Shown here one piece after another: positions 1 through 64,000 of a stretch of DNA of 64,000 nt (positions within the stretch are counted from its first letter, which is position 1; the number at the start of each line of letters is the position of its first letter). The translations under genes were made by a program, and so were the position numbers. Below the pieces are notes generated by a model. That model was not told the origin of the DNA. It did not search any database and saw only the letters and a list, made by a program, of their open reading frames with translations. This DNA comes from an uncultured Verrucomicrobiae bacterium (GTDB lineage Bacteria; Verrucomicrobiota; Verrucomicrobiia; Limisphaerales; Palsa-1400): assembly GCA_963702845.1 (NCBI GenBank), contig OY969763.1, positions 5,963,560-6,027,559 on the forward strand, given 5' to 3'.

Positions 1-392
1 TCCGAGCTTTGGACGAAGGCAATTACGACGTTTTTTCCGCGCCGGTTTACATTCGCGGCTCCGTTCGCGCCTACGCCATCGCAGTGAAGTTAGATGTTCC
101 TCGAGTGTTGGAAACGTTGAGCGAGGAACTGGGGCGTTCGCCACGACACCAGGGTCCACCTGCACTAACGCGACGCAAACGCACCGTGCTGGACGTGATC
201 ATGTATCAATGTTCCAAGTTGCAATGGCGCGTTGTTCTTCCTGGCCTCGCGGTGATTGCGACGGTTCTGATCGGCTACTTCATCTACAAATCCTGGAGCG
301 AACAACGGACGAAAAACCCGCTCGCCGGAGTTAAGCCCGGAATTTATAAGCCGAACAAAAGTAACGGCGTAACTCTGCCGTTGCCGAAATAG
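1..392 (+). CDS. RodZ-like helix-turn-helix membrane protein (5'-partial)
   Basis: LDEGNYDVFSAPVYIRGSVRAYA resembles the end of the RodZ/HTH_25 domain, followed by one TM helix; runs off the window start. Confidence 0.65.
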   Translation, partial: RALDEGNYDVFSAPVYIRGSVRAYAIAVKLDVPRVLETLSEELGRSPRHQGPPALTRRKRTVLDVIMYQCSKLQWRVVLPGLAVIATVLIGYFIYKSWSEQRTKNPLAGVKPGIYKPNKSNGVTLPLPK

Positions 393-410
393 GCGGGCTT
401 TCGAAAAGTC

Positions 411-1214
411 TCAAGCACTCGCGCTCGTGTAGCGTCGAATCGAGAATTTCCAAAACAGCTCCGACGCGATAAAGCACACGCCCGTCATGACGACGAGCAG
501 GAGCATTTCAAACGACGAATCCAATCGTTGCGTTAACAGTTTCACCGGTACGTTTGCGACCAACAACATCGGCAACGCAAACATGAAAAACGCCTTGAAA
601 AAACCGCGGTCGAACGCCGCGTCCGGCAAACGTGAGATCTGGAACAGATTGTAGTAACCCCAAACGATTCCCTGCGCGCGCACTGTCCAGAACGCCACCG
701 TCGTGAGCAAAAACATGAGCGAGTAATGGATAAGGATACCGGCTACGCAGAGCAGGAAGAATCCAACCACCTGCATCGCCGTCGGTATTAAATGCATCTG
801 CTTTGCCGCATAACCCATCACCGCCAGCGCCGACGATGCATTCACGAACCCTCCCAAATCCACCTGCCGTAACGATATCAAAAATCGTGTGTTGATTGGC
901 AGCAACATCATGAAATCGAGACGGCCGGTTCGAATCAGTTCCGACAACTGGACGCAATTCGTCAGGAAAAAGGCCTGGAAAATCTGTTGAATGAAATGGC
1001 TGGCGCCGACGAGCATAACGACCTGCCATTTCGTCCACGTGCCGATGTGGTCGGTGTGCAAGTAAATCACGCCGATGAAGCAAAGTTGGAGACCGAACCA
1101 AAGCAGTTCTACGAAAATCCAGAGGATGAAGTTGCTCTTGAATCCCATTTCGCGAACAACGGAATTGCGCCAGAGCGCCGCGTAAATGTACAGGTAGCGT
1201 TTGAGTTTGGTCAT
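411..1214 (-). CDS. ABC-2 family transporter permease (DUF990-like)
   Basis: Six hydrophobic segments, IRTGRLDFMMLLPIN motif; paired with the adjacent permease. Confidence 0.85.
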   Translation of the reverse strand: MTKLKRYLYIYAALWRNSVVREMGFKSNFILWIFVELLWFGLQLCFIGVIYLHTDHIGTWTKWQVVMLVGASHFIQQIFQAFFLTNCVQLSELIRTGRLDFMMLLPINTRFLISLRQVDLGGFVNASSALAVMGYAAKQMHLIPTAMQVVGFFLLCVAGILIHYSLMFLLTTVAFWTVRAQGIVWGYYNLFQISRLPDAAFDRGFFKAFFMFALPMLLVANVPVKLLTQRLDSSFEMLLLVVMTGVCFIASELFWKFSIRRYTSASA

Positions 1215-1216
1215 CC

Positions 1217-2017
1217 TTAGCCTCCCACCGCCGAATATTTTCTAATCCCGCGATTCCAGGTAAACCGCGCCAATACGTAAAACACAACTACCCATCCAAT
1301 CTGGATCAGCAACCCATGCCAAAGCGCGTCGCCTTTCACGTTGCCGAGATAAACGCTCACCGGGAAAAAAAGCAGATATGGAAACGGCGTGTAATTCAAC
1401 ACCGCCGCCACAGCCGGCGGTAAAATATTCAAGGGAAACAAATGGCCCCCGGCGACGTATTCAAACGCGAACACAATGAAGATGAACGTCGACACTTCCA
1501 ACACCCAGAACGCCAGCAGCGCCATCGTGTAAGACATGCAGAATTGCAACACGCCCGTCAGCGCGACGGACAACACAAACAACCCGAATGTCGCCAGATT
1601 CGGCGGAGCGACGAAATATTGACGCATGCAATAGATGAAAATCCCGACTGGAATTAACGAGACTACGGTGAAAATCAGTTTCCCCGAAAAAAACAGGCAA
1701 ATCCGATACGCCATGTAGTCAATGGGCTTCAGCAGAAACTGGCTGATGGCGCCGTCCTTGATGTCCGTAGCAATTTGCCAATCGTCCTCCGTCACCGCCG
1801 TCAATGTGTCCACAATCGTGACCAGCAGATAATAAGAGATCATGCCCGCGAGCGAAAAACCCCCGATGTCGCCGGATTGCCCGCGAAAGACCGTGCGCCA
1901 TAGATAAATGGTCGCCAGCAACGGGACCAGGCTGAACGCCGCCCGAAAGAAAAAGTTAAAGCGATAAACCAGCGTGTTTTGCACGCCGGTCTTCATCACA
2001 TGCCAATACTTCTTCAT
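1217..2017 (-). CDS. ABC-2 family transporter permease (DUF990-like)
   Basis: IKDGAISQFLLKP and C-terminal YSAVGG typical of the family. Confidence 0.85.
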   Translation of the reverse strand: MKKYWHVMKTGVQNTLVYRFNFFFRAAFSLVPLLATIYLWRTVFRGQSGDIGGFSLAGMISYYLLVTIVDTLTAVTEDDWQIATDIKDGAISQFLLKPIDYMAYRICLFFSGKLIFTVVSLIPVGIFIYCMRQYFVAPPNLATFGLFVLSVALTGVLQFCMSYTMALLAFWVLEVSTFIFIVFAFEYVAGGHLFPLNILPPAVAAVLNYTPFPYLLFFPVSVYLGNVKGDALWHGLLIQIGWVVVFYVLARFTWNRGIRKYSAVGG

Positions 2018-2227
2018 TCGACGCCTGTAAACTAATGTGGCAGCGCGAAAAATAAAGTTTAGTGTGGGGTGGGTTCGACCAATTGCGAATTGGACTTACA
2101 GACGATGCGCGAGTAAGAATGGGTTGTTCCCTGCTGATAACGTCATTGATGCGCGTGAGCATTTTTGCGCGTTTTTGCGTTGACGTCAGGGGCGGTTTAC
2201 TCCCGATATTGCATCAGTATAAGAGAT

Positions 2228-3502
2228 ATGAATTCTACTGCGCAACGCGTGAGCAGCGCCACTAACAATATTGAAGAGCGTTTTCGGAAATATGTCATTC
2301 CGTCCTACGCGCGGTTTGATATCGCGCTGACGCACGGAGAAGGCGCTTACGTGTGGGATGTGGACGGGAAGCGGTATCTTGATTTAGGCGGCGGCATCGC
2401 TGTGACGGCGCTCGGCCATGGCAATGTGGAAATTGCGGATGCCATCGCCACCCAGGCTAAGAAGCTCGTTCACACTTCGAACCTCTACTTCCACGAAGGG
2501 CAGGGGAAGATTGCGGAACAGATCGTCAACCTTGTCGGTCCCGGGAAGATGTTCTTTTGCAACACCGGCGCGGAGGCGAACGAAGGACTTTTCAAACTCG
2601 CGCGCAAATTCGGCCATGACGAAGGCCGATTTGAAATCATCACTGCTGAAAATTCATTTCACGGGCGCACTCTCGCCGCCATTTCGGCCACGGGCCAGGA
2701 CAAGGTGAAGAAGGGTTTCGAGCCGATGGTGCAAGGTTTCAAGCACGTTCCCTATAACGATCTCGATGCCGTGCGCGCCGCGATTTCGCCTTCAACAATC
2801 GCCGTTCTTGTCGAAGGCGTGCAGGGTGAAGGCGGCGTTTTCCCAGCCTCGCCCGAGTATCTGATGGGGCTGCGCAAGTTGTGTAACGAAAAGAAAATGC
2901 TGTTGATGATGGACGCGGTGCAGTGCGGCAATTTCCGCACGGGCCGGTTTCAAAGCTTCCAACGCATTCTCGAAAACACGCCCGAGGCGAAAGATTTTCT
3001 GCCGGATGCAATTTCGATGGGTAAATCGCTTGCGGGTGGTTTGCCAATGGGCGCGTTCTGGGTGCGCCAGCCGTATGCCGACCTGCTCAGTGCCGGAATG
3101 CACGGCACCACACTCGGCGGTTCGCCGCTGGTCTGCGCCGCTGCGCTTAAGTCGATGGAAATTATCCAGCGCGACAAGCTCGCCGACAACGCGCGCGAAC
3201 TTGGGAATTATTTCAATACGGAGTTGCTCTGGATGCGCGATAAGTTTCCGCAAATCATCAAAGATGTGCGCGGCCTCGGTTTGATGATCGGGCTTGAACT
3301 CCAGGATACGATCCCCAGCTTCAGCGACAGCGATAAGACGGTCGCGGCTCAATTTGTCAATCGCTTGCACGACGCTGGCGTTCTCTCCGTGCCCGCGGGC
3401 AAGCAGGTCATTCGTTTATTGCCACCGCTCAACCTCAAGGCTTCGGAAGCCGCTGAGGCGATGAGCATGATTGAGTTGGTTGTGGCCAGGACAGCTTCAT
3501 GA
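2228..3502 (+). CDS. argD: Acetylornithine aminotransferase (class III PLP)
   Basis: GEGAYVWDVDGKRYLD, SFHGRT, EGVQGEGG, HGTTLGG motifs; overlaps argF; start taken at ATG 2228. Confidence 0.9.
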   Translation: MNSTAQRVSSATNNIEERFRKYVIPSYARFDIALTHGEGAYVWDVDGKRYLDLGGGIAVTALGHGNVEIADAIATQAKKLVHTSNLYFHEGQGKIAEQIVNLVGPGKMFFCNTGAEANEGLFKLARKFGHDEGRFEIITAENSFHGRTLAAISATGQDKVKKGFEPMVQGFKHVPYNDLDAVRAAISPSTIAVLVEGVQGEGGVFPASPEYLMGLRKLCNEKKMLLMMDAVQCGNFRTGRFQSFQRILENTPEAKDFLPDAISMGKSLAGGLPMGAFWVRQPYADLLSAGMHGTTLGGSPLVCAAALKSMEIIQRDKLADNARELGNYFNTELLWMRDKFPQIIKDVRGLGLMIGLELQDTIPSFSDSDKTVAAQFVNRLHDAGVLSVPAGKQVIRLLPPLNLKASEAAEAMSMIELVVARTAS

Positions 3503-4398
3503 AACATCTACTGAGTCTGGAAAAGCTTCCCCGCGCGGACATGGAATCCATCCTCGCCGCGAGCGTGAAGATGAAACGCGAACGCGGCGCTCACAAAGTC
3601 CAACCGCTGGCCGGTCAAACCTGGGCGCTCATTTTCACCAAATCATCGACGCGCACGCGCGTGTCATTCGAAGTCGGCATCCATGAACTTGGCGGCAACG
3701 TCATGTTCCTCTCGCCGGCCGACTCACAGCTTGGCCGTGGTGAACCGATTCAGGATACGGCACGGGTCATGGGCCGAATGATCCATGGCGCGGTCATTCG
3801 TACCTTCGCGCAGCGCGACATCGAAGTCTTTGCTGAGCATGCCAAAATTCCGACGATCAATGCCCTGACCGATGACGAGCATCCGTGCCAGATACTTGCC
3901 GACATTTTGACAATTCAAGAAAAGCTCGGGCCGATTCAGAACAAGGTCGTAACTTTTATTGGTGACGGCGCTTGCAACGTGCCGATCTCCTGGATGTTCG
4001 CTGCGGGTAAACTCGGTTTCGAACTGCGCATCGCCGCGCCGAAAGCATTCCAACCGTCCGCCGAATTGGTCAAACGTGCCGGCGGCAAAATTATTTGCAC
4101 CGAAGATTTGAACGCCGCCGCTAAAGCCGCCGACGTTCTCTACACAGACGTTTGGGTTTCGATGGGCAAAGAAGCCGAAGCAGCTGATCGCATCAAGGTG
4201 CTCGGCAGATACCAGATCAATGGCGAATTGTTGAAGCACGCCAAACCTGGCGCGATGGTCATGCATTGTCTGCCCGCGTATCGCGGCAAAGAAATCGATG
4301 ATTCGACCCTTGAAGCTCACGCCCAAACCATCTTTGACCAGGCGGAAAACCGACTGCACGTGCAGAAAGCAGTTCTTAACTGGGCAGTCAGCGCTTAG
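3499..4398 (+). CDS. argF: Ornithine carbamoyltransferase
   Basis: STRTR, HPCQ, DVWVSMG and HCLP motifs. Confidence 0.95.
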   Translation: MKHLLSLEKLPRADMESILAASVKMKRERGAHKVQPLAGQTWALIFTKSSTRTRVSFEVGIHELGGNVMFLSPADSQLGRGEPIQDTARVMGRMIHGAVIRTFAQRDIEVFAEHAKIPTINALTDDEHPCQILADILTIQEKLGPIQNKVVTFIGDGACNVPISWMFAAGKLGFELRIAAPKAFQPSAELVKRAGGKIICTEDLNAAAKAADVLYTDVWVSMGKEAEAADRIKVLGRYQINGELLKHAKPGAMVMHCLPAYRGKEIDDSTLEAHAQTIFDQAENRLHVQKAVLNWAVSA

Positions 4399-4459
4399 TG
4401 GCCTCACATTTCCGATGTGCGTTTTTCCCGCGCTCGTGCCAACATTGTAAGGTCGCGAC

Positions 4460-5626
4460 GTGAAAGCTCTACTCCGCACATCTGAACTTGCCGACATCCA
4501 CGACAAAGTGGCTGCCGGCCAACGCATCAATGAAGCCGATGCGCTGCGCCTGTTTGAGTCCAAAGATCTGAACGCGATCGGTGCGATGGCTGAAATCGTG
4601 CGCCAGCGGAAGAACGGCAACCGCGCCACCTACATCGTCAATTGTTACATCAACTATTCGAATTACTGCATCCTGAGTTGTCAGTTTTGCGCCTTCGCTC
4701 GTAAAAAACGCGATGCGGACGGTTTCCAATTCACGGTCGATGAAATCGTGCAGAAAGCGCGAAACGCGCTCAGCATCGGCATCACGGAGCTGCATATCGT
4801 CGGTGGGCTCCATCCATCACTGCCGTTCAGCTATTATACCGACATGTTGCGAGCTCTCAAAGCGCTTGATCCGCGGTTGCAGTTAAAATGTTTTACCGCG
4901 ATCGAAATCTTGCACCTCGCCTGGCTGGCAAAAAAATCTGTGCGCGAGACATTGACGGAATTGAAGAGTGCCGGTCTTGAGTCGCTCACCGGTGGCGGCG
5001 CGGAAATTTTTGCAAAGAACGTCCGGTCGCAAATCGCAAAAGGAAAAGAGTCCGCCGAAGAATATCTCGACGTCCACCGCACGTGGCACCATCTCGGCGG
5101 TCGCAGCACCTGCACGATGCTTTTTGGGCACATCGAATCCGTTGCCGATCGTGTGGATCATCTCCGCCAACTTCGCGCATTGCAGGATGAGACACATGGT
5201 TTTACCGGCTTTGTTCCCTTGGCCTACCAGCCCGGCAATAACGATGTTCCCGTTGAGAATCCGCCATCTGGTTTTGATTGCTTACGCACGATTGCGATCA
5301 GCCGAATCTATTTGGATAACTTCGACCATATCACCGCTTACTGGATAGGAATGGGAATGAAACTGGCACAGGTCGCGTTGAGTTACGGCGCAGATGATTT
5401 GCACGGCACGATTATCGAAGAACACATCTTCCACATGGCTGGGTCATCAACGCCTCAACTGCAAACCGAAGCGCAAATGATCAAAGCAATTCGCGAAGCC
5501 GGCCGCACACCGGTGCAACGCAACACGTTTTACGAGCCACTGAAGACAGTTGGCGATGGTGAGGCCGAAGAGGCCTCGTCCAATAGGGCATCAAAAATCT
5601 TGGAAGCAAACCTCGCCACCGGCTGA
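4460..5626 (+). CDS. mqnE: Aminofutalosine synthase (CofH/MqnC-family radical SAM)
   Basis: CILSCQFC radical SAM motif, GGLHP, GGGAEIF; adjacent to mqnA. Confidence 0.8.
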   Translation: MKALLRTSELADIHDKVAAGQRINEADALRLFESKDLNAIGAMAEIVRQRKNGNRATYIVNCYINYSNYCILSCQFCAFARKKRDADGFQFTVDEIVQKARNALSIGITELHIVGGLHPSLPFSYYTDMLRALKALDPRLQLKCFTAIEILHLAWLAKKSVRETLTELKSAGLESLTGGGAEIFAKNVRSQIAKGKESAEEYLDVHRTWHHLGGRSTCTMLFGHIESVADRVDHLRQLRALQDETHGFTGFVPLAYQPGNNDVPVENPPSGFDCLRTIAISRIYLDNFDHITAYWIGMGMKLAQVALSYGADDLHGTIIEEHIFHMAGSSTPQLQTEAQMIKAIREAGRTPVQRNTFYEPLKTVGDGEAEEASSNRASKILEANLATG

Positions 5627-5627
5627 C

Positions 5628-6509
5628 ATGAGCGATGAAATTCCAAAACTGCGCCTCGCTCCGGCTGAAAGCGCCGAAGACTTGAAGCGCCGTTACGAGC
5701 GCGAGACGCGTCTTGCTGAGCGTCAGCATGAGGACGAACTGTCCAGCGGCTTGAAAGGTTTTCGCGTCGGCTCCGTTCCTTACCTCAACGCCATCCCTCT
5801 GACTCGTGGAATTGAAGACGAAATCGTTTTCATTCCACCATCGCAACTCGCCGAAAAGCTGCGCTGTGATGAACTCGACGCCGCGCTGGTTAGTATCAGC
5901 GAAGTATTGATGCATGATAAATACGATATTCTCGACGGCGTGGCTGTGGCCTCGCTCGGTGAAGTCAAAAGCGTGTTTCTTGCCCATCGTCAGCCGCTCG
6001 AAGAAATCAAAGAAATTCACTGCGACACCGCCTCTCTGGCCGGTTTCAATTTGCTGAAAGTTTTATTAGCCGAACGCGGTCTGAAACCGACCTTGACGCC
6101 GCTCGCCAGCTACGCGGAAGCATCGACGAAAGAAAACGTCTTCCTTATTGGCGATCGCGCCATTGACTTCCTGTTCGGCAATTACGATCACCAGATTTTT
6201 GACTTGGGCGCCGCGTGGTATGAGTTGACGAAGCTCCCGTTCGTTTACGCCGTCTGGGCTCTGCGCCGCGGCGTAAAAAACGATGAACTCCGCCGCCAAT
6301 TGCATTCAGCAAAAGTGTTCGGCATGGAGACTCTGGACAACATCATCAACACGCGTCCCGAATACACCCTCGATTTCCGCAAGGACTATCTCGGCTGGCA
6401 CATTCATTACCATCTCGGGACCGATGAGCGTCGCGGCATCGCCAAATTCGTCGAACTCCTGCGCAAGCATGGTCTGGGACCGGTCCACGAGCCCAAGTTT
6501 GTTTCATGA
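5628..6509 (+). CDS. mqnA: Chorismate dehydratase (futalosine menaquinone pathway)
   Basis: VGSVPYLNAIPL, GEVKSV, LIGDRA, DLGAAWYELTKLPFVYAVW motifs. Confidence 0.88.
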   Translation: MSDEIPKLRLAPAESAEDLKRRYERETRLAERQHEDELSSGLKGFRVGSVPYLNAIPLTRGIEDEIVFIPPSQLAEKLRCDELDAALVSISEVLMHDKYDILDGVAVASLGEVKSVFLAHRQPLEEIKEIHCDTASLAGFNLLKVLLAERGLKPTLTPLASYAEASTKENVFLIGDRAIDFLFGNYDHQIFDLGAAWYELTKLPFVYAVWALRRGVKNDELRRQLHSAKVFGMETLDNIINTRPEYTLDFRKDYLGWHIHYHLGTDERRGIAKFVELLRKHGLGPVHEPKFVS

Positions 6510-7555
6510 CGAAACTCGCCATCATCGTTGCTTTTCTTGCTTCCATGACAACCGCCATGTGTCAACTAAACGAGCGCGCAATTGACGAATTATTCCGTGA
6601 TTTTTCCGGAGACCAGCCGGGCGCGAGCGTTATGGTGATTCGAGACGGCAAACCGATTTTTGCCAAGGCCTACGGGATGGCCAACGTCGAACAAAATGTT
6701 CGATGCACAACGAACTCCAATTTCCGTCTCGCATCTGTGACGAAGCAGTTCACCGCGATGGGCATCATGATTTTGGTCGAGCGCGGCAAGCTGTCGCTCG
6801 ACGATAAGATCACAAAATTCTTTCCCGGCTTTCCAAAATACGGCGACCAGATCACCGTTCGCCATTTGCTGACGCACACGTCCGGCGTCTTCGATTACGA
6901 TGACCACGTTCCACCGGGAACTACCGTTCAACTCAAAGACAAAGACGTCCTACAAACTGTCAGAGAGCACGATGGGGCCTATTTTCCGCCCGGAACCAAA
7001 TTCCGTTACAGCAATTCCGGTTACGCGCTGCTCGCGTTGATCATCGAAAAAGTTTCCAGTCAGAGTTACGCGCAGTTTCAAAAGGCGAATATCTTTGATC
7101 CAGTTGGCATGAAGAATACGGTGGCATTTGAGGAAGGTATTTCCACCGTTCAAAACCGCGCGTTCGGCTATGCCCGGGAGAATTCGACTCTTGTTCCAAA
7201 AGATCAAAGCCTGACCAGCGCTGTGCTGGGCGATGGCGGCATTTATTCGTCAGTGGTCGATCTCTTCAAATGGGATCAGGCGCTTTATACCGAGAAACTG
7301 ATCAGCTCAAAAATGCTCAAGGACGCTTACACCGTGCACTCAAAGGACTCAGACATGGCCGGCAGCGGTTACGGTTACGGTTGGTATGTGGCCGGCCCCG
7401 ATCACGTCTGGCACTACGGCAGCACTTGTGGTTTCAATACGATGATCAATCGCTTCCCGCAAAAGAAAACCACCATCATCATTTTGACGAATCGTAACGA
7501 CGCGAAGCTCGCGGAATTAACACCGAAACTTGTTGCTTTGGTGATGGCCCGGTAG
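6506..7555 (+). CDS. Serine hydrolase, beta-lactamase class C-like
   Basis: Signal peptide; SxxK (ASVTK), LLTHTSG, YSN, HYG motifs. Confidence 0.88.
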   Translation: MTKLAIIVAFLASMTTAMCQLNERAIDELFRDFSGDQPGASVMVIRDGKPIFAKAYGMANVEQNVRCTTNSNFRLASVTKQFTAMGIMILVERGKLSLDDKITKFFPGFPKYGDQITVRHLLTHTSGVFDYDDHVPPGTTVQLKDKDVLQTVREHDGAYFPPGTKFRYSNSGYALLALIIEKVSSQSYAQFQKANIFDPVGMKNTVAFEEGISTVQNRAFGYARENSTLVPKDQSLTSAVLGDGGIYSSVVDLFKWDQALYTEKLISSKMLKDAYTVHSKDSDMAGSGYGYGWYVAGPDHVWHYGSTCGFNTMINRFPQKKTTIIILTNRNDAKLAELTPKLVALVMAR

Positions 7556-7565
7556 GGCGAGGATT

Positions 7566-8397
7566 CTATTTCGGATCAAGCCTCATCAACTCAAACGTTG
7601 GCTCGCGATCCTTCCAAATCGTCACCAGCGTCCAGCCCTCCAATTTCGCATTGCGTGGGAAGCCGAAGGAAATCGCAGGCGCGCCGAGTAACAGTATGTC
7701 GTGATCATGGTTCACGAGTTCTTTGTGCAAATGGCCGCTGAGCACCGCTTTCACCCTGGCCGTCTCGCAAAGCTTTAGCAGGCGCAGGCGCTGTTCTGGT
7801 TCGACATTCCAATATCCGCCGCCTGCTTCGGTCGCGTTCGTCACGAAGAGCGGATAGTGCATGAACAAAATCTTCGGCGTGTCGTTGGTTTTCGCGAGCT
7901 CGAGTTCCAAAAACTTCCATTGATCGCGTTCGCGCGCAAAACCGCTGCCGAAAAGCGACGCGTCCACACCGATGACATGAATGCCGTGTTCGTCCCTGGC
8001 GAAGAATGACGGGCCCATCACACGTTCGTAATTTTTCACACTGTCGACGGTGACGGTTCCGTTTGTTTTGCCGGAATTTATTTTGTGTCCCACATCGTGA
8101 TTGCCGGGAACGTAATAGACCGGTGCGTTGAGTTTTTTCGCGCGATTACGACACTCGCGCAATTGCTCTGGCTTTCCGCCGTTCGAGAGGTCGCCGGTGA
8201 CGAGAACGAAATCAACTTTTGCCTTATTTACAGCCGCGATGGCCTTTTCGAAGTGCTGTTCGTAAACGCCGTCATGCTCATTTGTGCGTAACATCGTGTG
8301 CGTATCCGAAAGCAGCGATGCGCGCGACCGGAGTGTCCTTTGACAACACGCTGCACGCGACCGCCAGCACGAGCCAGAGCACGAGGAAACGTTTCAT
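7566..8397 (-). CDS. Calcineurin-like metallophosphoesterase (frameshift near 8315)
   Basis: GD, GNHD, GHLH motifs; the signal-peptide ATG at 8397 (MKRFLVLW) is out of frame with LSDTH. Confidence 0.75.
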
Positions 8398-8537
8398 GTC
8401 GCAAGGTTTAACATTCACGCGGGGGTTTGTCAGAGAAAATGGTAAGCCGGGCTCCTGACTTTTCCCCTCAACAAATAGGACGGACTACTTATTTGCACGA
8501 GGCAGGTCGGTCGTACCTTATTAACGAGGAGGCATTT

Positions 8538-9236
8538 ATGGCAGATGAAATCATTTATCCGGTGAATGGTAAACGCGTGTGGTGGGGCGCCATTTTTGCG
8601 GGCGGCATCGTCACTTTGCTGGTCAGCTTCATGTTGGGCTTGCTCGGAATTGCCATCGGTGCTGCAAATGTTGACTTCCGCAACGGGATTTCCACCAGCG
8701 GCGTTGGGCAAAGCGCGTTGATCTGGTGGCTTGTCATTACCTTTGTGGCCTACTTTTGCGGTGGTTGCGTCGCGGGCAGGTTGGCGAACGTATTCCGACG
8801 CGGTGACGCCATGCTGCACGGCATAGTCACTTGGGGCGTTGTTACGATCGCGGTCGTTGTCCTTGTTGGTTCGGCATTCGGTGGTGTTCTTTCGGGCATG
8901 ACGAACTTCCTTGCGGGCGGTCTGCAAGGGCAGGGGAGCCAACGATTCAGCGCGCACACTCAGATGAACGAACCCGCCGGTGGCAATGTAAACGTTGCTA
9001 ACGCGAATTCTTCGGCCGAAAATAAATCTGAAGCGACGCAGTCGACGTCATCGTCAGACCAGGACCGGCAACAACTGCGTGAAACCGCCGGGGCCGCCGC
9101 TCAAATGACCTCCGAAGCTGCCACTTGGACGCTGGTTGCGCTGGCCGTTGGCGGATTGGCTGCACTGTTCGGTGGCGCTTCTGGTTTGGGAAGAACGCGA
9201 CTGAAAACCACCACCACGACGACAGCGCGAGCGTAG
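8538..9236 (+). CDS. Hypothetical integral membrane protein (4 TM)
   Basis: Strong RBS GAGGAGG before ATG 8538; WGAIFAG and HGIVTWG segments. Confidence 0.7.
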   Translation: MADEIIYPVNGKRVWWGAIFAGGIVTLLVSFMLGLLGIAIGAANVDFRNGISTSGVGQSALIWWLVITFVAYFCGGCVAGRLANVFRRGDAMLHGIVTWGVVTIAVVVLVGSAFGGVLSGMTNFLAGGLQGQGSQRFSAHTQMNEPAGGNVNVANANSSAENKSEATQSTSSSDQDRQQLRETAGAAAQMTSEAATWTLVALAVGGLAALFGGASGLGRTRLKTTTTTTARA

Positions 9237-9285
9237 GCGCCGCAAAAGATGTTTCTAAAGTCGGAATTTTGTGCATCATTCTGGA

Positions 9286-11415
9286 GTGAAGGTTCTTCTC
9301 CGAACACTGCTGGTATTTTTCATCGTCCTATCTGCACACGCCGCAGCGAATACCCAATGGCGGTTAGTCCTTTCGACGGAGAGCGTTCAACCCGGCCAAA
9401 CCGTCATGGCTGGGCTCGAGATGAAAATCCCGACGAAGTGGCATACTTACTGGCGCAACCCTGGCGATTCCGGAATTGCGACATCGATTAAATGGACTCT
9501 TCCGCCCGGTGTCAAAGCCGGCGAAATCCTATGGCCGGTTCCCAGAAAATTCACTGAAAGCCAGGGCGAAATCAGTCTGGTCACCTACATTTACGAAGAC
9601 ACGGCTGTTCTATTGATCCCGCTCGAAATTTCCAAAGACGTTCCGTCCGGTCGCTTGGACATTCAGGGTAAAGTCTCCTGGCAGGAATGTGAGCAACTCT
9701 GCGTTCAAGGCCACACCGATGTCACCGCTACGCTCAACATCGGAACTGAAACAAAGCCTTCCGCAGACGCAGCTTTGATCGATCAATGGCGTCAACGCCT
9801 GCCAATAGCCGAACCAAAACCGAACGCCAAAGCATATTGGGAATCCGCCACTGCGACGGCTGACGAAAGGACCGTCGTCATCGAGTGGCAGACGTCTGAC
9901 CCGAAAGCGGATTTTTTTCCTTACAAACAATCCGGCTTCGACGTGGGCGGTCGGACCGAGGCTCAACCCGTTGGCAGGCGCGATGCGGAAAAGCTGCAAG
10001 CAATCAAGTTGCGAAAAGTGTTTTCGAAATCCGAAGGCGGCTGGCCAACCAGTTTGACTGGCGTTCTGGTCACTGGTGCAAATGAAGGATACGAAGTCAC
10101 GTTGCCAATCAGCTCAGCTCCCGTCGCCGCGATTGCAAGAACCGGCGCCAATTCGGCCTCGCTGATAAAAATGCTCTTCTACGCGCTTCTCGGCGGCCTG
10201 ATTCTAAATATCATGCCGTGCGTTCTCCCAGTGATCGCGTTGAAAGTTTTGGGCTTCGTCAACCAGGCGAAAGAAGAACCCCGGCTCGTTCGCAAGCTCG
10301 GAATTGTTTACGGAGTTGGTGTTCTCGTGTCGTTTTTCGTGCTCGCCCTCATCGCGATTGGCGTCCAAAAAGCCGGCGGCGTTCCGGATTGGGGGACCGC
10401 CTTCCGCAACCCGGTTTTCCGCGTTTTGATTACGATCCTGATCACGCTGGTCGCTCTTAACCTGTTTGGGTTATTCGAGGTCACCTTGAACGGAAGCACC
10501 CTCGGTGCAGCAGCGGAACTAACGGCCAAAGAGGGCTACCCCGGCGCATTCTTCAATGGTGTGCTGGCCACGATCCTCGCTACACCCTGCACGGCACCGT
10601 TCCTTGTCGGCGCGCTGGCCTTTGCATTTACGCAACCACCGCCGATTATCGTCTTAACCTTTCTCGTCGTTGGGATTGGTTTGGCGCTTCCGTTTGTCAT
10701 TATTTGCCTCGACCCGCGCCTGCTCAAATTCCTGCCGAAACCCGGAGTCTGGATGCATCATTTCAAAGTCGCCATGGGTTTTCCGGTGCTTGCGACCGCC
10801 ATGTGGCTCTTCTGGTTGACCGCCACGCGCATGGGCAGATCGGGCGTCCTGTGGTTCGGTCTCTTTCTCGTGATGCTTGCTTTCGCCGCGTGGGTCTGGG
10901 GCCAATTTGTCCAACGCACCTTCAAACGTCGCGGATTCGCCATCGGCGCGGCCCTGTTGGTGCTGGTTGTTGGCTACACCTACATTCTTGAAGGCAAACT
11001 CGCCTGGCGTTCCAATGGAATGATCAAAGAAGCGATTGTCTGGAAACCGTGGAGTTCCGAGGCTGTTGAAAAGGCGCGCCGCGACGGTCATCCCGTTCTC
11101 GTCGATTTCACAGCCGATTCATGCCTCAACTGCCAGTTCAACAAACTGACCAGCATCGAAGTCGCACCGACTGAAAAGAAGCTGAAAGAAATCGGTGCGG
11201 AGACTTTCGTGGCCGACTATACGGATCAAAGTCCTGTAATCGCCAAAGAACTTCAACGTTATGATCGGCCCGGTGTGCCTCTTGTCCTGGTTTTTCCCAC
11301 GGACCTCAACAAACCAGCAATCGTGCTACCGCCACTGTTGACGAAATCCATCGTCCTACACGCGCTTGATGAAGCTGTGGGCACGGTCGCTCCGAATCAG
11401 AGCGCCTCTCGCTGA
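9286..11415 (+). CDS. dsbD: Thiol:disulfide interchange protein, DsbD family
   Basis: WHTYWRNPGDSG N-domain, TM domain with MPCVLP and ATPCTAP, C-terminal thioredoxin fold CLNC. Confidence 0.85.
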   Translation: MKVLLRTLLVFFIVLSAHAAANTQWRLVLSTESVQPGQTVMAGLEMKIPTKWHTYWRNPGDSGIATSIKWTLPPGVKAGEILWPVPRKFTESQGEISLVTYIYEDTAVLLIPLEISKDVPSGRLDIQGKVSWQECEQLCVQGHTDVTATLNIGTETKPSADAALIDQWRQRLPIAEPKPNAKAYWESATATADERTVVIEWQTSDPKADFFPYKQSGFDVGGRTEAQPVGRRDAEKLQAIKLRKVFSKSEGGWPTSLTGVLVTGANEGYEVTLPISSAPVAAIARTGANSASLIKMLFYALLGGLILNIMPCVLPVIALKVLGFVNQAKEEPRLVRKLGIVYGVGVLVSFFVLALIAIGVQKAGGVPDWGTAFRNPVFRVLITILITLVALNLFGLFEVTLNGSTLGAAAELTAKEGYPGAFFNGVLATILATPCTAPFLVGALAFAFTQPPPIIVLTFLVVGIGLALPFVIICLDPRLLKFLPKPGVWMHHFKVAMGFPVLATAMWLFWLTATRMGRSGVLWFGLFLVMLAFAAWVWGQFVQRTFKRRGFAIGAALLVLVVGYTYILEGKLAWRSNGMIKEAIVWKPWSSEAVEKARRDGHPVLVDFTADSCLNCQFNKLTSIEVAPTEKKLKEIGAETFVADYTDQSPVIAKELQRYDRPGVPLVLVFPTDLNKPAIVLPPLLTKSIVLHALDEAVGTVAPNQSASR

Positions 11416-11424
11416 TCCGCTGAA

Positions 11425-12354
11425 CTAGAGCGACGCAAAAACTTTTTCGAGGAACAGCCGGTTCGCTTTTGCATTGGCTGTGACTTCGTCAAACGTTTTG
11501 CCTGCGGCGCATTCGACCATCACCGGTCCGTTGAAACCGGCTTTCTTCATTTCGCCAAACACCGCCGGGAAATCCACCTTGCCCTGGCCGAACTGCACGA
11601 ACACGTCACCCTTCTGTTCGTCGCAATCTTTGGCGCAGAAGCCGGTGACGTATTGCACGATCGGCTTCAACTGCTCGACGGGATCTTTGCCCGTGTAATA
11701 AATGATGTTGCCCGCGTCGTACCAAATTTTGAAATTCGGCCGGTTCACCGCTTTGATACAGCGCAAGATTTCCTCAGACGCCCCACTCCCGCCGCCGTGT
11801 GGCTTCATCACCAGCTTAATTTTCTTTTCCGCGCAATAATCCGCCGTGTCCGCCATCACCTTGTAATAAGTGTCGTAATGCTCCGGTTTATCCACGCCGA
11901 AAGTCAGCAGCCATTCCGTGCCGAGCGTATGCGCATTATCCACCTGTTTGCGGACGTCTTTTATCTGCGCGTCCAGCGGCAGCGAATCCTTCTGTCGTAG
12001 CGCACACATATTTGCGTGCAGATGGTGCGACGCGGTTTTCTTCTTCAACGCCGCCAGATATTCCGGCGTCGCACTGGAGCCGTTGAACGGATCTTCCGGC
12101 ATGCTCGTCAGATACCCAAAAAATTTGTAACCCGCCTTCTCGGCACCGGTGAGCGCGACGTCGATGCCCCAATTCGCTTTCTGCGGCACCGTAATCGGCT
12201 GCGTCTTTGTGCCGAACTGTTGCATCCACGGCCGGTTGAAAACGCCGATCGGCCAATTCACACCCGGTTTGGCTTGCGCCGAAACTGCTGCGCCGGCGAC
12301 GGCAAGGGCTGTGGTTTGGACAAAGTGACGTCGGGACATGCGATGCGTGTTCAT
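11425..12354 (-). CDS. Tat-exported sugar phosphate isomerase/epimerase (xylose isomerase-like TIM barrel)
   Basis: SRRHF twin-arginine signal; WYDAGN, CAKD, GQGKVDF motifs. Confidence 0.8.
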   Translation of the reverse strand: MNTHRMSRRHFVQTTALAVAGAAVSAQAKPGVNWPIGVFNRPWMQQFGTKTQPITVPQKANWGIDVALTGAEKAGYKFFGYLTSMPEDPFNGSSATPEYLAALKKKTASHHLHANMCALRQKDSLPLDAQIKDVRKQVDNAHTLGTEWLLTFGVDKPEHYDTYYKVMADTADYCAEKKIKLVMKPHGGGSGASEEILRCIKAVNRPNFKIWYDAGNIIYYTGKDPVEQLKPIVQYVTGFCAKDCDEQKGDVFVQFGQGKVDFPAVFGEMKKAGFNGPVMVECAAGKTFDEVTANAKANRLFLEKVFASL

Positions 12355-12501
12355 ATATCTGAGGCCGCAATTTACGGCTCCCGATTTACCAATGACCAGT
12401 CTTTTCTGCCAACGGATGCCGCGATCGGGAAAATTCGGAGTGGGCGAGTCAATCCAACAGCCAATTGCAAATGGGCCGTCTTTTGCTACTGTGCTCGCCT
12501 C

Positions 12502-14031
12502 ATGCGGACGATTGGCAAACTAATTATCCTTTCGGCAGTGTTGGGCGTGATCGCCTGCCGCACTGGTGCGCAAACAAACACCTTCCCTTCCGACCCGCTC
12601 CTCGACCTGCTGATTAAGAAAGGTTACGTCAGCGAAGACGAAGCCAAAAAAGTCCGGGCCGAAGCCGGCGCGGCGCAAACCAACAACACTGATCTCGCGC
12701 GCACGAAATGGACGATTGGCAATGGCTTCAAGAAAGGTGAGTTTTTTGGCGACGTTCGTTTGCGCTTCGAAGATCGCACGGTCCATGCTCCGAACGGTTC
12801 CCGCTTCGAACTCGACCGTTTGCGTTACGCCGCGCGCATAGGCCTGCGCGCCGATCTTGTGGGTGATTTTTATTTCGGCCTGCGTCTGGAAACCGCCTCC
12901 AACCCGCGTTCGACATGGGTAAACTTCGCCACTTCCACCAGCGGCGCGCCTTACTCCGGGCCCTTCGGAAAATCGTCAGCCGGCATTAACGTTGGACAGA
13001 TCTATATTGGCTACAAACCCAAACCGTGGGTCGACATCACATTGGGAAAGATGCCCAACCCGCTCTACACCACGGCGATGCTTTGGGATTCTGATCTCAA
13101 TCCCGAAGGCGCATCAGAACGGTTTAATTTCAAACTCGGTGACGCCGAATTGTTCGCCAATTTCGGCCAATTTTATTATCAGGACGTAAACCCGACGCGA
13201 AGCGCCGCCTTTCTCGTACCTACACTTCCAGACGGTTCCGACGCGCCCTCTCCCTGGATGTTCGCATGGCAATTAGGCGCCAACTACCACATCAATCAGG
13301 ACATCTCCGCCAAAGCCGCCGCCACGCTCTACAACTACACCAGCCACGGTGCCCTGGCGCTCGCGGGCAGTTCCACCCTCAATCCGGGCTTTAACGGACC
13401 TTTTGTCGGTGAAGGCGCGACTAATTTCAACGGCAGCAGTGGATTCCCGAGTGGCCCGAACAACGGCTTCGTGTTCAATCAAACAGGCATCAACGACCTG
13501 CTCGTCCTCGACTTCCCGTTCGAACTCAACTTCAAACTTTGTGACTATCGCGCCCGCTTCTTCGGCGACTTCGCAATGAATTTAGACGGCGCCGATCGCG
13601 CCCGCGCTGCTGTGCAGGGCGCAGCCAACAACACGTCCATGAAACTGACGTTGCCGCTACAGAAAAACGACAACAAAGCCTATCAACTCGGCATCGCACT
13701 TTCCAATGGTGACAACATCAATACCGTCAACGGCTCCAACAATCATCGTGGCGGTTGGGAAACCCGTTTGTATTGGCAGCACGTCGAACAATACGCCCTT
13801 GATCCCAACCTCATAGACTCCGATTTCTTTGAAGGCCGTGAGAACCTTGAAGGCATCTACGTCGCCGCCGCCTATTCTGTCACCGACAACATCATCGGCA
13901 CCCTCCGCTTCGGCCACGCTTGGCGCATCAACTCCCTCCTCGGCACCGGCGGCTCCAACCAGGACATCCCTTTTGTAAACCCCATTCAGGACTACCAAAT
14001 CATCCAGGCCGACTTCACCTGCCGGTTCTAA
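12502..14031 (+). CDS. Putative porin (Porin_5-like)
   Basis: Signal peptide, LLIKKG, GDVRLRFE, WDSDLNPEG, terminal Phe. Confidence 0.78.
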   Translation: MRTIGKLIILSAVLGVIACRTGAQTNTFPSDPLLDLLIKKGYVSEDEAKKVRAEAGAAQTNNTDLARTKWTIGNGFKKGEFFGDVRLRFEDRTVHAPNGSRFELDRLRYAARIGLRADLVGDFYFGLRLETASNPRSTWVNFATSTSGAPYSGPFGKSSAGINVGQIYIGYKPKPWVDITLGKMPNPLYTTAMLWDSDLNPEGASERFNFKLGDAELFANFGQFYYQDVNPTRSAAFLVPTLPDGSDAPSPWMFAWQLGANYHINQDISAKAAATLYNYTSHGALALAGSSTLNPGFNGPFVGEGATNFNGSSGFPSGPNNGFVFNQTGINDLLVLDFPFELNFKLCDYRARFFGDFAMNLDGADRARAAVQGAANNTSMKLTLPLQKNDNKAYQLGIALSNGDNINTVNGSNNHRGGWETRLYWQHVEQYALDPNLIDSDFFEGRENLEGIYVAAAYSVTDNIIGTLRFGHAWRINSLLGTGGSNQDIPFVNPIQDYQIIQADFTCRF

Positions 14032-14230
14032 TGGGTAGGGGGTAGGGCGAAGCTCCGGCTGAGCCTTTCAGCAGTGCAGCCTTCACATCTTGACAAGTAG
14101 TGCCTTTATGTCACGCTCCATCGCCTGCCGGGCTCGGCTCGTCGGTGTTCCGAAGCCTTTGGTTTCGCTCCGCGTTCTTTGACATAAATGTAACTACAGT
14201 AGCAGGTTCCGTTTACGAATTTGCCGTGGA

Positions 14231-14280
14231 AAGTAGCTACAAGTTGCGACTTGTAGTTGATTGTAGCAACTAGTAGCAAC
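14231..14280. repeat. 10-bp-period degenerate GTAG array containing a hairpin
   Basis: aagtagctac aagttgcgac ttgtagttga ttgtagcaac tagtagcaac; CTACAAGT-tgcg-ACTTGTAG inverted repeat at 14237-14256. Confidence 0.55.
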
Positions 14281-14327
14281 ATCCCCGCAAGAAAAGCGCC
14301 TTGCCTTGGTGCAGCTGTGGTAAGTTC

Positions 14328-17300
14328 TTAACCTTGAGCGGTTTTCGGTGCAAAACGCCCCCATCGCAACGCCAACGTTGGTAGCACGAGCAGGTTCAAC
14401 ACCGTCGAGGTCAGTAGCCCGCCAAGAATCACAATCGACATCGGTCCTTCGATTTCGCGTCCGGCCTCTCCTGTCCCGATGGCCAGTGGCAAAAGACCTA
14501 ACGCCGTTACCAGAGCAGTCATCAAAATCGGCACAAGCCGCTCCGTGGCTCCACGCAACGCTGCTTCAGGCCCCCACGGAATGCCTTCCTGGGTGACGAG
14601 ATGTTCGAAGTGCGAAATCATCATGATCGAGTTGCGCATCGTAATGCCGAAGAGCGTCACAAGTCCGACCATCGAGCCGAGTGAAAGATCACCCTTGCCT
14701 GTGTCGCTCAGCACGCCAGTAATAAAGGCCGCGAGGATGCCGCCAACCAACGCAAATGGAACGTTCGCCAAAACCAGCAGCAGGTTGCGCCAATTGCCGA
14801 AAATAATCGCGAGCAGAAGAACGATTGCGACACCCGCAATAAGCGAGTGAATGAGTAACTCACGTTGGGCCGCCGCCTGTTGTTGGGCTGCGCCGGAGTA
14901 GACGATATACGCAACCTTGGGTAATTGAACCTGGGCCGCAACCTTTTGCTTCGCTTCGGCCACAAACGTCGAAACATCACGGCCGCGCACGTTGCACGTT
15001 ACCGTCTGCCGTCGCCGTGCGCCCTCGTGCAAAATATTGTAACGGCCTGACGTCGTGTAAATTGCTGCCAGCTCACGCAAAGGCATGCGCAAACCGGAAT
15101 CATTCTGCACCATAAACGATTCGATGCTGTGCCTGTTTTGCCGATCCACGGAATCGAGAATCACTGCCACATCCGTGACGCGGTTCCCTTGATAAACCTG
15201 TCCGACGATGTTTCCCTGAAACGCGAGTTCGATTGCGTCCAGCACTTCAAGGGGGCGATAGCCGAATCGGGTTAACCGCTCTGGTTTCAAATCGATGGCA
15301 ATGCGTGGAGCGCCCGGCGGTGATTGCACCTGGACATCAGTCGAGCCGTTTACGCCCTGCAGCAACGCGGCAATTTCCCGCGCTTTCTGATCGGCAACAT
15401 CGAGGTCCTCGCAAAAAATGTTGAGCACCACGCCGGCCGTTTCGCCGCTGACGCTTTCACCAATGCGATCGCCGAGGAAGGTCATGACGCTGGACTGCGC
15501 GCCGGGAAATTTTTCAACAATCTCACGTATCTCCTTTTCAGCGACCTCTTCGTCTTCACCGCTGACACCCCGTTTCAGCTCGACGTGAAATTCGCAGCGT
15601 TGCGGCCCCCAGGTATCCTCGCCCATCTCAGCGCGGCCAACCTGTTGCTCGACTGATTGAATTTTGGAGTTGGCGAGAAGCTCTTTGGAAACCTCCGCGC
15701 CGACCCGCAGCATTTCCGGAAGCGACGTGCCCGGCACCATTGAAAACTGAATGACGAAATGTCCTTCGCGAAATTCCGGAAGAAACGCGCCACCGAAAAA
15801 GGGCAGGGTGGCACATGCTCCGAGCACAAGAAGAATTGCCAGAGTAATGATCAGTTTCGGCCAGCGCGCGGCGGCGCTGAGCAGCGTGCGTTGTCGGGTT
15901 TTGAGCCAACCGATGTATCGCGGTTCCGCGTGCGGTTTGATCCGCGAAAAAACCAGGTAACACAACGCCGGCGTCACGGTCAGTGCGACGGCCAGCGAGG
16001 CCAGCGTCGCGAGGATGAACGCCACCGCGAGCGGCGCGAAGAAACGTCCTTGCAGGCCGCTCATCGTCAGCACCGGCAAAAATACGAGCGCCACGATAAA
16101 CGTCGCGTAAACAATAGCGGAACGGACTTCAATCGATGCCTCCAGGACGACCGCGAAAACTGAACGCGGTTGCGGCAAGGTGATGTTGTGGCGCAATCGT
16201 CGAAGAATGTTTTCGACGTCAATAATCGCGTCGTCGACCACAACCCCGATCGCGACCGCAAAGCCGCCCAGCGTCATCGTGTTAATGGTCGCGCCAAAAT
16301 GATCGAGGATGATGACAGCCGTGAGCAGTGACAATGGAATCGCCATGAACGAAATCAGGGCGCTGCGAAAATCGAGCAGAAACAAAAACAAAATCACGGC
16401 AACGAGCCCGCCGCCGAGCAGCAGCGAGAACTGCACGTTGCGCAACCCCGTTTCAATGAAATTGGCGGGCCGATGGAGTCGTGGCACATACTGAATGTCT
16501 TCCTTTTCAAAGAGCGGCTTCATCTCATCGAGGGCGGCCTCTAGACCCTGCGTCACTTCCAAGGTGTTCGCGCCATACTGGCCGGAGACGGTGATCAATA
16601 CTCCGGGTTGCCCCATGATGAGAGAATCGCCAAACTTTGGCTCGAGTCCATCGACCACGTTCGCGACATCTTTGAGCCGGACTGTCTTGCCATCGGAATG
16701 TGCGACGGCGATTTCACCAAGAGCGGCTGCGTTGAGGCTTTGTCCTTCTGTTTGCAATACAATGCGCTGATTGGCGTTCTCGATGAACCCGGCGCCGCGC
16801 ACGCCGGTTGCATTACGCGCGGCGTTAAGAACGTCTTGAACTGAAATGTTGAACGCGATGAGCCGGTCTGGACGAATCTGGATTTGCAGTTGGGTTGAGT
16901 CACCGCCAAACACGGAGACCTTCGCAACACCAGGAACCGCGAGGAGACGAGGACGCACCGTCCATTCGCCGAACGTGTGCAAATCGACTGGCGAGATATT
17001 CGTCGAGATCAGCCCGAACTTGAGGATGTCCATCGTTGAGGATGTGAGCGGCTCCATCTTCGGCGACTTCACGCCGGGGGGAAGTTCGCCTGCGAGGGTC
17101 GTCAGTTTTTCCGCAAGCATTTGGCGCGCGCGGAAAATATCAGTGCCTTCTTTGAAGACCGCGGTGACAACCGACAATCCCTGGATTGATTCCGATCGGA
17201 TGTTTTCAAGATCACTCACTCCGCTGAGGGCGCTTTCGACAGGTCGCGTGACAATCGCTTCAACCTGTTCAGGCGCGAGCCCCGGCGATTCGGTTTGGAC

Positions 17301-17444
17301 GACAACCTGTGGAGTGACGAATTCAGGGAAAACGTCCAGCTTAGCATTCAGCGACACATAAATGCCGTAGCCAATGAGCACGCACGCAAGCGTCAGGACG
17401 ACGGCGCGAAAACGTAGAGCGTGTTGGACAATCCAGTTGAGCAT
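14328..17444 (-). CDS. Heavy-metal efflux RND permease (CusA/CzcA family)
   Basis: LDVFPEF, GVVVDDAIIDVEN, RLVPILMTALVTALGLLP; ~1039 aa. Confidence 0.92.
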   Translation of the reverse strand: MLNWIVQHALRFRAVVLTLACVLIGYGIYVSLNAKLDVFPEFVTPQVVVQTESPGLAPEQVEAIVTRPVESALSGVSDLENIRSESIQGLSVVTAVFKEGTDIFRARQMLAEKLTTLAGELPPGVKSPKMEPLTSSTMDILKFGLISTNISPVDLHTFGEWTVRPRLLAVPGVAKVSVFGGDSTQLQIQIRPDRLIAFNISVQDVLNAARNATGVRGAGFIENANQRIVLQTEGQSLNAAALGEIAVAHSDGKTVRLKDVANVVDGLEPKFGDSLIMGQPGVLITVSGQYGANTLEVTQGLEAALDEMKPLFEKEDIQYVPRLHRPANFIETGLRNVQFSLLLGGGLVAVILFLFLLDFRSALISFMAIPLSLLTAVIILDHFGATINTMTLGGFAVAIGVVVDDAIIDVENILRRLRHNITLPQPRSVFAVVLEASIEVRSAIVYATFIVALVFLPVLTMSGLQGRFFAPLAVAFILATLASLAVALTVTPALCYLVFSRIKPHAEPRYIGWLKTRQRTLLSAAARWPKLIITLAILLVLGACATLPFFGGAFLPEFREGHFVIQFSMVPGTSLPEMLRVGAEVSKELLANSKIQSVEQQVGRAEMGEDTWGPQRCEFHVELKRGVSGEDEEVAEKEIREIVEKFPGAQSSVMTFLGDRIGESVSGETAGVVLNIFCEDLDVADQKAREIAALLQGVNGSTDVQVQSPPGAPRIAIDLKPERLTRFGYRPLEVLDAIELAFQGNIVGQVYQGNRVTDVAVILDSVDRQNRHSIESFMVQNDSGLRMPLRELAAIYTTSGRYNILHEGARRRQTVTCNVRGRDVSTFVAEAKQKVAAQVQLPKVAYIVYSGAAQQQAAAQRELLIHSLIAGVAIVLLLAIIFGNWRNLLLVLANVPFALVGGILAAFITGVLSDTGKGDLSLGSMVGLVTLFGITMRNSIMMISHFEHLVTQEGIPWGPEAALRGATERLVPILMTALVTALGLLPLAIGTGEAGREIEGPMSIVILGGLLTSTVLNLLVLPTLALRWGRFAPKTAQG

Positions 17445-18439
17445 TAGTCGATGCTGATTTGTGCTTTTTGCTCTTCCGACAACAACTCCTGCGCGCCCTG
17501 GACAACGACGCGGTCGCCGGCTTTCACTGCATTGGTGGATGATTGGAACCATCCGCCTTGCGCCGGAATTTGGAGCGAGACTTCAGTGCGGGTGAGAGTG
17601 TTCGTGCTCGTGGCAACGTAGGTCCACACTTTGCCGATGAACTGCACGACGGCCGATTCCGGCACTGTGACGCCTTGCTGAGCCGCGCTGGTCGTTTGCA
17701 ACAGAGCTCTGATCGATGCGCCCGGACGCACTTGCGTCGAATCGCATTCGAGGATGAACCCTTCGCCCTGCGTTTTCGGATCCACCTTCGTTGCTCGGGA
17801 AATCACTTTCGCAGTCTGCCATTGTTCAGAACTCAACGTGGTGATGCGAGCTGCCGTTGGTTCATCTGAAATCGCTTCGCCGGCAGGCAAGTCCATGCGA
17901 GCAATGGCCGTTTTGTTCGCGAGAAGATTGTTGATCAAGGTTTGTAAATTGGTGGCGGAAAGTTTTGAAATATTCTGCCCCCACTCGAGTGCGATTTGTT
18001 GCTGGAGCGATTGCAGTTTAATCTCGTTGGCGCGAACGTCGGCTTCGGTGGATTCCAAAGTTTTGCGCGCGACATTTTCACCTTGATCAAAGAGCGATTT
18101 TGCACGGGCGGCAGCCTTTTTGGATGTTTCAAGCGACACCAACGTCGTGGCCATTTCGTTTTGAGAAGTAATCAGAGACGTCGGGTCGAGCACCATGCCG
18201 TATGCGGCTAGTTCCGGCGTGTGCTGCGTCGACTTAAGTTCTTCGAGCTTCAAACCGATTCGCTTCTGCGCTTCGTCAGTTACCGTCACAATGACGTCGC
18301 CCTTTTCCGAGCGTTTGATTTCAATCGGTTTGGCTTCAGTCGTCGCTGCCTCAGCCGGTTTTTCCGCGGGTTTGGAGCAGCCGAAAGCTAACGCCAGGCA
18401 TAGAAGCAGCAGTCCCACGTGCTGTTTTAAAATTTTCAT
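17444..18439 (-). CDS. RND efflux membrane fusion protein (lipoprotein)
   Basis: Lipobox AFGC; C-terminal GDRVVVQGAQELLSEE; operon position. Confidence 0.85.
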   Translation of the reverse strand: MKILKQHVGLLLLCLALAFGCSKPAEKPAEAATTEAKPIEIKRSEKGDVIVTVTDEAQKRIGLKLEELKSTQHTPELAAYGMVLDPTSLITSQNEMATTLVSLETSKKAAARAKSLFDQGENVARKTLESTEADVRANEIKLQSLQQQIALEWGQNISKLSATNLQTLINNLLANKTAIARMDLPAGEAISDEPTAARITTLSSEQWQTAKVISRATKVDPKTQGEGFILECDSTQVRPGASIRALLQTTSAAQQGVTVPESAVVQFIGKVWTYVATSTNTLTRTEVSLQIPAQGGWFQSSTNAVKAGDRVVVQGAQELLSEEQKAQISID

Positions 18440-19846
18440 CGTTTGTCTTTCTCAGTCGCGAGATCGGGTGAGGCGAGCAAGCGAACATTCGTTGGCTCCG
18501 AAATTGGCTTTTGCACGGCATTTTCCAAGGCTCCGAGAGCTTGTTGCACAACGCGGAGCGATTCCAGTTGTCCGCGACGCGCTTCCAGTCGTTGTAACTG
18601 CGCGATCCAAACTGCTGATTGATCGGCTTCACCGGCTTGAACAGTCGCTTCGGCCGATTTGAAATTGTGAGTCTGTGCCGCGATCAAAGTGCTATCATTG
18701 GTCCACTGCATATACGCGCGGCGATACGCGGCCAGCCCGCGTTCCGTATCCTGAATGGCTGCGGACTGAACTGCCAAAAACCGAACCTCCGCTTCCTTTC
18801 GCTTCGCTTCAGCCTCGGTGATCGGTCCCGCGATTGCGGCTCAAGATCGGAAGAGTTGCCGACGCACCGATGCCAAACTTGTGTTCGCCCTGATCAAATT
18901 CGTAACCGGGGCTGATGTGAACGTCCGGATATTGTTTCGCAATTTCCAATTGAAGCGCCGCCTCGCTCGCCGCATATTCCGCCAGCGAGCGACGGACGTC
19001 GAGCCGGTTTAGAACGCCCGCAGTCTGCACAGCCGCTTTCGAGACATGTTCCGGTTTCGGCGGTTCGTCGTAGCGCCAATGGACGCGCATCTTTTCGAAA
19101 ACCGACATGGGAATACCCAACGATGCAGCCACTTGGTATCGCGCCTCCGCCAAACGTGTCTCGGCTTTGGTTTGTGCAATTGATGAGCTGATAAACTCCG
19201 TGCGTACCACGTTCACCTCGATGTGCGAGGCTTCACCAGCTTGGGCGTAACGTTCCAAGCGAGCCAGAAGGTTTGAACGCAAATTCATTTCCGTCCGCAA
19301 ATACTGCGCATCAAGGTCCGCCGCGTAATACTCAACCAGGTTCGACCGCAAATCGCCGCGAACTTTCCATGCCGCTTCACCCAACGCCAGTTGCGACGCG
19401 AGCGTCAATTGCTTGGCCTGTTCGCGCCGGTGCTTCCGCTTCCCTGCCGTCTCAATCGGGATATCCCAACTGAATCCAAAAAGCCACGGGGAGGTGCCGG
19501 TATCCGAATTGACGGCATATTGGGGCGCGAAACTGACGCTTGGGTTGGGCCGTTCTCCCGCGGAAATTTCCCCAGCCGCAGATTCCGCCACTTTCGCACG
19601 CGCCAACTGCAGGTCGGGATGAAAGTAGAACGCAACGAGCGTCAGGGCTTCCAGGTCGAATTCTTGAGGCGGCCAGTTTGCGGCTAGATTGGTCGAGTTT
19701 TTCGCGATGAACTCACGCAGCCCGACGTCGTCAATTGCTCTCGATCGAAATGCCGCCTCCGTTCGCGCTGGCGAAATCGGGGCAGGCTTGTAGCTGACGC
19801 ACCCCGCGAGAATCCCCAAAAAAATGACAAACAAACAACGCTTCAC
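18436..19846 (-). CDS. TolC-family outer membrane efflux protein (frameshift near 18827)
   Basis: Lipobox LAGC, ETAGKR, LEIAKQYPD; removing one G from cgcgggaccg restores RNRGPITEAEAKR. Confidence 0.85.
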
Positions 19847-20014
19847 AGTCGGTGTTAGTCAACGCAAACGGGCACCGCAAATCAAGGAGCGCTGCATGAC
19901 ACTTTCTTCATGGAATGCCGAAAAAGTGCCGTAAAGATGATGGTTTCTGTTTATTTCCAAACCGAGATGTGATTGAATAACAATCCGGCACACGCCGTCT
20001 GAAAAGAGCCCAAT

Positions 20015-21808
20015 ATGTTCATTAGCAGTTTCTCGAAATCCGTTCGTCCGTTGTTTTCCAAACTTTCAGCTTTCGGTGCCGCTTCGGTTATCGTCCTGTC
20101 ACTTGCCGCAAATTCCCATGCGCAATTGAGTAAAGGGTTTCAAATCCTTCTCACCCGCGGATTACAGACGCAAGGCCTCTCGCAATGGAACGATTTTTGG
20201 ACCTACTCGACCTACACCAATGCCAATTACACCTCCGTTAACTGGGGTGCGCAATCGCGCCCCGAATGGATGGCGCCGGGAATGGTGTGGTCGCGCTGGG
20301 CCAACGACGAGACGCAAATGCCACCGCAGGACTTCGGCAATGGCGACGAAGCTCTCGTCATGACCAACCTTGTCGCTTTGCAATTGGCAGACGAATGGAA
20401 CCTGAACGACGACAATACTCGCACCCGCCTCGTCAATTGGTTCAACAGCGTTAGTACAAATTTTCCGAACACAATTCTCTACCACAATAACTATGGCGGC
20501 CAGGTGCTGGATCAATACTTAGGCGATTTCATCAGCCGCGCCCATCCCGACATGTTGTCGTGGGACACTTATCCCTTTCACGCCGATGGCAGCGGCAATC
20601 CTATTACTGGTCGGCCGTACAACTGGTATGGCGACCTCTGGCGCTATCGCCAATTTGGATTGGGCTATCAAATCCCGACGATGATTTATCGTCAATGCTA
20701 TCACTCCACCGCCGAAGGCGTCCGCGACCCGTCACCTTCCGAGTTGCGCCTGCTCACCTCGATGGCCCTAGCCTACAACTACAAAATGATTTGCGACTTC
20801 GAATACAACGCCGGAGCCACCTCGCTCTTCACCATCGACCAGACCGGCTACAACGGCGACACCGGCGCGCCCAAGCCTCTCTACACCGAAATGATCGACG
20901 TAAACAAACGGGCGTCCAACCTTGGCAAAGCCCTCATCCGTTTAACGCCCGTTTACGACCTACACAACTCCAACGCCGTTCCGCCGCCTCCCGGTCCCAC
21001 CAGTACCGATCCCAATTTCCCTACGGGAACAACGACCGGCATCATGTTTTTGCAAGGTCGCTACCTGAGCAATGGAACAACGAACTTGAACTCGATCCCG
21101 GTCGGTTTATATCCCGACCCGCAATCCTCTCCCAATCCGACCAACCAAAACAATCTGATCTATAGCTGGTGGGAATCGGGCGTAAATGATCGATATTTGA
21201 ACGGCTGGTCAGTGACAAACAAGGGCGCCGTGAAAAACAACGGTCTCATCGGTGATGTCATTATCTCCTGGTTCCATCCTATCGACGACGGTTACAGCCC
21301 ATCAAAAAACACGAACGAAATCTATATGATGGTGGTAAACGGCCTTTCCGATGCCATCGGAACTGCTGCCGACTGCATGCAGGAAATCAAATTCAACTTC
21401 CTCGTCGGCACCAACGTGACCGCGGTCGAAATGCTTGATCCGGAAACCGGGGTAGTTACGACCAACACCATGCCGGTGATTGCCGGCAGTGGTTCCAGCA
21501 CCAAGCGACAACTCGTCATGGACATCAACGGCGGTGATGCGGTGCTGTTCAAGTTTTCTGATGGCGTACCGTTTGTGACTTTACCCGTCGCTGGCAAACT
21601 GACTGCAACCGCTGTTAGCGGTCAGCCAACGTTCACGTTGCGCGGTCCCTATGCCGCAAATTACCGCATTGAATATTCAACAAGTTTAACCGCTGGAAGT
21701 TGGAACACTTTGAAGATTTTGCAGGTGTCCGCTGTGACTGGAAATGTGACCTTTACCGACCCGGCTGGAAGCACCGCGCGATTTTACCGCGCGATCGCAC
21801 TTCCCTGA
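20015..21808 (+). CDS. Secreted hypothetical protein (possible glycoside hydrolase-like) with C-terminal RFYRA tail
   Basis: Signal peptide; Asn/Thr/Trp-rich; DMLSWDTYPF segment; function not established. Confidence 0.6.
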   Translation: MFISSFSKSVRPLFSKLSAFGAASVIVLSLAANSHAQLSKGFQILLTRGLQTQGLSQWNDFWTYSTYTNANYTSVNWGAQSRPEWMAPGMVWSRWANDETQMPPQDFGNGDEALVMTNLVALQLADEWNLNDDNTRTRLVNWFNSVSTNFPNTILYHNNYGGQVLDQYLGDFISRAHPDMLSWDTYPFHADGSGNPITGRPYNWYGDLWRYRQFGLGYQIPTMIYRQCYHSTAEGVRDPSPSELRLLTSMALAYNYKMICDFEYNAGATSLFTIDQTGYNGDTGAPKPLYTEMIDVNKRASNLGKALIRLTPVYDLHNSNAVPPPPGPTSTDPNFPTGTTTGIMFLQGRYLSNGTTNLNSIPVGLYPDPQSSPNPTNQNNLIYSWWESGVNDRYLNGWSVTNKGAVKNNGLIGDVIISWFHPIDDGYSPSKNTNEIYMMVVNGLSDAIGTAADCMQEIKFNFLVGTNVTAVEMLDPETGVVTTNTMPVIAGSGSSTKRQLVMDINGGDAVLFKFSDGVPFVTLPVAGKLTATAVSGQPTFTLRGPYAANYRIEYSTSLTAGSWNTLKILQVSAVTGNVTFTDPAGSTARFYRAIALP

Positions 21809-22337
21809 CCGGCTTACCACGTTTTTGGAACGATCCGATTAGAATTTGGCAGGCGAAAGAACGTAACCGGCTCTTTCAGGTAAATACCGACATAACCGCG
21901 CATCTTCATTTCTTCGGCTGAGCCCATCGGGCAATCGTGCGGTTCGCCGACGTAATATTTGTCCCGCAACGTTTTTTTATCCGGGCCAACCAAATCAAGG
22001 CAGCTTGCCGCGCGGTTTCCGACGAAGGTGGATGCATTGCACTTGGTTTCCTGTAATGTATTCATAAAGCAAAGGTTTTCCAAACTGTGCGACGAGGCTA
22101 CTTGACTGCACTTTCTCTGCCAATCAGGTGTGCGTCTGCTTTATCTCTAAGGGTTTGGTATGGACATAGTGTCCGCATTCGTGAACAAGGTGTGGATAAG
22201 ATAAAACACTGAGTCCTTGACAAGGTATTCGTCGCGCTGCAGTAGGCGGCCCCGTATAATACCGCGGGTGGATCAACCAACAATGTTCCGCGCTTTAAAG
22301 AAAGGAGTGCGCCATTTTTGACGCACTCCATTTCACG

Positions 22338-23810
22338 TTACTTCGTCGAATCGGCCGATTGCATCGGCGGCATGTGCAGCATCAGACTCGGGCTGCTGCC
22401 AGCTGTTCCCATAAAGTAAGTGGGATACTTACCATCCCACTTCTCGATTCGCGCCTTCTCAACTTCCAGCGCCTTCAACTGATACAGCACCGGACTCTGT
22501 TGCACCTCCATCAACGCCTGGTTGATCTTGCGGATCGACTCAGCCTCGCCGGATGCAGCGGTTTTGCGGGCGTCAGCCAGGCCCATCGCCTCTCGGCGCG
22601 CCTTTTCCGCCACGGCGTTCGCTTCAAGTTCGATGCGTTCGTTTTCTTTCTTTTGCGCCTCGAATTTGGCTTGCGCGACGACTTTCAACTGTTGCGCGAT
22701 GAACGTCTGGTCAATCGAGCGTTGTATCTCAGGATTCTCATACGTCATTCCGCCAAACATGCCGACGGTCGTGATTGCTACGCCACGTTTAGAAAAGAAG
22801 TTTGTCACGTCGTTCTTCACGGCATCGGCAATCTCCTGCTTCTTCGTGCGCAAAATATCCAACGGATATTGCGCCGCGACTTCGGCCGCAGCCTGCTGGA
22901 TGCGTGCGCGCACTTCGCTGTCCATCACGGTCGCAAGCGAGCCGCTCGGATACCAGTAAAGGAACTTCGCCGCGTCGTCCTCCGAAATGAAGGCGGTGCA
23001 AGTAAAGCCCATGCTGAACCCGACACTGTCGCCGCTCTCAATCCAGATCGCGCGATCAGTGCGGCGTGCCTGGCCGCCAACCTGTGGCGATTGCTCCGTG
23101 GTCCATTCGCGCGTCACCGGCGAACGGTTCACCTTGATCAATCGGACACTAGAGATCCATTTGCCTGTCATCTCCATGCGCCCTTCCTGCGACCAGCGAT
23201 GCAGAATCTGCACGCGCTTGGTCGCGACCTTACGCTGTTTCAAGTAGTCTTCTGACTGGAACTTCGCTTGTTGACCGCTATCGCCTTCTAACGGAATTAC
23301 AAATCCCGTTTCAGACGTGTCGATCTCGACGTATTCCGGTCGATCGAACGGCTTGCAGCCGCTGATAGTCAACGCGAGCAGGGCGCCTGCGAATAGCACG
23401 GTCGTTCTAGTGCTCGCGCTACGCCATTTCAGAAACGCCCTGCGGGCGTAATCCGAAAAGCACAGCAACGTGGCTAGAACGATTACGAGTGCGATCGCAT
23501 CCTGCAATGCCTGTGTCGCAGCATGAAACGCGCGCACTTCGCTCGCGACTTCATTAGATGCGGTGAATTGCTTCACGGCCAATGCGCTGGCGATTTGCGG
23601 TTGTTTCACCGCAAGCCACCATGCGTCGAGCGTTCCGATCGCGCTGACCACGACGATCAACAATCCCACGCGCCACCAGAATCTTTCCCGCAGGAAAAGC
23701 ATTCCGACAGCAATAGGAACCAACACGGCCAACGCGATGAGCGCGACGGACCACGTTTGAACGAACATGTGCGCACCTGGCACCAGCGTGCCAATCATAG
23801 TACACTTCAT
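22338..23810 (-). CDS. SPFH/Band 7 domain membrane protein
   Basis: N-terminal TM helices, SPFH-like core, coiled coil, EKWDGKYP tail; RBS GGAG before ATG 23810. Confidence 0.75.
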   Translation of the reverse strand: MKCTMIGTLVPGAHMFVQTWSVALIALAVLVPIAVGMLFLRERFWWRVGLLIVVVSAIGTLDAWWLAVKQPQIASALAVKQFTASNEVASEVRAFHAATQALQDAIALVIVLATLLCFSDYARRAFLKWRSASTRTTVLFAGALLALTISGCKPFDRPEYVEIDTSETGFVIPLEGDSGQQAKFQSEDYLKQRKVATKRVQILHRWSQEGRMEMTGKWISSVRLIKVNRSPVTREWTTEQSPQVGGQARRTDRAIWIESGDSVGFSMGFTCTAFISEDDAAKFLYWYPSGSLATVMDSEVRARIQQAAAEVAAQYPLDILRTKKQEIADAVKNDVTNFFSKRGVAITTVGMFGGMTYENPEIQRSIDQTFIAQQLKVVAQAKFEAQKKENERIELEANAVAEKARREAMGLADARKTAASGEAESIRKINQALMEVQQSPVLYQLKALEVEKARIEKWDGKYPTYFMGTAGSSPSLMLHMPPMQSADSTK

Positions 23811-23945
23811 AACCAACTCCGATGTCGTGCCCGCCTTATGCTTTATTTGCGACGGCGCGAGCCGCCACGACACAAAGCCGCAACGAGTTCTGCAACAGGG
23901 TGATCATGTGGTGCCCCGACCTGGGGTCCTAGAGGATCGCCCTTC

Positions 23946-24095
23946 CAATTGCCGACGAGGTTAGCTGACGGGCTCGGTCCTGGAAGTGACCTTGATTCCG
24001 GTTACCCGGAATCGTTCGCCCCGTCCCTTTTTCAAAGGGAATTTGGTTCCCCCGCATCGGCCCACAGGAAGGCAGGCCGATTTAGGCTGCAATTA
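23946..24095 (-). ncRNA. Cyclic di-AMP (ydaO/yuaA) riboswitch
   Basis: Minus strand reads GCGGGGGAACCAAATT...GGGGCGAA...CCGAGCCCGTCAGCTAACCTCGTCGGC, closed by AATTGC/GCAATT pairing; matches the ydaO consensus. Confidence 0.88.
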
Positions 24096-24277
24096 CTTCA
24101 GCACCCGTTCATTCGCATTTATTTCGCCGTGTGTCAATTGCAGTTGGGCCTCGCAATCTGTAAGTGACTCACGCTGTGGCAAATTTAATTGTGACCTCTG
24201 TTTGTTGTGCAAGATGCTCACCAATGGCTTTGGCATACGTCTTGACGGTGCGCCACGAAACTGACACTCCTTTCATT

Positions 24278-25555
24278 GTGAAAAAAATTTCTGCCGCGCT
24301 GATTCTCTCGTCTGCAATGGCGTTGCAATTGCACGCTGAAAAAATCCACACGTTCGAAAAAATCCAACTCAGCGACGAGTTCTGGAGTGAAGGCGCGAAC
24401 TTCGGCGACTTTAATCACGACGGGAAAATGGACATCGTCTCCGGCCCGTTCTGGTATGAAGGCCCCGATTTCAAAGTGCGCCACGAATTCGCGCCTTCCA
24501 CCGAGACATTCGAAGTCACGCAGCCGGACGGAACAAAAAAAGCCTATCACGGTTTCGAAGGTGGGCTCGGCACCAAAAACAGCTACAGCCACAATTTCTT
24601 CGCATACACTTACGATATTAATCACGACGGCTGGACTGACATCGTGATCCTCGGTTTTCCCGGTGAAGAATCGTGGTGGTTTGAAAACCCAAAAGGCAAA
24701 CCGGGCCATTGGCTCAAGCACACCATCATCAAAGTCACCGACAACGAATCGCCGATGTTTGGCGACCTGACGGGCGATGGCAAACCCGAGCTCATCTGTT
24801 CGTCCGAAGGTTACATGGGCTATGCCTCGCCGAATGATTGGAAAAATCCGACCAATCTTTGGACATTCCATCGCATCTCAGAAAACAAAAATTATCACAA
24901 ATTCACGCACGGTCTTGGCATCGGTGACGTCAACGGCGACGGTCGTATGGACGTTCTGGAAAAGAACGGTTGGTACGAGCAGCCAAAATCACTCAAAGGC
25001 GACCCTATTTGGAAATTCCATTCCTTCGAGTTTTCCCACAACGGCAGCGCGCAAATGTTCGCTTACGACGTCAACGGCGACGGCCTGCCGGACGTGATTA
25101 CCAGTATGTGGGCACACGGTTACGGGCTCGCCTGGTATGAGCAATTGCGCGAGCGCGATTCGAATGGCGAAATCCAATTTAAGAAACATCTGATCCTTAA
25201 CGAGGACGCCACGCCAAATAAATACGGGGTCGCCTTCTCACAACTTCACGGCGTCGCCATGGCCGATATGAACGGCGACGGCTTGCTCGACATCGTCACT
25301 GGCAAACGTTTCTGGGCACACGGCCATAAAGGTCCCGATCCCGATTCCGATGGCACGCCTGTCCTCTATTGGTTCGAGCTCGTTCGCAACAAAGACAAAT
25401 CCGTCGACTGGGTTCCGCATCAGATCGACAACAACTCTGGCGTCGGCACCCAAGTGGTCGTCGGTAAGGTCAACAAAGACAAACTGCCGGACATCGTCGT
25501 TGGTAATAAAAAGGGAACGTTCGTTTTCCTGCACCAAGTTGAGAAGTCGAAGTAG
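24278..25555 (+). CDS. FG-GAP/VCBS repeat secreted protein
   Basis: Repeated DxNxDGxxD motifs (DFNHDG, DINHDG, DVNGDG, DMNGDG); signal peptide. Confidence 0.88.
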   Translation: MKKISAALILSSAMALQLHAEKIHTFEKIQLSDEFWSEGANFGDFNHDGKMDIVSGPFWYEGPDFKVRHEFAPSTETFEVTQPDGTKKAYHGFEGGLGTKNSYSHNFFAYTYDINHDGWTDIVILGFPGEESWWFENPKGKPGHWLKHTIIKVTDNESPMFGDLTGDGKPELICSSEGYMGYASPNDWKNPTNLWTFHRISENKNYHKFTHGLGIGDVNGDGRMDVLEKNGWYEQPKSLKGDPIWKFHSFEFSHNGSAQMFAYDVNGDGLPDVITSMWAHGYGLAWYEQLRERDSNGEIQFKKHLILNEDATPNKYGVAFSQLHGVAMADMNGDGLLDIVTGKRFWAHGHKGPDPDSDGTPVLYWFELVRNKDKSVDWVPHQIDNNSGVGTQVVVGKVNKDKLPDIVVGNKKGTFVFLHQVEKSK

Positions 25556-25557
25556 CA

Positions 25558-25633
25558 GGTAGGGCGCTCCGCGAGCGCCGTCCAACCCCTCAAATCGTCT
25601 GGAATTCGGCTCGCGCGGAGCGCGAGCCCTACC
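25558..25633. repeat. REP-like inverted pair (GGTAGGG...CCCTACC)
   Basis: ggtagggcgctccgcgagcgccg ... cggctcgcgcggagcgcgagccctacc between convergent genes; relatives at ~7551, ~14041, 27820 and 39727. Confidence 0.7.
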
Positions 25634-25671
25634 AAAAGAAAAACGCTCCACTGCCTAAGCAATGGAGCGTT
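25634..25671 (-). terminator. Rho-independent terminator of the EF-hand gene
   Basis: AACGCTCCA...TGGAGCGTT stem followed by a T-tract on the minus strand. Confidence 0.7.
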
Positions 25672-25695
25672 CGGTTTCCGGACTTGAGTCCGAAA

Positions 25696-25962
25696 TTAAT
25701 TATTGGCTGGCGTCTTTTTTCTTGGACCACCGAGACCGGCCTTTTTCATCTTTTCTTTGTCTTCGGCGCTGATCTTGGATTTTTCTTCCTTATCGAGCTT
25801 GCCGTCTTTGTTGGTGTCATATTTTTCCAACATTTCCTTCTGCACGGCCTTTTGTTCGTCGGTCATTTTGTGGTGCTTCTTAGTGGTGCTGTCATCAGCA
25901 GCGTGCACGCAGATAGCGGTGGCACAAATAACGCCAGCGATAGTAGCTAGGATTTTTTTCAT
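25696..25962 (-). CDS. Small secreted EF-hand protein
   Basis: Signal peptide; DTNKDGKLDKEE EF-hand loop. Confidence 0.8.
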   Translation of the reverse strand: MKKILATIAGVICATAICVHAADDSTTKKHHKMTDEQKAVQKEMLEKYDTNKDGKLDKEEKSKISAEDKEKMKKAGLGGPRKKTPANN

Positions 25963-26042
25963 AGTATTAATGTAGTATTTAGTCTCCGGTGTCCGGATAT
26001 TTAGGCTAGACGAGGCTATCCGTCAGCAGGTTACAGGTCTTC

Positions 26043-26468
26043 CTAGGCGGTATGGGCCGAGGCAATGTGCTTATCCAATAGAAGCTCTTTTGGCTGCTCA
26101 ATTAGCTCAACCTCATAGCCTTCCGGCGCATCGATAAAGGCAAATCCACCCCCTCCAGGGCGCATTGTGGGCCCGTCAGAATACTTTAAACCGAACTTCG
26201 CCAGATGTTTGCCGAACTCAGCCAGGCTATCCACTTCAAAGGCCAGGTGGGTCAAATCGGTCTGCACCTGCACCGGCCCGCTGTTCGGGAATGAACAAAT
26301 TTCAATCAACTCCTCGCTCTCGACCGCCTTGAGGAACACCAGTTCTGAACCGCGCGGCGATTTATGCCGGCGCTTTTCTTCCAGCCCTAGCACTTCTTTG
26401 TAGAACTTGATCGTGCGTTCGAGATCGTTGACGCGATATCGGGTATGCAACAGTTTCCTGGCTATCAT
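26043..26468 (-). CDS. VOC/glyoxalase family protein (lactoylglutathione lyase-like)
   Basis: LLHTRYRVNDLE, HLAFEV, AFIDAPEGYEVELI. Confidence 0.85.
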   Translation of the reverse strand: MIARKLLHTRYRVNDLERTIKFYKEVLGLEEKRRHKSPRGSELVFLKAVESEELIEICSFPNSGPVQVQTDLTHLAFEVDSLAEFGKHLAKFGLKYSDGPTMRPGGGGFAFIDAPEGYEVELIEQPKELLLDKHIASAHTA

Positions 26469-26581
26469 GCGGTGAAAACGTATCCGACGGGCCCTTAAAG
26501 GCAACAGACAAGAAAATACGCATTTGTTTGTCAGGCGCAACCCTCTTGCCCCCAAGGCTCCTTTGAGATACAAAAAATGCC

Positions 26582-27817
26582 GTGCGAAAAATAGTTCCTG
26601 GGCCGCTTCTGCTGTTAATCCTGCTGCTCGCACCATTGGTTGTTCACGCCCAAATCGATCCTGACAAAAGGACGCTCTTTCAATTGGGATACAATCAGCC
26701 GCTCGTGGGCAAAGGCCCCTTGGCTGCTTACGCGTTTTATTACCGCAACCAGCCGGATTTTCTGTCCCATTCAAATCTGACTCTCCGCCTCGCGGTCGCG
26801 CCGGTTTACCTCGATGCCGAATTGGGCATTCGCGGTGCGCTGGGCGAGAACACTGACGTCGGTCTCGGCGTCGCTGGCGGCGGTTTTGCCGACAGTTATT
26901 ACGAGATCAATGGAGGCCAATATCTCAAAGGCCAATCATTTATTGGCGATGGGGGGCTAGTCTCGGCGTCGGTTTATCATCTGTTCGACCCCGGACAGAA
27001 AATCCCCTTAAGCGGCGTTCTCCACGTGATTCCACATTACAGTGTTTACGAGCCCGATAGCGATACCGCCCCCAATTTCGTCTTGCCGCAAAACCATCTC
27101 ACCATCAGCACCCGGGCTGGACTGCGCCTCGGAGGTCGCGAGCCCGTGATGATCCCCGACGTCGCTTTGGAACTTTCGGTTTGGTACGAGAATCAATATC
27201 GCACCGGCAGCGGCCTCTACGGATTCAACGGCGACCGTGAATTGAAAGAACTCTCGCACCTGTTTTGGGCGCGCGCCCTATTCATTTACACAACCGAAGC
27301 GCATCACAATTTCAGTGTCAGCGTGAGCGCCGGCGGCAGCATGGAGGTGGACCGGTTCAGCGCGTATCGCCTCGGGGGTGATTTGCCGCTCAGTTCAGAG
27401 TTCCCGCTGATTATTCCGGGCTATTACTATCAGGAGTTAAGTGCGCGAAAATTTGTCTGTTTCACCGGAGAATATTCACTGCCATTGGATCACGATCAGC
27501 GCTGGAGTTTGAAGGCGCTGGGTAGCGCGGCGGGGGTTGATTTTATTCCCGGTGAAGAACAGACGAGGCATTTCAATTCAGGATTGGGCGCCGGCATCGG
27601 TTATCGGTCCAAATCCGGTTTCTGGCAGGTCATCGGCAGCTACGGCTACGGCTTCGAAGCTTTGCGCAACAATGGACCAGGGGGCCAAAGTATTGGGTTC
27701 CTCTGCCAGATTGACTTCGAGGCTCGCCACCGCGCGCATGCGTCCGCTCCGTTGCTCGATCCTACAAGCCCGCAGAACTCCCGTGGCCTCTTCCGCTTTT
27801 TGCAAAACGTGTTTTAG
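26582..27817 (+). CDS. Putative outer-membrane beta-barrel protein
   Basis: Signal peptide, alternating Gly/aromatic strands, terminal Phe. Confidence 0.6.
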   Translation: MRKIVPGPLLLLILLLAPLVVHAQIDPDKRTLFQLGYNQPLVGKGPLAAYAFYYRNQPDFLSHSNLTLRLAVAPVYLDAELGIRGALGENTDVGLGVAGGGFADSYYEINGGQYLKGQSFIGDGGLVSASVYHLFDPGQKIPLSGVLHVIPHYSVYEPDSDTAPNFVLPQNHLTISTRAGLRLGGREPVMIPDVALELSVWYENQYRTGSGLYGFNGDRELKELSHLFWARALFIYTTEAHHNFSVSVSAGGSMEVDRFSAYRLGGDLPLSSEFPLIIPGYYYQELSARKFVCFTGEYSLPLDHDQRWSLKALGSAAGVDFIPGEEQTRHFNSGLGAGIGYRSKSGFWQVIGSYGYGFEALRNNGPGGQSIGFLCQIDFEARHRAHASAPLLDPTSPQNSRGLFRFLQNVF

Positions 27818-27819
27818 CA

Positions 27820-27847
27820 GGTGGGGCGTGTCGCTCCGCGAGCGCCG
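27820..27847. repeat. REP-like palindrome
   Basis: ggtggggcgtgtcgctccgcgagcgccg between convergent genes; shares gctccgcgagcgccg with the 25558 copy. Confidence 0.65.
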
Positions 27848-27850
27848 TTC

Positions 27851-29344
27851 TTATTCAACACCAAAGCCCGCCATCAACCTCATCAATGCCGGTTGCGAAA
27901 ATTCTTCCCGCGCCAGTGTTCCAGCCATTTTCCCCTGGCGCATTACCAAAATCCGCCGGCTCAAATTCATCACCTCCGGCAACTCGGAGGAAATCACCAC
28001 AATACCCAACCCATTTTGCGCCAGTTCATCCAACAGCTGATGAATCTCCGCCTTTGCTCCAACATCAATCCCGCGCGTCGGCTCATCCACGATCAAAATA
28101 CCGCACTCGCGCGCGAGCCATTTTGCCAGCGCAATTTTCTGCTGATTGCCGCCGCTCAGCCCGGCGATCGGCGCGTCCATTGTGGGCGTTTTGACGCGAA
28201 GCCGTTCCGCATACCGTTGCACAATGGCTCGTTCCTTCGTGCGATTCACAAAACCAAAATTCGTCAGCCTGCGCAAACTCGCCATCGAGGTGTTCTCGCG
28301 GCAATTCATCGTCAGCACCAACGCCAGGCGCTTGCGATCTTCTGGAAGAAGTCCAATCCCACTCCTCAATGCATCAGTAACTGACCCAAGTGCCAGTTCT
28401 TTTCCTCGAACGAAAACCTTTCCTGTTGCTGCCGGGTCAAGGCCGAAAATGGCCTGCGCAACTTCACTGCGGCCCGCGCCAACGAGACCGGCGAATCCAA
28501 GCACTTCACCAGCGCGTAGCGTAAAACTCACGTTCTCGAACTTGCCGGGCGAAGAAAGATTTTCGACGCGCAGAAGTTCCTCACCCAATTCGCGCCCGAG
28601 ATGCTGCGGCGTTTGAAACACTACTTCGCGTCCGACCATCTGGTGAATGACTCGGTCGCGATTTGTGTCCGCGATCTTTTCCGTCACAACATGTCGCCCA
28701 TCTCGCAAAACCGTAATCGCATCGCACAACCGGAAAATCTCCTCCATCCGATGCGATACATAGATGACCGTAATGCCGCGCTGTTTTAGGTGGGCCAACA
28801 ATTCGAAGAGCCTCTCGCTTTCGCTCACCGACAGCGAACTGGTCGGCTCATCCATGACGATGACTTGGGCATGCGTGCCCATCGCGGCCGCGATTTGCAC
28901 CATCTGCTCCTGACCCGTCGAAAGGTTTGCGATGGGCTCGTCCAGTGGAAGGTCTGCTTTAATTTCAGCAAGCATCGCGCTTGCGCGTGCTCGCATTGTT
29001 TTACGGTCGAGAAACCCTCCCGGTTTCTGTGGCAACGCCCCCAAACAAAGATTTTCCGCAACCGTCAGATTCGGACAAAACGCCAGTTCCTGGTGAACCA
29101 TCGCGATCCCAAGTTCCCGCGCATCCAGTGGGGTCGTCGGATGAATCTCTTTCCCGTCCAAAAACATTTCACCGCTGTCCGCCGTGTAAACACCCGCAAG
29201 AATTTTCCCAATCGTGCTTTTTCCCGCGCCATTTTCGCCGATGAGTGCATGACAGCTTCCGCGCTTCACTTCAAACGAAACTCCATCCAGCGCGAGCACG
29301 CCGGGGAAGCGCTTCGTGATGTTTTGGAACCGGACAAAGCTCAT
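27851..29344 (-). CDS. Sugar ABC transporter ATP-binding protein (RbsA/MglA type)
   Basis: GENGAGKST, LSGGNQQK, DEPTRGIDVGAK; two nucleotide-binding domains. Confidence 0.93.
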   Translation of the reverse strand: MSFVRFQNITKRFPGVLALDGVSFEVKRGSCHALIGENGAGKSTIGKILAGVYTADSGEMFLDGKEIHPTTPLDARELGIAMVHQELAFCPNLTVAENLCLGALPQKPGGFLDRKTMRARASAMLAEIKADLPLDEPIANLSTGQEQMVQIAAAMGTHAQVIVMDEPTSSLSVSESERLFELLAHLKQRGITVIYVSHRMEEIFRLCDAITVLRDGRHVVTEKIADTNRDRVIHQMVGREVVFQTPQHLGRELGEELLRVENLSSPGKFENVSFTLRAGEVLGFAGLVGAGRSEVAQAIFGLDPAATGKVFVRGKELALGSVTDALRSGIGLLPEDRKRLALVLTMNCRENTSMASLRRLTNFGFVNRTKERAIVQRYAERLRVKTPTMDAPIAGLSGGNQQKIALAKWLARECGILIVDEPTRGIDVGAKAEIHQLLDELAQNGLGIVVISSELPEVMNLSRRILVMRQGKMAGTLAREEFSQPALMRLMAGFGVE

Positions 29345-29383
29345 GTATGAATCACGGATTCCGGAAATCCGTGTAATCCGCGG

Positions 29384-30559
29384 TCAACTTTTTAGGGTTT
29401 TCGCAAACTTCTCAATGCGATCCAGTCCCTTTTCAAGGTTCGCCATACTCGTCGCGTAGCTGATACGAATGTAATCATCCGCACCAAACGCGATTCCCGG
29501 CACTGCCGCGACCTTTTCCGATTCCAGCAACTTCGCGCAAAAGTCCATCGAGTTGAGACCAAGCTTGGAGATGTTCGGGAACAGGTAAAACGCGCCCTTC
29601 GCATTCACGCATGAAATGCCGGGAATGCTGTTGAAGCGTTTGTGCGCATAGGCGCGACGGCGGGCAAACTCTTCCAACCAAGTTTTTAGATGATCTTGCG
29701 GTCCGTTCAATGCAGCGACGGCGCCTTTCTGCGCGAACGATGTCGGATTACTCGTCGTATGACTCTGAACGGCGTCCAGTGCCTTCGCGATTGGTTCCGG
29801 TGCAGCGATCATTCCGATACGCCAACCGGTCATCGAATAAGCCTTCGCCAAACCATGCACCACGATCGTATGATCATAATGCGCTTGCGAAAAACTGGCC
29901 ACACTGGTGTGTGTCGCGCCATCATAAACCAGCTTCTCGTAAATCTCGTCGCTCATGATGAGCACGCCTTTTTCCACGCAAATATCGCCGAGCGCTTTAA
30001 TTTCCTCGCGTGTGTAGAGCGAGCCAGTCGGGTTGCTCGGCGAATTGAGAATGAACAAACGCGTGCGCGGCGTAATCGCTGCGCGAAGCTGTTCGGGGGT
30101 GACTTTGAATTCCGTCTTGTCGCTCGTTTCGATGATGACCGGTGTCGCCTCCGCCAGACGCACCATTTCCGGATAGCTCAACCAATACGGTGCAGGAATG
30201 ACGACTTCATCACCAGCTTCGCAAGTCGCCAGGATCACGTTCGCGCATGAATGTTTGCCGCCGCAATTGATGATGATCTGCGACGGCTTGTAGGTCAGCC
30301 CGTTGTCACGTTTGAATTTATCCGCCACTGCCTGGCGCAATTCCGGAATTCCGCTGCTGGGAGTGTATTTAGTGAACCCGTCGTTGATCGCCTTGATGGC
30401 AGCATCGCAAATGTGTTTCGGAGTCGCAAAATCAGGTTCCCCCGCGCCGAAGCCGACGACGTCAATGCCGTCCGCTTTCATCTGCTTAGCCTTCGCGTCA
30501 ATCGCCAGCGTAATGGAAGGCGTGAGCGAGGCCGCGCGTTTCGAAATCTTATATTTCAT
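29384..30559 (-). CDS. aspC: Class I PLP aminotransferase (aspartate aminotransferase)
   Basis: GEPDF, NSPSNPTG, SDEIY, AKAYSMTGWRIG. Confidence 0.85.
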   Translation of the reverse strand: MKYKISKRAASLTPSITLAIDAKAKQMKADGIDVVGFGAGEPDFATPKHICDAAIKAINDGFTKYTPSSGIPELRQAVADKFKRDNGLTYKPSQIIINCGGKHSCANVILATCEAGDEVVIPAPYWLSYPEMVRLAEATPVIIETSDKTEFKVTPEQLRAAITPRTRLFILNSPSNPTGSLYTREEIKALGDICVEKGVLIMSDEIYEKLVYDGATHTSVASFSQAHYDHTIVVHGLAKAYSMTGWRIGMIAAPEPIAKALDAVQSHTTSNPTSFAQKGAVAALNGPQDHLKTWLEEFARRRAYAHKRFNSIPGISCVNAKGAFYLFPNISKLGLNSMDFCAKLLESEKVAAVPGIAFGADDYIRISYATSMANLEKGLDRIEKFAKTLKS

Positions 30560-30659
30560 GCAGCGCGTAATATGGATGAATGTGCGACGAAAACAATATC
30601 AGAGCGAAAGCCGGCAGGAGAAAAGCTCGAAGCGGTTTACAACCACCGAGACTCTGTGG

Positions 30660-31388
30660 TTAATCTTCCCAAACCCCAAGCTCCCTCATCTGCCGCGTCA
30701 CCGTCCCCACCCAGTCCCGATTCGCCGCGGGACACGCCGGGCTAGGATGTAAAATCTGTCCGATCTTCCGCTCTGGAACAACCGCTCGCGCCCGACCCAC
30801 CGCAAATCCGCCGACGCCGACGACCCATTCAGGATCCAATGCAGCCACGATTGCTTTCAGATGCTGGTCGCAAACCTTGTGCAACCGTTCCGACGTGGCT
30901 TTGTTAAATCGTTCTGCGGCAAAATTCGAACCGCGCTGTTCTAGAAAAGCCAGCGGACAGTAATTGGCCACAAAATGGTCCGCGAAGAAATTTTCCGCCG
31001 CACCAAACCGTTCCTCGAACAATCCCCACAAACGTCGGCCGCTCACCTCCGACCTTAGGCATTCAAACCCAAGAATGCGCGCTTTCGAATGCTGCTTTTC
31101 CGGCGGGACAATCTTTCCGTCCAACTTAAGCCACTCACGCACCGCGCGAACTTCTCCAAACGGAATGCCCGTTTGCATCATTCCGAAGGGACCGGGATTC
31201 ATACCCAGAAACACAACGCGCTTTCGACTGTTGCCGTATCGACGCAAATATTCCTCGTGCGGTTCCCAGGCGTATTCGAGCGGATTGTAAATATGCGCGA
31301 CCGGCGCGCGAAACCTGAGGCGTCCTGCGTTATCGCGCAGTTCCTCTGCGGCTGCAATGAGTTGTTTTGCGATCGTCGGGGTGGACAT
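30660..31388 (-). CDS. SMUG1-type (family 3) uracil-DNA glycosylase
   Basis: YNPLEYA, GMNPGPFGMMQTGIPFG, SEVSGRRLW, HPSP motifs. Confidence 0.9.
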   Translation of the reverse strand: MSTPTIAKQLIAAAEELRDNAGRLRFRAPVAHIYNPLEYAWEPHEEYLRRYGNSRKRVVFLGMNPGPFGMMQTGIPFGEVRAVREWLKLDGKIVPPEKQHSKARILGFECLRSEVSGRRLWGLFEERFGAAENFFADHFVANYCPLAFLEQRGSNFAAERFNKATSERLHKVCDQHLKAIVAALDPEWVVGVGGFAVGRARAVVPERKIGQILHPSPACPAANRDWVGTVTRQMRELGVWED

Positions 31389-31411
31389 CGTTGCGCACTA
31401 CAAAAGCACAA

Positions 31412-31939
31412 CTAAGGGACTTTGTCAGTGTCCGTTGGCTGCGGTCTCGACAGTTTATCAAATGGAATAACGCTCAAGTCTCCGCTGCGTTCAATCCGTG
31501 CCTCCTTCACCTCACTGGCGGTCTCGTGTGATTTCAGCCGCAGATCCTCCATCAGGTCGCGTTCAGTAAGGTAATTCCGTGCCATGGCTTTGGGCTGTAT
31601 TTGGCCGTCGGCGATCACCTTATCGTCGTTGCCTTTGACCAACCGTCCAATCGCATGGAACCGGAAACTCAGCCATGCTAGCAACCGATGAAACAGCACC
31701 ACCGCTAACCCCGCAACGAGTGTTGGAAAAAACGGCGCCGAACCATTGATCGCGCGGGAGAGCATCGAGCCAAGTATGAACGCGAGGATGAAATCGAAAA
31801 TGGTCTTCCGGCCCAAAAAGCGTTTCGCCCCCAGCCGCACAATGATGAGTGACCCGATAAAAACGATCAACGCGCGCAGGACAATTTGACCGTAACCCAG
31901 GTCGTGCGGCTGCAATTTCAACCCGAGAAGATCGTCCAT
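31412..31939 (-). CDS. DUF421/YetF membrane protein
   Basis: Three TM helices, then IERSGDLSVI. Confidence 0.85.
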   Translation of the reverse strand: MDDLLGLKLQPHDLGYGQIVLRALIVFIGSLIIVRLGAKRFLGRKTIFDFILAFILGSMLSRAINGSAPFFPTLVAGLAVVLFHRLLAWLSFRFHAIGRLVKGNDDKVIADGQIQPKAMARNYLTERDLMEDLRLKSHETASEVKEARIERSGDLSVIPFDKLSRPQPTDTDKVP

Positions 31940-32035
31940 CTGACAACATCTTCCGGCGGCACTCGCACCTCAAGACCACCAGGAACCTGATTTAATCGTC
32001 AGGCGGCCAACCGAGTATAATAAATTGTTACGTCT

Positions 32036-32141
32036 CCGCAGAGGGTTTGTAACCCCTTTTGTAACGGTTAAAACGTGAAAAATAACCAATATTTACAAGG
32101 GTTGTAACGTTGTAACGGGTTTACACCCCGGGATGGGTGGG
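32036..32141. repeat. TGTAAC iteron-like element, copy A
   Basis: Four TGTAAC around an AT-rich spacer; 30/34 identity to 50109-50142. Confidence 0.6.
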
Positions 32142-32191
32142 TCTCCCCCATTTGCGGTTGTCCGCCGTTCTGGTTTTGCTAACCTCGCCCC

Positions 32192-33100
32192 ATGCCAGTT
32201 TATCTTCCGCCAATTTCCCGACGCCGTTTTCTTGCCACCTCGTTGACCGCCGTTGCCGGCGCGCTCTGTGTCCCATCCCTGCTCGCCGCTAACCGTAAGA
32301 CCGATTCGGATACCTGGGCATTTCTGTCGGATATCCACATCGCTGCCGATCCGAAGAAAGTCGCGCGTAACACCAACATGACGAACAATCTCAAAGCGGT
32401 GCGAAAAGAAATCCTGAGCTGGCCAACGCGTCCCGGAGGCGTGCTCGTCAACGGTGACCTCGCGTTCAACAACGGTGAAACCGCCGATTACGCCGCCGTT
32501 ACCAAGGTGTTCGAACCATTGCGCAAAGACGGCATGCCCGTCGTGCTCGGCATCGGCAATCACGACAACCGCGAACGCTTCTGGGACTCGATGAAATCAG
32601 CCAAGCGAACGGAACCAAGTGTTGCTGATCGCCAGGTCATGATGATCAGCAACAAGCATGCAAACTTTTTCGTCCTCGATTCACTCATCAAGACGTTGCA
32701 AACCCCTGGCTTGGTTGGCGAAGAGCAACGTGAATGGTTGAAGAAAAGTCTGGATGCGAATACCGATAAACCGGCGATTGTCATCGTTCATCACAATCCG
32801 ATCGATTCCGGCATGGCGACCAACTTGAACGATCAGAAAGAAATGTTTGAGATACTTCGCCCGCGCAAACAGGTCAAAGCGTGGTTCTTCGGCCACACCC
32901 ACTATTGGAATGTCGCGCAGGACGAAAGCGGCATTCACATGGTCAATCTGCCGTGCGTCGCCTATCCGTTCAAACCTGAGGCCCCGAGCGCCTGGGTCCA
33001 CGCAACCCTGAAACAAGATGGAATCCGCCTCGAACTCCGGTGCGTCGATCCGACGCACAAAGCCCAGGGCCAAGTCAAAGACCTGACCTGGCGCGCGTAG
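32192..33100 (+). CDS. Tat-exported metallophosphoesterase (Icc/CpdA-like)
   Basis: SRRRFL signal; DIH, GD, GNHD, GHTH motifs. Confidence 0.88.
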   Translation: MPVYLPPISRRRFLATSLTAVAGALCVPSLLAANRKTDSDTWAFLSDIHIAADPKKVARNTNMTNNLKAVRKEILSWPTRPGGVLVNGDLAFNNGETADYAAVTKVFEPLRKDGMPVVLGIGNHDNRERFWDSMKSAKRTEPSVADRQVMMISNKHANFFVLDSLIKTLQTPGLVGEEQREWLKKSLDANTDKPAIVIVHHNPIDSGMATNLNDQKEMFEILRPRKQVKAWFFGHTHYWNVAQDESGIHMVNLPCVAYPFKPEAPSAWVHATLKQDGIRLELRCVDPTHKAQGQVKDLTWRA

Positions 33101-33102
33101 AA

Positions 33103-34650
33103 TCAGTTCAGGCCTTTTAAAATTTGCAGGGTGGTAGGGTTTGTGATCGCAATCGCGATCTGCGGAAAAATCCCCAGCACAAACATCAACGCAATCGCCG
33201 GGAGCGCAATGAAGCGTTCAGTCATTGTCAGGTCAAATTTCGCCTCGACTGGCTTGGTGAGCGGCCCATGGAATACCCGTTGAATCAAAGTCAGGATAAA
33301 CACCGCCGTCACGAGCAGACCAATTGTCGAAACCGCCGCCGCACTTGTCGCAAGCGGGAACACGCCCTTGAAAATCAGGAACTCACCAACAAACCCATTC
33401 AAGCCCGGCAATCCCAGCGACGCAAATAGAGTAATACCCATGAACCCGCAAAGAACCGGCGCGACTTTCCGCAGACCTCCAAAGTTTTCGATGTTGCGCA
33501 ACCCACCATTGCGTTGTTCCAACACGCCAACAAAATAGAACAACGCACACGCCGTTAGTCCGTGGTTGACCATCTGCAACAACACACCGTTCAGAGCCGC
33601 GGCTTTTTCCAACGGCGCGTTGATACTTCCGTCGGTCATTTTCACGATGGCGAAAATCCCGAGCAGGCAATAACCAAGGTGGTTGATTGATGAGTAAGCA
33701 ACGATTCGTTTGATGTCACGTTGTGCAAATGCTGTAAACGCCGACACGACGATCGTCGCCACGGCAAGCCACAACAGCGGCGTCGCCAGCGCTCGGGTCT
33801 GTTCCGGAAAGATTGGAAGCAGAATGCGAATGAAACCATAAACCCCCATCTTCGACATCGCGCCCGTCAGCACCATACTCGTGCTCGTCGGCGCTTCAGT
33901 ATACGCGTCCGGCAACCACGTGTGAAACGGCACCATCGGCACCTTCACCGCGAATCCGAGCAGCACGCCAAAAAAGAGAACGGTGATGAGACTGTGTTCG
34001 GTTTTGAAAAGCCCACCACCCAGTTTTGCAAAGAGTATCTTGCCCAGTTCGCCATTACGTGCGAGGTCGGCCAATTGGTTGAAGTCGAAAATCCCGGTCG
34101 CCGCTTGAATGGCAATAAACGCCAGCAACATCGCCACGCTTCCCACGAGGGTGTAAATGAAGAACTGCATCGCCGCCCGCGTGCGATTGGGGCCACCCCA
34201 GAGTTTGATCAGGAAGAACGCAGGAATAAGGCTTAGTTCCCAAAAAATAAACCAATGGAAAAAGTTCAGTGCGGTGAACGTCCCGAACAGTCCTGCTTCG
34301 AGCAGCAACAGCAACGCGAAGTAGAGCTTCGGGTTCTGTCCAATCCTCCACGCCGCAAGCATCGCAAACGGGATGATGAACGCAGAGAGCAGAAGCATCA
34401 GCAAGCCGAGTCCGTCGATACCGAGATGAAACTCGATGCCGAGCGTTGGAATCCAGGATCCGCGCTCAACGAATTGCATCTGTGCATTGGCCGGATCGAA
34501 GCCAACCCAAATACAAACCGCGAGCGCGAAAGCAACGAGTGACGTCCCTAGCGCTGTCTGCCGGGCGATGGCGCGCGGAACGCATGCTAAAAGCGCTGCG
34601 CCAGCCAGCGGCACAAACGTCAAAACTGTGAGTAACGGATAAGAACTCAT
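33103..34650 (-). CDS. nuoM: NADH-quinone oxidoreductase subunit M
   Basis: FIFWEL, VKVPMVPFHTWLPDAYTEAP, SLGLPGLNGFVGEF. Confidence 0.93.
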   Translation of the reverse strand: MSSYPLLTVLTFVPLAGAALLACVPRAIARQTALGTSLVAFALAVCIWVGFDPANAQMQFVERGSWIPTLGIEFHLGIDGLGLLMLLLSAFIIPFAMLAAWRIGQNPKLYFALLLLLEAGLFGTFTALNFFHWFIFWELSLIPAFFLIKLWGGPNRTRAAMQFFIYTLVGSVAMLLAFIAIQAATGIFDFNQLADLARNGELGKILFAKLGGGLFKTEHSLITVLFFGVLLGFAVKVPMVPFHTWLPDAYTEAPTSTSMVLTGAMSKMGVYGFIRILLPIFPEQTRALATPLLWLAVATIVVSAFTAFAQRDIKRIVAYSSINHLGYCLLGIFAIVKMTDGSINAPLEKAAALNGVLLQMVNHGLTACALFYFVGVLEQRNGGLRNIENFGGLRKVAPVLCGFMGITLFASLGLPGLNGFVGEFLIFKGVFPLATSAAAVSTIGLLVTAVFILTLIQRVFHGPLTKPVEAKFDLTMTERFIALPAIALMFVLGIFPQIAIAITNPTTLQILKGLN

Positions 34651-36629
34651 GAGCACCCCCAAAGCAGAGCAATCACCAGCAGGCAAAGCGCCAGGCCAAT
34701 CGCGCGCATGTAGCGTTGGATCTGGCCATTCTGGATTTTGGAAAGTAACCACGCCGAATCGCGCACCGTCGCGCAACCTTCATCGAAGCCGCTGTTGACG
34801 AGCTTCTCATCGGACTCGCGGCTGAAGTTGGAAATCAGCAGAACAAAATTCGAAATGAGGCTGACGAGGCCGCCCCAGATATATTCATCTATCCACGCGA
34901 AGGTTTTGGCGAGCACCGCATTCAAGCGGATGACCGTTGCTTCGTAGATTTCGTCGACGAAATATTTCCGCTCCAGCAGGCGATACACGAACGGGAATTT
35001 AAATTCCAGCGGATCAGTGTTCCTGGCGCGACGGTAAACCCAGAAGCTCAGTCCCATACCGCACGCGACCACGAGCGTCGACAAGAGCATCAATCCCGTC
35101 GCCTCGCCGAGCTTGGCAAATTCAACACGTGCGGGTTCGCCGCCAAGAAACGATTGGAACCAAGGCCAAGCTGGTGTGCCGATGACACCAAGACCAATGG
35201 CGAACACGGCAAGAATCGCGAGAGGCACCGTCATAACGCGCGGCGATTCGTGCGGATGTTTCAGCGTCCGACTCGCTGGCTTAAAGAAAACGTAATAGAC
35301 CTGGCGCGTCATGTAGAACGCGGTGAGAAATGCGCCGACAACCCCGAGCAAAAACGGAACGCTGGAAGGTTCCCAATGATGTGCCGCGTGCAGAATGGCG
35401 TCCTTGCTCCAAAAACCTGAAAAGACCAGTGGCACACCACAGAGCGCCATCATGCCGACGGCATACGTTACAAACGTCACCGGCATGAACTTCCGCAGCC
35501 CGCCCATATTGCGAATGTCTTGCTCTTCGTGACAGCCGTGAATGACAGAACCAGCGCCGAGAAATAACAGCGCCTTGAAAAATGCGTGAGTGATGAGGTG
35601 GAACATCCCAATGGACACGCCGCCGACGCCGAGGCCCATCATCATGTAACCGAGTTGTGAAACGGTGGAATAGGCGAGAATACGTTTGATGTCATTTTGC
35701 GCGACAGCAATCGACGCGGCGAACACAGCGGTGATCGCGCCAACCCAAGTTACAACGTGCAATGCAGTGCCCGCGCTCATTAACGGATAGACGCGTGCGA
35801 CGAGGAACACACCAGCGGCGACCATCGTCGCTGCATGAATGAGCGCGCTGACGGGTGTTGGGCCTTCCATCGCGTCGGGCAACCAGACGTGCAGTGGTAG
35901 TTGACCGGATTTGCCAGCCGCTCCACAGAACAACAGGAGCGAAATGGCTGTAGAAACAGCCATTTCGCCTAGGGTTGTTTGGGTCAGGAGTTTGGTGATG
36001 GAAGATTGTTCAAGGCAACCGGCGCCATTGTCGTAGAACAGCAACGTGCCCGTTTTCGAATAGAGCCAAAGGATGCCAAGGAAAAATCCGATGTCTCCGA
36101 TTCGTGTGGTGATGAACGCTTTCTTGCAAGCGGCCGCCGCGCTCGGTTTGTGATACCAGAATCCAATAAGGAGATATGAAGAGAGCCCGACCAGTTCCCA
36201 CGAGATGAACAGGAGCAACAAACTGTTCGCGACGACGATGCCGAGCATCGCTGCGGCGAAGAGTGACAGGAAGCAGAAGTAACGGGCGAAGTTTTCGTCA
36301 TTCGCCATGTATCCGACGCTATAGATGAAGATCAGCAGGCTGACGAACGTGACCATTACCGCCATCAACGCGGTTAAAGGATCGAGGATGAACCCGAGTT
36401 GCACCGTTGTGGTGCCGAGATCGAACCATTTGAAGTTGAGAACTTCGCGCGGCGCATTCGGTAACGTGTGTGCGAACGCAATGACCGCAAGCACGAGCGA
36501 AGCCGCCATCGCGCCGATTGCCAACGAAGCTGCGACCCTCCGGGATGTGCGCGGCAAAACTGAGCTGATGGCCGCCGCAATCAGCGGCAACACCGGAATC
36601 AGCCACAATATTTTGATAGGCGCGATCAT
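34647..36629 (-). CDS. nuoL: NADH-quinone oxidoreductase subunit L
   Basis: WLPDAMEGPTPVSALIHAATMV, HAFFKALLFL. Confidence 0.95.
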   Translation of the reverse strand: MIAPIKILWLIPVLPLIAAAISSVLPRTSRRVAASLAIGAMAASLVLAVIAFAHTLPNAPREVLNFKWFDLGTTTVQLGFILDPLTALMAVMVTFVSLLIFIYSVGYMANDENFARYFCFLSLFAAAMLGIVVANSLLLLFISWELVGLSSYLLIGFWYHKPSAAAACKKAFITTRIGDIGFFLGILWLYSKTGTLLFYDNGAGCLEQSSITKLLTQTTLGEMAVSTAISLLLFCGAAGKSGQLPLHVWLPDAMEGPTPVSALIHAATMVAAGVFLVARVYPLMSAGTALHVVTWVGAITAVFAASIAVAQNDIKRILAYSTVSQLGYMMMGLGVGGVSIGMFHLITHAFFKALLFLGAGSVIHGCHEEQDIRNMGGLRKFMPVTFVTYAVGMMALCGVPLVFSGFWSKDAILHAAHHWEPSSVPFLLGVVGAFLTAFYMTRQVYYVFFKPASRTLKHPHESPRVMTVPLAILAVFAIGLGVIGTPAWPWFQSFLGGEPARVEFAKLGEATGLMLLSTLVVACGMGLSFWVYRRARNTDPLEFKFPFVYRLLERKYFVDEIYEATVIRLNAVLAKTFAWIDEYIWGGLVSLISNFVLLISNFSRESDEKLVNSGFDEGCATVRDSAWLLSKIQNGQIQRYMRAIGLALCLLVIALLWGCS

Positions 36630-36632
36630 TCG

Positions 36633-36944
36633 TTAGCCTTTGAGTGAATCCATTTGTTCGAGTTGCGTCGTCTGGCGATGACGATAGACGGCAATAATCA
36701 GAGCGAGGCCCACGGCAGCTTCGGCCGCGGCAATCGCGATGGAAAAAATCACGGCCATGATGCCGGTTGGCGCAGTGCCGCTGACGCCGTAACGCCAGAA
36801 CGCGATGAAATTCATATTGGCGGCATTGAGCATAAACTCGATCCCGAGCAGCACGATGACCGCATTGCGCCGTGTGACCGCGCCCGCGAATCCAACCGCG
36901 AAGAGCAGCCCAGACAGTCCCAAATAATACGAGAGCGGTGTCAT
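36633..36944 (-). CDS. nuoK: NADH-quinone oxidoreductase subunit K
   Basis: IEFMLNA and AAAEAAVGLA motifs. Confidence 0.93.
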   Translation of the reverse strand: MTPLSYYLGLSGLLFAVGFAGAVTRRNAVIVLLGIEFMLNAANMNFIAFWRYGVSGTAPTGIMAVIFSIAIAAAEAAVGLALIIAVYRHRQTTQLEQMDSLKG

Positions 36945-37552
36945 ACAGTTGTGAGCTCCGGTTTGTTTGCAGTTCCCGCTTTTGCCGGCGGGATTTCAGA
37001 TGGAAAGCGCGCAGCGGGCTTTGAATCCGCACGAACCATAGACCGCTTCTTTTCCGGCGTGTCAGACATCGCAATCACAACCGCTCCAATCAAAGCGGCA
37101 GTAAGCAACAAGCCCATCGCTTCCAATGGCAGCAGATAACGAGTCATGAGCTCGTTGCCGATCAACTGAACCGGAGCCGAAGCGTCCGTCGGCGCAGTCT
37201 TGAAGGAAATTGAGCTGCTGAAGATCGGCAACAAAATCGCCGCCAACGCGCCGATCGTGATTGCGATACCCGTGATCCAAGAACGTGAAAAGATGGCAAC
37301 GTTCGGTTCGACTTCGCTCCCGCGCGTCAGCAATACCGTGAAGATGCTGAGAATTGAAATGGCGCCGACGTAGACGAGGAATTGGGCGAACCCGATGAAT
37401 TCCGCATCCAATCCCAGGAACGCCACTGCCAGACCCGCAAACGCCAACGCCGCGGCCAACGCGCAATGCACCGGATTGCGCAGGCGCATTGCTGCGACCG
37501 CGGCGCTGAGCGTAAAAACTGCGGTCAGGCAAAATGTAATTTTATTCGGCAT
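36941..37552 (-). CDS. nuoJ: NADH-quinone oxidoreductase subunit J
   Basis: QFLVYVGAI and YLLPLE motifs. Confidence 0.9.
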   Translation of the reverse strand: MPNKITFCLTAVFTLSAAVAAMRLRNPVHCALAAALAFAGLAVAFLGLDAEFIGFAQFLVYVGAISILSIFTVLLTRGSEVEPNVAIFSRSWITGIAITIGALAAILLPIFSSSISFKTAPTDASAPVQLIGNELMTRYLLPLEAMGLLLTAALIGAVVIAMSDTPEKKRSMVRADSKPAARFPSEIPPAKAGTANKPELTTV

Positions 37553-38756
37553 ACCGATAGGTCCGCGGCGCGCGTTTCAAACTCAACACGCGTCCCAAAA
37601 TTTCATAAGCAGTAAAAAATAATCCGATGCAGGCCAGCCATCGCGGTGCGACAGTTTCGAAATATTCCAATGGACGGGAGAGGACCGGGGTGGGCCAACT
37701 TACGGTCGCGAAATGCCAGATGCCAGCCACGACGATGTTTACCAACGTAAGCGGCACAACGAATTTCCACGCGAAATTGAGCAGTTGGTCGAAGCGCAAA
37801 CGAGGAACGGTGCCGCGTGCCCAAATGAATACTGCGATCAGCACGCCAAACTTGGCGAAGAACCACAGCCAGGATGGCAACACGCTCAAGAACGCGAGCG
37901 GCGCATTCCAACCGCCGAGGAACAGCGTGACTGCTAGTCCGGTCACGGCGAACAATCCGAGATATTCGCCGAGGAAGAAGAGGGCGTATTTGAAACCGGA
38001 GTATTCCGTCAGGAAGCCGGCGATAATTTCCGATTCGCCTTCGGGCAAGTCGAACGGCGCACGATTCGATTCCGCGGTGGCTGCAATCATGAACAACAAG
38101 AAACCGGCGGCGCCCCACGGCGTGAACACGTTCCACTGACCGACACCAAACGCGAAACCGGACTGCGCGTTAACGATCTCGTTCAAGTTCAAAGTCCCGC
38201 TGAGCATCAGCACCGGGATGGTCGAGAGCACCAGCGGCACTTCGTAACTGATCATCTGTGCAACCCCGCGCATCGCACCGATGAGCGAGTATTTATTGTG
38301 GCTCGACCAACCGGCCATGAACACGGCGAGTTCAGAGGCCGAGCCAACGGCGAAGAAGAACAGGATGCCCGCGTCGAGATCGATCGCGCTCATGTTCCGG
38401 CCAAACGGCAGGACTGCAAAGGCGAGCCAGATGGGAACCGTTAACACGATGGGAGCGAGGTAGTGCAGCACTTTGTCGGCGGCGTAAGGAACGATGTCCT
38501 CTTTGGTCAGCATCTTAACGGCATCGGCCATTGGCTGAAGAAATCCACACGGGCCAACGCGATTCGGGCCGTAACGGTTTTGTATTCGGCCGAGTCCTTT
38601 ACGTTCCAGAATCGTGGTGAGCGCAAAGGCTGTCCCGAACACTGCGATGATTGCCGCGATGCTCAGCACCACCGAGCTAACCGGTTGCAGAAAGGCTGGA
38701 ACAAACGTCAGCAACCATTGCTTCAGCGTGACAAAAATCTGGTCAAGCATTGTCAT
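37542..38756 (-). CDS. nuoH: NADH-quinone oxidoreductase subunit H
   Basis: ERK..GRIQNRYGPNRVG, AQMISYE, NRAPFDLPEGESE. Confidence 0.95.
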   Translation of the reverse strand: MTMLDQIFVTLKQWLLTFVPAFLQPVSSVVLSIAAIIAVFGTAFALTTILERKGLGRIQNRYGPNRVGPCGFLQPMADAVKMLTKEDIVPYAADKVLHYLAPIVLTVPIWLAFAVLPFGRNMSAIDLDAGILFFFAVGSASELAVFMAGWSSHNKYSLIGAMRGVAQMISYEVPLVLSTIPVLMLSGTLNLNEIVNAQSGFAFGVGQWNVFTPWGAAGFLLFMIAATAESNRAPFDLPEGESEIIAGFLTEYSGFKYALFFLGEYLGLFAVTGLAVTLFLGGWNAPLAFLSVLPSWLWFFAKFGVLIAVFIWARGTVPRLRFDQLLNFAWKFVVPLTLVNIVVAGIWHFATVSWPTPVLSRPLEYFETVAPRWLACIGLFFTAYEILGRVLSLKRAPRTYRYAE

Positions 38757-38950
38757 AACAGGGAAGCGAACTGATCACGCGAATTGAGGTGGTAATGGCA
38801 AAACGCGGTTTTCATTCAACTTCTTTCAACATTCGAGCAGCAATCAATGTGCAGTAAGAATCTCCTGAAATATCGAGAGAGACTCAGCGTAAATTGGCGA
38901 AACATTAGCCAAATTTGTCTATAGGGCGGGCCTTTGATTTGAGCGCCGAA

Positions 38951-38990
38951 TGGAACTAAAAGGAACCAAAGGGAACCAAAAGGAACCGAA
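38951..38990. repeat. Four GGAAC-containing decamers at exact 10-bp period
   Basis: tggaactaaa aggaaccaaa gggaaccaaa aggaaccgaa, 25 bp past the terL stop. Confidence 0.7.
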
Positions 38991-39015
38991 ATTAAGTTTT
39001 TTCGAATCGAATGCA

Positions 39016-40563
39016 TTATAAGCCCCTGAGTTTTGCGACGCGAATGACGTTCGGTTTGGTGGCGACCATGTAACGCAGGGCGTCAGCGGCATCGTCGCCT
39101 CCGGTTCCTTCCTCGTTGGTGTTTGTTTTTAATATATCGCCGGAACGATCGGGATCGTATTGGAGATAGGGCAACGTTTCGAGAAGGTGGGTGCAGCGTT
39201 TGTGAATGAACAGGCTGGGCATGATCCCGGCAGCAGGGTCGCCCAAGCGTTGTTGGATGGCGGACCATCCACTGACGCGGTCCATGTTGGCGCGGGTGAG
39301 TCGAATGCCCAAATCGCGATATTGCGACGCGACGGAGTTGCCGTTGCTTTCGGTGCCGAACATATCTGTGCCAGCGGGAAATCCAATCACCTTGCGTTTC
39401 GTCCATTGATTCCACGCGTGTTGCTGTTCATGCGAGTAGTTGGGGAAGCGGGAGAGGATGGCTTCTTTGGCATGATCTTCGGTCGAATAGACGGTGTGGC
39501 GAGCGAACATTTGTTTGATAGCCTGGGCGTGACGTTGAGGAACCCATAAACGTTCGGAATGTTCGTCGACGATGTAGAGGTTTCCCACGTGATCGTAGCA
39601 ACCCAACAGAACCACAGTGTAATGAGTGTAGCCGTAATCCATTGACGCCACCCATTCGACGGCGTGGAATTCTTTAAAACGGCGCAAGCGAGCGAGGTCG
39701 TCGAGGAAATTACGATCATCCGGGAGCGGACCGCGCGGCGCGACGGTCCCCACCTCGTCGTCGCCGATGATGTGGATGTCGGGCCGGAATGTCCGGAAAT
39801 ATTGTCCGGCTGGAATATTCCAATTGCCGTCGCACCAGGCGTCGCGCTTCCAACCGGTCAATGAGGCGAGTTCGGCTTTGTTTTCATCGTTGACGAAGGC
39901 GTTGTCCTCCATGCGGGCGGGGATGAATCGCGTCGTGGACTCGGTCCTCGATTCGTATGGGACGATAAATTTATCATAATACCATTGATGGCCGAGACCG
40001 CCGGGATTGGTGGCGGTATAGATGCGCGGACGCCAATCTTTGGATGTCCGGCAGCAGGTGGCGATGTCGGCGTATTTGACGGCAGACAGTTGAGTCGCTT
40101 CGTCGATGCCAATCACGTCATATTCGAGACCGAGATACTTGCCGATGTCTTTTTCGTGCTGGTAATGGCCGAGGACAATGCGGGAGCCGTTGGCGAATGT
40201 GAGGATACCGCGAGACGCGTTGAAGTCGTGGGGCAGAGAACAGAACAGGCGCTCGGTGAAATCCTCGAAGTTTTCGAGATTTGATTTGCCGACTTTTCGC
40301 AGCAGCAGGCATTTGAGGCCGGGAAAGCGCTGACAATCGTCGGCCCCGATCTGGCTGAGGAGCCAATGCGATTTGCCACCGGCGCGCGCGCCTCCATAAC
40401 CGATGGCGGTAGGACCGTCGGCTTTATCGCAGAGGCGCGCGGCGGCGCTGGCGGCGAGTTGCCTGGCTTGAAGGATAACTCCAGCGTTGATGAAGTTTTG
40501 GATCTGGTCAGCGGGGGATCCGGCTGATTGACAGAGGCCGATGAATTGGTCGGGAGAGATCAT
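39016..40563 (-). CDS. terL: Phage-type terminase large subunit
   Basis: Walker A GGARAGGKS, Walker B IGIDEATQL, coupling motif ATNPGG, RNase H-like acidic motifs SMDYGY and DDAADALRY; ORF intact. Confidence 0.88.
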   Translation of the reverse strand: MISPDQFIGLCQSAGSPADQIQNFINAGVILQARQLAASAAARLCDKADGPTAIGYGGARAGGKSHWLLSQIGADDCQRFPGLKCLLLRKVGKSNLENFEDFTERLFCSLPHDFNASRGILTFANGSRIVLGHYQHEKDIGKYLGLEYDVIGIDEATQLSAVKYADIATCCRTSKDWRPRIYTATNPGGLGHQWYYDKFIVPYESRTESTTRFIPARMEDNAFVNDENKAELASLTGWKRDAWCDGNWNIPAGQYFRTFRPDIHIIGDDEVGTVAPRGPLPDDRNFLDDLARLRRFKEFHAVEWVASMDYGYTHYTVVLLGCYDHVGNLYIVDEHSERLWVPQRHAQAIKQMFARHTVYSTEDHAKEAILSRFPNYSHEQQHAWNQWTKRKVIGFPAGTDMFGTESNGNSVASQYRDLGIRLTRANMDRVSGWSAIQQRLGDPAAGIMPSLFIHKRCTHLLETLPYLQYDPDRSGDILKTNTNEEGTGGDDAADALRYMVATKPNVIRVAKLRGL

Positions 40564-40595
40564 AAATGAAGTGATGAGTGACGGGTGATGAGTCG

Positions 40596-41198
40596 TCAGT
40601 TACTGGTGTTGGTATTCGTGTTGCTTTGAGCAACGGTAGAATTTGGGAAGGCGCGTTTTAGGGCGTTGGTGAGTTTGATTTGGATGGGTGACAGTGCTGG
40701 TTCCGCATTTTCGGGCAGATCGCCACCGGTGATGGCGAGACGACTAATGTTTGAGGAAATGTTCAAGGCGCGGGCGACCTGGGAAATAGTCATTTTTTGC
40801 AGTTGTTCCTCACCGCACGTTTCCAGGAAGCAATGGACGGCGCAGAGAAGTTTTTGGGCGGCGGTCCATTCCTGATGGCGGAGTTCGGCGAGGCGAGCGG
40901 ACCATTGCGCGGCCTGTTCGCGCCGGGACGCGGCTTCGGATTCGGCCTGCTGCTGCAACACCCCGGCATTGAACGATTGAATACGATCGCTCCAATCAAA
41001 TTTACTGGACCATTTTTTTATTGTGCCGATGGCTTCATCGAGTTTATCGGCGACGGCTTGCAACGAACGGCCATGACCGAGTTGGAAAAAGGTCATGAAG
41101 GCGCTGTAAGCGCGAGGGCTTTCGCCCTGAGCGCGCGGAAACGTCGGCAACGTTGCAGTCAAAGGACCTTCGTTCGCGGTGATTGCTTCGTTTGTCAT
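40596..41198 (-). CDS. Probable terminase small subunit (HTH + coiled coil)
   Basis: GESPRAYSAF...RSLQAVADKL...IKKWSSKFDWSDR HTH-like segment directly upstream of terL. Confidence 0.65.
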   Translation of the reverse strand: MTNEAITANEGPLTATLPTFPRAQGESPRAYSAFMTFFQLGHGRSLQAVADKLDEAIGTIKKWSSKFDWSDRIQSFNAGVLQQQAESEAASRREQAAQWSARLAELRHQEWTAAQKLLCAVHCFLETCGEEQLQKMTISQVARALNISSNISRLAITGGDLPENAEPALSPIQIKLTNALKRAFPNSTVAQSNTNTNTSN

Positions 41199-41590
41199 AC
41201 TGGATATGCGCGTTGAGAGTTGGCAGGAATTACACGACTTGGTTTTTTGTTTTTGAGCTGTTTACAAAGCTTGTCCAACAGCTCATCAAAAATCGTCAGC
41301 AGCCGCCTGCGCGTTTTAGGATCAGGACAGGTTTTGGCGTAGATATGAGTGTTTATGTACCAGCATCGTTGGCGAGGGTGGAACACGAGCGCTTGAACCG
41401 GCCATAGGTACAATTTATCCCAGAGCGGTTCGGGAACATCCATTTCGCGTGAACAAATCCAGAGCGTCCGATCAGGGCCCACAGCGACCTGGTAGACATA
41501 TGTGGAACCGTCACTGTGCGGTTGAAACGAGTGAAAGAAGTGGAGGTCTTCGAACTTAATTTTCGTTTTATTAGTCGATAACAGTTTCAT
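41195..41590 (-). CDS. Hypothetical protein
   Basis: Short ORF whose stop overlaps the small-terminase start; no recognised motif. Confidence 0.4.
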   Translation of the reverse strand: MKLLSTNKTKIKFEDLHFFHSFQPHSDGSTYVYQVAVGPDRTLWICSREMDVPEPLWDKLYLWPVQALVFHPRQRCWYINTHIYAKTCPDPKTRRRLLTIFDELLDKLCKQLKNKKPSRVIPANSQRAYPV

Positions 41591-41809
41591 AGTTATCGTG
41601 AGACTAACAACGTCACTTGGACAAAGGCTGTCCAAGTGGAATTTTTATTGAAAATAATTTGCGCGGCGCAGGAACAGGCGTAACCCATTAATCAGGAATT
41701 GGTTGCCGTAGTCGGGAGCTGCATTGGCCTGCTAATTCTTGCTAATAGCCGCTGAATTTAGTGCTGGTTTTGATGGCAGAGAAAGAATGGGTGATGTCTC
41801 GCGACGGAC

Positions 41810-41886
41810 GCGAAGAGCGCGAACATTATGGGATAGGGATAAACGATAGGGATACTCGATCCGAAACGGACGATTTCAAAAAACGG
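41810..41886. repeat. RAYT-remnant direct repeat, copy 1
   Basis: gcgaagagcgcgaacattatgggata...gggatactcgatccg...gacgatttcaaaaaacgg shared with 43832-43926; minus strand reads RPFRIEYP. Confidence 0.7.
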
Positions 41887-41943
41887 ATTTGTGTCAATAG
41901 TTGGGACTGACACTTGCACTCTGCTTCCAAAGGCGCATCTAAT

Positions 41944-43482
<1,539 letters not shown>

Positions 43483-43512
43483 TTTTTTGAAGGAGTTGAA
43501 CAACACTAGTTA

Positions 43513-43792
43513 AAACTGATAGGAAATTGCTTTTTGACGCTGGCGCGGTTAAGGGAGAATTGCTTTTCACAATGTCTCATTTTTTGAGGATGCTGCGCCC
43601 GTAGAAACGTTCAGTCAAGTGACCTTACGCATTCCGGTGCATCGCTTACGGTCCTGACGACTGCGGTGGTCAATTTGGAGCCAAAAACGGCTCGGTCGAG
43701 GCAGACCCCAACCGTTTCCAAAAAACCGATAGGAAATCGCTTTTGGACGCTGGCGCGGTTAATTGCAAAAAGGATTTCGCGCGAAGGTTTCG
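43513..43792 (-). repeat. 280-bp leader repeat, copy 1 (promoter-like, with a ~40-bp internal direct repeat)
   Basis: Aligns with 51900-52180; minus-strand TTGACT-17 bp-CAGCAT at 43618-43590. Confidence 0.85.
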
Positions 43793-43831
43793 AACCGCCG
43801 ACTGGGAATCGGGGCTCGCTCCGCTCGGGGA

Positions 43832-43926
43832 GCGAAGAGCGCGAACATTATGGGATAAGGGATAGACCGCGCCGGGATACTCGATCCGTAACGGACGAGG
43901 GTGACGAGACGATTTCAAAAAAACGG
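43832..43926 (-). pseudogene. REP-associated tyrosine transposase (RAYT) 5' remnant; direct repeat copy 2
   Basis: Minus strand encodes PRPLRIEYPGAVY, typical of RAYT/Y1 transposase N-termini, then breaks off. Confidence 0.7.
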
Positions 43927-44123
43927 TTGCTTACCAATTTCCAAAAACGTCGATTTGATACGCGAGCACGTCATCAACATCCGGTGACCCCCATCCGCTG
44001 ACGCATCAAATCCGCTGTCATCTCCTGACCCCCATCACCTGTCACTTGGCCACTTAGAACCGACCCCTTTATGGGCCGGCTGGAAACCAGCGTTCCGAAT
44101 CGTCAAGCCCAAGCGTATCAATA

Positions 44124-44146
44124 GCTGCCGGCTTTAGACCGGCAGC
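44124..44146 (-). terminator. Hairpin downstream of the rhodanese gene
   Basis: GCTGCCGG-ctttaga-CCGGCAGC; weak T-tract. Confidence 0.45.
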
Positions 44147-44161
44147 CATGAGCAAAGGCAA

Positions 44162-44551
44162 TTAATTAGCTGCCTCGGTCTTTTCGCCGGCGTCTTTCCA
44201 GCCTGCGATGCCGACGGTCAGGTGCTTAACGTTTGTATAGCCGAGCTTTTTGGCCGCGACTGCAGCTTGGTGGTAAGCCTGGCAACGGGAATTTCCGCAG
44301 TAAGCGATGATCTCTGCGTTTTTGTCCTTGGGCAACACGGACGCCAGAATGTCCTTATTTGCAATGTAGTCGACAGCGCCAGGAATATGGCCTTTTTGCC
44401 ATGATTCGGTGCCATTAACGTCGAGCAAGGTTGCGTTCTTGGAAGCAACTGCAGCTTTAACGTCGGCGACCGAAACATCGGGGAATTCGGCCGCATACAC
44501 ACCGGCCACGATCGAGAATAGTGCAAAGATGGATAAGAGTCGTTTAATCAT
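44162..44551 (-). CDS. Secreted rhodanese-like protein
   Basis: Signal peptide; GHIPGA, YCG..RC, GIAGW motifs. Confidence 0.88.
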   Translation of the reverse strand: MIKRLLSIFALFSIVAGVYAAEFPDVSVADVKAAVASKNATLLDVNGTESWQKGHIPGAVDYIANKDILASVLPKDKNAEIIAYCGNSRCQAYHQAAVAAKKLGYTNVKHLTVGIAGWKDAGEKTEAAN

Positions 44552-44718
44552 GGCATAACATTAATTTGATATACAGACTTCGCAAGTTTTCTTGGGCTCC
44601 CTTCTCCGCCGTCTCCTACATTACTTGGTAGCAGCCGATGTAAGGGGGCAAGGGAAAAAAAGGCCAAACGGACACCCGGATTGCAGTCAAGCGTGTGAAC
44701 GCAGCCACAGCATTACAT

Positions 44719-45958
44719 TCAAATACGGGTGCCCAGATTTAGCTCTGATGCGTTAAGTGAAAAACTCGAAGATAAACCGCGCGCTCGTAAATGCGGCGTA
44801 TTGCTGCCACATGTCTCCTTACGTTTATCCGCGAAGTCTGATACTCATTTTAGCAACAAGGATTCTCGGACGAGGTGCAGTAGCCAAATGAGCAGCGTGA
44901 AAAACGCCAAAAGCCTCCATCTCTAAACCAACAACTTTCCGAGATTTGCTAAGAATGTCATCGACGAGCGTCGGGTCTTGCACAACGGCTGCTCCCGAAG
45001 CCAGCAAGCCGACAATGAGTTTCGGAATTCTGGTAAAGAGGCGTTGGCCAAGCACGACGAATTACATCCATCCGAGGCTGGTCGCGCTCCCACTGCTGAA
45101 GTAATGGGTGAAGCTCAGGATCGATTCGCAACTGGGTATGACTTGGGGTAAATACTCTCCCGTTGTCCGTTTCTGCGATCTTTCCCGAGCCATAGTCGTA
45201 TGCGGCTTCTGCGACGAGAATGTCTCCGTACTGTTGTTCTTTGTTGGTCCAGCCGCAATGCCAGTCATAACCAAAAACCGAGGGCGCCAACGTTCGATAA
45301 CCTTGCATGCAGTAATTGCGGCCGCTGTCATCCCATTGTAGGTGCAGCAGAGGCGACGACCGAGATTTTAGTGCCGTAACACGTTTTCCAAGCCGATGAA
45401 TAGTAATGTAATGCGTCGGCTTGATTGTATTCGCAGTTTCTTATCCCAGGCGTTTTCAGTAATTCGCGGAGTTCGACTTGCGGCGAAGACGTAACGATCG
45501 CGACGTCGGTCTTATACGCTCTCGGGCGGATTTCTGCATCATGCAGTCTCGCTGCTACGAATCGAGCTTTACTGGTGAGCGATTCGCGCGGAATCACTTG
45601 TTTCGTCATAGACAACTACATGGACCAGTTTTTTTTCAGCATCGGTTCGAAGTGTCGTCGCCGCCTCTGAAAATGCCGTTAGACAGATAATGTGCGATGG
45701 TGGATGACAGGCGGATCCATCCAGAAGCTCCGAAAGCACTTGCTTGCCTGCTGTCCCGCTCGGTGCTTCTCCGTCCCGCACTGGCATGACCAAATCCAAA
45801 ATTAAAAGATCAAAAACTTCCTCTTCGAGTTGTTTCACAGCACCTCGGAAGCTTTTACTGCGTCGAATGTCGACGGGCCTAGTGGCTAATGCGGCACGCA
45901 GTACCGACTCTACGGCAGCCGCTTTAGCGTCAGTATCATCTGCTATCAGAACTTTCAT
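44719..45958 (-). CDS. dtcC: Detocs DtcC-like receiver + PNP-fold nucleosidase effector (multiple frameshifts)
   Basis: REC (LIADD, LILDLVMP, CLTA) then, across frames, MGMTAAA, MTGIAAG, GDILVA, YDYGSGK, LASGAAVV, GLEMEAFG, VSDFAD, WQQYAA; stop at 44753 or 44719. Confidence 0.78.
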
Positions 45959-46412
45959 GTTGCTGTTTGATTGATTTCAGCATTGCGGTCAACTTTCCTT
46001 GCCACGTTGAGTCCACGTTACTGTAGTAAATCCCACCATAGAATAGGGTTGGATATGTTTGTTTCAGTTGATTCAGTAAAACAGTGAGATTTACCGAGTT
46101 TGGCCCCTCGCCGAAGTGATCGAACTGCGTCACGACGACGACTTTGGAATTGATGTCTTCCAGGTTCATTTCCGCAAGAATCTCACGACCTCCGAAAATT
46201 CTTGTGCGCCCCTCTAGTCGCCCATCCGTTCGTTCGGAAGTAGGAAGCGTCATATCCAACAACAGGAGATCAGGGCGTGTCTCGCGGATCGCACCCAGCC
46301 CTGTTTGAAACGAGCGTGCTATTTCTACTTCACACGCAATCCCTAGGTCTTTAACTAACGACTGAAGTGCTTGAATCTTGTAGTCGGAGTCATCGATGAT
46401 TAGAACTTTCAT
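45936..46412 (-). CDS. dtcB: Detocs DtcB-like standalone receiver domain
   Basis: LIIDD, LLLDMTLP, VVVVTQ; no output domain; overlaps both neighbours. Confidence 0.8.
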   Translation of the reverse strand: MKVLIIDDSDYKIQALQSLVKDLGIACEVEIARSFQTGLGAIRETRPDLLLLDMTLPTSERTDGRLEGRTRIFGGREILAEMNLEDINSKVVVVTQFDHFGEGPNSVNLTVLLNQLKQTYPTLFYGGIYYSNVDSTWQGKLTAMLKSIKQQHESSDSR

Positions 46413-49400
46413 GCCGCTAAAGCTCCCACATCACACGTAACTGTCACAAGCACGTTACAATCCTTGCTTGTAGCCGTAACTACCGGGACGATTTGTTTAA
46501 ATTCATATAATAGCGCTGCGATGATTTTGGCAAACCCACTGCCTCCTTCTTTGACTACCTTAGCGGGTTCAAGTTTTGCTTTAAGCTCTAACAGGATTTG
46601 CATAATCGTTTGTGCCGCAGCTGAGGCGCAGGCTGGCGAGGTCATTGGGCTATGCACGCAAAGCTCTATGTCGCCCTTTTCACCAGAAATGGTTAATTTC
46701 GACTGAAAAGATTCTCGGCTTACGTCCGAATGATGTAGAGCATTTTCGACCAAAAAGAATAGGATGTGGACCAAGGTCGTAAAGTGGCGCCCTCTGACTC
46801 GATATGGCGACGTTACTTCCACAACATGCCTGCCACGGAACTCGGGATTCAGTTGCTCGACCATTCCGACGGCGGTTCTTGCGGCCAATTCGAAGCTTGC
46901 ATCGCCCATAAGTGTAGCGTCTGCATCTTGAAACCACGCTCTCATTTCATCGCAGAGTCGCTCTGTATCGTGACGGCACGCGGCGAGAGTGTTTCTAAGG
47001 GGTGCGAGATTCATTCCGCCCAATGTCTCCGGTAACATCCCAAGAACGTCATCGACGGCAATACGAAGTCGTACCCGTAATTCAACCTCTATCAAACATC
47101 TTACATTTCGCAGACTGCTGCGGGTCCTTTCTAACAAGACATCGAAAACACCATCTAAAAATGTATCTACCGATCCGGTATCGGGCATTCGTGCAAGGAC
47201 CCGCTGCAATTGGTCGTCGGTAAATTGATAGTCAAATACGCCGCCGAGGTTTCTCGTTTCGGTTTTTGAGTGGAGCCAGATGTTTTTGACCTCCTCCGCA
47301 ATCGTGTTGATTTGTTCAGTGAGAACATACAAAAGATTCATTACGTACGAGAGTTCGTCAGTCTTTTCCTGCAGTGCGAGACGCGTGCGCCAATACTCTT
47401 CTATTTTTCGTTGTTCTGGAGAATCCTTCCGAACAGCTAACTTCCGCTCGACGAACGGCTTTCTGATGTGCTGAATCACGATTCCGTGGCGAATTCGGCC
47501 ACTAAGGCTCGCTTTATTCCGAAATGCGGACTTGAGACAAAAGCATCTCGAATTTCCCGAAATGCGAGTGAAAAAGCTATAACTGCGGATTCGTGACGTG
47601 CCGCGAAAGGCTCAGGTTGAACGCGAATTGAGGCGTTACGGGCAAAAGGAGATAGGCGATTTTGTAGGTCGTCTTTAACTTGGGTTGCGACCAGGTCGCG
47701 CTGAGCTACGAACCGAAAGTATGCGTCGGTGAATCGCCGTTGTTCGGCTTCGCGAAGCGCTGCAACGTTTACCATGACGCGAGTCCTCCTTCTATTTTTT
47801 CCAGAGCTTCACGTAGCTGGGCATGTTGGGTTACGCGCAAAATCTCGGTTTCAGCAACGCGATCGAAATTCGGTGCGTGTTTTGTGATCCAATTTAATAA
47901 TACCAGTTGCTCTGACTCGACTTTTTCGACCGAACTCAAATCGTTGAGAGAATCGATCACTTCAGGCGTAAACACTCGCAACAGCAATACGGCAAGAGCA
48001 CGCTGGTCAAGGCCTTCGATATTGCAAAGTTCCGATGGTATTTTGACGTTCAACTTTCGTAGGTACCTTTTCAAAGCGAGAGAAACCTCGTGCGGATCAT
48101 CACAAGCGAGGTACGCGACAATCGGGAACTCTATCTGTAGGCTAGCTTGTTCTTTATTGTCGAGACACGTGTCAAAAATGCGCTTCATTGACACTCGACG
48201 AATCGATTGCGGCGATTCAGGAACGTTTGGACGAGTATACGCTGCATTTGGACGACATCACCCTTAATACGGTAAATGTCGATCAATGCTCTTCTAGCTT
48301 CTTCCACTGCATACGGTGAAAGCGGGCTATCGGGATTCTCCTCTTGAAGCCTGAGATAGTGATTAAGATGCCGTAGAGCCTCAGTATATAAATTTCGTCG
48401 CGCCGCAGCAAGTCCTGCGAAAAAGTGGTGACGAAAAGCAGGAATCGTCTCGCAATTCTGGAGTTTTTCAACCTGAATCCCTTCCGATATCTGAAAGAAA
48501 AACTGCATCGACGTGCTCGATGAAAAACTTTGAAGGCACTGAGCGAGATACTTGTTGTTTACCTCTGGCGGATAACCGTATTCGAAATTTCGGGGGCCAT
48601 GTAACCCGAACGTGAACGCAGCCCTTCGGGGCCATTTCTGATCTGGCAACGGCGAGGAATGAAGCGCATGCAGGGACCGAAGTCCATCACTCATTGTAAA
48701 CACCCGAAATCGGCTGCCGAACCGTCGCAAATAACCAAGCGAATCTTCTGACTGTTGGTTTTTAGAAAAAACATTTAGCAAATGCTGACGGAGCAACACT
48801 TCAGGAGAATTTCCCACGAAGATCTCTGAGTCACCCGCATACATTGCCGCCTTTGTGGCTAGCTCTTGATCTCCTATAAAGAACGGATGGCTGTGAGCGA
48901 GATTCCTTGCTGCCTTTAAGCTACCAACGTAGTCACTTGCTAGGTACTTGTCCCAAGCTTCAACTAACCCCTGTGTCTCGGTTGAGGGTGTTATACCGCT
49001 GTTTTCCGACACGCAGTCGCCAATGTATTTAAGGATCGGATCCTGTATCGGAGTGGTAAGCCTAATCACAGCTCGGCCCAGTTTTACCGCCTCATTATGC
49101 TGAGAACCGTAGGCTGTTGCTGTCAATCGAAGGAAGAACTCGTATCGGTCGATTAATGGACACGCTTCAGAATGGGATAACATATCAGCGACTGACCATG
49201 ATTCCGCACAGTCCTCTAACACAAATAGGTCCAAAAACACTCGCAGCGAGTCGGTATTGCATGAAACATAACTTCGAATCGTTTGTCTGAAGTGCTCCTC
49301 GGGGAGTGCTGTGTCACTTGCAATCCCAAAAATCCGTGTAAACACTGGAAGTGAAGTTCCGAATTGTTGTTCGTCTTGATCAAAGCTATCCACCAATTCT

Positions 49401-49855
49401 GAGCGACTTTTTGCACCCCGCGCCTCTTGAACAAGTAGGATACGCCAAAATATTCCCCACAACGTTGGGCCAAAGCATTTATGATGTTCCTTCAAGATTT
49501 TGTCAGCGCTGTCCCAATTTCCTCGTAACATCGCGGTTACAAATTCGGTACGCTTTAACGCGTGGGCACTAAGCTTTGACGCGTGAACGTGAGCCAATGC
49601 AGAGAACCAATTCACAGCTTTTTGAGAGTTAGTGATTCGTGGCATCCCTCCCGGAACCCAAAGTTCGTTGAATCGTTGCGGAAAGCAGCGGCCGGTAAAA
49701 AACTGCTGAACCCTCGGATTCTCGAAGCTGAGCGTTGAAAGAACCTCAATTTGTTCCCGAATGTCGGCCTTCGCCCTCAGATAGCGTGCCGCGCGAGCCG
49801 CATCAACGTCGCTCGTTCGCAGCGCTAACAATATTTGCGTTGGTGAATAAATCAT
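46409..49855 (-). CDS. dtcA: Detocs DtcA-like sensor: helical/TPR-like N-terminus plus histidine-kinase-like C-terminus (four frameshifted fragments)
   Basis: Fragments 48185-49855, 47769-48194, 47476-47775, 46409-47479; putative H-box LSGRIRHG in frame just before 47479, N-box LVENALHHS, G-box KEGGSGFAKI. Confidence 0.75.
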
Positions 49856-50050
49856 AACCCGGACCCTTCACACGTGAGCCTCACGTTCATTTGACAGGCG
49901 GTCTGGAGGCGCGTCAGTTTAGGGGAATAGGGGCGGTGTCGCAACTGTTGTTTGGTCGGCGACTTCGCACGTCGACAGTCCCCAACTTTCCTTTTCCCCG
50001 CGCGGCCGTCGCGAGACAACAAATCAGTGCAATCCGTGGTTGGTCCGAAA

Positions 50051-50093
50051 CCGACGTTCATACGAGGCGGACGTTCATGCGAGGCCGACGTTC
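50051..50093. repeat. 17-bp tandem repeat, 2.5 copies
   Basis: ccgacgttcatacgagg cggacgttcatgcgagg ccgacgttc. Confidence 0.7.
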
Positions 50094-50098
50094 GGCCT

Positions 50099-50169
50099 TG
50101 TAACGGGTCCGCAGAGCGTCTGTAACGCCTTTTGTAACGGGTCAAACCCCCTGGAAGGATGGGGGTGGG
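50099..50169. repeat. TGTAAC iteron-like element, copy B
   Basis: Three TGTAAC; similar to 32036-32141 including the G-rich tail. Confidence 0.6.
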
Positions 50170-50645
50170 ATCCGCGTTCCCTTTTTCGATATTCGATATT
50201 CGATAGCCAAGTGGTAACAGCATCGCTCGATGCATTGATCAAGGAATCGTGCCAGCCCTGACGCGGGGAAGATCGTCCGAGGTATCCGCCGCCTGGTAGA
50301 AGGCCCCTGCTCGATATTGACGGGCGTCGTGTCGGTCTGCGCGTTACCCAGGATCCATGAACTCGCGAGCGCGGGCGACCCGTTGGGCGGCAGGTAGTCC
50401 CTGTTATCGCCAACGTACATGTGATAACAGAATTGAAGTTGCCTCATGTTGCCGAGGCACTGGATGGTTCTGGCTTTGGCTTTGGCCCGGGCCAACGCTG
50501 GTAATAACAGGGAGGCCAGGATCGCGATGATCGCAATGACTACCAGCAACTCGATGAGCGTGAAGCCTGGGAACGGGCCTGGCGTACAAATCGCGTGTGT
50601 GCTCCCGCTGACGCACCTTTTCTTTGCTGTGCGAAGAAGGTTCAT
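50142..50645 (-). pseudogene. Truncated prepilin-type N-terminal cleavage/methylation protein
   Basis: [29 protein letters not shown]; family-like sequence appears to end at ~50305 (VNIEQG) and runs into repeats. Confidence 0.7.
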
Positions 50646-50881
50646 TCGTATTGCTGACGTCTGCTTTAAAGACGATGAATCAAGCGACAGAAGGAGGCGA
50701 TTGAAATCTGGCGATCTCCGAATTGGTTTTTCTGGTGGGACTAAGCTTGGCGGATTGAAAATGGTGCAGTGTCAATAGTTAGGACTGATAAGCATTAAGG
50801 GCGCTGGCTGAGGAAGGTCTCCTCGCGGTAGAACGTTGTTTGTCCGACGAAAGACAAAACAACAAACCGAAGGGAGACCCT

Positions 50882-51046
50882 ATGAAGCGTAGTTTAATGG
50901 CTGCCATCGACCTGCACAGTAATAATTTATTTTGCGGCATCGTCGATGCGCAGGGCCGACATGTGTTCGATAAAAAACTTCCCGGGATGGGCGCGCGGCT
51001 GGAAAAGCAAAAGAACCTTAAAAAGCAGGCCGGCGCTAGATCCTGA
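50882..51046 (+). pseudogene. IS110-family transposase 5' fragment
   Basis: MKRSLMAAIDLHSNNLFCGIVDAQG resembles the DEDD RuvC start of IS110 transposases; truncated after ~35 aa. Confidence 0.7.
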
Positions 51047-51197
51047 TGGTGACTGACCGGATCGCTTCAACCGAGGCGATTACGAATCAGACGAATGAAA
51101 AGATGGGTTCGAATGCAGCTTGCAAAAAATCGGCAGCTATAGAGAAACTCAATTTAAAAATTGAGAACAGCAACATTTTGCCTTATTGACACGCGCC

Positions 51198-51899
51198 CTA
51201 ATGGGTGACACCTGGTCGTCCGCCGCCTCGCAATTGAGCGATGTATTGCAATTCGTGCAGCGCCTTTTCGTCGCGCGGGTCCAGTTGGAGGCATCTCTGG
51301 TACAGGCTCTCGGCGTCGTCCAATTTACCGAGTTCGACCATTACGAATGCCTCGCCTCTCCACGCGCGTCGCCGGGCGACATTACCGTTGCCATCATTTT
51401 CGGGTGTACGGAGCGCTACCTTGGCGAAACACTCAAGAGCTTTATCCCAGACACGGGTCCGTTGATAAGCGTAACCAAGCTCGCATAAGAATTCGGCGTT
51501 CCCCGGCGAAAGGGCCGCCGCCATGTTCATATGTTCGATCGCCTGATCGATGTTTCCTTGTTCGACAGCGATGAAACCCTTGACAAAGTAGGCGTGCGCA
51601 TACCCGAATGAGACCACGATTGCCGTCACATTATCCATGGCGGCCTGGCCCAGACAGCAGATCGTGTCCAGCGCTCCTTCGGCACAGTAAACCCGCTCTT
51701 TTCTGGTTCCGTATAGTTTTTCGAACTCACGAATTACCGGATTGATGAAATCATCCAGAACTGCTTGAAATTTTCGCTCGCGCACGATCATCTGCCAGAC
51801 TTGCTGATTGTGCGCGCGATATCGGTCGAGATGGGGAGATTCCGATGGCGAGCCAGGTGCCGGATCGCTATTTCCACCGGGAGGCTGTGATAGATTCAT
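51198..51899 (-). CDS. Tetratricopeptide repeat protein
   Basis: TPR-like units (AYFVKGFIAVEQGNIDQA, FLCELGYAY, LGKLDDAESLYQRCLQLDP). Confidence 0.8.
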   Translation of the reverse strand: MNLSQPPGGNSDPAPGSPSESPHLDRYRAHNQQVWQMIVRERKFQAVLDDFINPVIREFEKLYGTRKERVYCAEGALDTICCLGQAAMDNVTAIVVSFGYAHAYFVKGFIAVEQGNIDQAIEHMNMAAALSPGNAEFLCELGYAYQRTRVWDKALECFAKVALRTPENDGNGNVARRRAWRGEAFVMVELGKLDDAESLYQRCLQLDPRDEKALHELQYIAQLRGGGRPGVTH

Positions 51900-52180
51900 A
51901 AACTGATAGGAAATTGCTTTTGGACGCTGGCGCGGTTAAAGGAGAATTGCTTTTCACAACAACTCATTTTTGGTGATGCTGTGTCTGGGGAGGCATTGAG
52001 TTAAGGTGACTATGCGCATCCCGGCGCATCGCTTACGGTTCTGACGAATGCGGCGGTCAATAAGGAGTCAAAAAACGCCTCGATTGAGGCAGACCCCAAC
52101 CGTTTCCAAAAAACCGATAGGAAATCGCTTTTTGACGCTGACGCGGTTAATTGCAAAAAGGATTTCGCGCGAAGGTTTCG
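51900..52180 (-). repeat. 280-bp leader repeat, copy 2
   Basis: Aligns with 43513-43792; abuts the TPR gene ATG; TTAACT-17 bp-CAGCAT at 52004-51976. Confidence 0.85.
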
Positions 52181-52244
52181 TTGTTCATGTGTGCTGGTCC
52201 CTAGTTCACACGTTCAGACACCACTTTGACGCCAAGGAAACAGA

Positions 52245-52390
52245 CCTCCTCTCCCGTGCCCTCTCCTCCATCTGAATGGAGGAGAGGGAGGAGTTTTGGT
52301 TTGGGTGCATTAACCGGGGGGTGGCGTCGAATCGGCTCCCCAGCCGACTCGCCTTACCCCCGGCTATTTTCATTTCGCCCCTGCAGGGCT
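52245..52390. repeat. Cluster of intergenic palindromes
   Basis: CCCTCTCCTCCAT-ctga-ATGGAGGAGAGGG and CCGGGGG...CCCCCGG stems downstream of nuoI. Confidence 0.6.
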
Positions 52391-52461
52391 CTTGGGTCAG
52401 GACAACCGTCCCCGGTTGTTGAGAGTTAGTTGACAAGATATCGGAGTCTAAATGCAACGGG

Positions 52462-53136
52462 TCACGTGGCCACCGCCTTCGGAACTTCAACCGTGACGGC
52501 AACTGGTTTAGGTAAGGCGGGCGTGACGGAGGCAGTTGTTGTAACCATCGGTGCAGCGGCTGGTTTAGCTGCGGCCGCGGCAGCCTTCGCTGCGGCATCA
52601 GCGGCTGCTTTTGCTTCTGCTTTGCGTTTTGCCTCCGAACGTTGCGAATCGATCTCGACGGCTTCCGTCGGATGGATTGCGTGAAAATACGCATTCGACT
52701 TTGCCAGTTGCTCTTTGTTGAGAATGAGAGGAGCGAAGCGATCTTGAGTCGCTAACTCAAACACCTGATCCATCTTGATCGAGTCGAACGGACAAACCTC
52801 TGCACAAATGCCGCAGCCCATGCAAACGGAAATATCGATATCGAACGCCTTGGGCTGAAGCTGTTGTTTGCCAAAATAGTCCGGTTTCTTGACTGTGTCC
52901 TTAACGATCTTGATGCATGTCGCGGGGCATTCCTGCTCGCAAATCGTGCACGCGGTGCAACGAAGTCCGCTCAGGTCATGATCGTAGACGAGGAAGGGAA
53001 TCGTGCGCACGTTCTCGCTCATCGCGAGCTTTTGCTCGGGATATTGAATGGTCGTGAGCCGTTCCGGGCTGCGGTAGCTGCCGAAAAAGTTACGCGCCGT
53101 TTCGATGAAACCGCGAACGATGCCTTCACCTTGCAT
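52462..53136 (-). CDS. nuoI: NADH-quinone oxidoreductase subunit I with Ala/Lys/Pro-rich tail
   Basis: Two CxxCxxCxxxCP motifs; TIQYPE. Confidence 0.9.
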   Translation of the reverse strand: MQGEGIVRGFIETARNFFGSYRSPERLTTIQYPEQKLAMSENVRTIPFLVYDHDLSGLRCTACTICEQECPATCIKIVKDTVKKPDYFGKQQLQPKAFDIDISVCMGCGICAEVCPFDSIKMDQVFELATQDRFAPLILNKEQLAKSNAYFHAIHPTEAVEIDSQRSEAKRKAEAKAAADAAAKAAAAAAKPAAAPMVTTTASVTPALPKPVAVTVEVPKAVAT

Positions 53137-54353
53137 TAGCGATCTACCTCCCCCAGCACGATATCTACGCTGCCGAGAATGATGACCGCGTCCGCGATCG
53201 TTTGTCCGACACACATGTCTTCGAGAATGGTTAAGTTAATGAGACTGGGCGGGCGGATGTGCAAACGGTATGGGCTTGCCGAACCGTCGCTAATGATGTG
53301 AAAACCGAGTTCGCCCTTTGGCGATTCAACGCGCGCATAGACTTCTCCCGGTTTCGGGCGGAGCCCGCGGCTCTTCGCTTTGGGATCAATGATGGGGCCT
53401 GGCGGAATTTGAATCAGCGCCTGTTCCAAAATCGTCAAAGACTCGCGCATCTCGAGCACGCGAATCATGTAACGATCAAATACATCGCCATGCTCGCCGA
53501 GTGGGACGCGGAAATTCAGGCGTGAGTAAATTCCGTATTTGTCCGTTTTGCGAATGTCGTAGTTCACGCCGCTGGCGCGGAGCATCGGCCCGGTCACGCC
53601 GGCGGCGATGGCTAATTCCTTCGAGAGCACGCCAACGCCCTGGCTGCGTGCGAGGAGGATTTCGTTTCCGGTGATGAGCGCTTCGAACTCGTCGATGAAC
53701 TTCGGAAAATTTGCGACGACCGTCTTTGCCTCCTCCAACCAGCCTTCGGGCAAATCGCAACGGACGCCGCCAAAACGCATGTAATTGCACATCATGCGCG
53801 AGCCGGTCAGCGCTTCGAACAGGTCGAGAATTTTTTCGCGTTCGCGGAACGCATACATGAGCGGCGTGCCCAGGGCGCCCATGTCCTGCAGCAGAAATCC
53901 AACGAGACAGGCGTGATTGAACAAGCGCGTCAATTCACTAGCGATGACGCGAATATACTCGGCGCGTTCGGTTGGTTGGAATCCAACCAGTTTTTCGACC
54001 GCCAGCACATACGCCCAATTGTTGGTCATCGAGCAGATGTAATCGAGGCGATCGGTGTAAGGGATGATGCCGAGATAACTGTTCTTCTCGGCCAGCTTCT
54101 CGTGATTGCGATGCAGGTAGCCGAAGACCGGCTTGAGTTGCACGATCTCCTCGCCGTCCACGATCACGTCCATGCGAAAGACGCCGTGGGTCGAGGGATG
54201 ATGCGGTCCCATGGAGATTTCCAGCAGGTCGTGGGCGAGGCCGTTTGTTTGGGATGGCCGAGTGGCACGAGATCCAAAACTCTGCAGCGGTGAATCCAGA
54301 TTTACGCCGTCGGAAAAGGCGCCGTGCGAGATTTCTTTGCGAAGCGCGCTCAT
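53136..54353 (-). CDS. nuoD: NADH-quinone oxidoreductase subunit D
   Basis: [29 protein letters not shown]-terminus; no NiFe CxxC ligands. Confidence 0.95.
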
Positions 54354-54926
54354 GCCGATACCTCCACTTCGTCATTATCGGCAGGTGCGACGTAGTCTTT
54401 GCGCATGGGATGATGTGCAAACTCGTCCCACATCAAAATGCGCCGCAGATCGGGATGGCCTTCGAAGATGATGCCGAAAAGGTCGTAGATTTCGCGTTCT
54501 TGAAATTCGCAACTCCGCCAAACCGGCGTGAGCGATGGCAGTCGATTGTCCTCCGCTCGATCGATCGTGCGCATTCGAAGCGCAAGCGGTCCATGCACGC
54601 GGACCGTTGAATAAAGGTGATAAACAACTTCCAGATATGCCGAAGTTTTAGTGATCTCTTCGACTTCTTTTTCAACGCCGTCGACGAGCTTCTTTAACTT
54701 TCGTTTTTATGTCGCGCGACGGCCAATCGATACCCGAGACGTTTGAGGCTAAATCAAATTTGAACTCCGCCGCATCGCGCAAATATTCGGCGACCTTCAC
54801 AGCCGACTTTGCTTCCAGCAAAAGCGATCCAGCCAATGTTGGATTGGCATTCGGCACAATTTGCACCACTGCGCCTGGAACGTTCTGTTCCACGAGCGCC
54901 TGGATTTGTTCAAGTGTGTAGATCAC
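54350..54926 (-). CDS. nuoC: NADH-quinone oxidoreductase subunit C (frameshifted)
   Basis: SNVSGIDW and [23 protein letters not shown]...HPMRKDY lie in different frames. Confidence 0.85.
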
Positions 54927-55540
54927 GACTTTATTGCGGCTGCCAAGGTCTTGCAGAGTTCAGCGTTCCTGGTCGGCACCAGGCCGTCCTCGCCAAATTG
55001 TGGGATCGGAAACTCGCTCGGCTGGCTCGCATCCAAATGGCGCGGGCGCTTGTCTCCTGTGAGCGAGTCGGCCTCGATTTTCTTTTGCAGTTCCATCAAC
55101 CCATGCAACAGCGCCTCAGGACGCGGCGGACAGCCGGGAATGTGGATGTCGACGGGAATGAATCGATCGATACCGGGTAAAACATTGTATCCGTCCTTGA
55201 ACGGCCCGCCGGAAATTGCGCATGCGCCCATGGCGATGACGTATTTAGGCTCGGGCATTTGGTTGTAGAGGCGCACCACTTGTGGCGCCATTTTTTTGGT
55301 CACCGTTCCCGAGACGATCATGAGGTCGGCCTGTCGAGGCGATGGGCGGAACACTTCTGCACCGAAACGCGAGATGTCCCAGCGGGCCATCGATGCCGCG
55401 ATCATTTCGATCGCGCAACAAGCCAGACCAAATTGCAGCGGCCACAACGAATTCTTGCGACCCCAGTTGTAGAGGTCCTCCAACGTGGTGGTGATAATGC
55501 CGTGTTTGGCCAGGTCGGCGCGCAGTTCGGTTTCGCTCAT
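54923..55540 (-). CDS. nuoB: NADH-quinone oxidoreductase subunit B
   Basis: [26 protein letters not shown]. Confidence 0.95.
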
Positions 55541-55926
55541 TGCGTCCTCCAGCTCAAAACGCCTTTGACGCAAGCCCAGGCGAGTCCCTCAACAAGCAGC
55601 AGCACAAACACCAACATTGCGATGACCGTGCCAATAGAGAGTTGTTTGAAAACGGCCGCGAACGGCAGCAGGAACAAAATTTCCACGTCGAACACGAGAA
55701 AAACGATGGCGTAAAGATAGTATTCGGCTTTGAACTGGACCCAGCCGATCGGCTGCTTGTCCAGGCCGCATTCGTAAGTTGCGTTCTTCAGTGGTCCGGG
55801 TTTTTTCGGGGAGAAAAACTTCGCCCAAAGCTGCGCAATCATCAACGGCGTGAGCGCGAAGATCACCGCTGCGGCGACAAAAATCGCCAGGAACAGCCGC
55901 GGATTGGTTTCAATGTGTGTCGGCAT
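55537..55926 (-). CDS. nuoA: NADH-quinone oxidoreductase subunit A
   Basis: TYECG, FLVFDVE, KGVLSW. Confidence 0.93.
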
Positions 55927-56028
55927 TCGGATGCAGCACTGACTGCATGTTCAGCATGCGAGAAGGCGGGCAACGGGACTCTGCATTTCTTGGCAAAAGT
56001 TTTGCCAAATTTGGTTAGGTGGGTACCC

Positions 56029-56643
56029 CTATGCGGCTAAAGAAACGAAATTCTTCAGCAATTGAAGGCCTACATTCTGGCTTTTTTCAGGATGAAACTG
56101 GGTGGCAAAGACGTTGTCGCGCCAGACGGAAGATGCAAACGTTTCGCCGTAATCGGTCCTGGTCGCGACAATGGATTCGTCCTGCGGCTTGGGGAAGAAG
56201 CTGTGCACGAAATAGACGTAGCTGCCCGAAGGGATGTCCTTGTAAATAGGACAGTTCGGCTGAGTAATGTCGATCTGGTTCCAGCCGATTTGTGGCACTT
56301 TGAGGCCGGGTTGAGAGAAGCGGACGACCTTGCCAGCGAACAGACCGGCGCCGGCGGCGCAGCTATTGAACTCCTCGCTTTTTTCAAACAAGGCCTGGTA
56401 ACCGACGCAAATGCCGAGGAACGGCTTGCCCGTCTTGATGAAATCCTTGGCGGCGCCGAGTAGCTCCTGTCTTTGCAACGCGTTGATGCAATCGTCGAAC
56501 GCGCCGACACCCGGAAGGACCAACGCCCGTGCGCCATTGATTTCCTGTGGCTTGCGAACAATGCGGACGTCAGCGCCCACCTTGATCAGCGCTTTTTGGA
56601 CGCTACGCAAGTTGCCGGAATCGTAATCAATCAACGCAATCAC
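56029..56643 (-). CDS. hisH: Imidazole glycerol phosphate synthase, glutaminase subunit
   Basis: GNLRSV, LPGVGAF, GICVG, YFVHS, QFHPEKS. Confidence 0.95.
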   Translation of the reverse strand: MIALIDYDSGNLRSVQKALIKVGADVRIVRKPQEINGARALVLPGVGAFDDCINALQRQELLGAAKDFIKTGKPFLGICVGYQALFEKSEEFNSCAAGAGLFAGKVVRFSQPGLKVPQIGWNQIDITQPNCPIYKDIPSGSYVYFVHSFFPKPQDESIVATRTDYGETFASSVWRDNVFATQFHPEKSQNVGLQLLKNFVSLAA

Positions 56644-56682
56644 GTCGTAAAAGTAACAGGCCGCAAAATGCGGTCAAATGAA

Positions 56683-59600
56683 CTATTTGGCGGTCGCATT
56701 GGGCAACGGCACTTGCCCGGGGCGGCTCAGATAATAAAGGATGTCCCGCACTTCCTGGTCTTTAAATTGGTCGAGCAATCCTTCCGGCATCATCGACAGC
56801 TTGCTCTGGCGCAACTCGCGGATGTCCTTGCGCGGAACGACGAGCGTTTCGTTTGCGGTCACGATTGTGATCGAGTCGGTACTTTGTTGTTTCACAATGC
56901 CCGTGACATTTCGGTCGTCAGTCGTTTCGAGGTCCCAGGCGCGATACTCGTTCGGAATGACGGCGTTTGGATCGACGATGTTTTCCAGGATGTAACTGAG
57001 GTCGCCACGATTTGAACCGGTCAGGTCGGGGCCGACTTTGCCGCCTTCTGCGAACAAGGTGTGGCATTGCTGGCAGGTGCGATTGAACAGTGCGCGACCT
57101 CGCGAGGCGTCACCGGGTTGCGAGCCGCCAGCGTGATAAACGCGCATATAATGATCAATAATCATTTTCTTGTCCGCGCTGGATTCGCGGACGGTGCCCC
57201 AAACTTTGTCGAGTTCGGCAATCAACTCAGGGTTTTTCAAATTGCGAAGTGAACGAATAAGTTCCGCGGTCAGATCGGTTTTTGGCAACGTCCCAGAACT
57301 GACTGCGTTCACTAATTCTTTAGCCCAGGCCGGACGACCGACCAAGGTGGTCAGAGCGTCGCGCTTCTCTTCGGGCGAGAACTGTTTGTAGGCCGCCAAA
57401 ATTTTGTGCGGTGTGGAAGCATCATCGTAAGCGGCTAATCCTTTCAGCGCTTGCGGGCGAATAGCCGCCTTATCTAAGAGCGGCTGCAAAATGCCAGGCA
57501 AGGCCGAGTCTTTCACGGACAACAATGCCGCCAAGGCGTTCCGACGCGCTTCGAGATCGGCAGAGTCATCGGCCAAGGTCGCGCGTAATGCTGTCAATGC
57601 CTTGGCGCTGCCAAACTTTAGCGACATTGTTTGTGTTAACAACCGCAACTCGGTGTTCGAGGCTTTCTCGTATCGGCTCTCAACCTCGGCCCAACGCGTT
57701 GGCATCTGCCCTTTGCCTTGAGGTAATCCATCGTGAAACCCGCGCAACACCGCAAGCTGCCGTTTTTCATCGGAACTTTTCAGTTTCAGCAAAGCATCAA
57801 CAATGAGGTCGTTCGCCGCGGGCTTTTTCGTGGCGGCGATACGACGCGCGGTAAATTCGAGGATCGGCTGCATCAGCTTCGCGTGCACCGCCATGTCGAG
57901 GGCGCGTTTCGAATCGAGGGCGGCGAGGGGCTCTGTGCCATACCAAACCATCAAAGGTAAATTGTGGTCGTCAGCATCTTCTCCATGCGTGAACAAACCT
58001 TCCACGATCGACCAGCGATCTTGCAGATCGAGGCGTCGCACTGCGGAAGCCAAATACAGACGGACGCCCGGCGACTTGTCGTGCTTTGCCATTTCTGCCA
58101 TTTGCTGGAGAACTTGATGCGAAGGTTTCTTGTCCTCGGATACGAATTGAATCGCCCACGCGCGCAGAAAGGGATCACCTTTACGACGCATTATTTTCAG
58201 CGCTTGCGCGTCTTCGAGGTAGCCCGTGTCGTGCAATGTCCATAATGTGCGGAGTTCAATCGTTTCGGTTTTCACCGGCTCACCAAAGCTCGGCAATAGA
58301 CCGCGTGCTGTGGTGTTGTCCGGGTTCAACAATTGAACCATTCGTTCGCGCGCGTTCGCGTCGAGAATTCGCGAGTGCGCACGTTCCTGCAAAATGCGTC
58401 GCGCATGCCGCGCGTACCAATCGTTCGGGTGGCCTTGCAACTGGACCAGTTCGTCGTCTGTCTTCTTTTGCAGATCAACCGCCTGGAACTTCGGATCGCC
58501 ATAGCTGACGCGGAAGACGCGACCATTGGTCTTGTCGTGGCCTTTTGGATCGTTGTGATGGCATTGGTTTTTGTCATACCAATCGATCATGTAAACCGCG
58601 CCTTCTGGACCTGTTTCCAGGTTGATGATTTGCGACCAGGTATCGTTGAAGTTGATGAAATTCGGCGCGTGGTGGCCGACCAAACCCGAACCTTTCGGCT
58701 CCAGCACATCCATATTGATGCACGCACCGTGAATGTTGTTCATGTAAACTTTCCCGCGCCATTCCGGCGGAAAGTTGTCGCCTTGATAGATCAGCAATCC
58801 CGCATGGGCGTGGCCGCCACCAGCGGCGGAGGAACGGCCGTTGCCGGCGTGTGGTCCGCGATCGCCAGCCCAGTGCACGTGATCGGCAATCGTTTTGATG
58901 TCATCGAAAACAAATGGATTGAAGTGCGAGCCGGCCTGACGGGTGAAGTGTCCGCCTTCAATCATGTGGAACAAATGCGGGATAACGCAGGCTTCCGTAA
59001 TGCATTGGCCATTTGCGTCGAAATCGATTCCCCACGGATTACTCGTGCCTTCGGCGAAGCGTTCAAAAATGTGTTTGGTAGGGTGATAACGCCAGACTGC
59101 GCAATTAAGCGGGAGACGTTCGTTGTCTTTTGCTCCGGGTTTGCCCACGCGTGATGGTTCGAATACGCCGTGACAGCCATAGAGCCATCCGTCGGGACCC
59201 CACGTGAATGTGTTTAAGACTTCGTGGGTGTCATCGTATGCCCAGCCGTCGAGGAGGATTTCGGGCTTGCCTGCTGGCTTCGGGTCATCCCAATTCGTCA
59301 CTGGAATGAACATGAAATATGGGGCCGCGCCGACCCAGACGCCGCCGAAGCCGATCTCAATCCCGCTGACGAGATTCATTTTGTCCATGAAGACCGTGCG
59401 CTTGTCGAATTTCCCGTCGCCATCGGTGTCTTCGAAGATCAAGATTTTGTCCTGACCTTCACCTTCTTTGGCGCGAATCGGATAGGTGTTGCCTTCAACG
59501 ACCCACAAGCGACCGCGGTCATCGATGGCGAATGCCACGGGTTGCACGATGTCTGGCTCGCCGGCGAACAAAGTCGCCTTGAAGCCGGGTGGCAAACTCA

Positions 59601-60252
59601 TTTTTTCCACGGCCTCCTGTGGCGGCAATCCGGCGAACTGAACGGCGTCGGCTGCGGGAACATTCGCTCCACGCGTGGGAGCGAGTTCGTTGGCGAAATT
59701 CGGACGCTCATCGTAGAACTCGAAGTCATCGAAATTGATGTGGCCCCAGCCGCCGCTGGCGTGATCGATGACGCGAATAAAAATATTTTTGCCCAGCTCG
59801 TTTTTGAGGTCGACCACGACGGGGCGGAGTTGTTCGTGATCATAGCCGCTGGTCTTGAAAAATGTTTTGCCGGTCGATTCATCGACGAGTTCAACGCATG
59901 TTTCGGGGATGGAGCCGCCGGCGACGAGAAAGCTGGCGTAAGGGTGCGATGCTTTGAACGCGACTGAAGTCAGGTCGCCGAGAGGTGCGTCGCCGCCGTT
60001 TTCATAGGTGCCGATCCAAAAACTTCCCTGATGGCCGCTGTGCATGTCGCCACGTCGGGCCTGGACGGTGTCCCCGTGAACGGGTTGGTTGTGAAAAGCG
60101 TCGCCTTCGGAAACCCAATCTTTGAGCGTGCCTGTTTCAAAATCCAGATTCAGCGGTTTGCCGTCGGTGCCCACGGGTTTGATGGCGGCCGAGTGCGCGA
60201 ACGTTGAAATGCAAACCGCGGAGGCGAAGAGCAGAAGACGTTTCATCGACAT
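56683..60252 (-). CDS. PVC-type heme-binding CxxCH protein (putative membrane-bound dehydrogenase: propeller, HEAT repeats, cytochrome c)
   Basis: LPPGFKATLFAGEP, WGPDGWLY, NPWG, HEAT-like region, CQQCH, GPDLT, SMMPEGL. Confidence 0.88.
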   Translation of the reverse strand: MSMKRLLLFASAVCISTFAHSAAIKPVGTDGKPLNLDFETGTLKDWVSEGDAFHNQPVHGDTVQARRGDMHSGHQGSFWIGTYENGGDAPLGDLTSVAFKASHPYASFLVAGGSIPETCVELVDESTGKTFFKTSGYDHEQLRPVVVDLKNELGKNIFIRVIDHASGGWGHINFDDFEFYDERPNFANELAPTRGANVPAADAVQFAGLPPQEAVEKMSLPPGFKATLFAGEPDIVQPVAFAIDDRGRLWVVEGNTYPIRAKEGEGQDKILIFEDTDGDGKFDKRTVFMDKMNLVSGIEIGFGGVWVGAAPYFMFIPVTNWDDPKPAGKPEILLDGWAYDDTHEVLNTFTWGPDGWLYGCHGVFEPSRVGKPGAKDNERLPLNCAVWRYHPTKHIFERFAEGTSNPWGIDFDANGQCITEACVIPHLFHMIEGGHFTRQAGSHFNPFVFDDIKTIADHVHWAGDRGPHAGNGRSSAAGGGHAHAGLLIYQGDNFPPEWRGKVYMNNIHGACINMDVLEPKGSGLVGHHAPNFINFNDTWSQIINLETGPEGAVYMIDWYDKNQCHHNDPKGHDKTNGRVFRVSYGDPKFQAVDLQKKTDDELVQLQGHPNDWYARHARRILQERAHSRILDANARERMVQLLNPDNTTARGLLPSFGEPVKTETIELRTLWTLHDTGYLEDAQALKIMRRKGDPFLRAWAIQFVSEDKKPSHQVLQQMAEMAKHDKSPGVRLYLASAVRRLDLQDRWSIVEGLFTHGEDADDHNLPLMVWYGTEPLAALDSKRALDMAVHAKLMQPILEFTARRIAATKKPAANDLIVDALLKLKSSDEKRQLAVLRGFHDGLPQGKGQMPTRWAEVESRYEKASNTELRLLTQTMSLKFGSAKALTALRATLADDSADLEARRNALAALLSVKDSALPGILQPLLDKAAIRPQALKGLAAYDDASTPHKILAAYKQFSPEEKRDALTTLVGRPAWAKELVNAVSSGTLPKTDLTAELIRSLRNLKNPELIAELDKVWGTVRESSADKKMIIDHYMRVYHAGGSQPGDASRGRALFNRTCQQCHTLFAEGGKVGPDLTGSNRGDLSYILENIVDPNAVIPNEYRAWDLETTDDRNVTGIVKQQSTDSITIVTANETLVVPRKDIRELRQSKLSMMPEGLLDQFKDQEVRDILYYLSRPGQVPLPNATAK

Positions 60253-60381
60253 AGGACGGCCATTAAGCCGAATCTGTTCACAAACCTCAAGGGCAGGCTG
60301 TGTCGGGCTTGTCCTGCATCAAAAAAACAACAGCACACTTAATTGGCAAACATACGGAACTGCGTACGGTGACATTAAGGA

Positions 60382-62187
60382 GTGTCGCTTGAACATACAG
60401 AACGCGAAGATACTGGCGGCCGCCGCGACCGTATGCGGCGAGCGCTCCATTTTGCCTTCCCATACCGGAAATCCGTTTTTCTCATTTTCCTGATCACGTT
60501 CATTGTTGCCTCTGTCGGCGCCGCTGAGCCCCTGATCCTCAAATACATTTTTGACGGGCTCGGTGGTGGTCACGGAGTCCGGACCCTGATGATCGGGGTC
60601 GCGTGGTTGCTTGGGATAGGACTGCTGCGCGAGTCCGGAACAGGCGTCTCCAACTGGCTGACGTGGCACACGCGGCTCGGTCTCCATCACGCCTTGCTGG
60701 AGGCGACGGTTGGACGCCTGCACCGAATGCCGTTGAGTTTTCATAGCCGGGAAGGTGTGGGAGCGATCATGACGAAACTCGATCGCAGCATCCAAGGGTT
60801 CATCGGCGCAATCACTCAGATCCTTTTCACCGTGGTTCCCGCGATAATCTATTTAGGCTTTTCGATTTTTATCATGTTGAAGCTCGATTGGCGGCTCGGT
60901 TTGATGGTCCTCGCGTTCGCTCCCGTGCCGGCGATCATTGCCGCGTTTGCCGCTCCGGAACAAATCGAACGTGAGCGCGACATTCTTGATTCCTGGAGCA
61001 AAATCTATTCGCGCTTCAACGAAGTCCTCTCCGGCATTGTAACCGTGCGTAGTTTTTCGATGGAAGAAATCGAGAAACAACGGTTCCTAAAGAGGATTGG
61101 TGAAGCCAATCACATTGTCGTTAAAGGCGTGATCACTGACACTGCGTTCACTGCTGCAACCAATGTTGTGATCGCGCTCGCCCGCATTGCGGCGATCGCC
61201 CTTGGTGGGTGGTATGTGATCCACGGCCAGGTTACCATTGGAACGCTCATTGCGTTTCTCGGATACATCGGCGGCCTGTTCGGCCCGGTGCAAGGTTTGA
61301 GCGGCGTGTATCAAACCGTTAGAAAAAGCCTCGGTTTCGATCGACGAAATTTTCCGCATCCTGGACGTTCAGGAGCATCTCGGCGATAGCATTCATGCTG
61401 TCGAACTCAAGAGCATTCGAGGCGACATATCGTTTGAAAACGTGAAGTTTAGCTATGAACAGACAAGCCGCCCGATTCTCAATGGTGTCACCCTCAACGT
61501 CAGGCAGGGTGAAACCGTCGCGCTGGTAGGGCCGAGTGGTGCCGGCAAAACAACTTTGCTCGCGCTTCTCATGCGCTTCTACGATCCGCAGGAAGGCCGT
61601 GTTATTCTGGATGGCCATGACATTCGTGATTTGAAACAAAAGTCACTGCGACGAAGCATCGGGGTGGTCTTGCAGGATCCTCTCTTATTCAACGATACCG
61701 TGCGCAACAACATTGCTTACGCAAAGCCGCAGGCGACGATCGCCCAAATCGAACACGCCGCCCACCTCGCCAACGCGCATTTGTTCGTTTCGCAGTCGCC
61801 TGATGGCTACGACACGATGGTAGGGGAACGCGGCAGCCGGCTTTCTGTTGGCGAACGCCAACGCATCACTATCGCGAGGGCACTGATCAGGACCCATCCA
61901 TCCTGCTGCTGGATGAAGCGACGTCGGCTCTCGACGAGGAATCCGAAGAGCTGGTGCAAGATGCGTTGGAACGGCTGATGAAAAATCGAACGACACTCGT
62001 CATCGCGCACCGGCTTTCGACGGTGATGCTCGCCAGTAAAATCGTGGTGTTGAAAGATGGCCAAATCAACGAAGTGGGCACGCACGACCAATTAATGCGA
62101 AGCCAGGGATATTACTCTTCGCTCGTGCACCGGCAGATCGCTGGTCTCATTCGTAACACTGGCGAAGAAGAATTGAGTGCCGCGTAA
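60382..62187 (+). CDS. ABC exporter, fused permease/ATPase (two frameshifts)
   Basis: TM domain; [31 protein letters not shown] across breaks at ~61325 and ~61890. Confidence 0.85.
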
Positions 62188-62257
62188 GTCAGTTTGGTTG
62201 GGATTAGGGTGAAGTTTTCCCTTTTTCCGCTGCCCGCAATGGCCCAATCTCACCCGA

Positions 62258-63481
62258 ATGGGCGCAGCCGTTACAGTCCTGGCGATCTTCGCCGGCGCGA
62301 GTTTTTTTTTCGCGCTGGCCGAAACGGCTTTATTCGCCTTGGGCAAATGGCAGGTGCGCCAACTTGAACACACCACGCGCACCGGCAAAAGCGTTTCGAA
62401 CCTTCTCGCCCGTTCGCAGGACCTTCTGGCAACACTCGTTCTCGGGAACTCGTTCGCAAACGCGGGCATTGTGGCGGTCATGTTCTGGGTCGCGATCACT
62501 CACCATTGGCCAGTGGCCTGGACGCTCGTTGGAGTGCTCTTTTGGATTCTGCTGGGCTGCGAAGTGGTGCCGAAAACCCTGGCAGTGCGATCTTCTGAGA
62601 CATGGGCGCGCCGAGTCGCACCGCCGATGCTCGTGTTGCAAACGTTAAGCAAACCGTTCCGGCACAGCGCTCAGTTACTTACAAACTTCATTTTGAAAGC
62701 GGCCGTTCCGACTTCGGTTCAACGACCGGCTCAACTCTCCGACGCAGAATACCAGGAACTCCTGGAAATGGCATTTCAACAAGGCGCACTGGCTGCGAGT
62801 GAAAAAGAAATCATTCTGCAGATCGTCGGACTGGATCGTCGTCAAGCTAAGGACGTCATGAAACCGCGCTCACAAATGACGTCCATTCCCGATGATTTAT
62901 CGGTGCCCGAAATGATCGCTGCAGCGAAAAAGTTCAAGCACCGGCGCTTGCCGATGTACGACGAAACGCCAGATACGATCGTTGGTGTTCTGAATACCCG
63001 CGCTTTAATGCTCGATCCGGAAATTGACCTGTCGATTGCGATTGAATTTCCATCGTTCGTTCCCGAGACGATGAACCTGCTGCAGTTGCTCAAAGCCTTG
63101 CAGCGACAGCAGCGGGGATTGGCGATCGTGCTTGATGAGTTCGGCGGCACCGCTGGTATCGTGTCCATTGAAGATATTTTGGAGGAGGTTATCGGCAAGA
63201 TTCGGCGCGATCCACAGGCCGATAGCGCAGTTATTCAAAAGCTCGGCGATGGCAAATGGCGCGTTAGCGGTACGGTCCGGATTGATGATTTCCGGCGTGA
63301 GTATCCGGCGTTAGGTGCGGCGGACGAATGCGAAACCTTGGGTGGGCTAGTGTTGAGCGAGCTTGGGGTTGTGCCTGCGGTCGGGGAGGTGCTTACGTTC
63401 CGCGGCTTGCGGATGACCGTGCAGGCTGGTGACGAGCGGCGAATCCGTGAACTATTGGTGGAGGTCGTTCGCAAGAAATGA
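62258..63481 (+). CDS. CNNM/hemolysin family protein (DUF21 + CBS + CorC)
   Basis: SFFFALAETALFAL, CEVVPK, DEFGGTAGIVSIEDILEE. Confidence 0.9.
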   Translation: MGAAVTVLAIFAGASFFFALAETALFALGKWQVRQLEHTTRTGKSVSNLLARSQDLLATLVLGNSFANAGIVAVMFWVAITHHWPVAWTLVGVLFWILLGCEVVPKTLAVRSSETWARRVAPPMLVLQTLSKPFRHSAQLLTNFILKAAVPTSVQRPAQLSDAEYQELLEMAFQQGALAASEKEIILQIVGLDRRQAKDVMKPRSQMTSIPDDLSVPEMIAAAKKFKHRRLPMYDETPDTIVGVLNTRALMLDPEIDLSIAIEFPSFVPETMNLLQLLKALQRQQRGLAIVLDEFGGTAGIVSIEDILEEVIGKIRRDPQADSAVIQKLGDGKWRVSGTVRIDDFRREYPALGAADECETLGGLVLSELGVVPAVGEVLTFRGLRMTVQAGDERRIRELLVEVVRKK

Positions 63482-64000
63482 ACAACGCCGACATCATTTC
63501 GCTGTTCGTCTTGTTCTTTTGCGCAGCGCTGTCGTTCCTTTTTTCAGGAATGGAATCGGGCGTGCTCGCGCTGAACCGATTTCGCATTCGCCATCTCATG
63601 CGGTCCGGGGATCGTCGTGCGGCGGTCCTCAGCCACTACCTGGATAATCCGGAGGATTTTCTTTGGACGATCCTCGTCGGGAACACAGTCGCGAACGTCG
63701 CCATTTTCAGCATCGGTGTACTCGAGTTGTTTTATTGGCTCGGCGGTCATCGTGTGTGGTGGACGGCTGCGTTCACTGCATTTGTCTTTGTCTTTTATAT
63801 CGTGTGCGAATTGTTGCCCAAGACATTGTTTCAGCGGTATCCGAATCGGCTCACTTTGTTATTGGCACCTCCGTTCCGGTTGTTCCATCTCGCGCTCGCA
63901 CCGCTGGTTGCGATTGCGGCCTTGTTTTCCAGCGGGCTCCTTCGTCTCACTGGGGGACGAGCCTTTACCGGCCGACTTTTCGGCAATCGCGAAGAACTCC
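63478..64000 (+). CDS. Second CNNM/DUF21 family protein (3'-partial)
   Basis: ATG overlaps the previous stop; SFLFSGMESG, TILVGNT, CELLPK; runs off the window end. Confidence 0.8.
   Translation, partial: MNNADIISLFVLFFCAALSFLFSGMESGVLALNRFRIRHLMRSGDRRAAVLSHYLDNPEDFLWTILVGNTVANVAIFSIGVLELFYWLGGHRVWWTAAFTAFVFVFYIVCELLPKTLFQRYPNRLTLLLAPPFRLFHLALAPLVAIAALFSSGLLRLTGGRAFTGRLFGNREEL

Follow-up and report, generated by a model that had tools for sequence, protein, structure and literature searches.

The question raised by this locus is why a bacterial chromosome keeps an intact phage terminase gene pair with no portal or capsid gene beside it. The window, meaning the whole 64,000-nucleotide stretch of DNA that was analyzed, contains three minus-strand genes, ORF131, terS and terL, whose frames are unbroken in the ORF listing of the window. 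The features of the locus are listed below.

nuoH, 37542-38756: lies beyond the phased array, PF00146 match
Insertion, 38757-52461: 13.7 kb between nuoI and nuoH, with the module at its downstream end
Phased array, 38952-38991: four 10-bp units starting at 38952, 38962, 38972 and 38982
terL, 39016-40563, minus strand: 515 aa, with intact motifs of an ATPase and an RNase H-type nuclease
terS, 40596-41198, minus strand: 200 aa, phrog_6299 (terminase small subunit), E 2e-21
ORF131, 41195-41590, minus strand: 131 aa, 4-nt overlap with terS
Extended -10-like element (TG-n-TAGTCT), 41601-41609, minus strand: 10 nt before the ATG, read from the sequence
Palindromic operator, 41613-41639, minus strand: 27 bp with 11-bp arms and a GAC-N7-GTC core, predicted WYL/DriD-type activator box

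An earlier note on this DNA had proposed an intact terL with ATPase and nuclease motifs, an HTH small-subunit candidate and a small overlapping ORF, and all three identifications were borne out. TerL matches Pfam Terminase_6N at 35.8 bits (cut-off 22) and, over both domains, the PHROG large-subunit families phrog_979 (E 1e-20) and phrog_5653 (E 1e-11); its match to Terminase_3C was below cut-off (E 0.009). The Walker A (GARAGGKS, residues 58-65), Walker B (IGIDE, 151-155) and ATNPGG motifs are present, as are acidic residues D309, D400 and D490/D491/D494, and they agree with the family alignment columns; the roles given to them here are our assignment from general knowledge of terminases. The protein is thus predicted to have the ASCE ATPase and RNase H-type nuclease of Caudoviricetes large terminases. 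A PDB sequence search with TerL returned no matches, and its AlphaFold model (mean pLDDT 42) was left out of the analysis. TerS lies 5' of terL and keeps an HTH-like N-terminal region, the putative DNA-binding domain of a small subunit, with HTH profile matches that were weak and below cut-off and only weak matches in a PDB sequence search. ORF131 had no family match at threshold in Pfam or PHROG and no usable ESM Atlas match. It has two homologues at 54-56% identity, its phmmer matches are element genes (in L079, E 2e-9, and in L077 and L073), and it resembles the gene positioned before the primase in the integrated elements described below, from which it appears to derive; against a two-sequence profile of its homologue in element B it scored only E 0.34.

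The nuoI and nuoH genes abut in congener G002 (L214) and in family member G003 (L233), so the 13.7-kb segment is an insertion; neither genome has the module at its nuo site. The array begins 24 nt past the terL stop and is followed by nuoH, as the earlier reading described. Using genes of the same genome's own elements as references, tblastn of the window gave no match to portal (2), capsid, scaffold, adaptor, primase/helicase (5) or WYL (1) proteins, and genome-wide HK97 portal and capsid searches gave no match inside the window. An integrase was not recognized by eye in the ORF lists covering 28-64 kb of the window, nor were att sites in the module flanks. The neighbors are decayed, as had been stated: the Detocs-like genes, which PADLOC assigns to PDC-M60A/B/C, are fragmented. 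The suggested functional link with Detocs looks incidental, since these genes are broken and no Detocs-like neighbor was seen by eye at other loci with a lone terminase. Since independent assemblies show this layout again, misassembly at the module is judged unlikely. Public runs from several other studies contain pieces with 95-100% identity to ORF131, terS and terL; none among the matches listed bridges terL and nuoH.

The genome, a single contig of 6.03 Mb that is 90% complete, does not bear out the word orphan. It contains six further full terL paralogues at 52-55% identity to the window terL. Five of them (A, B, C, E and F) lie inside integrated head-only elements, in which terL is preceded by primase or helicase genes and followed, after 4-15 kb, by genes for a DUF4055/phrog_145 portal, a scaffold, a major head protein and a head-tail adaptor; in element A the integrase, WYL, AAA_25 and head genes were confirmed by profiles. 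The search for portals and capsids that the earlier note had suggested thus found five cognate portal-scaffold-capsid sets elsewhere in the same genome; a tape-measure gene was found nowhere in it. The sixth paralogue, copy D, stands alone before a host gene, and it is conserved in one congener, G002, where the same site is occupied. Two terS-only copies, S1 and S2, are 62-64% identical to the window TerS, a Mu-like terS-only copy is also present, and many terL 3' stubs are scattered in the genome. A second, unrelated terminase family is present in addition. Of its six Terminase_6C genes, one belongs to an HK97-type head module, another is accompanied by a portal only, and four have no head gene in the 5-14 kb of flank read. 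Neither the paralogues nor the promoter box at 41613-41639 had been mentioned in the earlier note.

Relatives were taken from alignment scans as the best 80 of 165 genome matches plus 35 viral matches; single-protein locus scans had returned none. Among the best 80 of 165, 30 loci extend at least 9 kb past terL, and the proposed tabulation gave 21 with head genes and 9 without. In all 27 portal-bearing genome loci of this set, the portal lies 1,150-6,933 bp from terL (median 4,415). A gap of kilobases means that the portal is not adjacent in this terminase family, so the expectation of a portal directly after terL was not upheld here, and a 10-kb flank can miss a portal, as would happen for elements B and E. 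When the lone loci were read by eye, host genes followed terL, an XRE-type HTH gene or host genes preceded terS, and neither primase nor cargo-region remains were seen. Close relatives occupy different loci (L128/L089, dS 0.26; L138/L124, dS 0.35), which fits mobility. The terS of the window type was found in 1 of 300 genomes of the order at E 1e-25, with at most 10 candidates scored per genome. This rarity and the absence from the congener's site make a classical dispersed gene transfer agent (GTA), another of the possibilities raised earlier, unlikely.

The first TerL tree had 104 rows, after removal of 6 sequences that were short or broken, of 1 duplicate and of 11 distant viral ones. It placed 14 lone or short-contig copies in one branch (support 96), which held none of the 23 viral-contig rows; one portal-less copy, L125, fell inside the element clade. 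For the second tree, three of seven metagenome loci were added in a 37-row IQ-TREE run. In one of them, L241, the genes for a DUF4055 portal, scaffold and capsid come immediately after terL; its terS is unrelated, and a primase was not seen within 10 kb. L241 groups next to the window copy and is one of its nearest TerL relatives. In the 37-row tree, 17 replication-less sequences, including the window copy, split from the other 20 at 88/92. Fifteen of them, at scattered loci, have no linked portal, and L241 and L100 have portals. Monophyly of the 15 was rejected (AU p 4e-5), and the idea that all portal-less copies form one clade was dropped after L241 was added. The branch of the window copy is therefore replication-less, and absence of the portal has arisen, or been reversed, more than once. 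A conserved TerL C-terminal tail was also considered as a sign of portal binding and was rejected, since the portal-linked TerL of L241 lacks that tail.

This topology bears on the possibility that the lone pairs are repeated remnants, left over from compact head modules like L241 or from full elements, with a selection signal that is ancestral. The portal-bearing members of the branch, the rejected monophyly, L125, the terL stubs and the broken neighbors of the window module would all be expected from such a process, and the close-strain pieces that bear on selection are short and known without their flanking context. The selection estimates argue otherwise. By the NG86 method, dN/dS was 0.11-0.29 in 15 of 15 lone-copy pairs, not near 1 as for neutral prophage remnants, and the lone terL frames used in the comparison are unbroken. 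Catalytic motifs of both the ATPase and the nuclease are kept in 14 of 14 lone TerL proteins, one of which lacks its N-terminus. The cleanest case is copy D and its orthologue L075, which share a portal-less site in two congeners and give 0.11 at dS 0.51; pairs that include the window copy have dS above 1.2, near saturation. For the window copy, 40 of 44 close-strain differences were listed and 23 of these lie in the module; among those listed the synonymous to non-synonymous counts are 4:0 in terL, 8:2 in terS and 4:5 in ORF131, or 12 to 2 for terS and terL together. Lone copies also share derived traits (loss of the TerS tail, arrays and a promoter of their own) and, as noted, lack primase or cargo remains. 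These comparisons indicate that the window module is under purifying selection without replication or head genes, so the proposal of a retained stand-alone module is borne out, and accumulation of remnants is in our judgment improbable. In 13 element pairs dN/dS was 0.03-0.13; selection is weaker in lone copies than in elements.

Three traits of the lone copies were compared with those of element copies. First, an acidic-hydrophobic tail after the last TerS helix is present in 58 of 63 element TerS proteins and in 0 of 10 lone ones; a stricter pattern, before it was refined to the one applied here, had given 36 of 64. The TerS of the window, copy D, S1, S2 and L242 likewise lack it, and the window protein keeps the final helix. 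TerS C-termini bind TerL in lambda and P22 (PMC9611059). Secondly, 8 of 12 lone copies, as compared with 7 of 68 element copies, have a phased array between -1500 and +500 of terL, and the array sequence is conserved between copy D and L075. The array at 38952-38991 is a candidate TerS-binding site and packaging start. Thirdly, a DUF4055 portal is encoded elsewhere in 8 of 11 carrier genomes as compared with 7 of 60 relatives, counts that overstate significance because two carriers are also among the 60 and the kin are not independent. The remaining 3 of 11 carriers had no portal and no capsid match in their assemblies.

Loss of the tail raises the possibility of pure interference, in which the host would express the pair as part of its damage response and so block the packaging of resident elements or related phages, and no productive transfer would follow. 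Lacking its tail, TerS would enter the rings formed by element TerS or sit on pac sites; TerL would either be titrated or miscut concatemers. The terS-only copies (S1, S2 and the Mu-like one), relaxed selection on TerL and the position beside a Detocs-like locus are consistent with this role. Excess TerS inhibits packaging in T4, SPP1 and E217 (PMC9611059), Rpp acts through a heterocomplex with the phage TerS (PMC6739421), and a WYL activator runs repair and defence genes in Moraxellaceae (PMC12392091). An inhibitor, however, would hardly require that the catalytic residues of both TerL domains all be kept or that arrays be kept beside the pair. In addition, PADLOC 2.0 matched no family to terS, terL or ORF131, and most lone copies sit, by eye, among housekeeping genes and not in defence islands. 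Interference of this kind is somewhat unlikely.

The promoter region gives a separate indication of when the module would act. The palindrome has 28 genome matches at up to 2 mismatches as compared with 1, 4 and 3 in three shuffles, and a matrix from 24 sites found 29 genome sites of at least 26 bits, the next best scoring 13.4. A box occurs at all four WYL genes, three of them inside elements A, B and E and the fourth with a degenerate site, and recA starts 494 nt after a box. Boxes also precede genes that we take to be ligA and a gene for an ImuB-like protein. The box also precedes the window module, copy D, S1 and five terS genes of the second terminase family. It was seen at 15 sites in congener G002, in loci picked for a matching box, and was absent from lone copies outside the genus. 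The spacing from box to -10-like element is similar at most box sites in the genome, and a sigma-70 scan found no -35/-10 pair in the promoter region; a near-leaderless transcript is predicted. A Verrucomicrobial LexA-type box was also considered and set aside, its 11 exact matches being scattered with none at the module. Arrays are associated with boxes as well. There are 39 genome-wide, and 10 of 29 boxes have one within 3 kb as compared with a mean of 1.0 at random places, a control not matched for intergenic position. Similar arrays are also present close to boxes that have no terminase, and in places with no box nearby, and a function in packaging does not necessarily follow.

The DriD consensus palindrome has the same GAC-N7-GTC geometry (PMC10853764). 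Sites bound by DriD span the -35 position, with a constant spacing to the -10 (PMC13004042). The predicted regulon resembles the DriD and DdaA WYL damage regulons in its core palindrome at the -35 place and in its boxes at WYL genes and recA; it differs from those regulons (PMC10853764, PMC13004042, PMC12392091) in that many members here are terminase modules or other phage-derived genes, and in being predicted from sequence. DriD controls the endonuclease BapE (PMC13004042), and a comparable capsid-independent role can be envisaged for TerS-TerL as an inducible DNA-binding nuclease/ATPase on the chromosome, serving end processing, programmed death or DNA release. The box shared with recA and the 3 of 11 carriers without a detected portal or capsid would suit such an effector, but the strong co-occurrence with portals, a distribution too sporadic for a core repair gene (1 of 300 genomes) and the missing box at lone copies outside the genus do not, and we regard it as clearly unlikely.

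Known systems that carry or redirect packaging genes were also compared. The parent elements resemble capsid-forming PICIs (cf-PICIs), as presented in 10.1101/2022.09.08.507074 and PMC10085698, in having an integrase, regulator, primase/helicase, terS-terL, portal, scaffold, capsid and head-tail adaptor and in that no tape measure was found in the genome; they differ in the DUF4055 portal, the phrog_247 capsid, the WYL regulator and a cargo region of 4-15 kb that separates terL from the portal. The linked capsid, portal and head-tail genes of cf-PICIs are present in the five parent elements and absent from the window module, which has only terS-terL and one small ORF, and the linked primase-replicase of cf-PICIs and PICIs had no match there with five element references. 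According to PMC6739421, an integrase and a primase belong to the core of PICIs, which rely on the TerL of the helper, whereas the module brings its own TerL, with no integrase seen or primase matched. It is like pac-type SaPI/PICI redirection (TerS-S, Ppi, Rpp) in that packaging would be redirected or blocked by a TerS homologue that is not encoded in the helper genome. Like GTAs, as portrayed in PMC12946183, it has phage packaging genes outside a prophage, under selection and with a host regulator (predicted here). Unlike them, it has no conserved locus inherited vertically across a clade, is sporadic across the order, has no linked head-tail cluster, keeps an HTH-like domain in TerS and belongs to several unrelated copies per genome. 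On the features compared, the module falls outside cf-PICIs, PICIs and GTAs, yet likely works like PICI packaging redirection. No description of a stand-alone terminase pair of this kind was found in the literature searched, mostly open-access main texts; supplementary tables on satellites and GTAs could list such loci. New in this analysis are, besides the window copy itself, the missing tail of lone TerS proteins, the associations with arrays and portals, and L241 as a counter-case.

The explanation that we favor, at a probability of roughly 40%, is that the module is an intact two-subunit terminase which, induced by damage, would act in trans to divert the heads of resident elements to chromosomal DNA from the array. 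By analogy with DriD, a WYL protein would bind the box and activate the operon on sensing ssDNA. TerS would bind the flanking array, TerL would dock on the element portals, and headful packaging of the chromosome would follow as in lateral transduction, by which packaging of the elements would be lowered; tails would have to come from an outside phage. SaPI lateral cotransduction is the subject of work cited in PMC12946183.

Diversion of resident heads is favored for several reasons. First, the whole translocating ATPase and nuclease are kept, more than a decoy would need. Secondly, five cognate head sets are in the same genome, and since three of the elements carry a WYL gene behind the common box, co-induction is plausible. 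Third, portals elsewhere in the genome and arrays beside terL are each more frequent with lone copies, in the counts given above. Fourth, the HTH-like N-terminus is retained in the window TerS, in contrast to the candidate GTA TerS described in PMC12946183. The coupling of terL to portal, scaffold and capsid in L241 indicates that the TerL lineage of the window is still found with such heads. Lastly, the pattern is repeated in this genome by the second, unrelated terminase family. This explanation and interference have one step in common, an action in trans on the packaging of elements.

Several observations argue against head diversion. A TerS without its acidic tail may not form a normal holoenzyme with TerL, how copies reach new loci is not accounted for by any integrase or att site, and three carriers lack a portal or capsid match. 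Selection is weaker than in the elements, with the window pairs beyond dS 1.2, the portal-less copies are not one clade, and the lone branch contains no viral-contig row. Arrays are not confined to terminases, lone copies outside the genus lack the box, and the genome has no detected tape-measure gene.

More tentatively, and with some doubt, terminase-only units may form a class of their own, either the smallest packaging parasites or packaging switches enlisted by the host. They would have no integrase, replication or capsid genes, would belong to a WYL damage regulon, would use the array as their own start site and would turn resident satellite heads into carriers of chromosomal DNA, a state that two unrelated families would have reached many times in one genome. 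If this is right, bacteria with head-only satellites would have damage-inducible chromosomal gene transfer, or control over their satellites, by means of two genes. Programs that look for prophages, satellites and GTAs would miss such a route and class the module as debris. It would also provide a testable reason for lone terminases persisting under selection, and it names a candidate operator, a candidate start site and a lineage-specific change in TerS.

The host genome, a single 6.03-Mb contig, contains five integrated, head-only elements, each with a DUF4055 portal and a paralogue of the window terL:

124-150 kb (approximate), element A
1.686-1.741 Mb, element B, one end of which (the element start) adjoins tmRNA
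2.23-2.25 Mb, element C
4.28-4.32 Mb, element E
4.82-4.84 Mb, element F

In all five, long cargo separates terL from the portal, and three of the five carry a WYL gene behind the predicted box, a 27-bp palindrome. Scattered through the contig are 11 stubs of the terL 3' end, each of 25-67 codons (398925, 397917, 1543229, 1545113, 1717564, 2361476, 2817076, 3447242, 3667490, 4294595 and 5419647), some of which bracket a reversed cargo gene as direct repeats.

The window TerL has a 27-residue insertion between its ATPase and nuclease domains (39679-39759), found only in this copy among the 17 aligned. Other features of the window are as follows:

41944-43506, collagen-repeat and S74 chaperone domain protein, whose start resembles a signal peptide
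43510-43790 and 51900-52170, two 280-bp direct repeats, 87% identical
44825-49855, PDC-M60 (Detocs-like) system
60382-61978, ABC transporter gene, its coding sequence divided between two frames

In contig X3, which has low depth, 41828 is joined to 43858 and the collagen-repeat/S74 gene is absent. Between the two direct repeats lie the Detocs-like genes together with one TPR and one rhodanese gene; parts of these repeats recur elsewhere in the genome. Within the PDC-M60 system B is intact, A is in three or four pieces and C is in four.

A second, Mu-like terminase family occupies these loci of the host contig:

273.6-274.3 kb
2129-2131 kb
2183-2185 kb
2301953-2305649
2595-2597 kb
2758-2761 kb
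3497-3500 kb

The family includes lone terminase pairs, one pair accompanied by an HK97 portal, one copy with terL broken or fused, and one locus with terS alone. The same predicted box as at the window module precedes most copies.

At the metagenome locus L241, a compact terL-portal-scaffold-capsid-adaptor module (9163-17164), with an unrelated two-part terS, is flanked by host-like genes; no primase or integrase was seen within 10 kb. This module is a candidate GTA-like head.

Predicted boxes at 5753351 and 5844312 of the host contig precede two genes, the first with DUF3631 and the second, of 369 aa, without a family; both are also box-preceded in a congener genome (51% and 85% identical, respectively). 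Genome-wide, a low-complexity leader of 400-500 nt lies between many predicted boxes and a host gene, recA among others (examples at 42050, 2839566, 2882215 and 4979323), and 10-bp phased arrays of varying sequence often occur within such leaders. The box and leader together could be a mobile promoter cassette.
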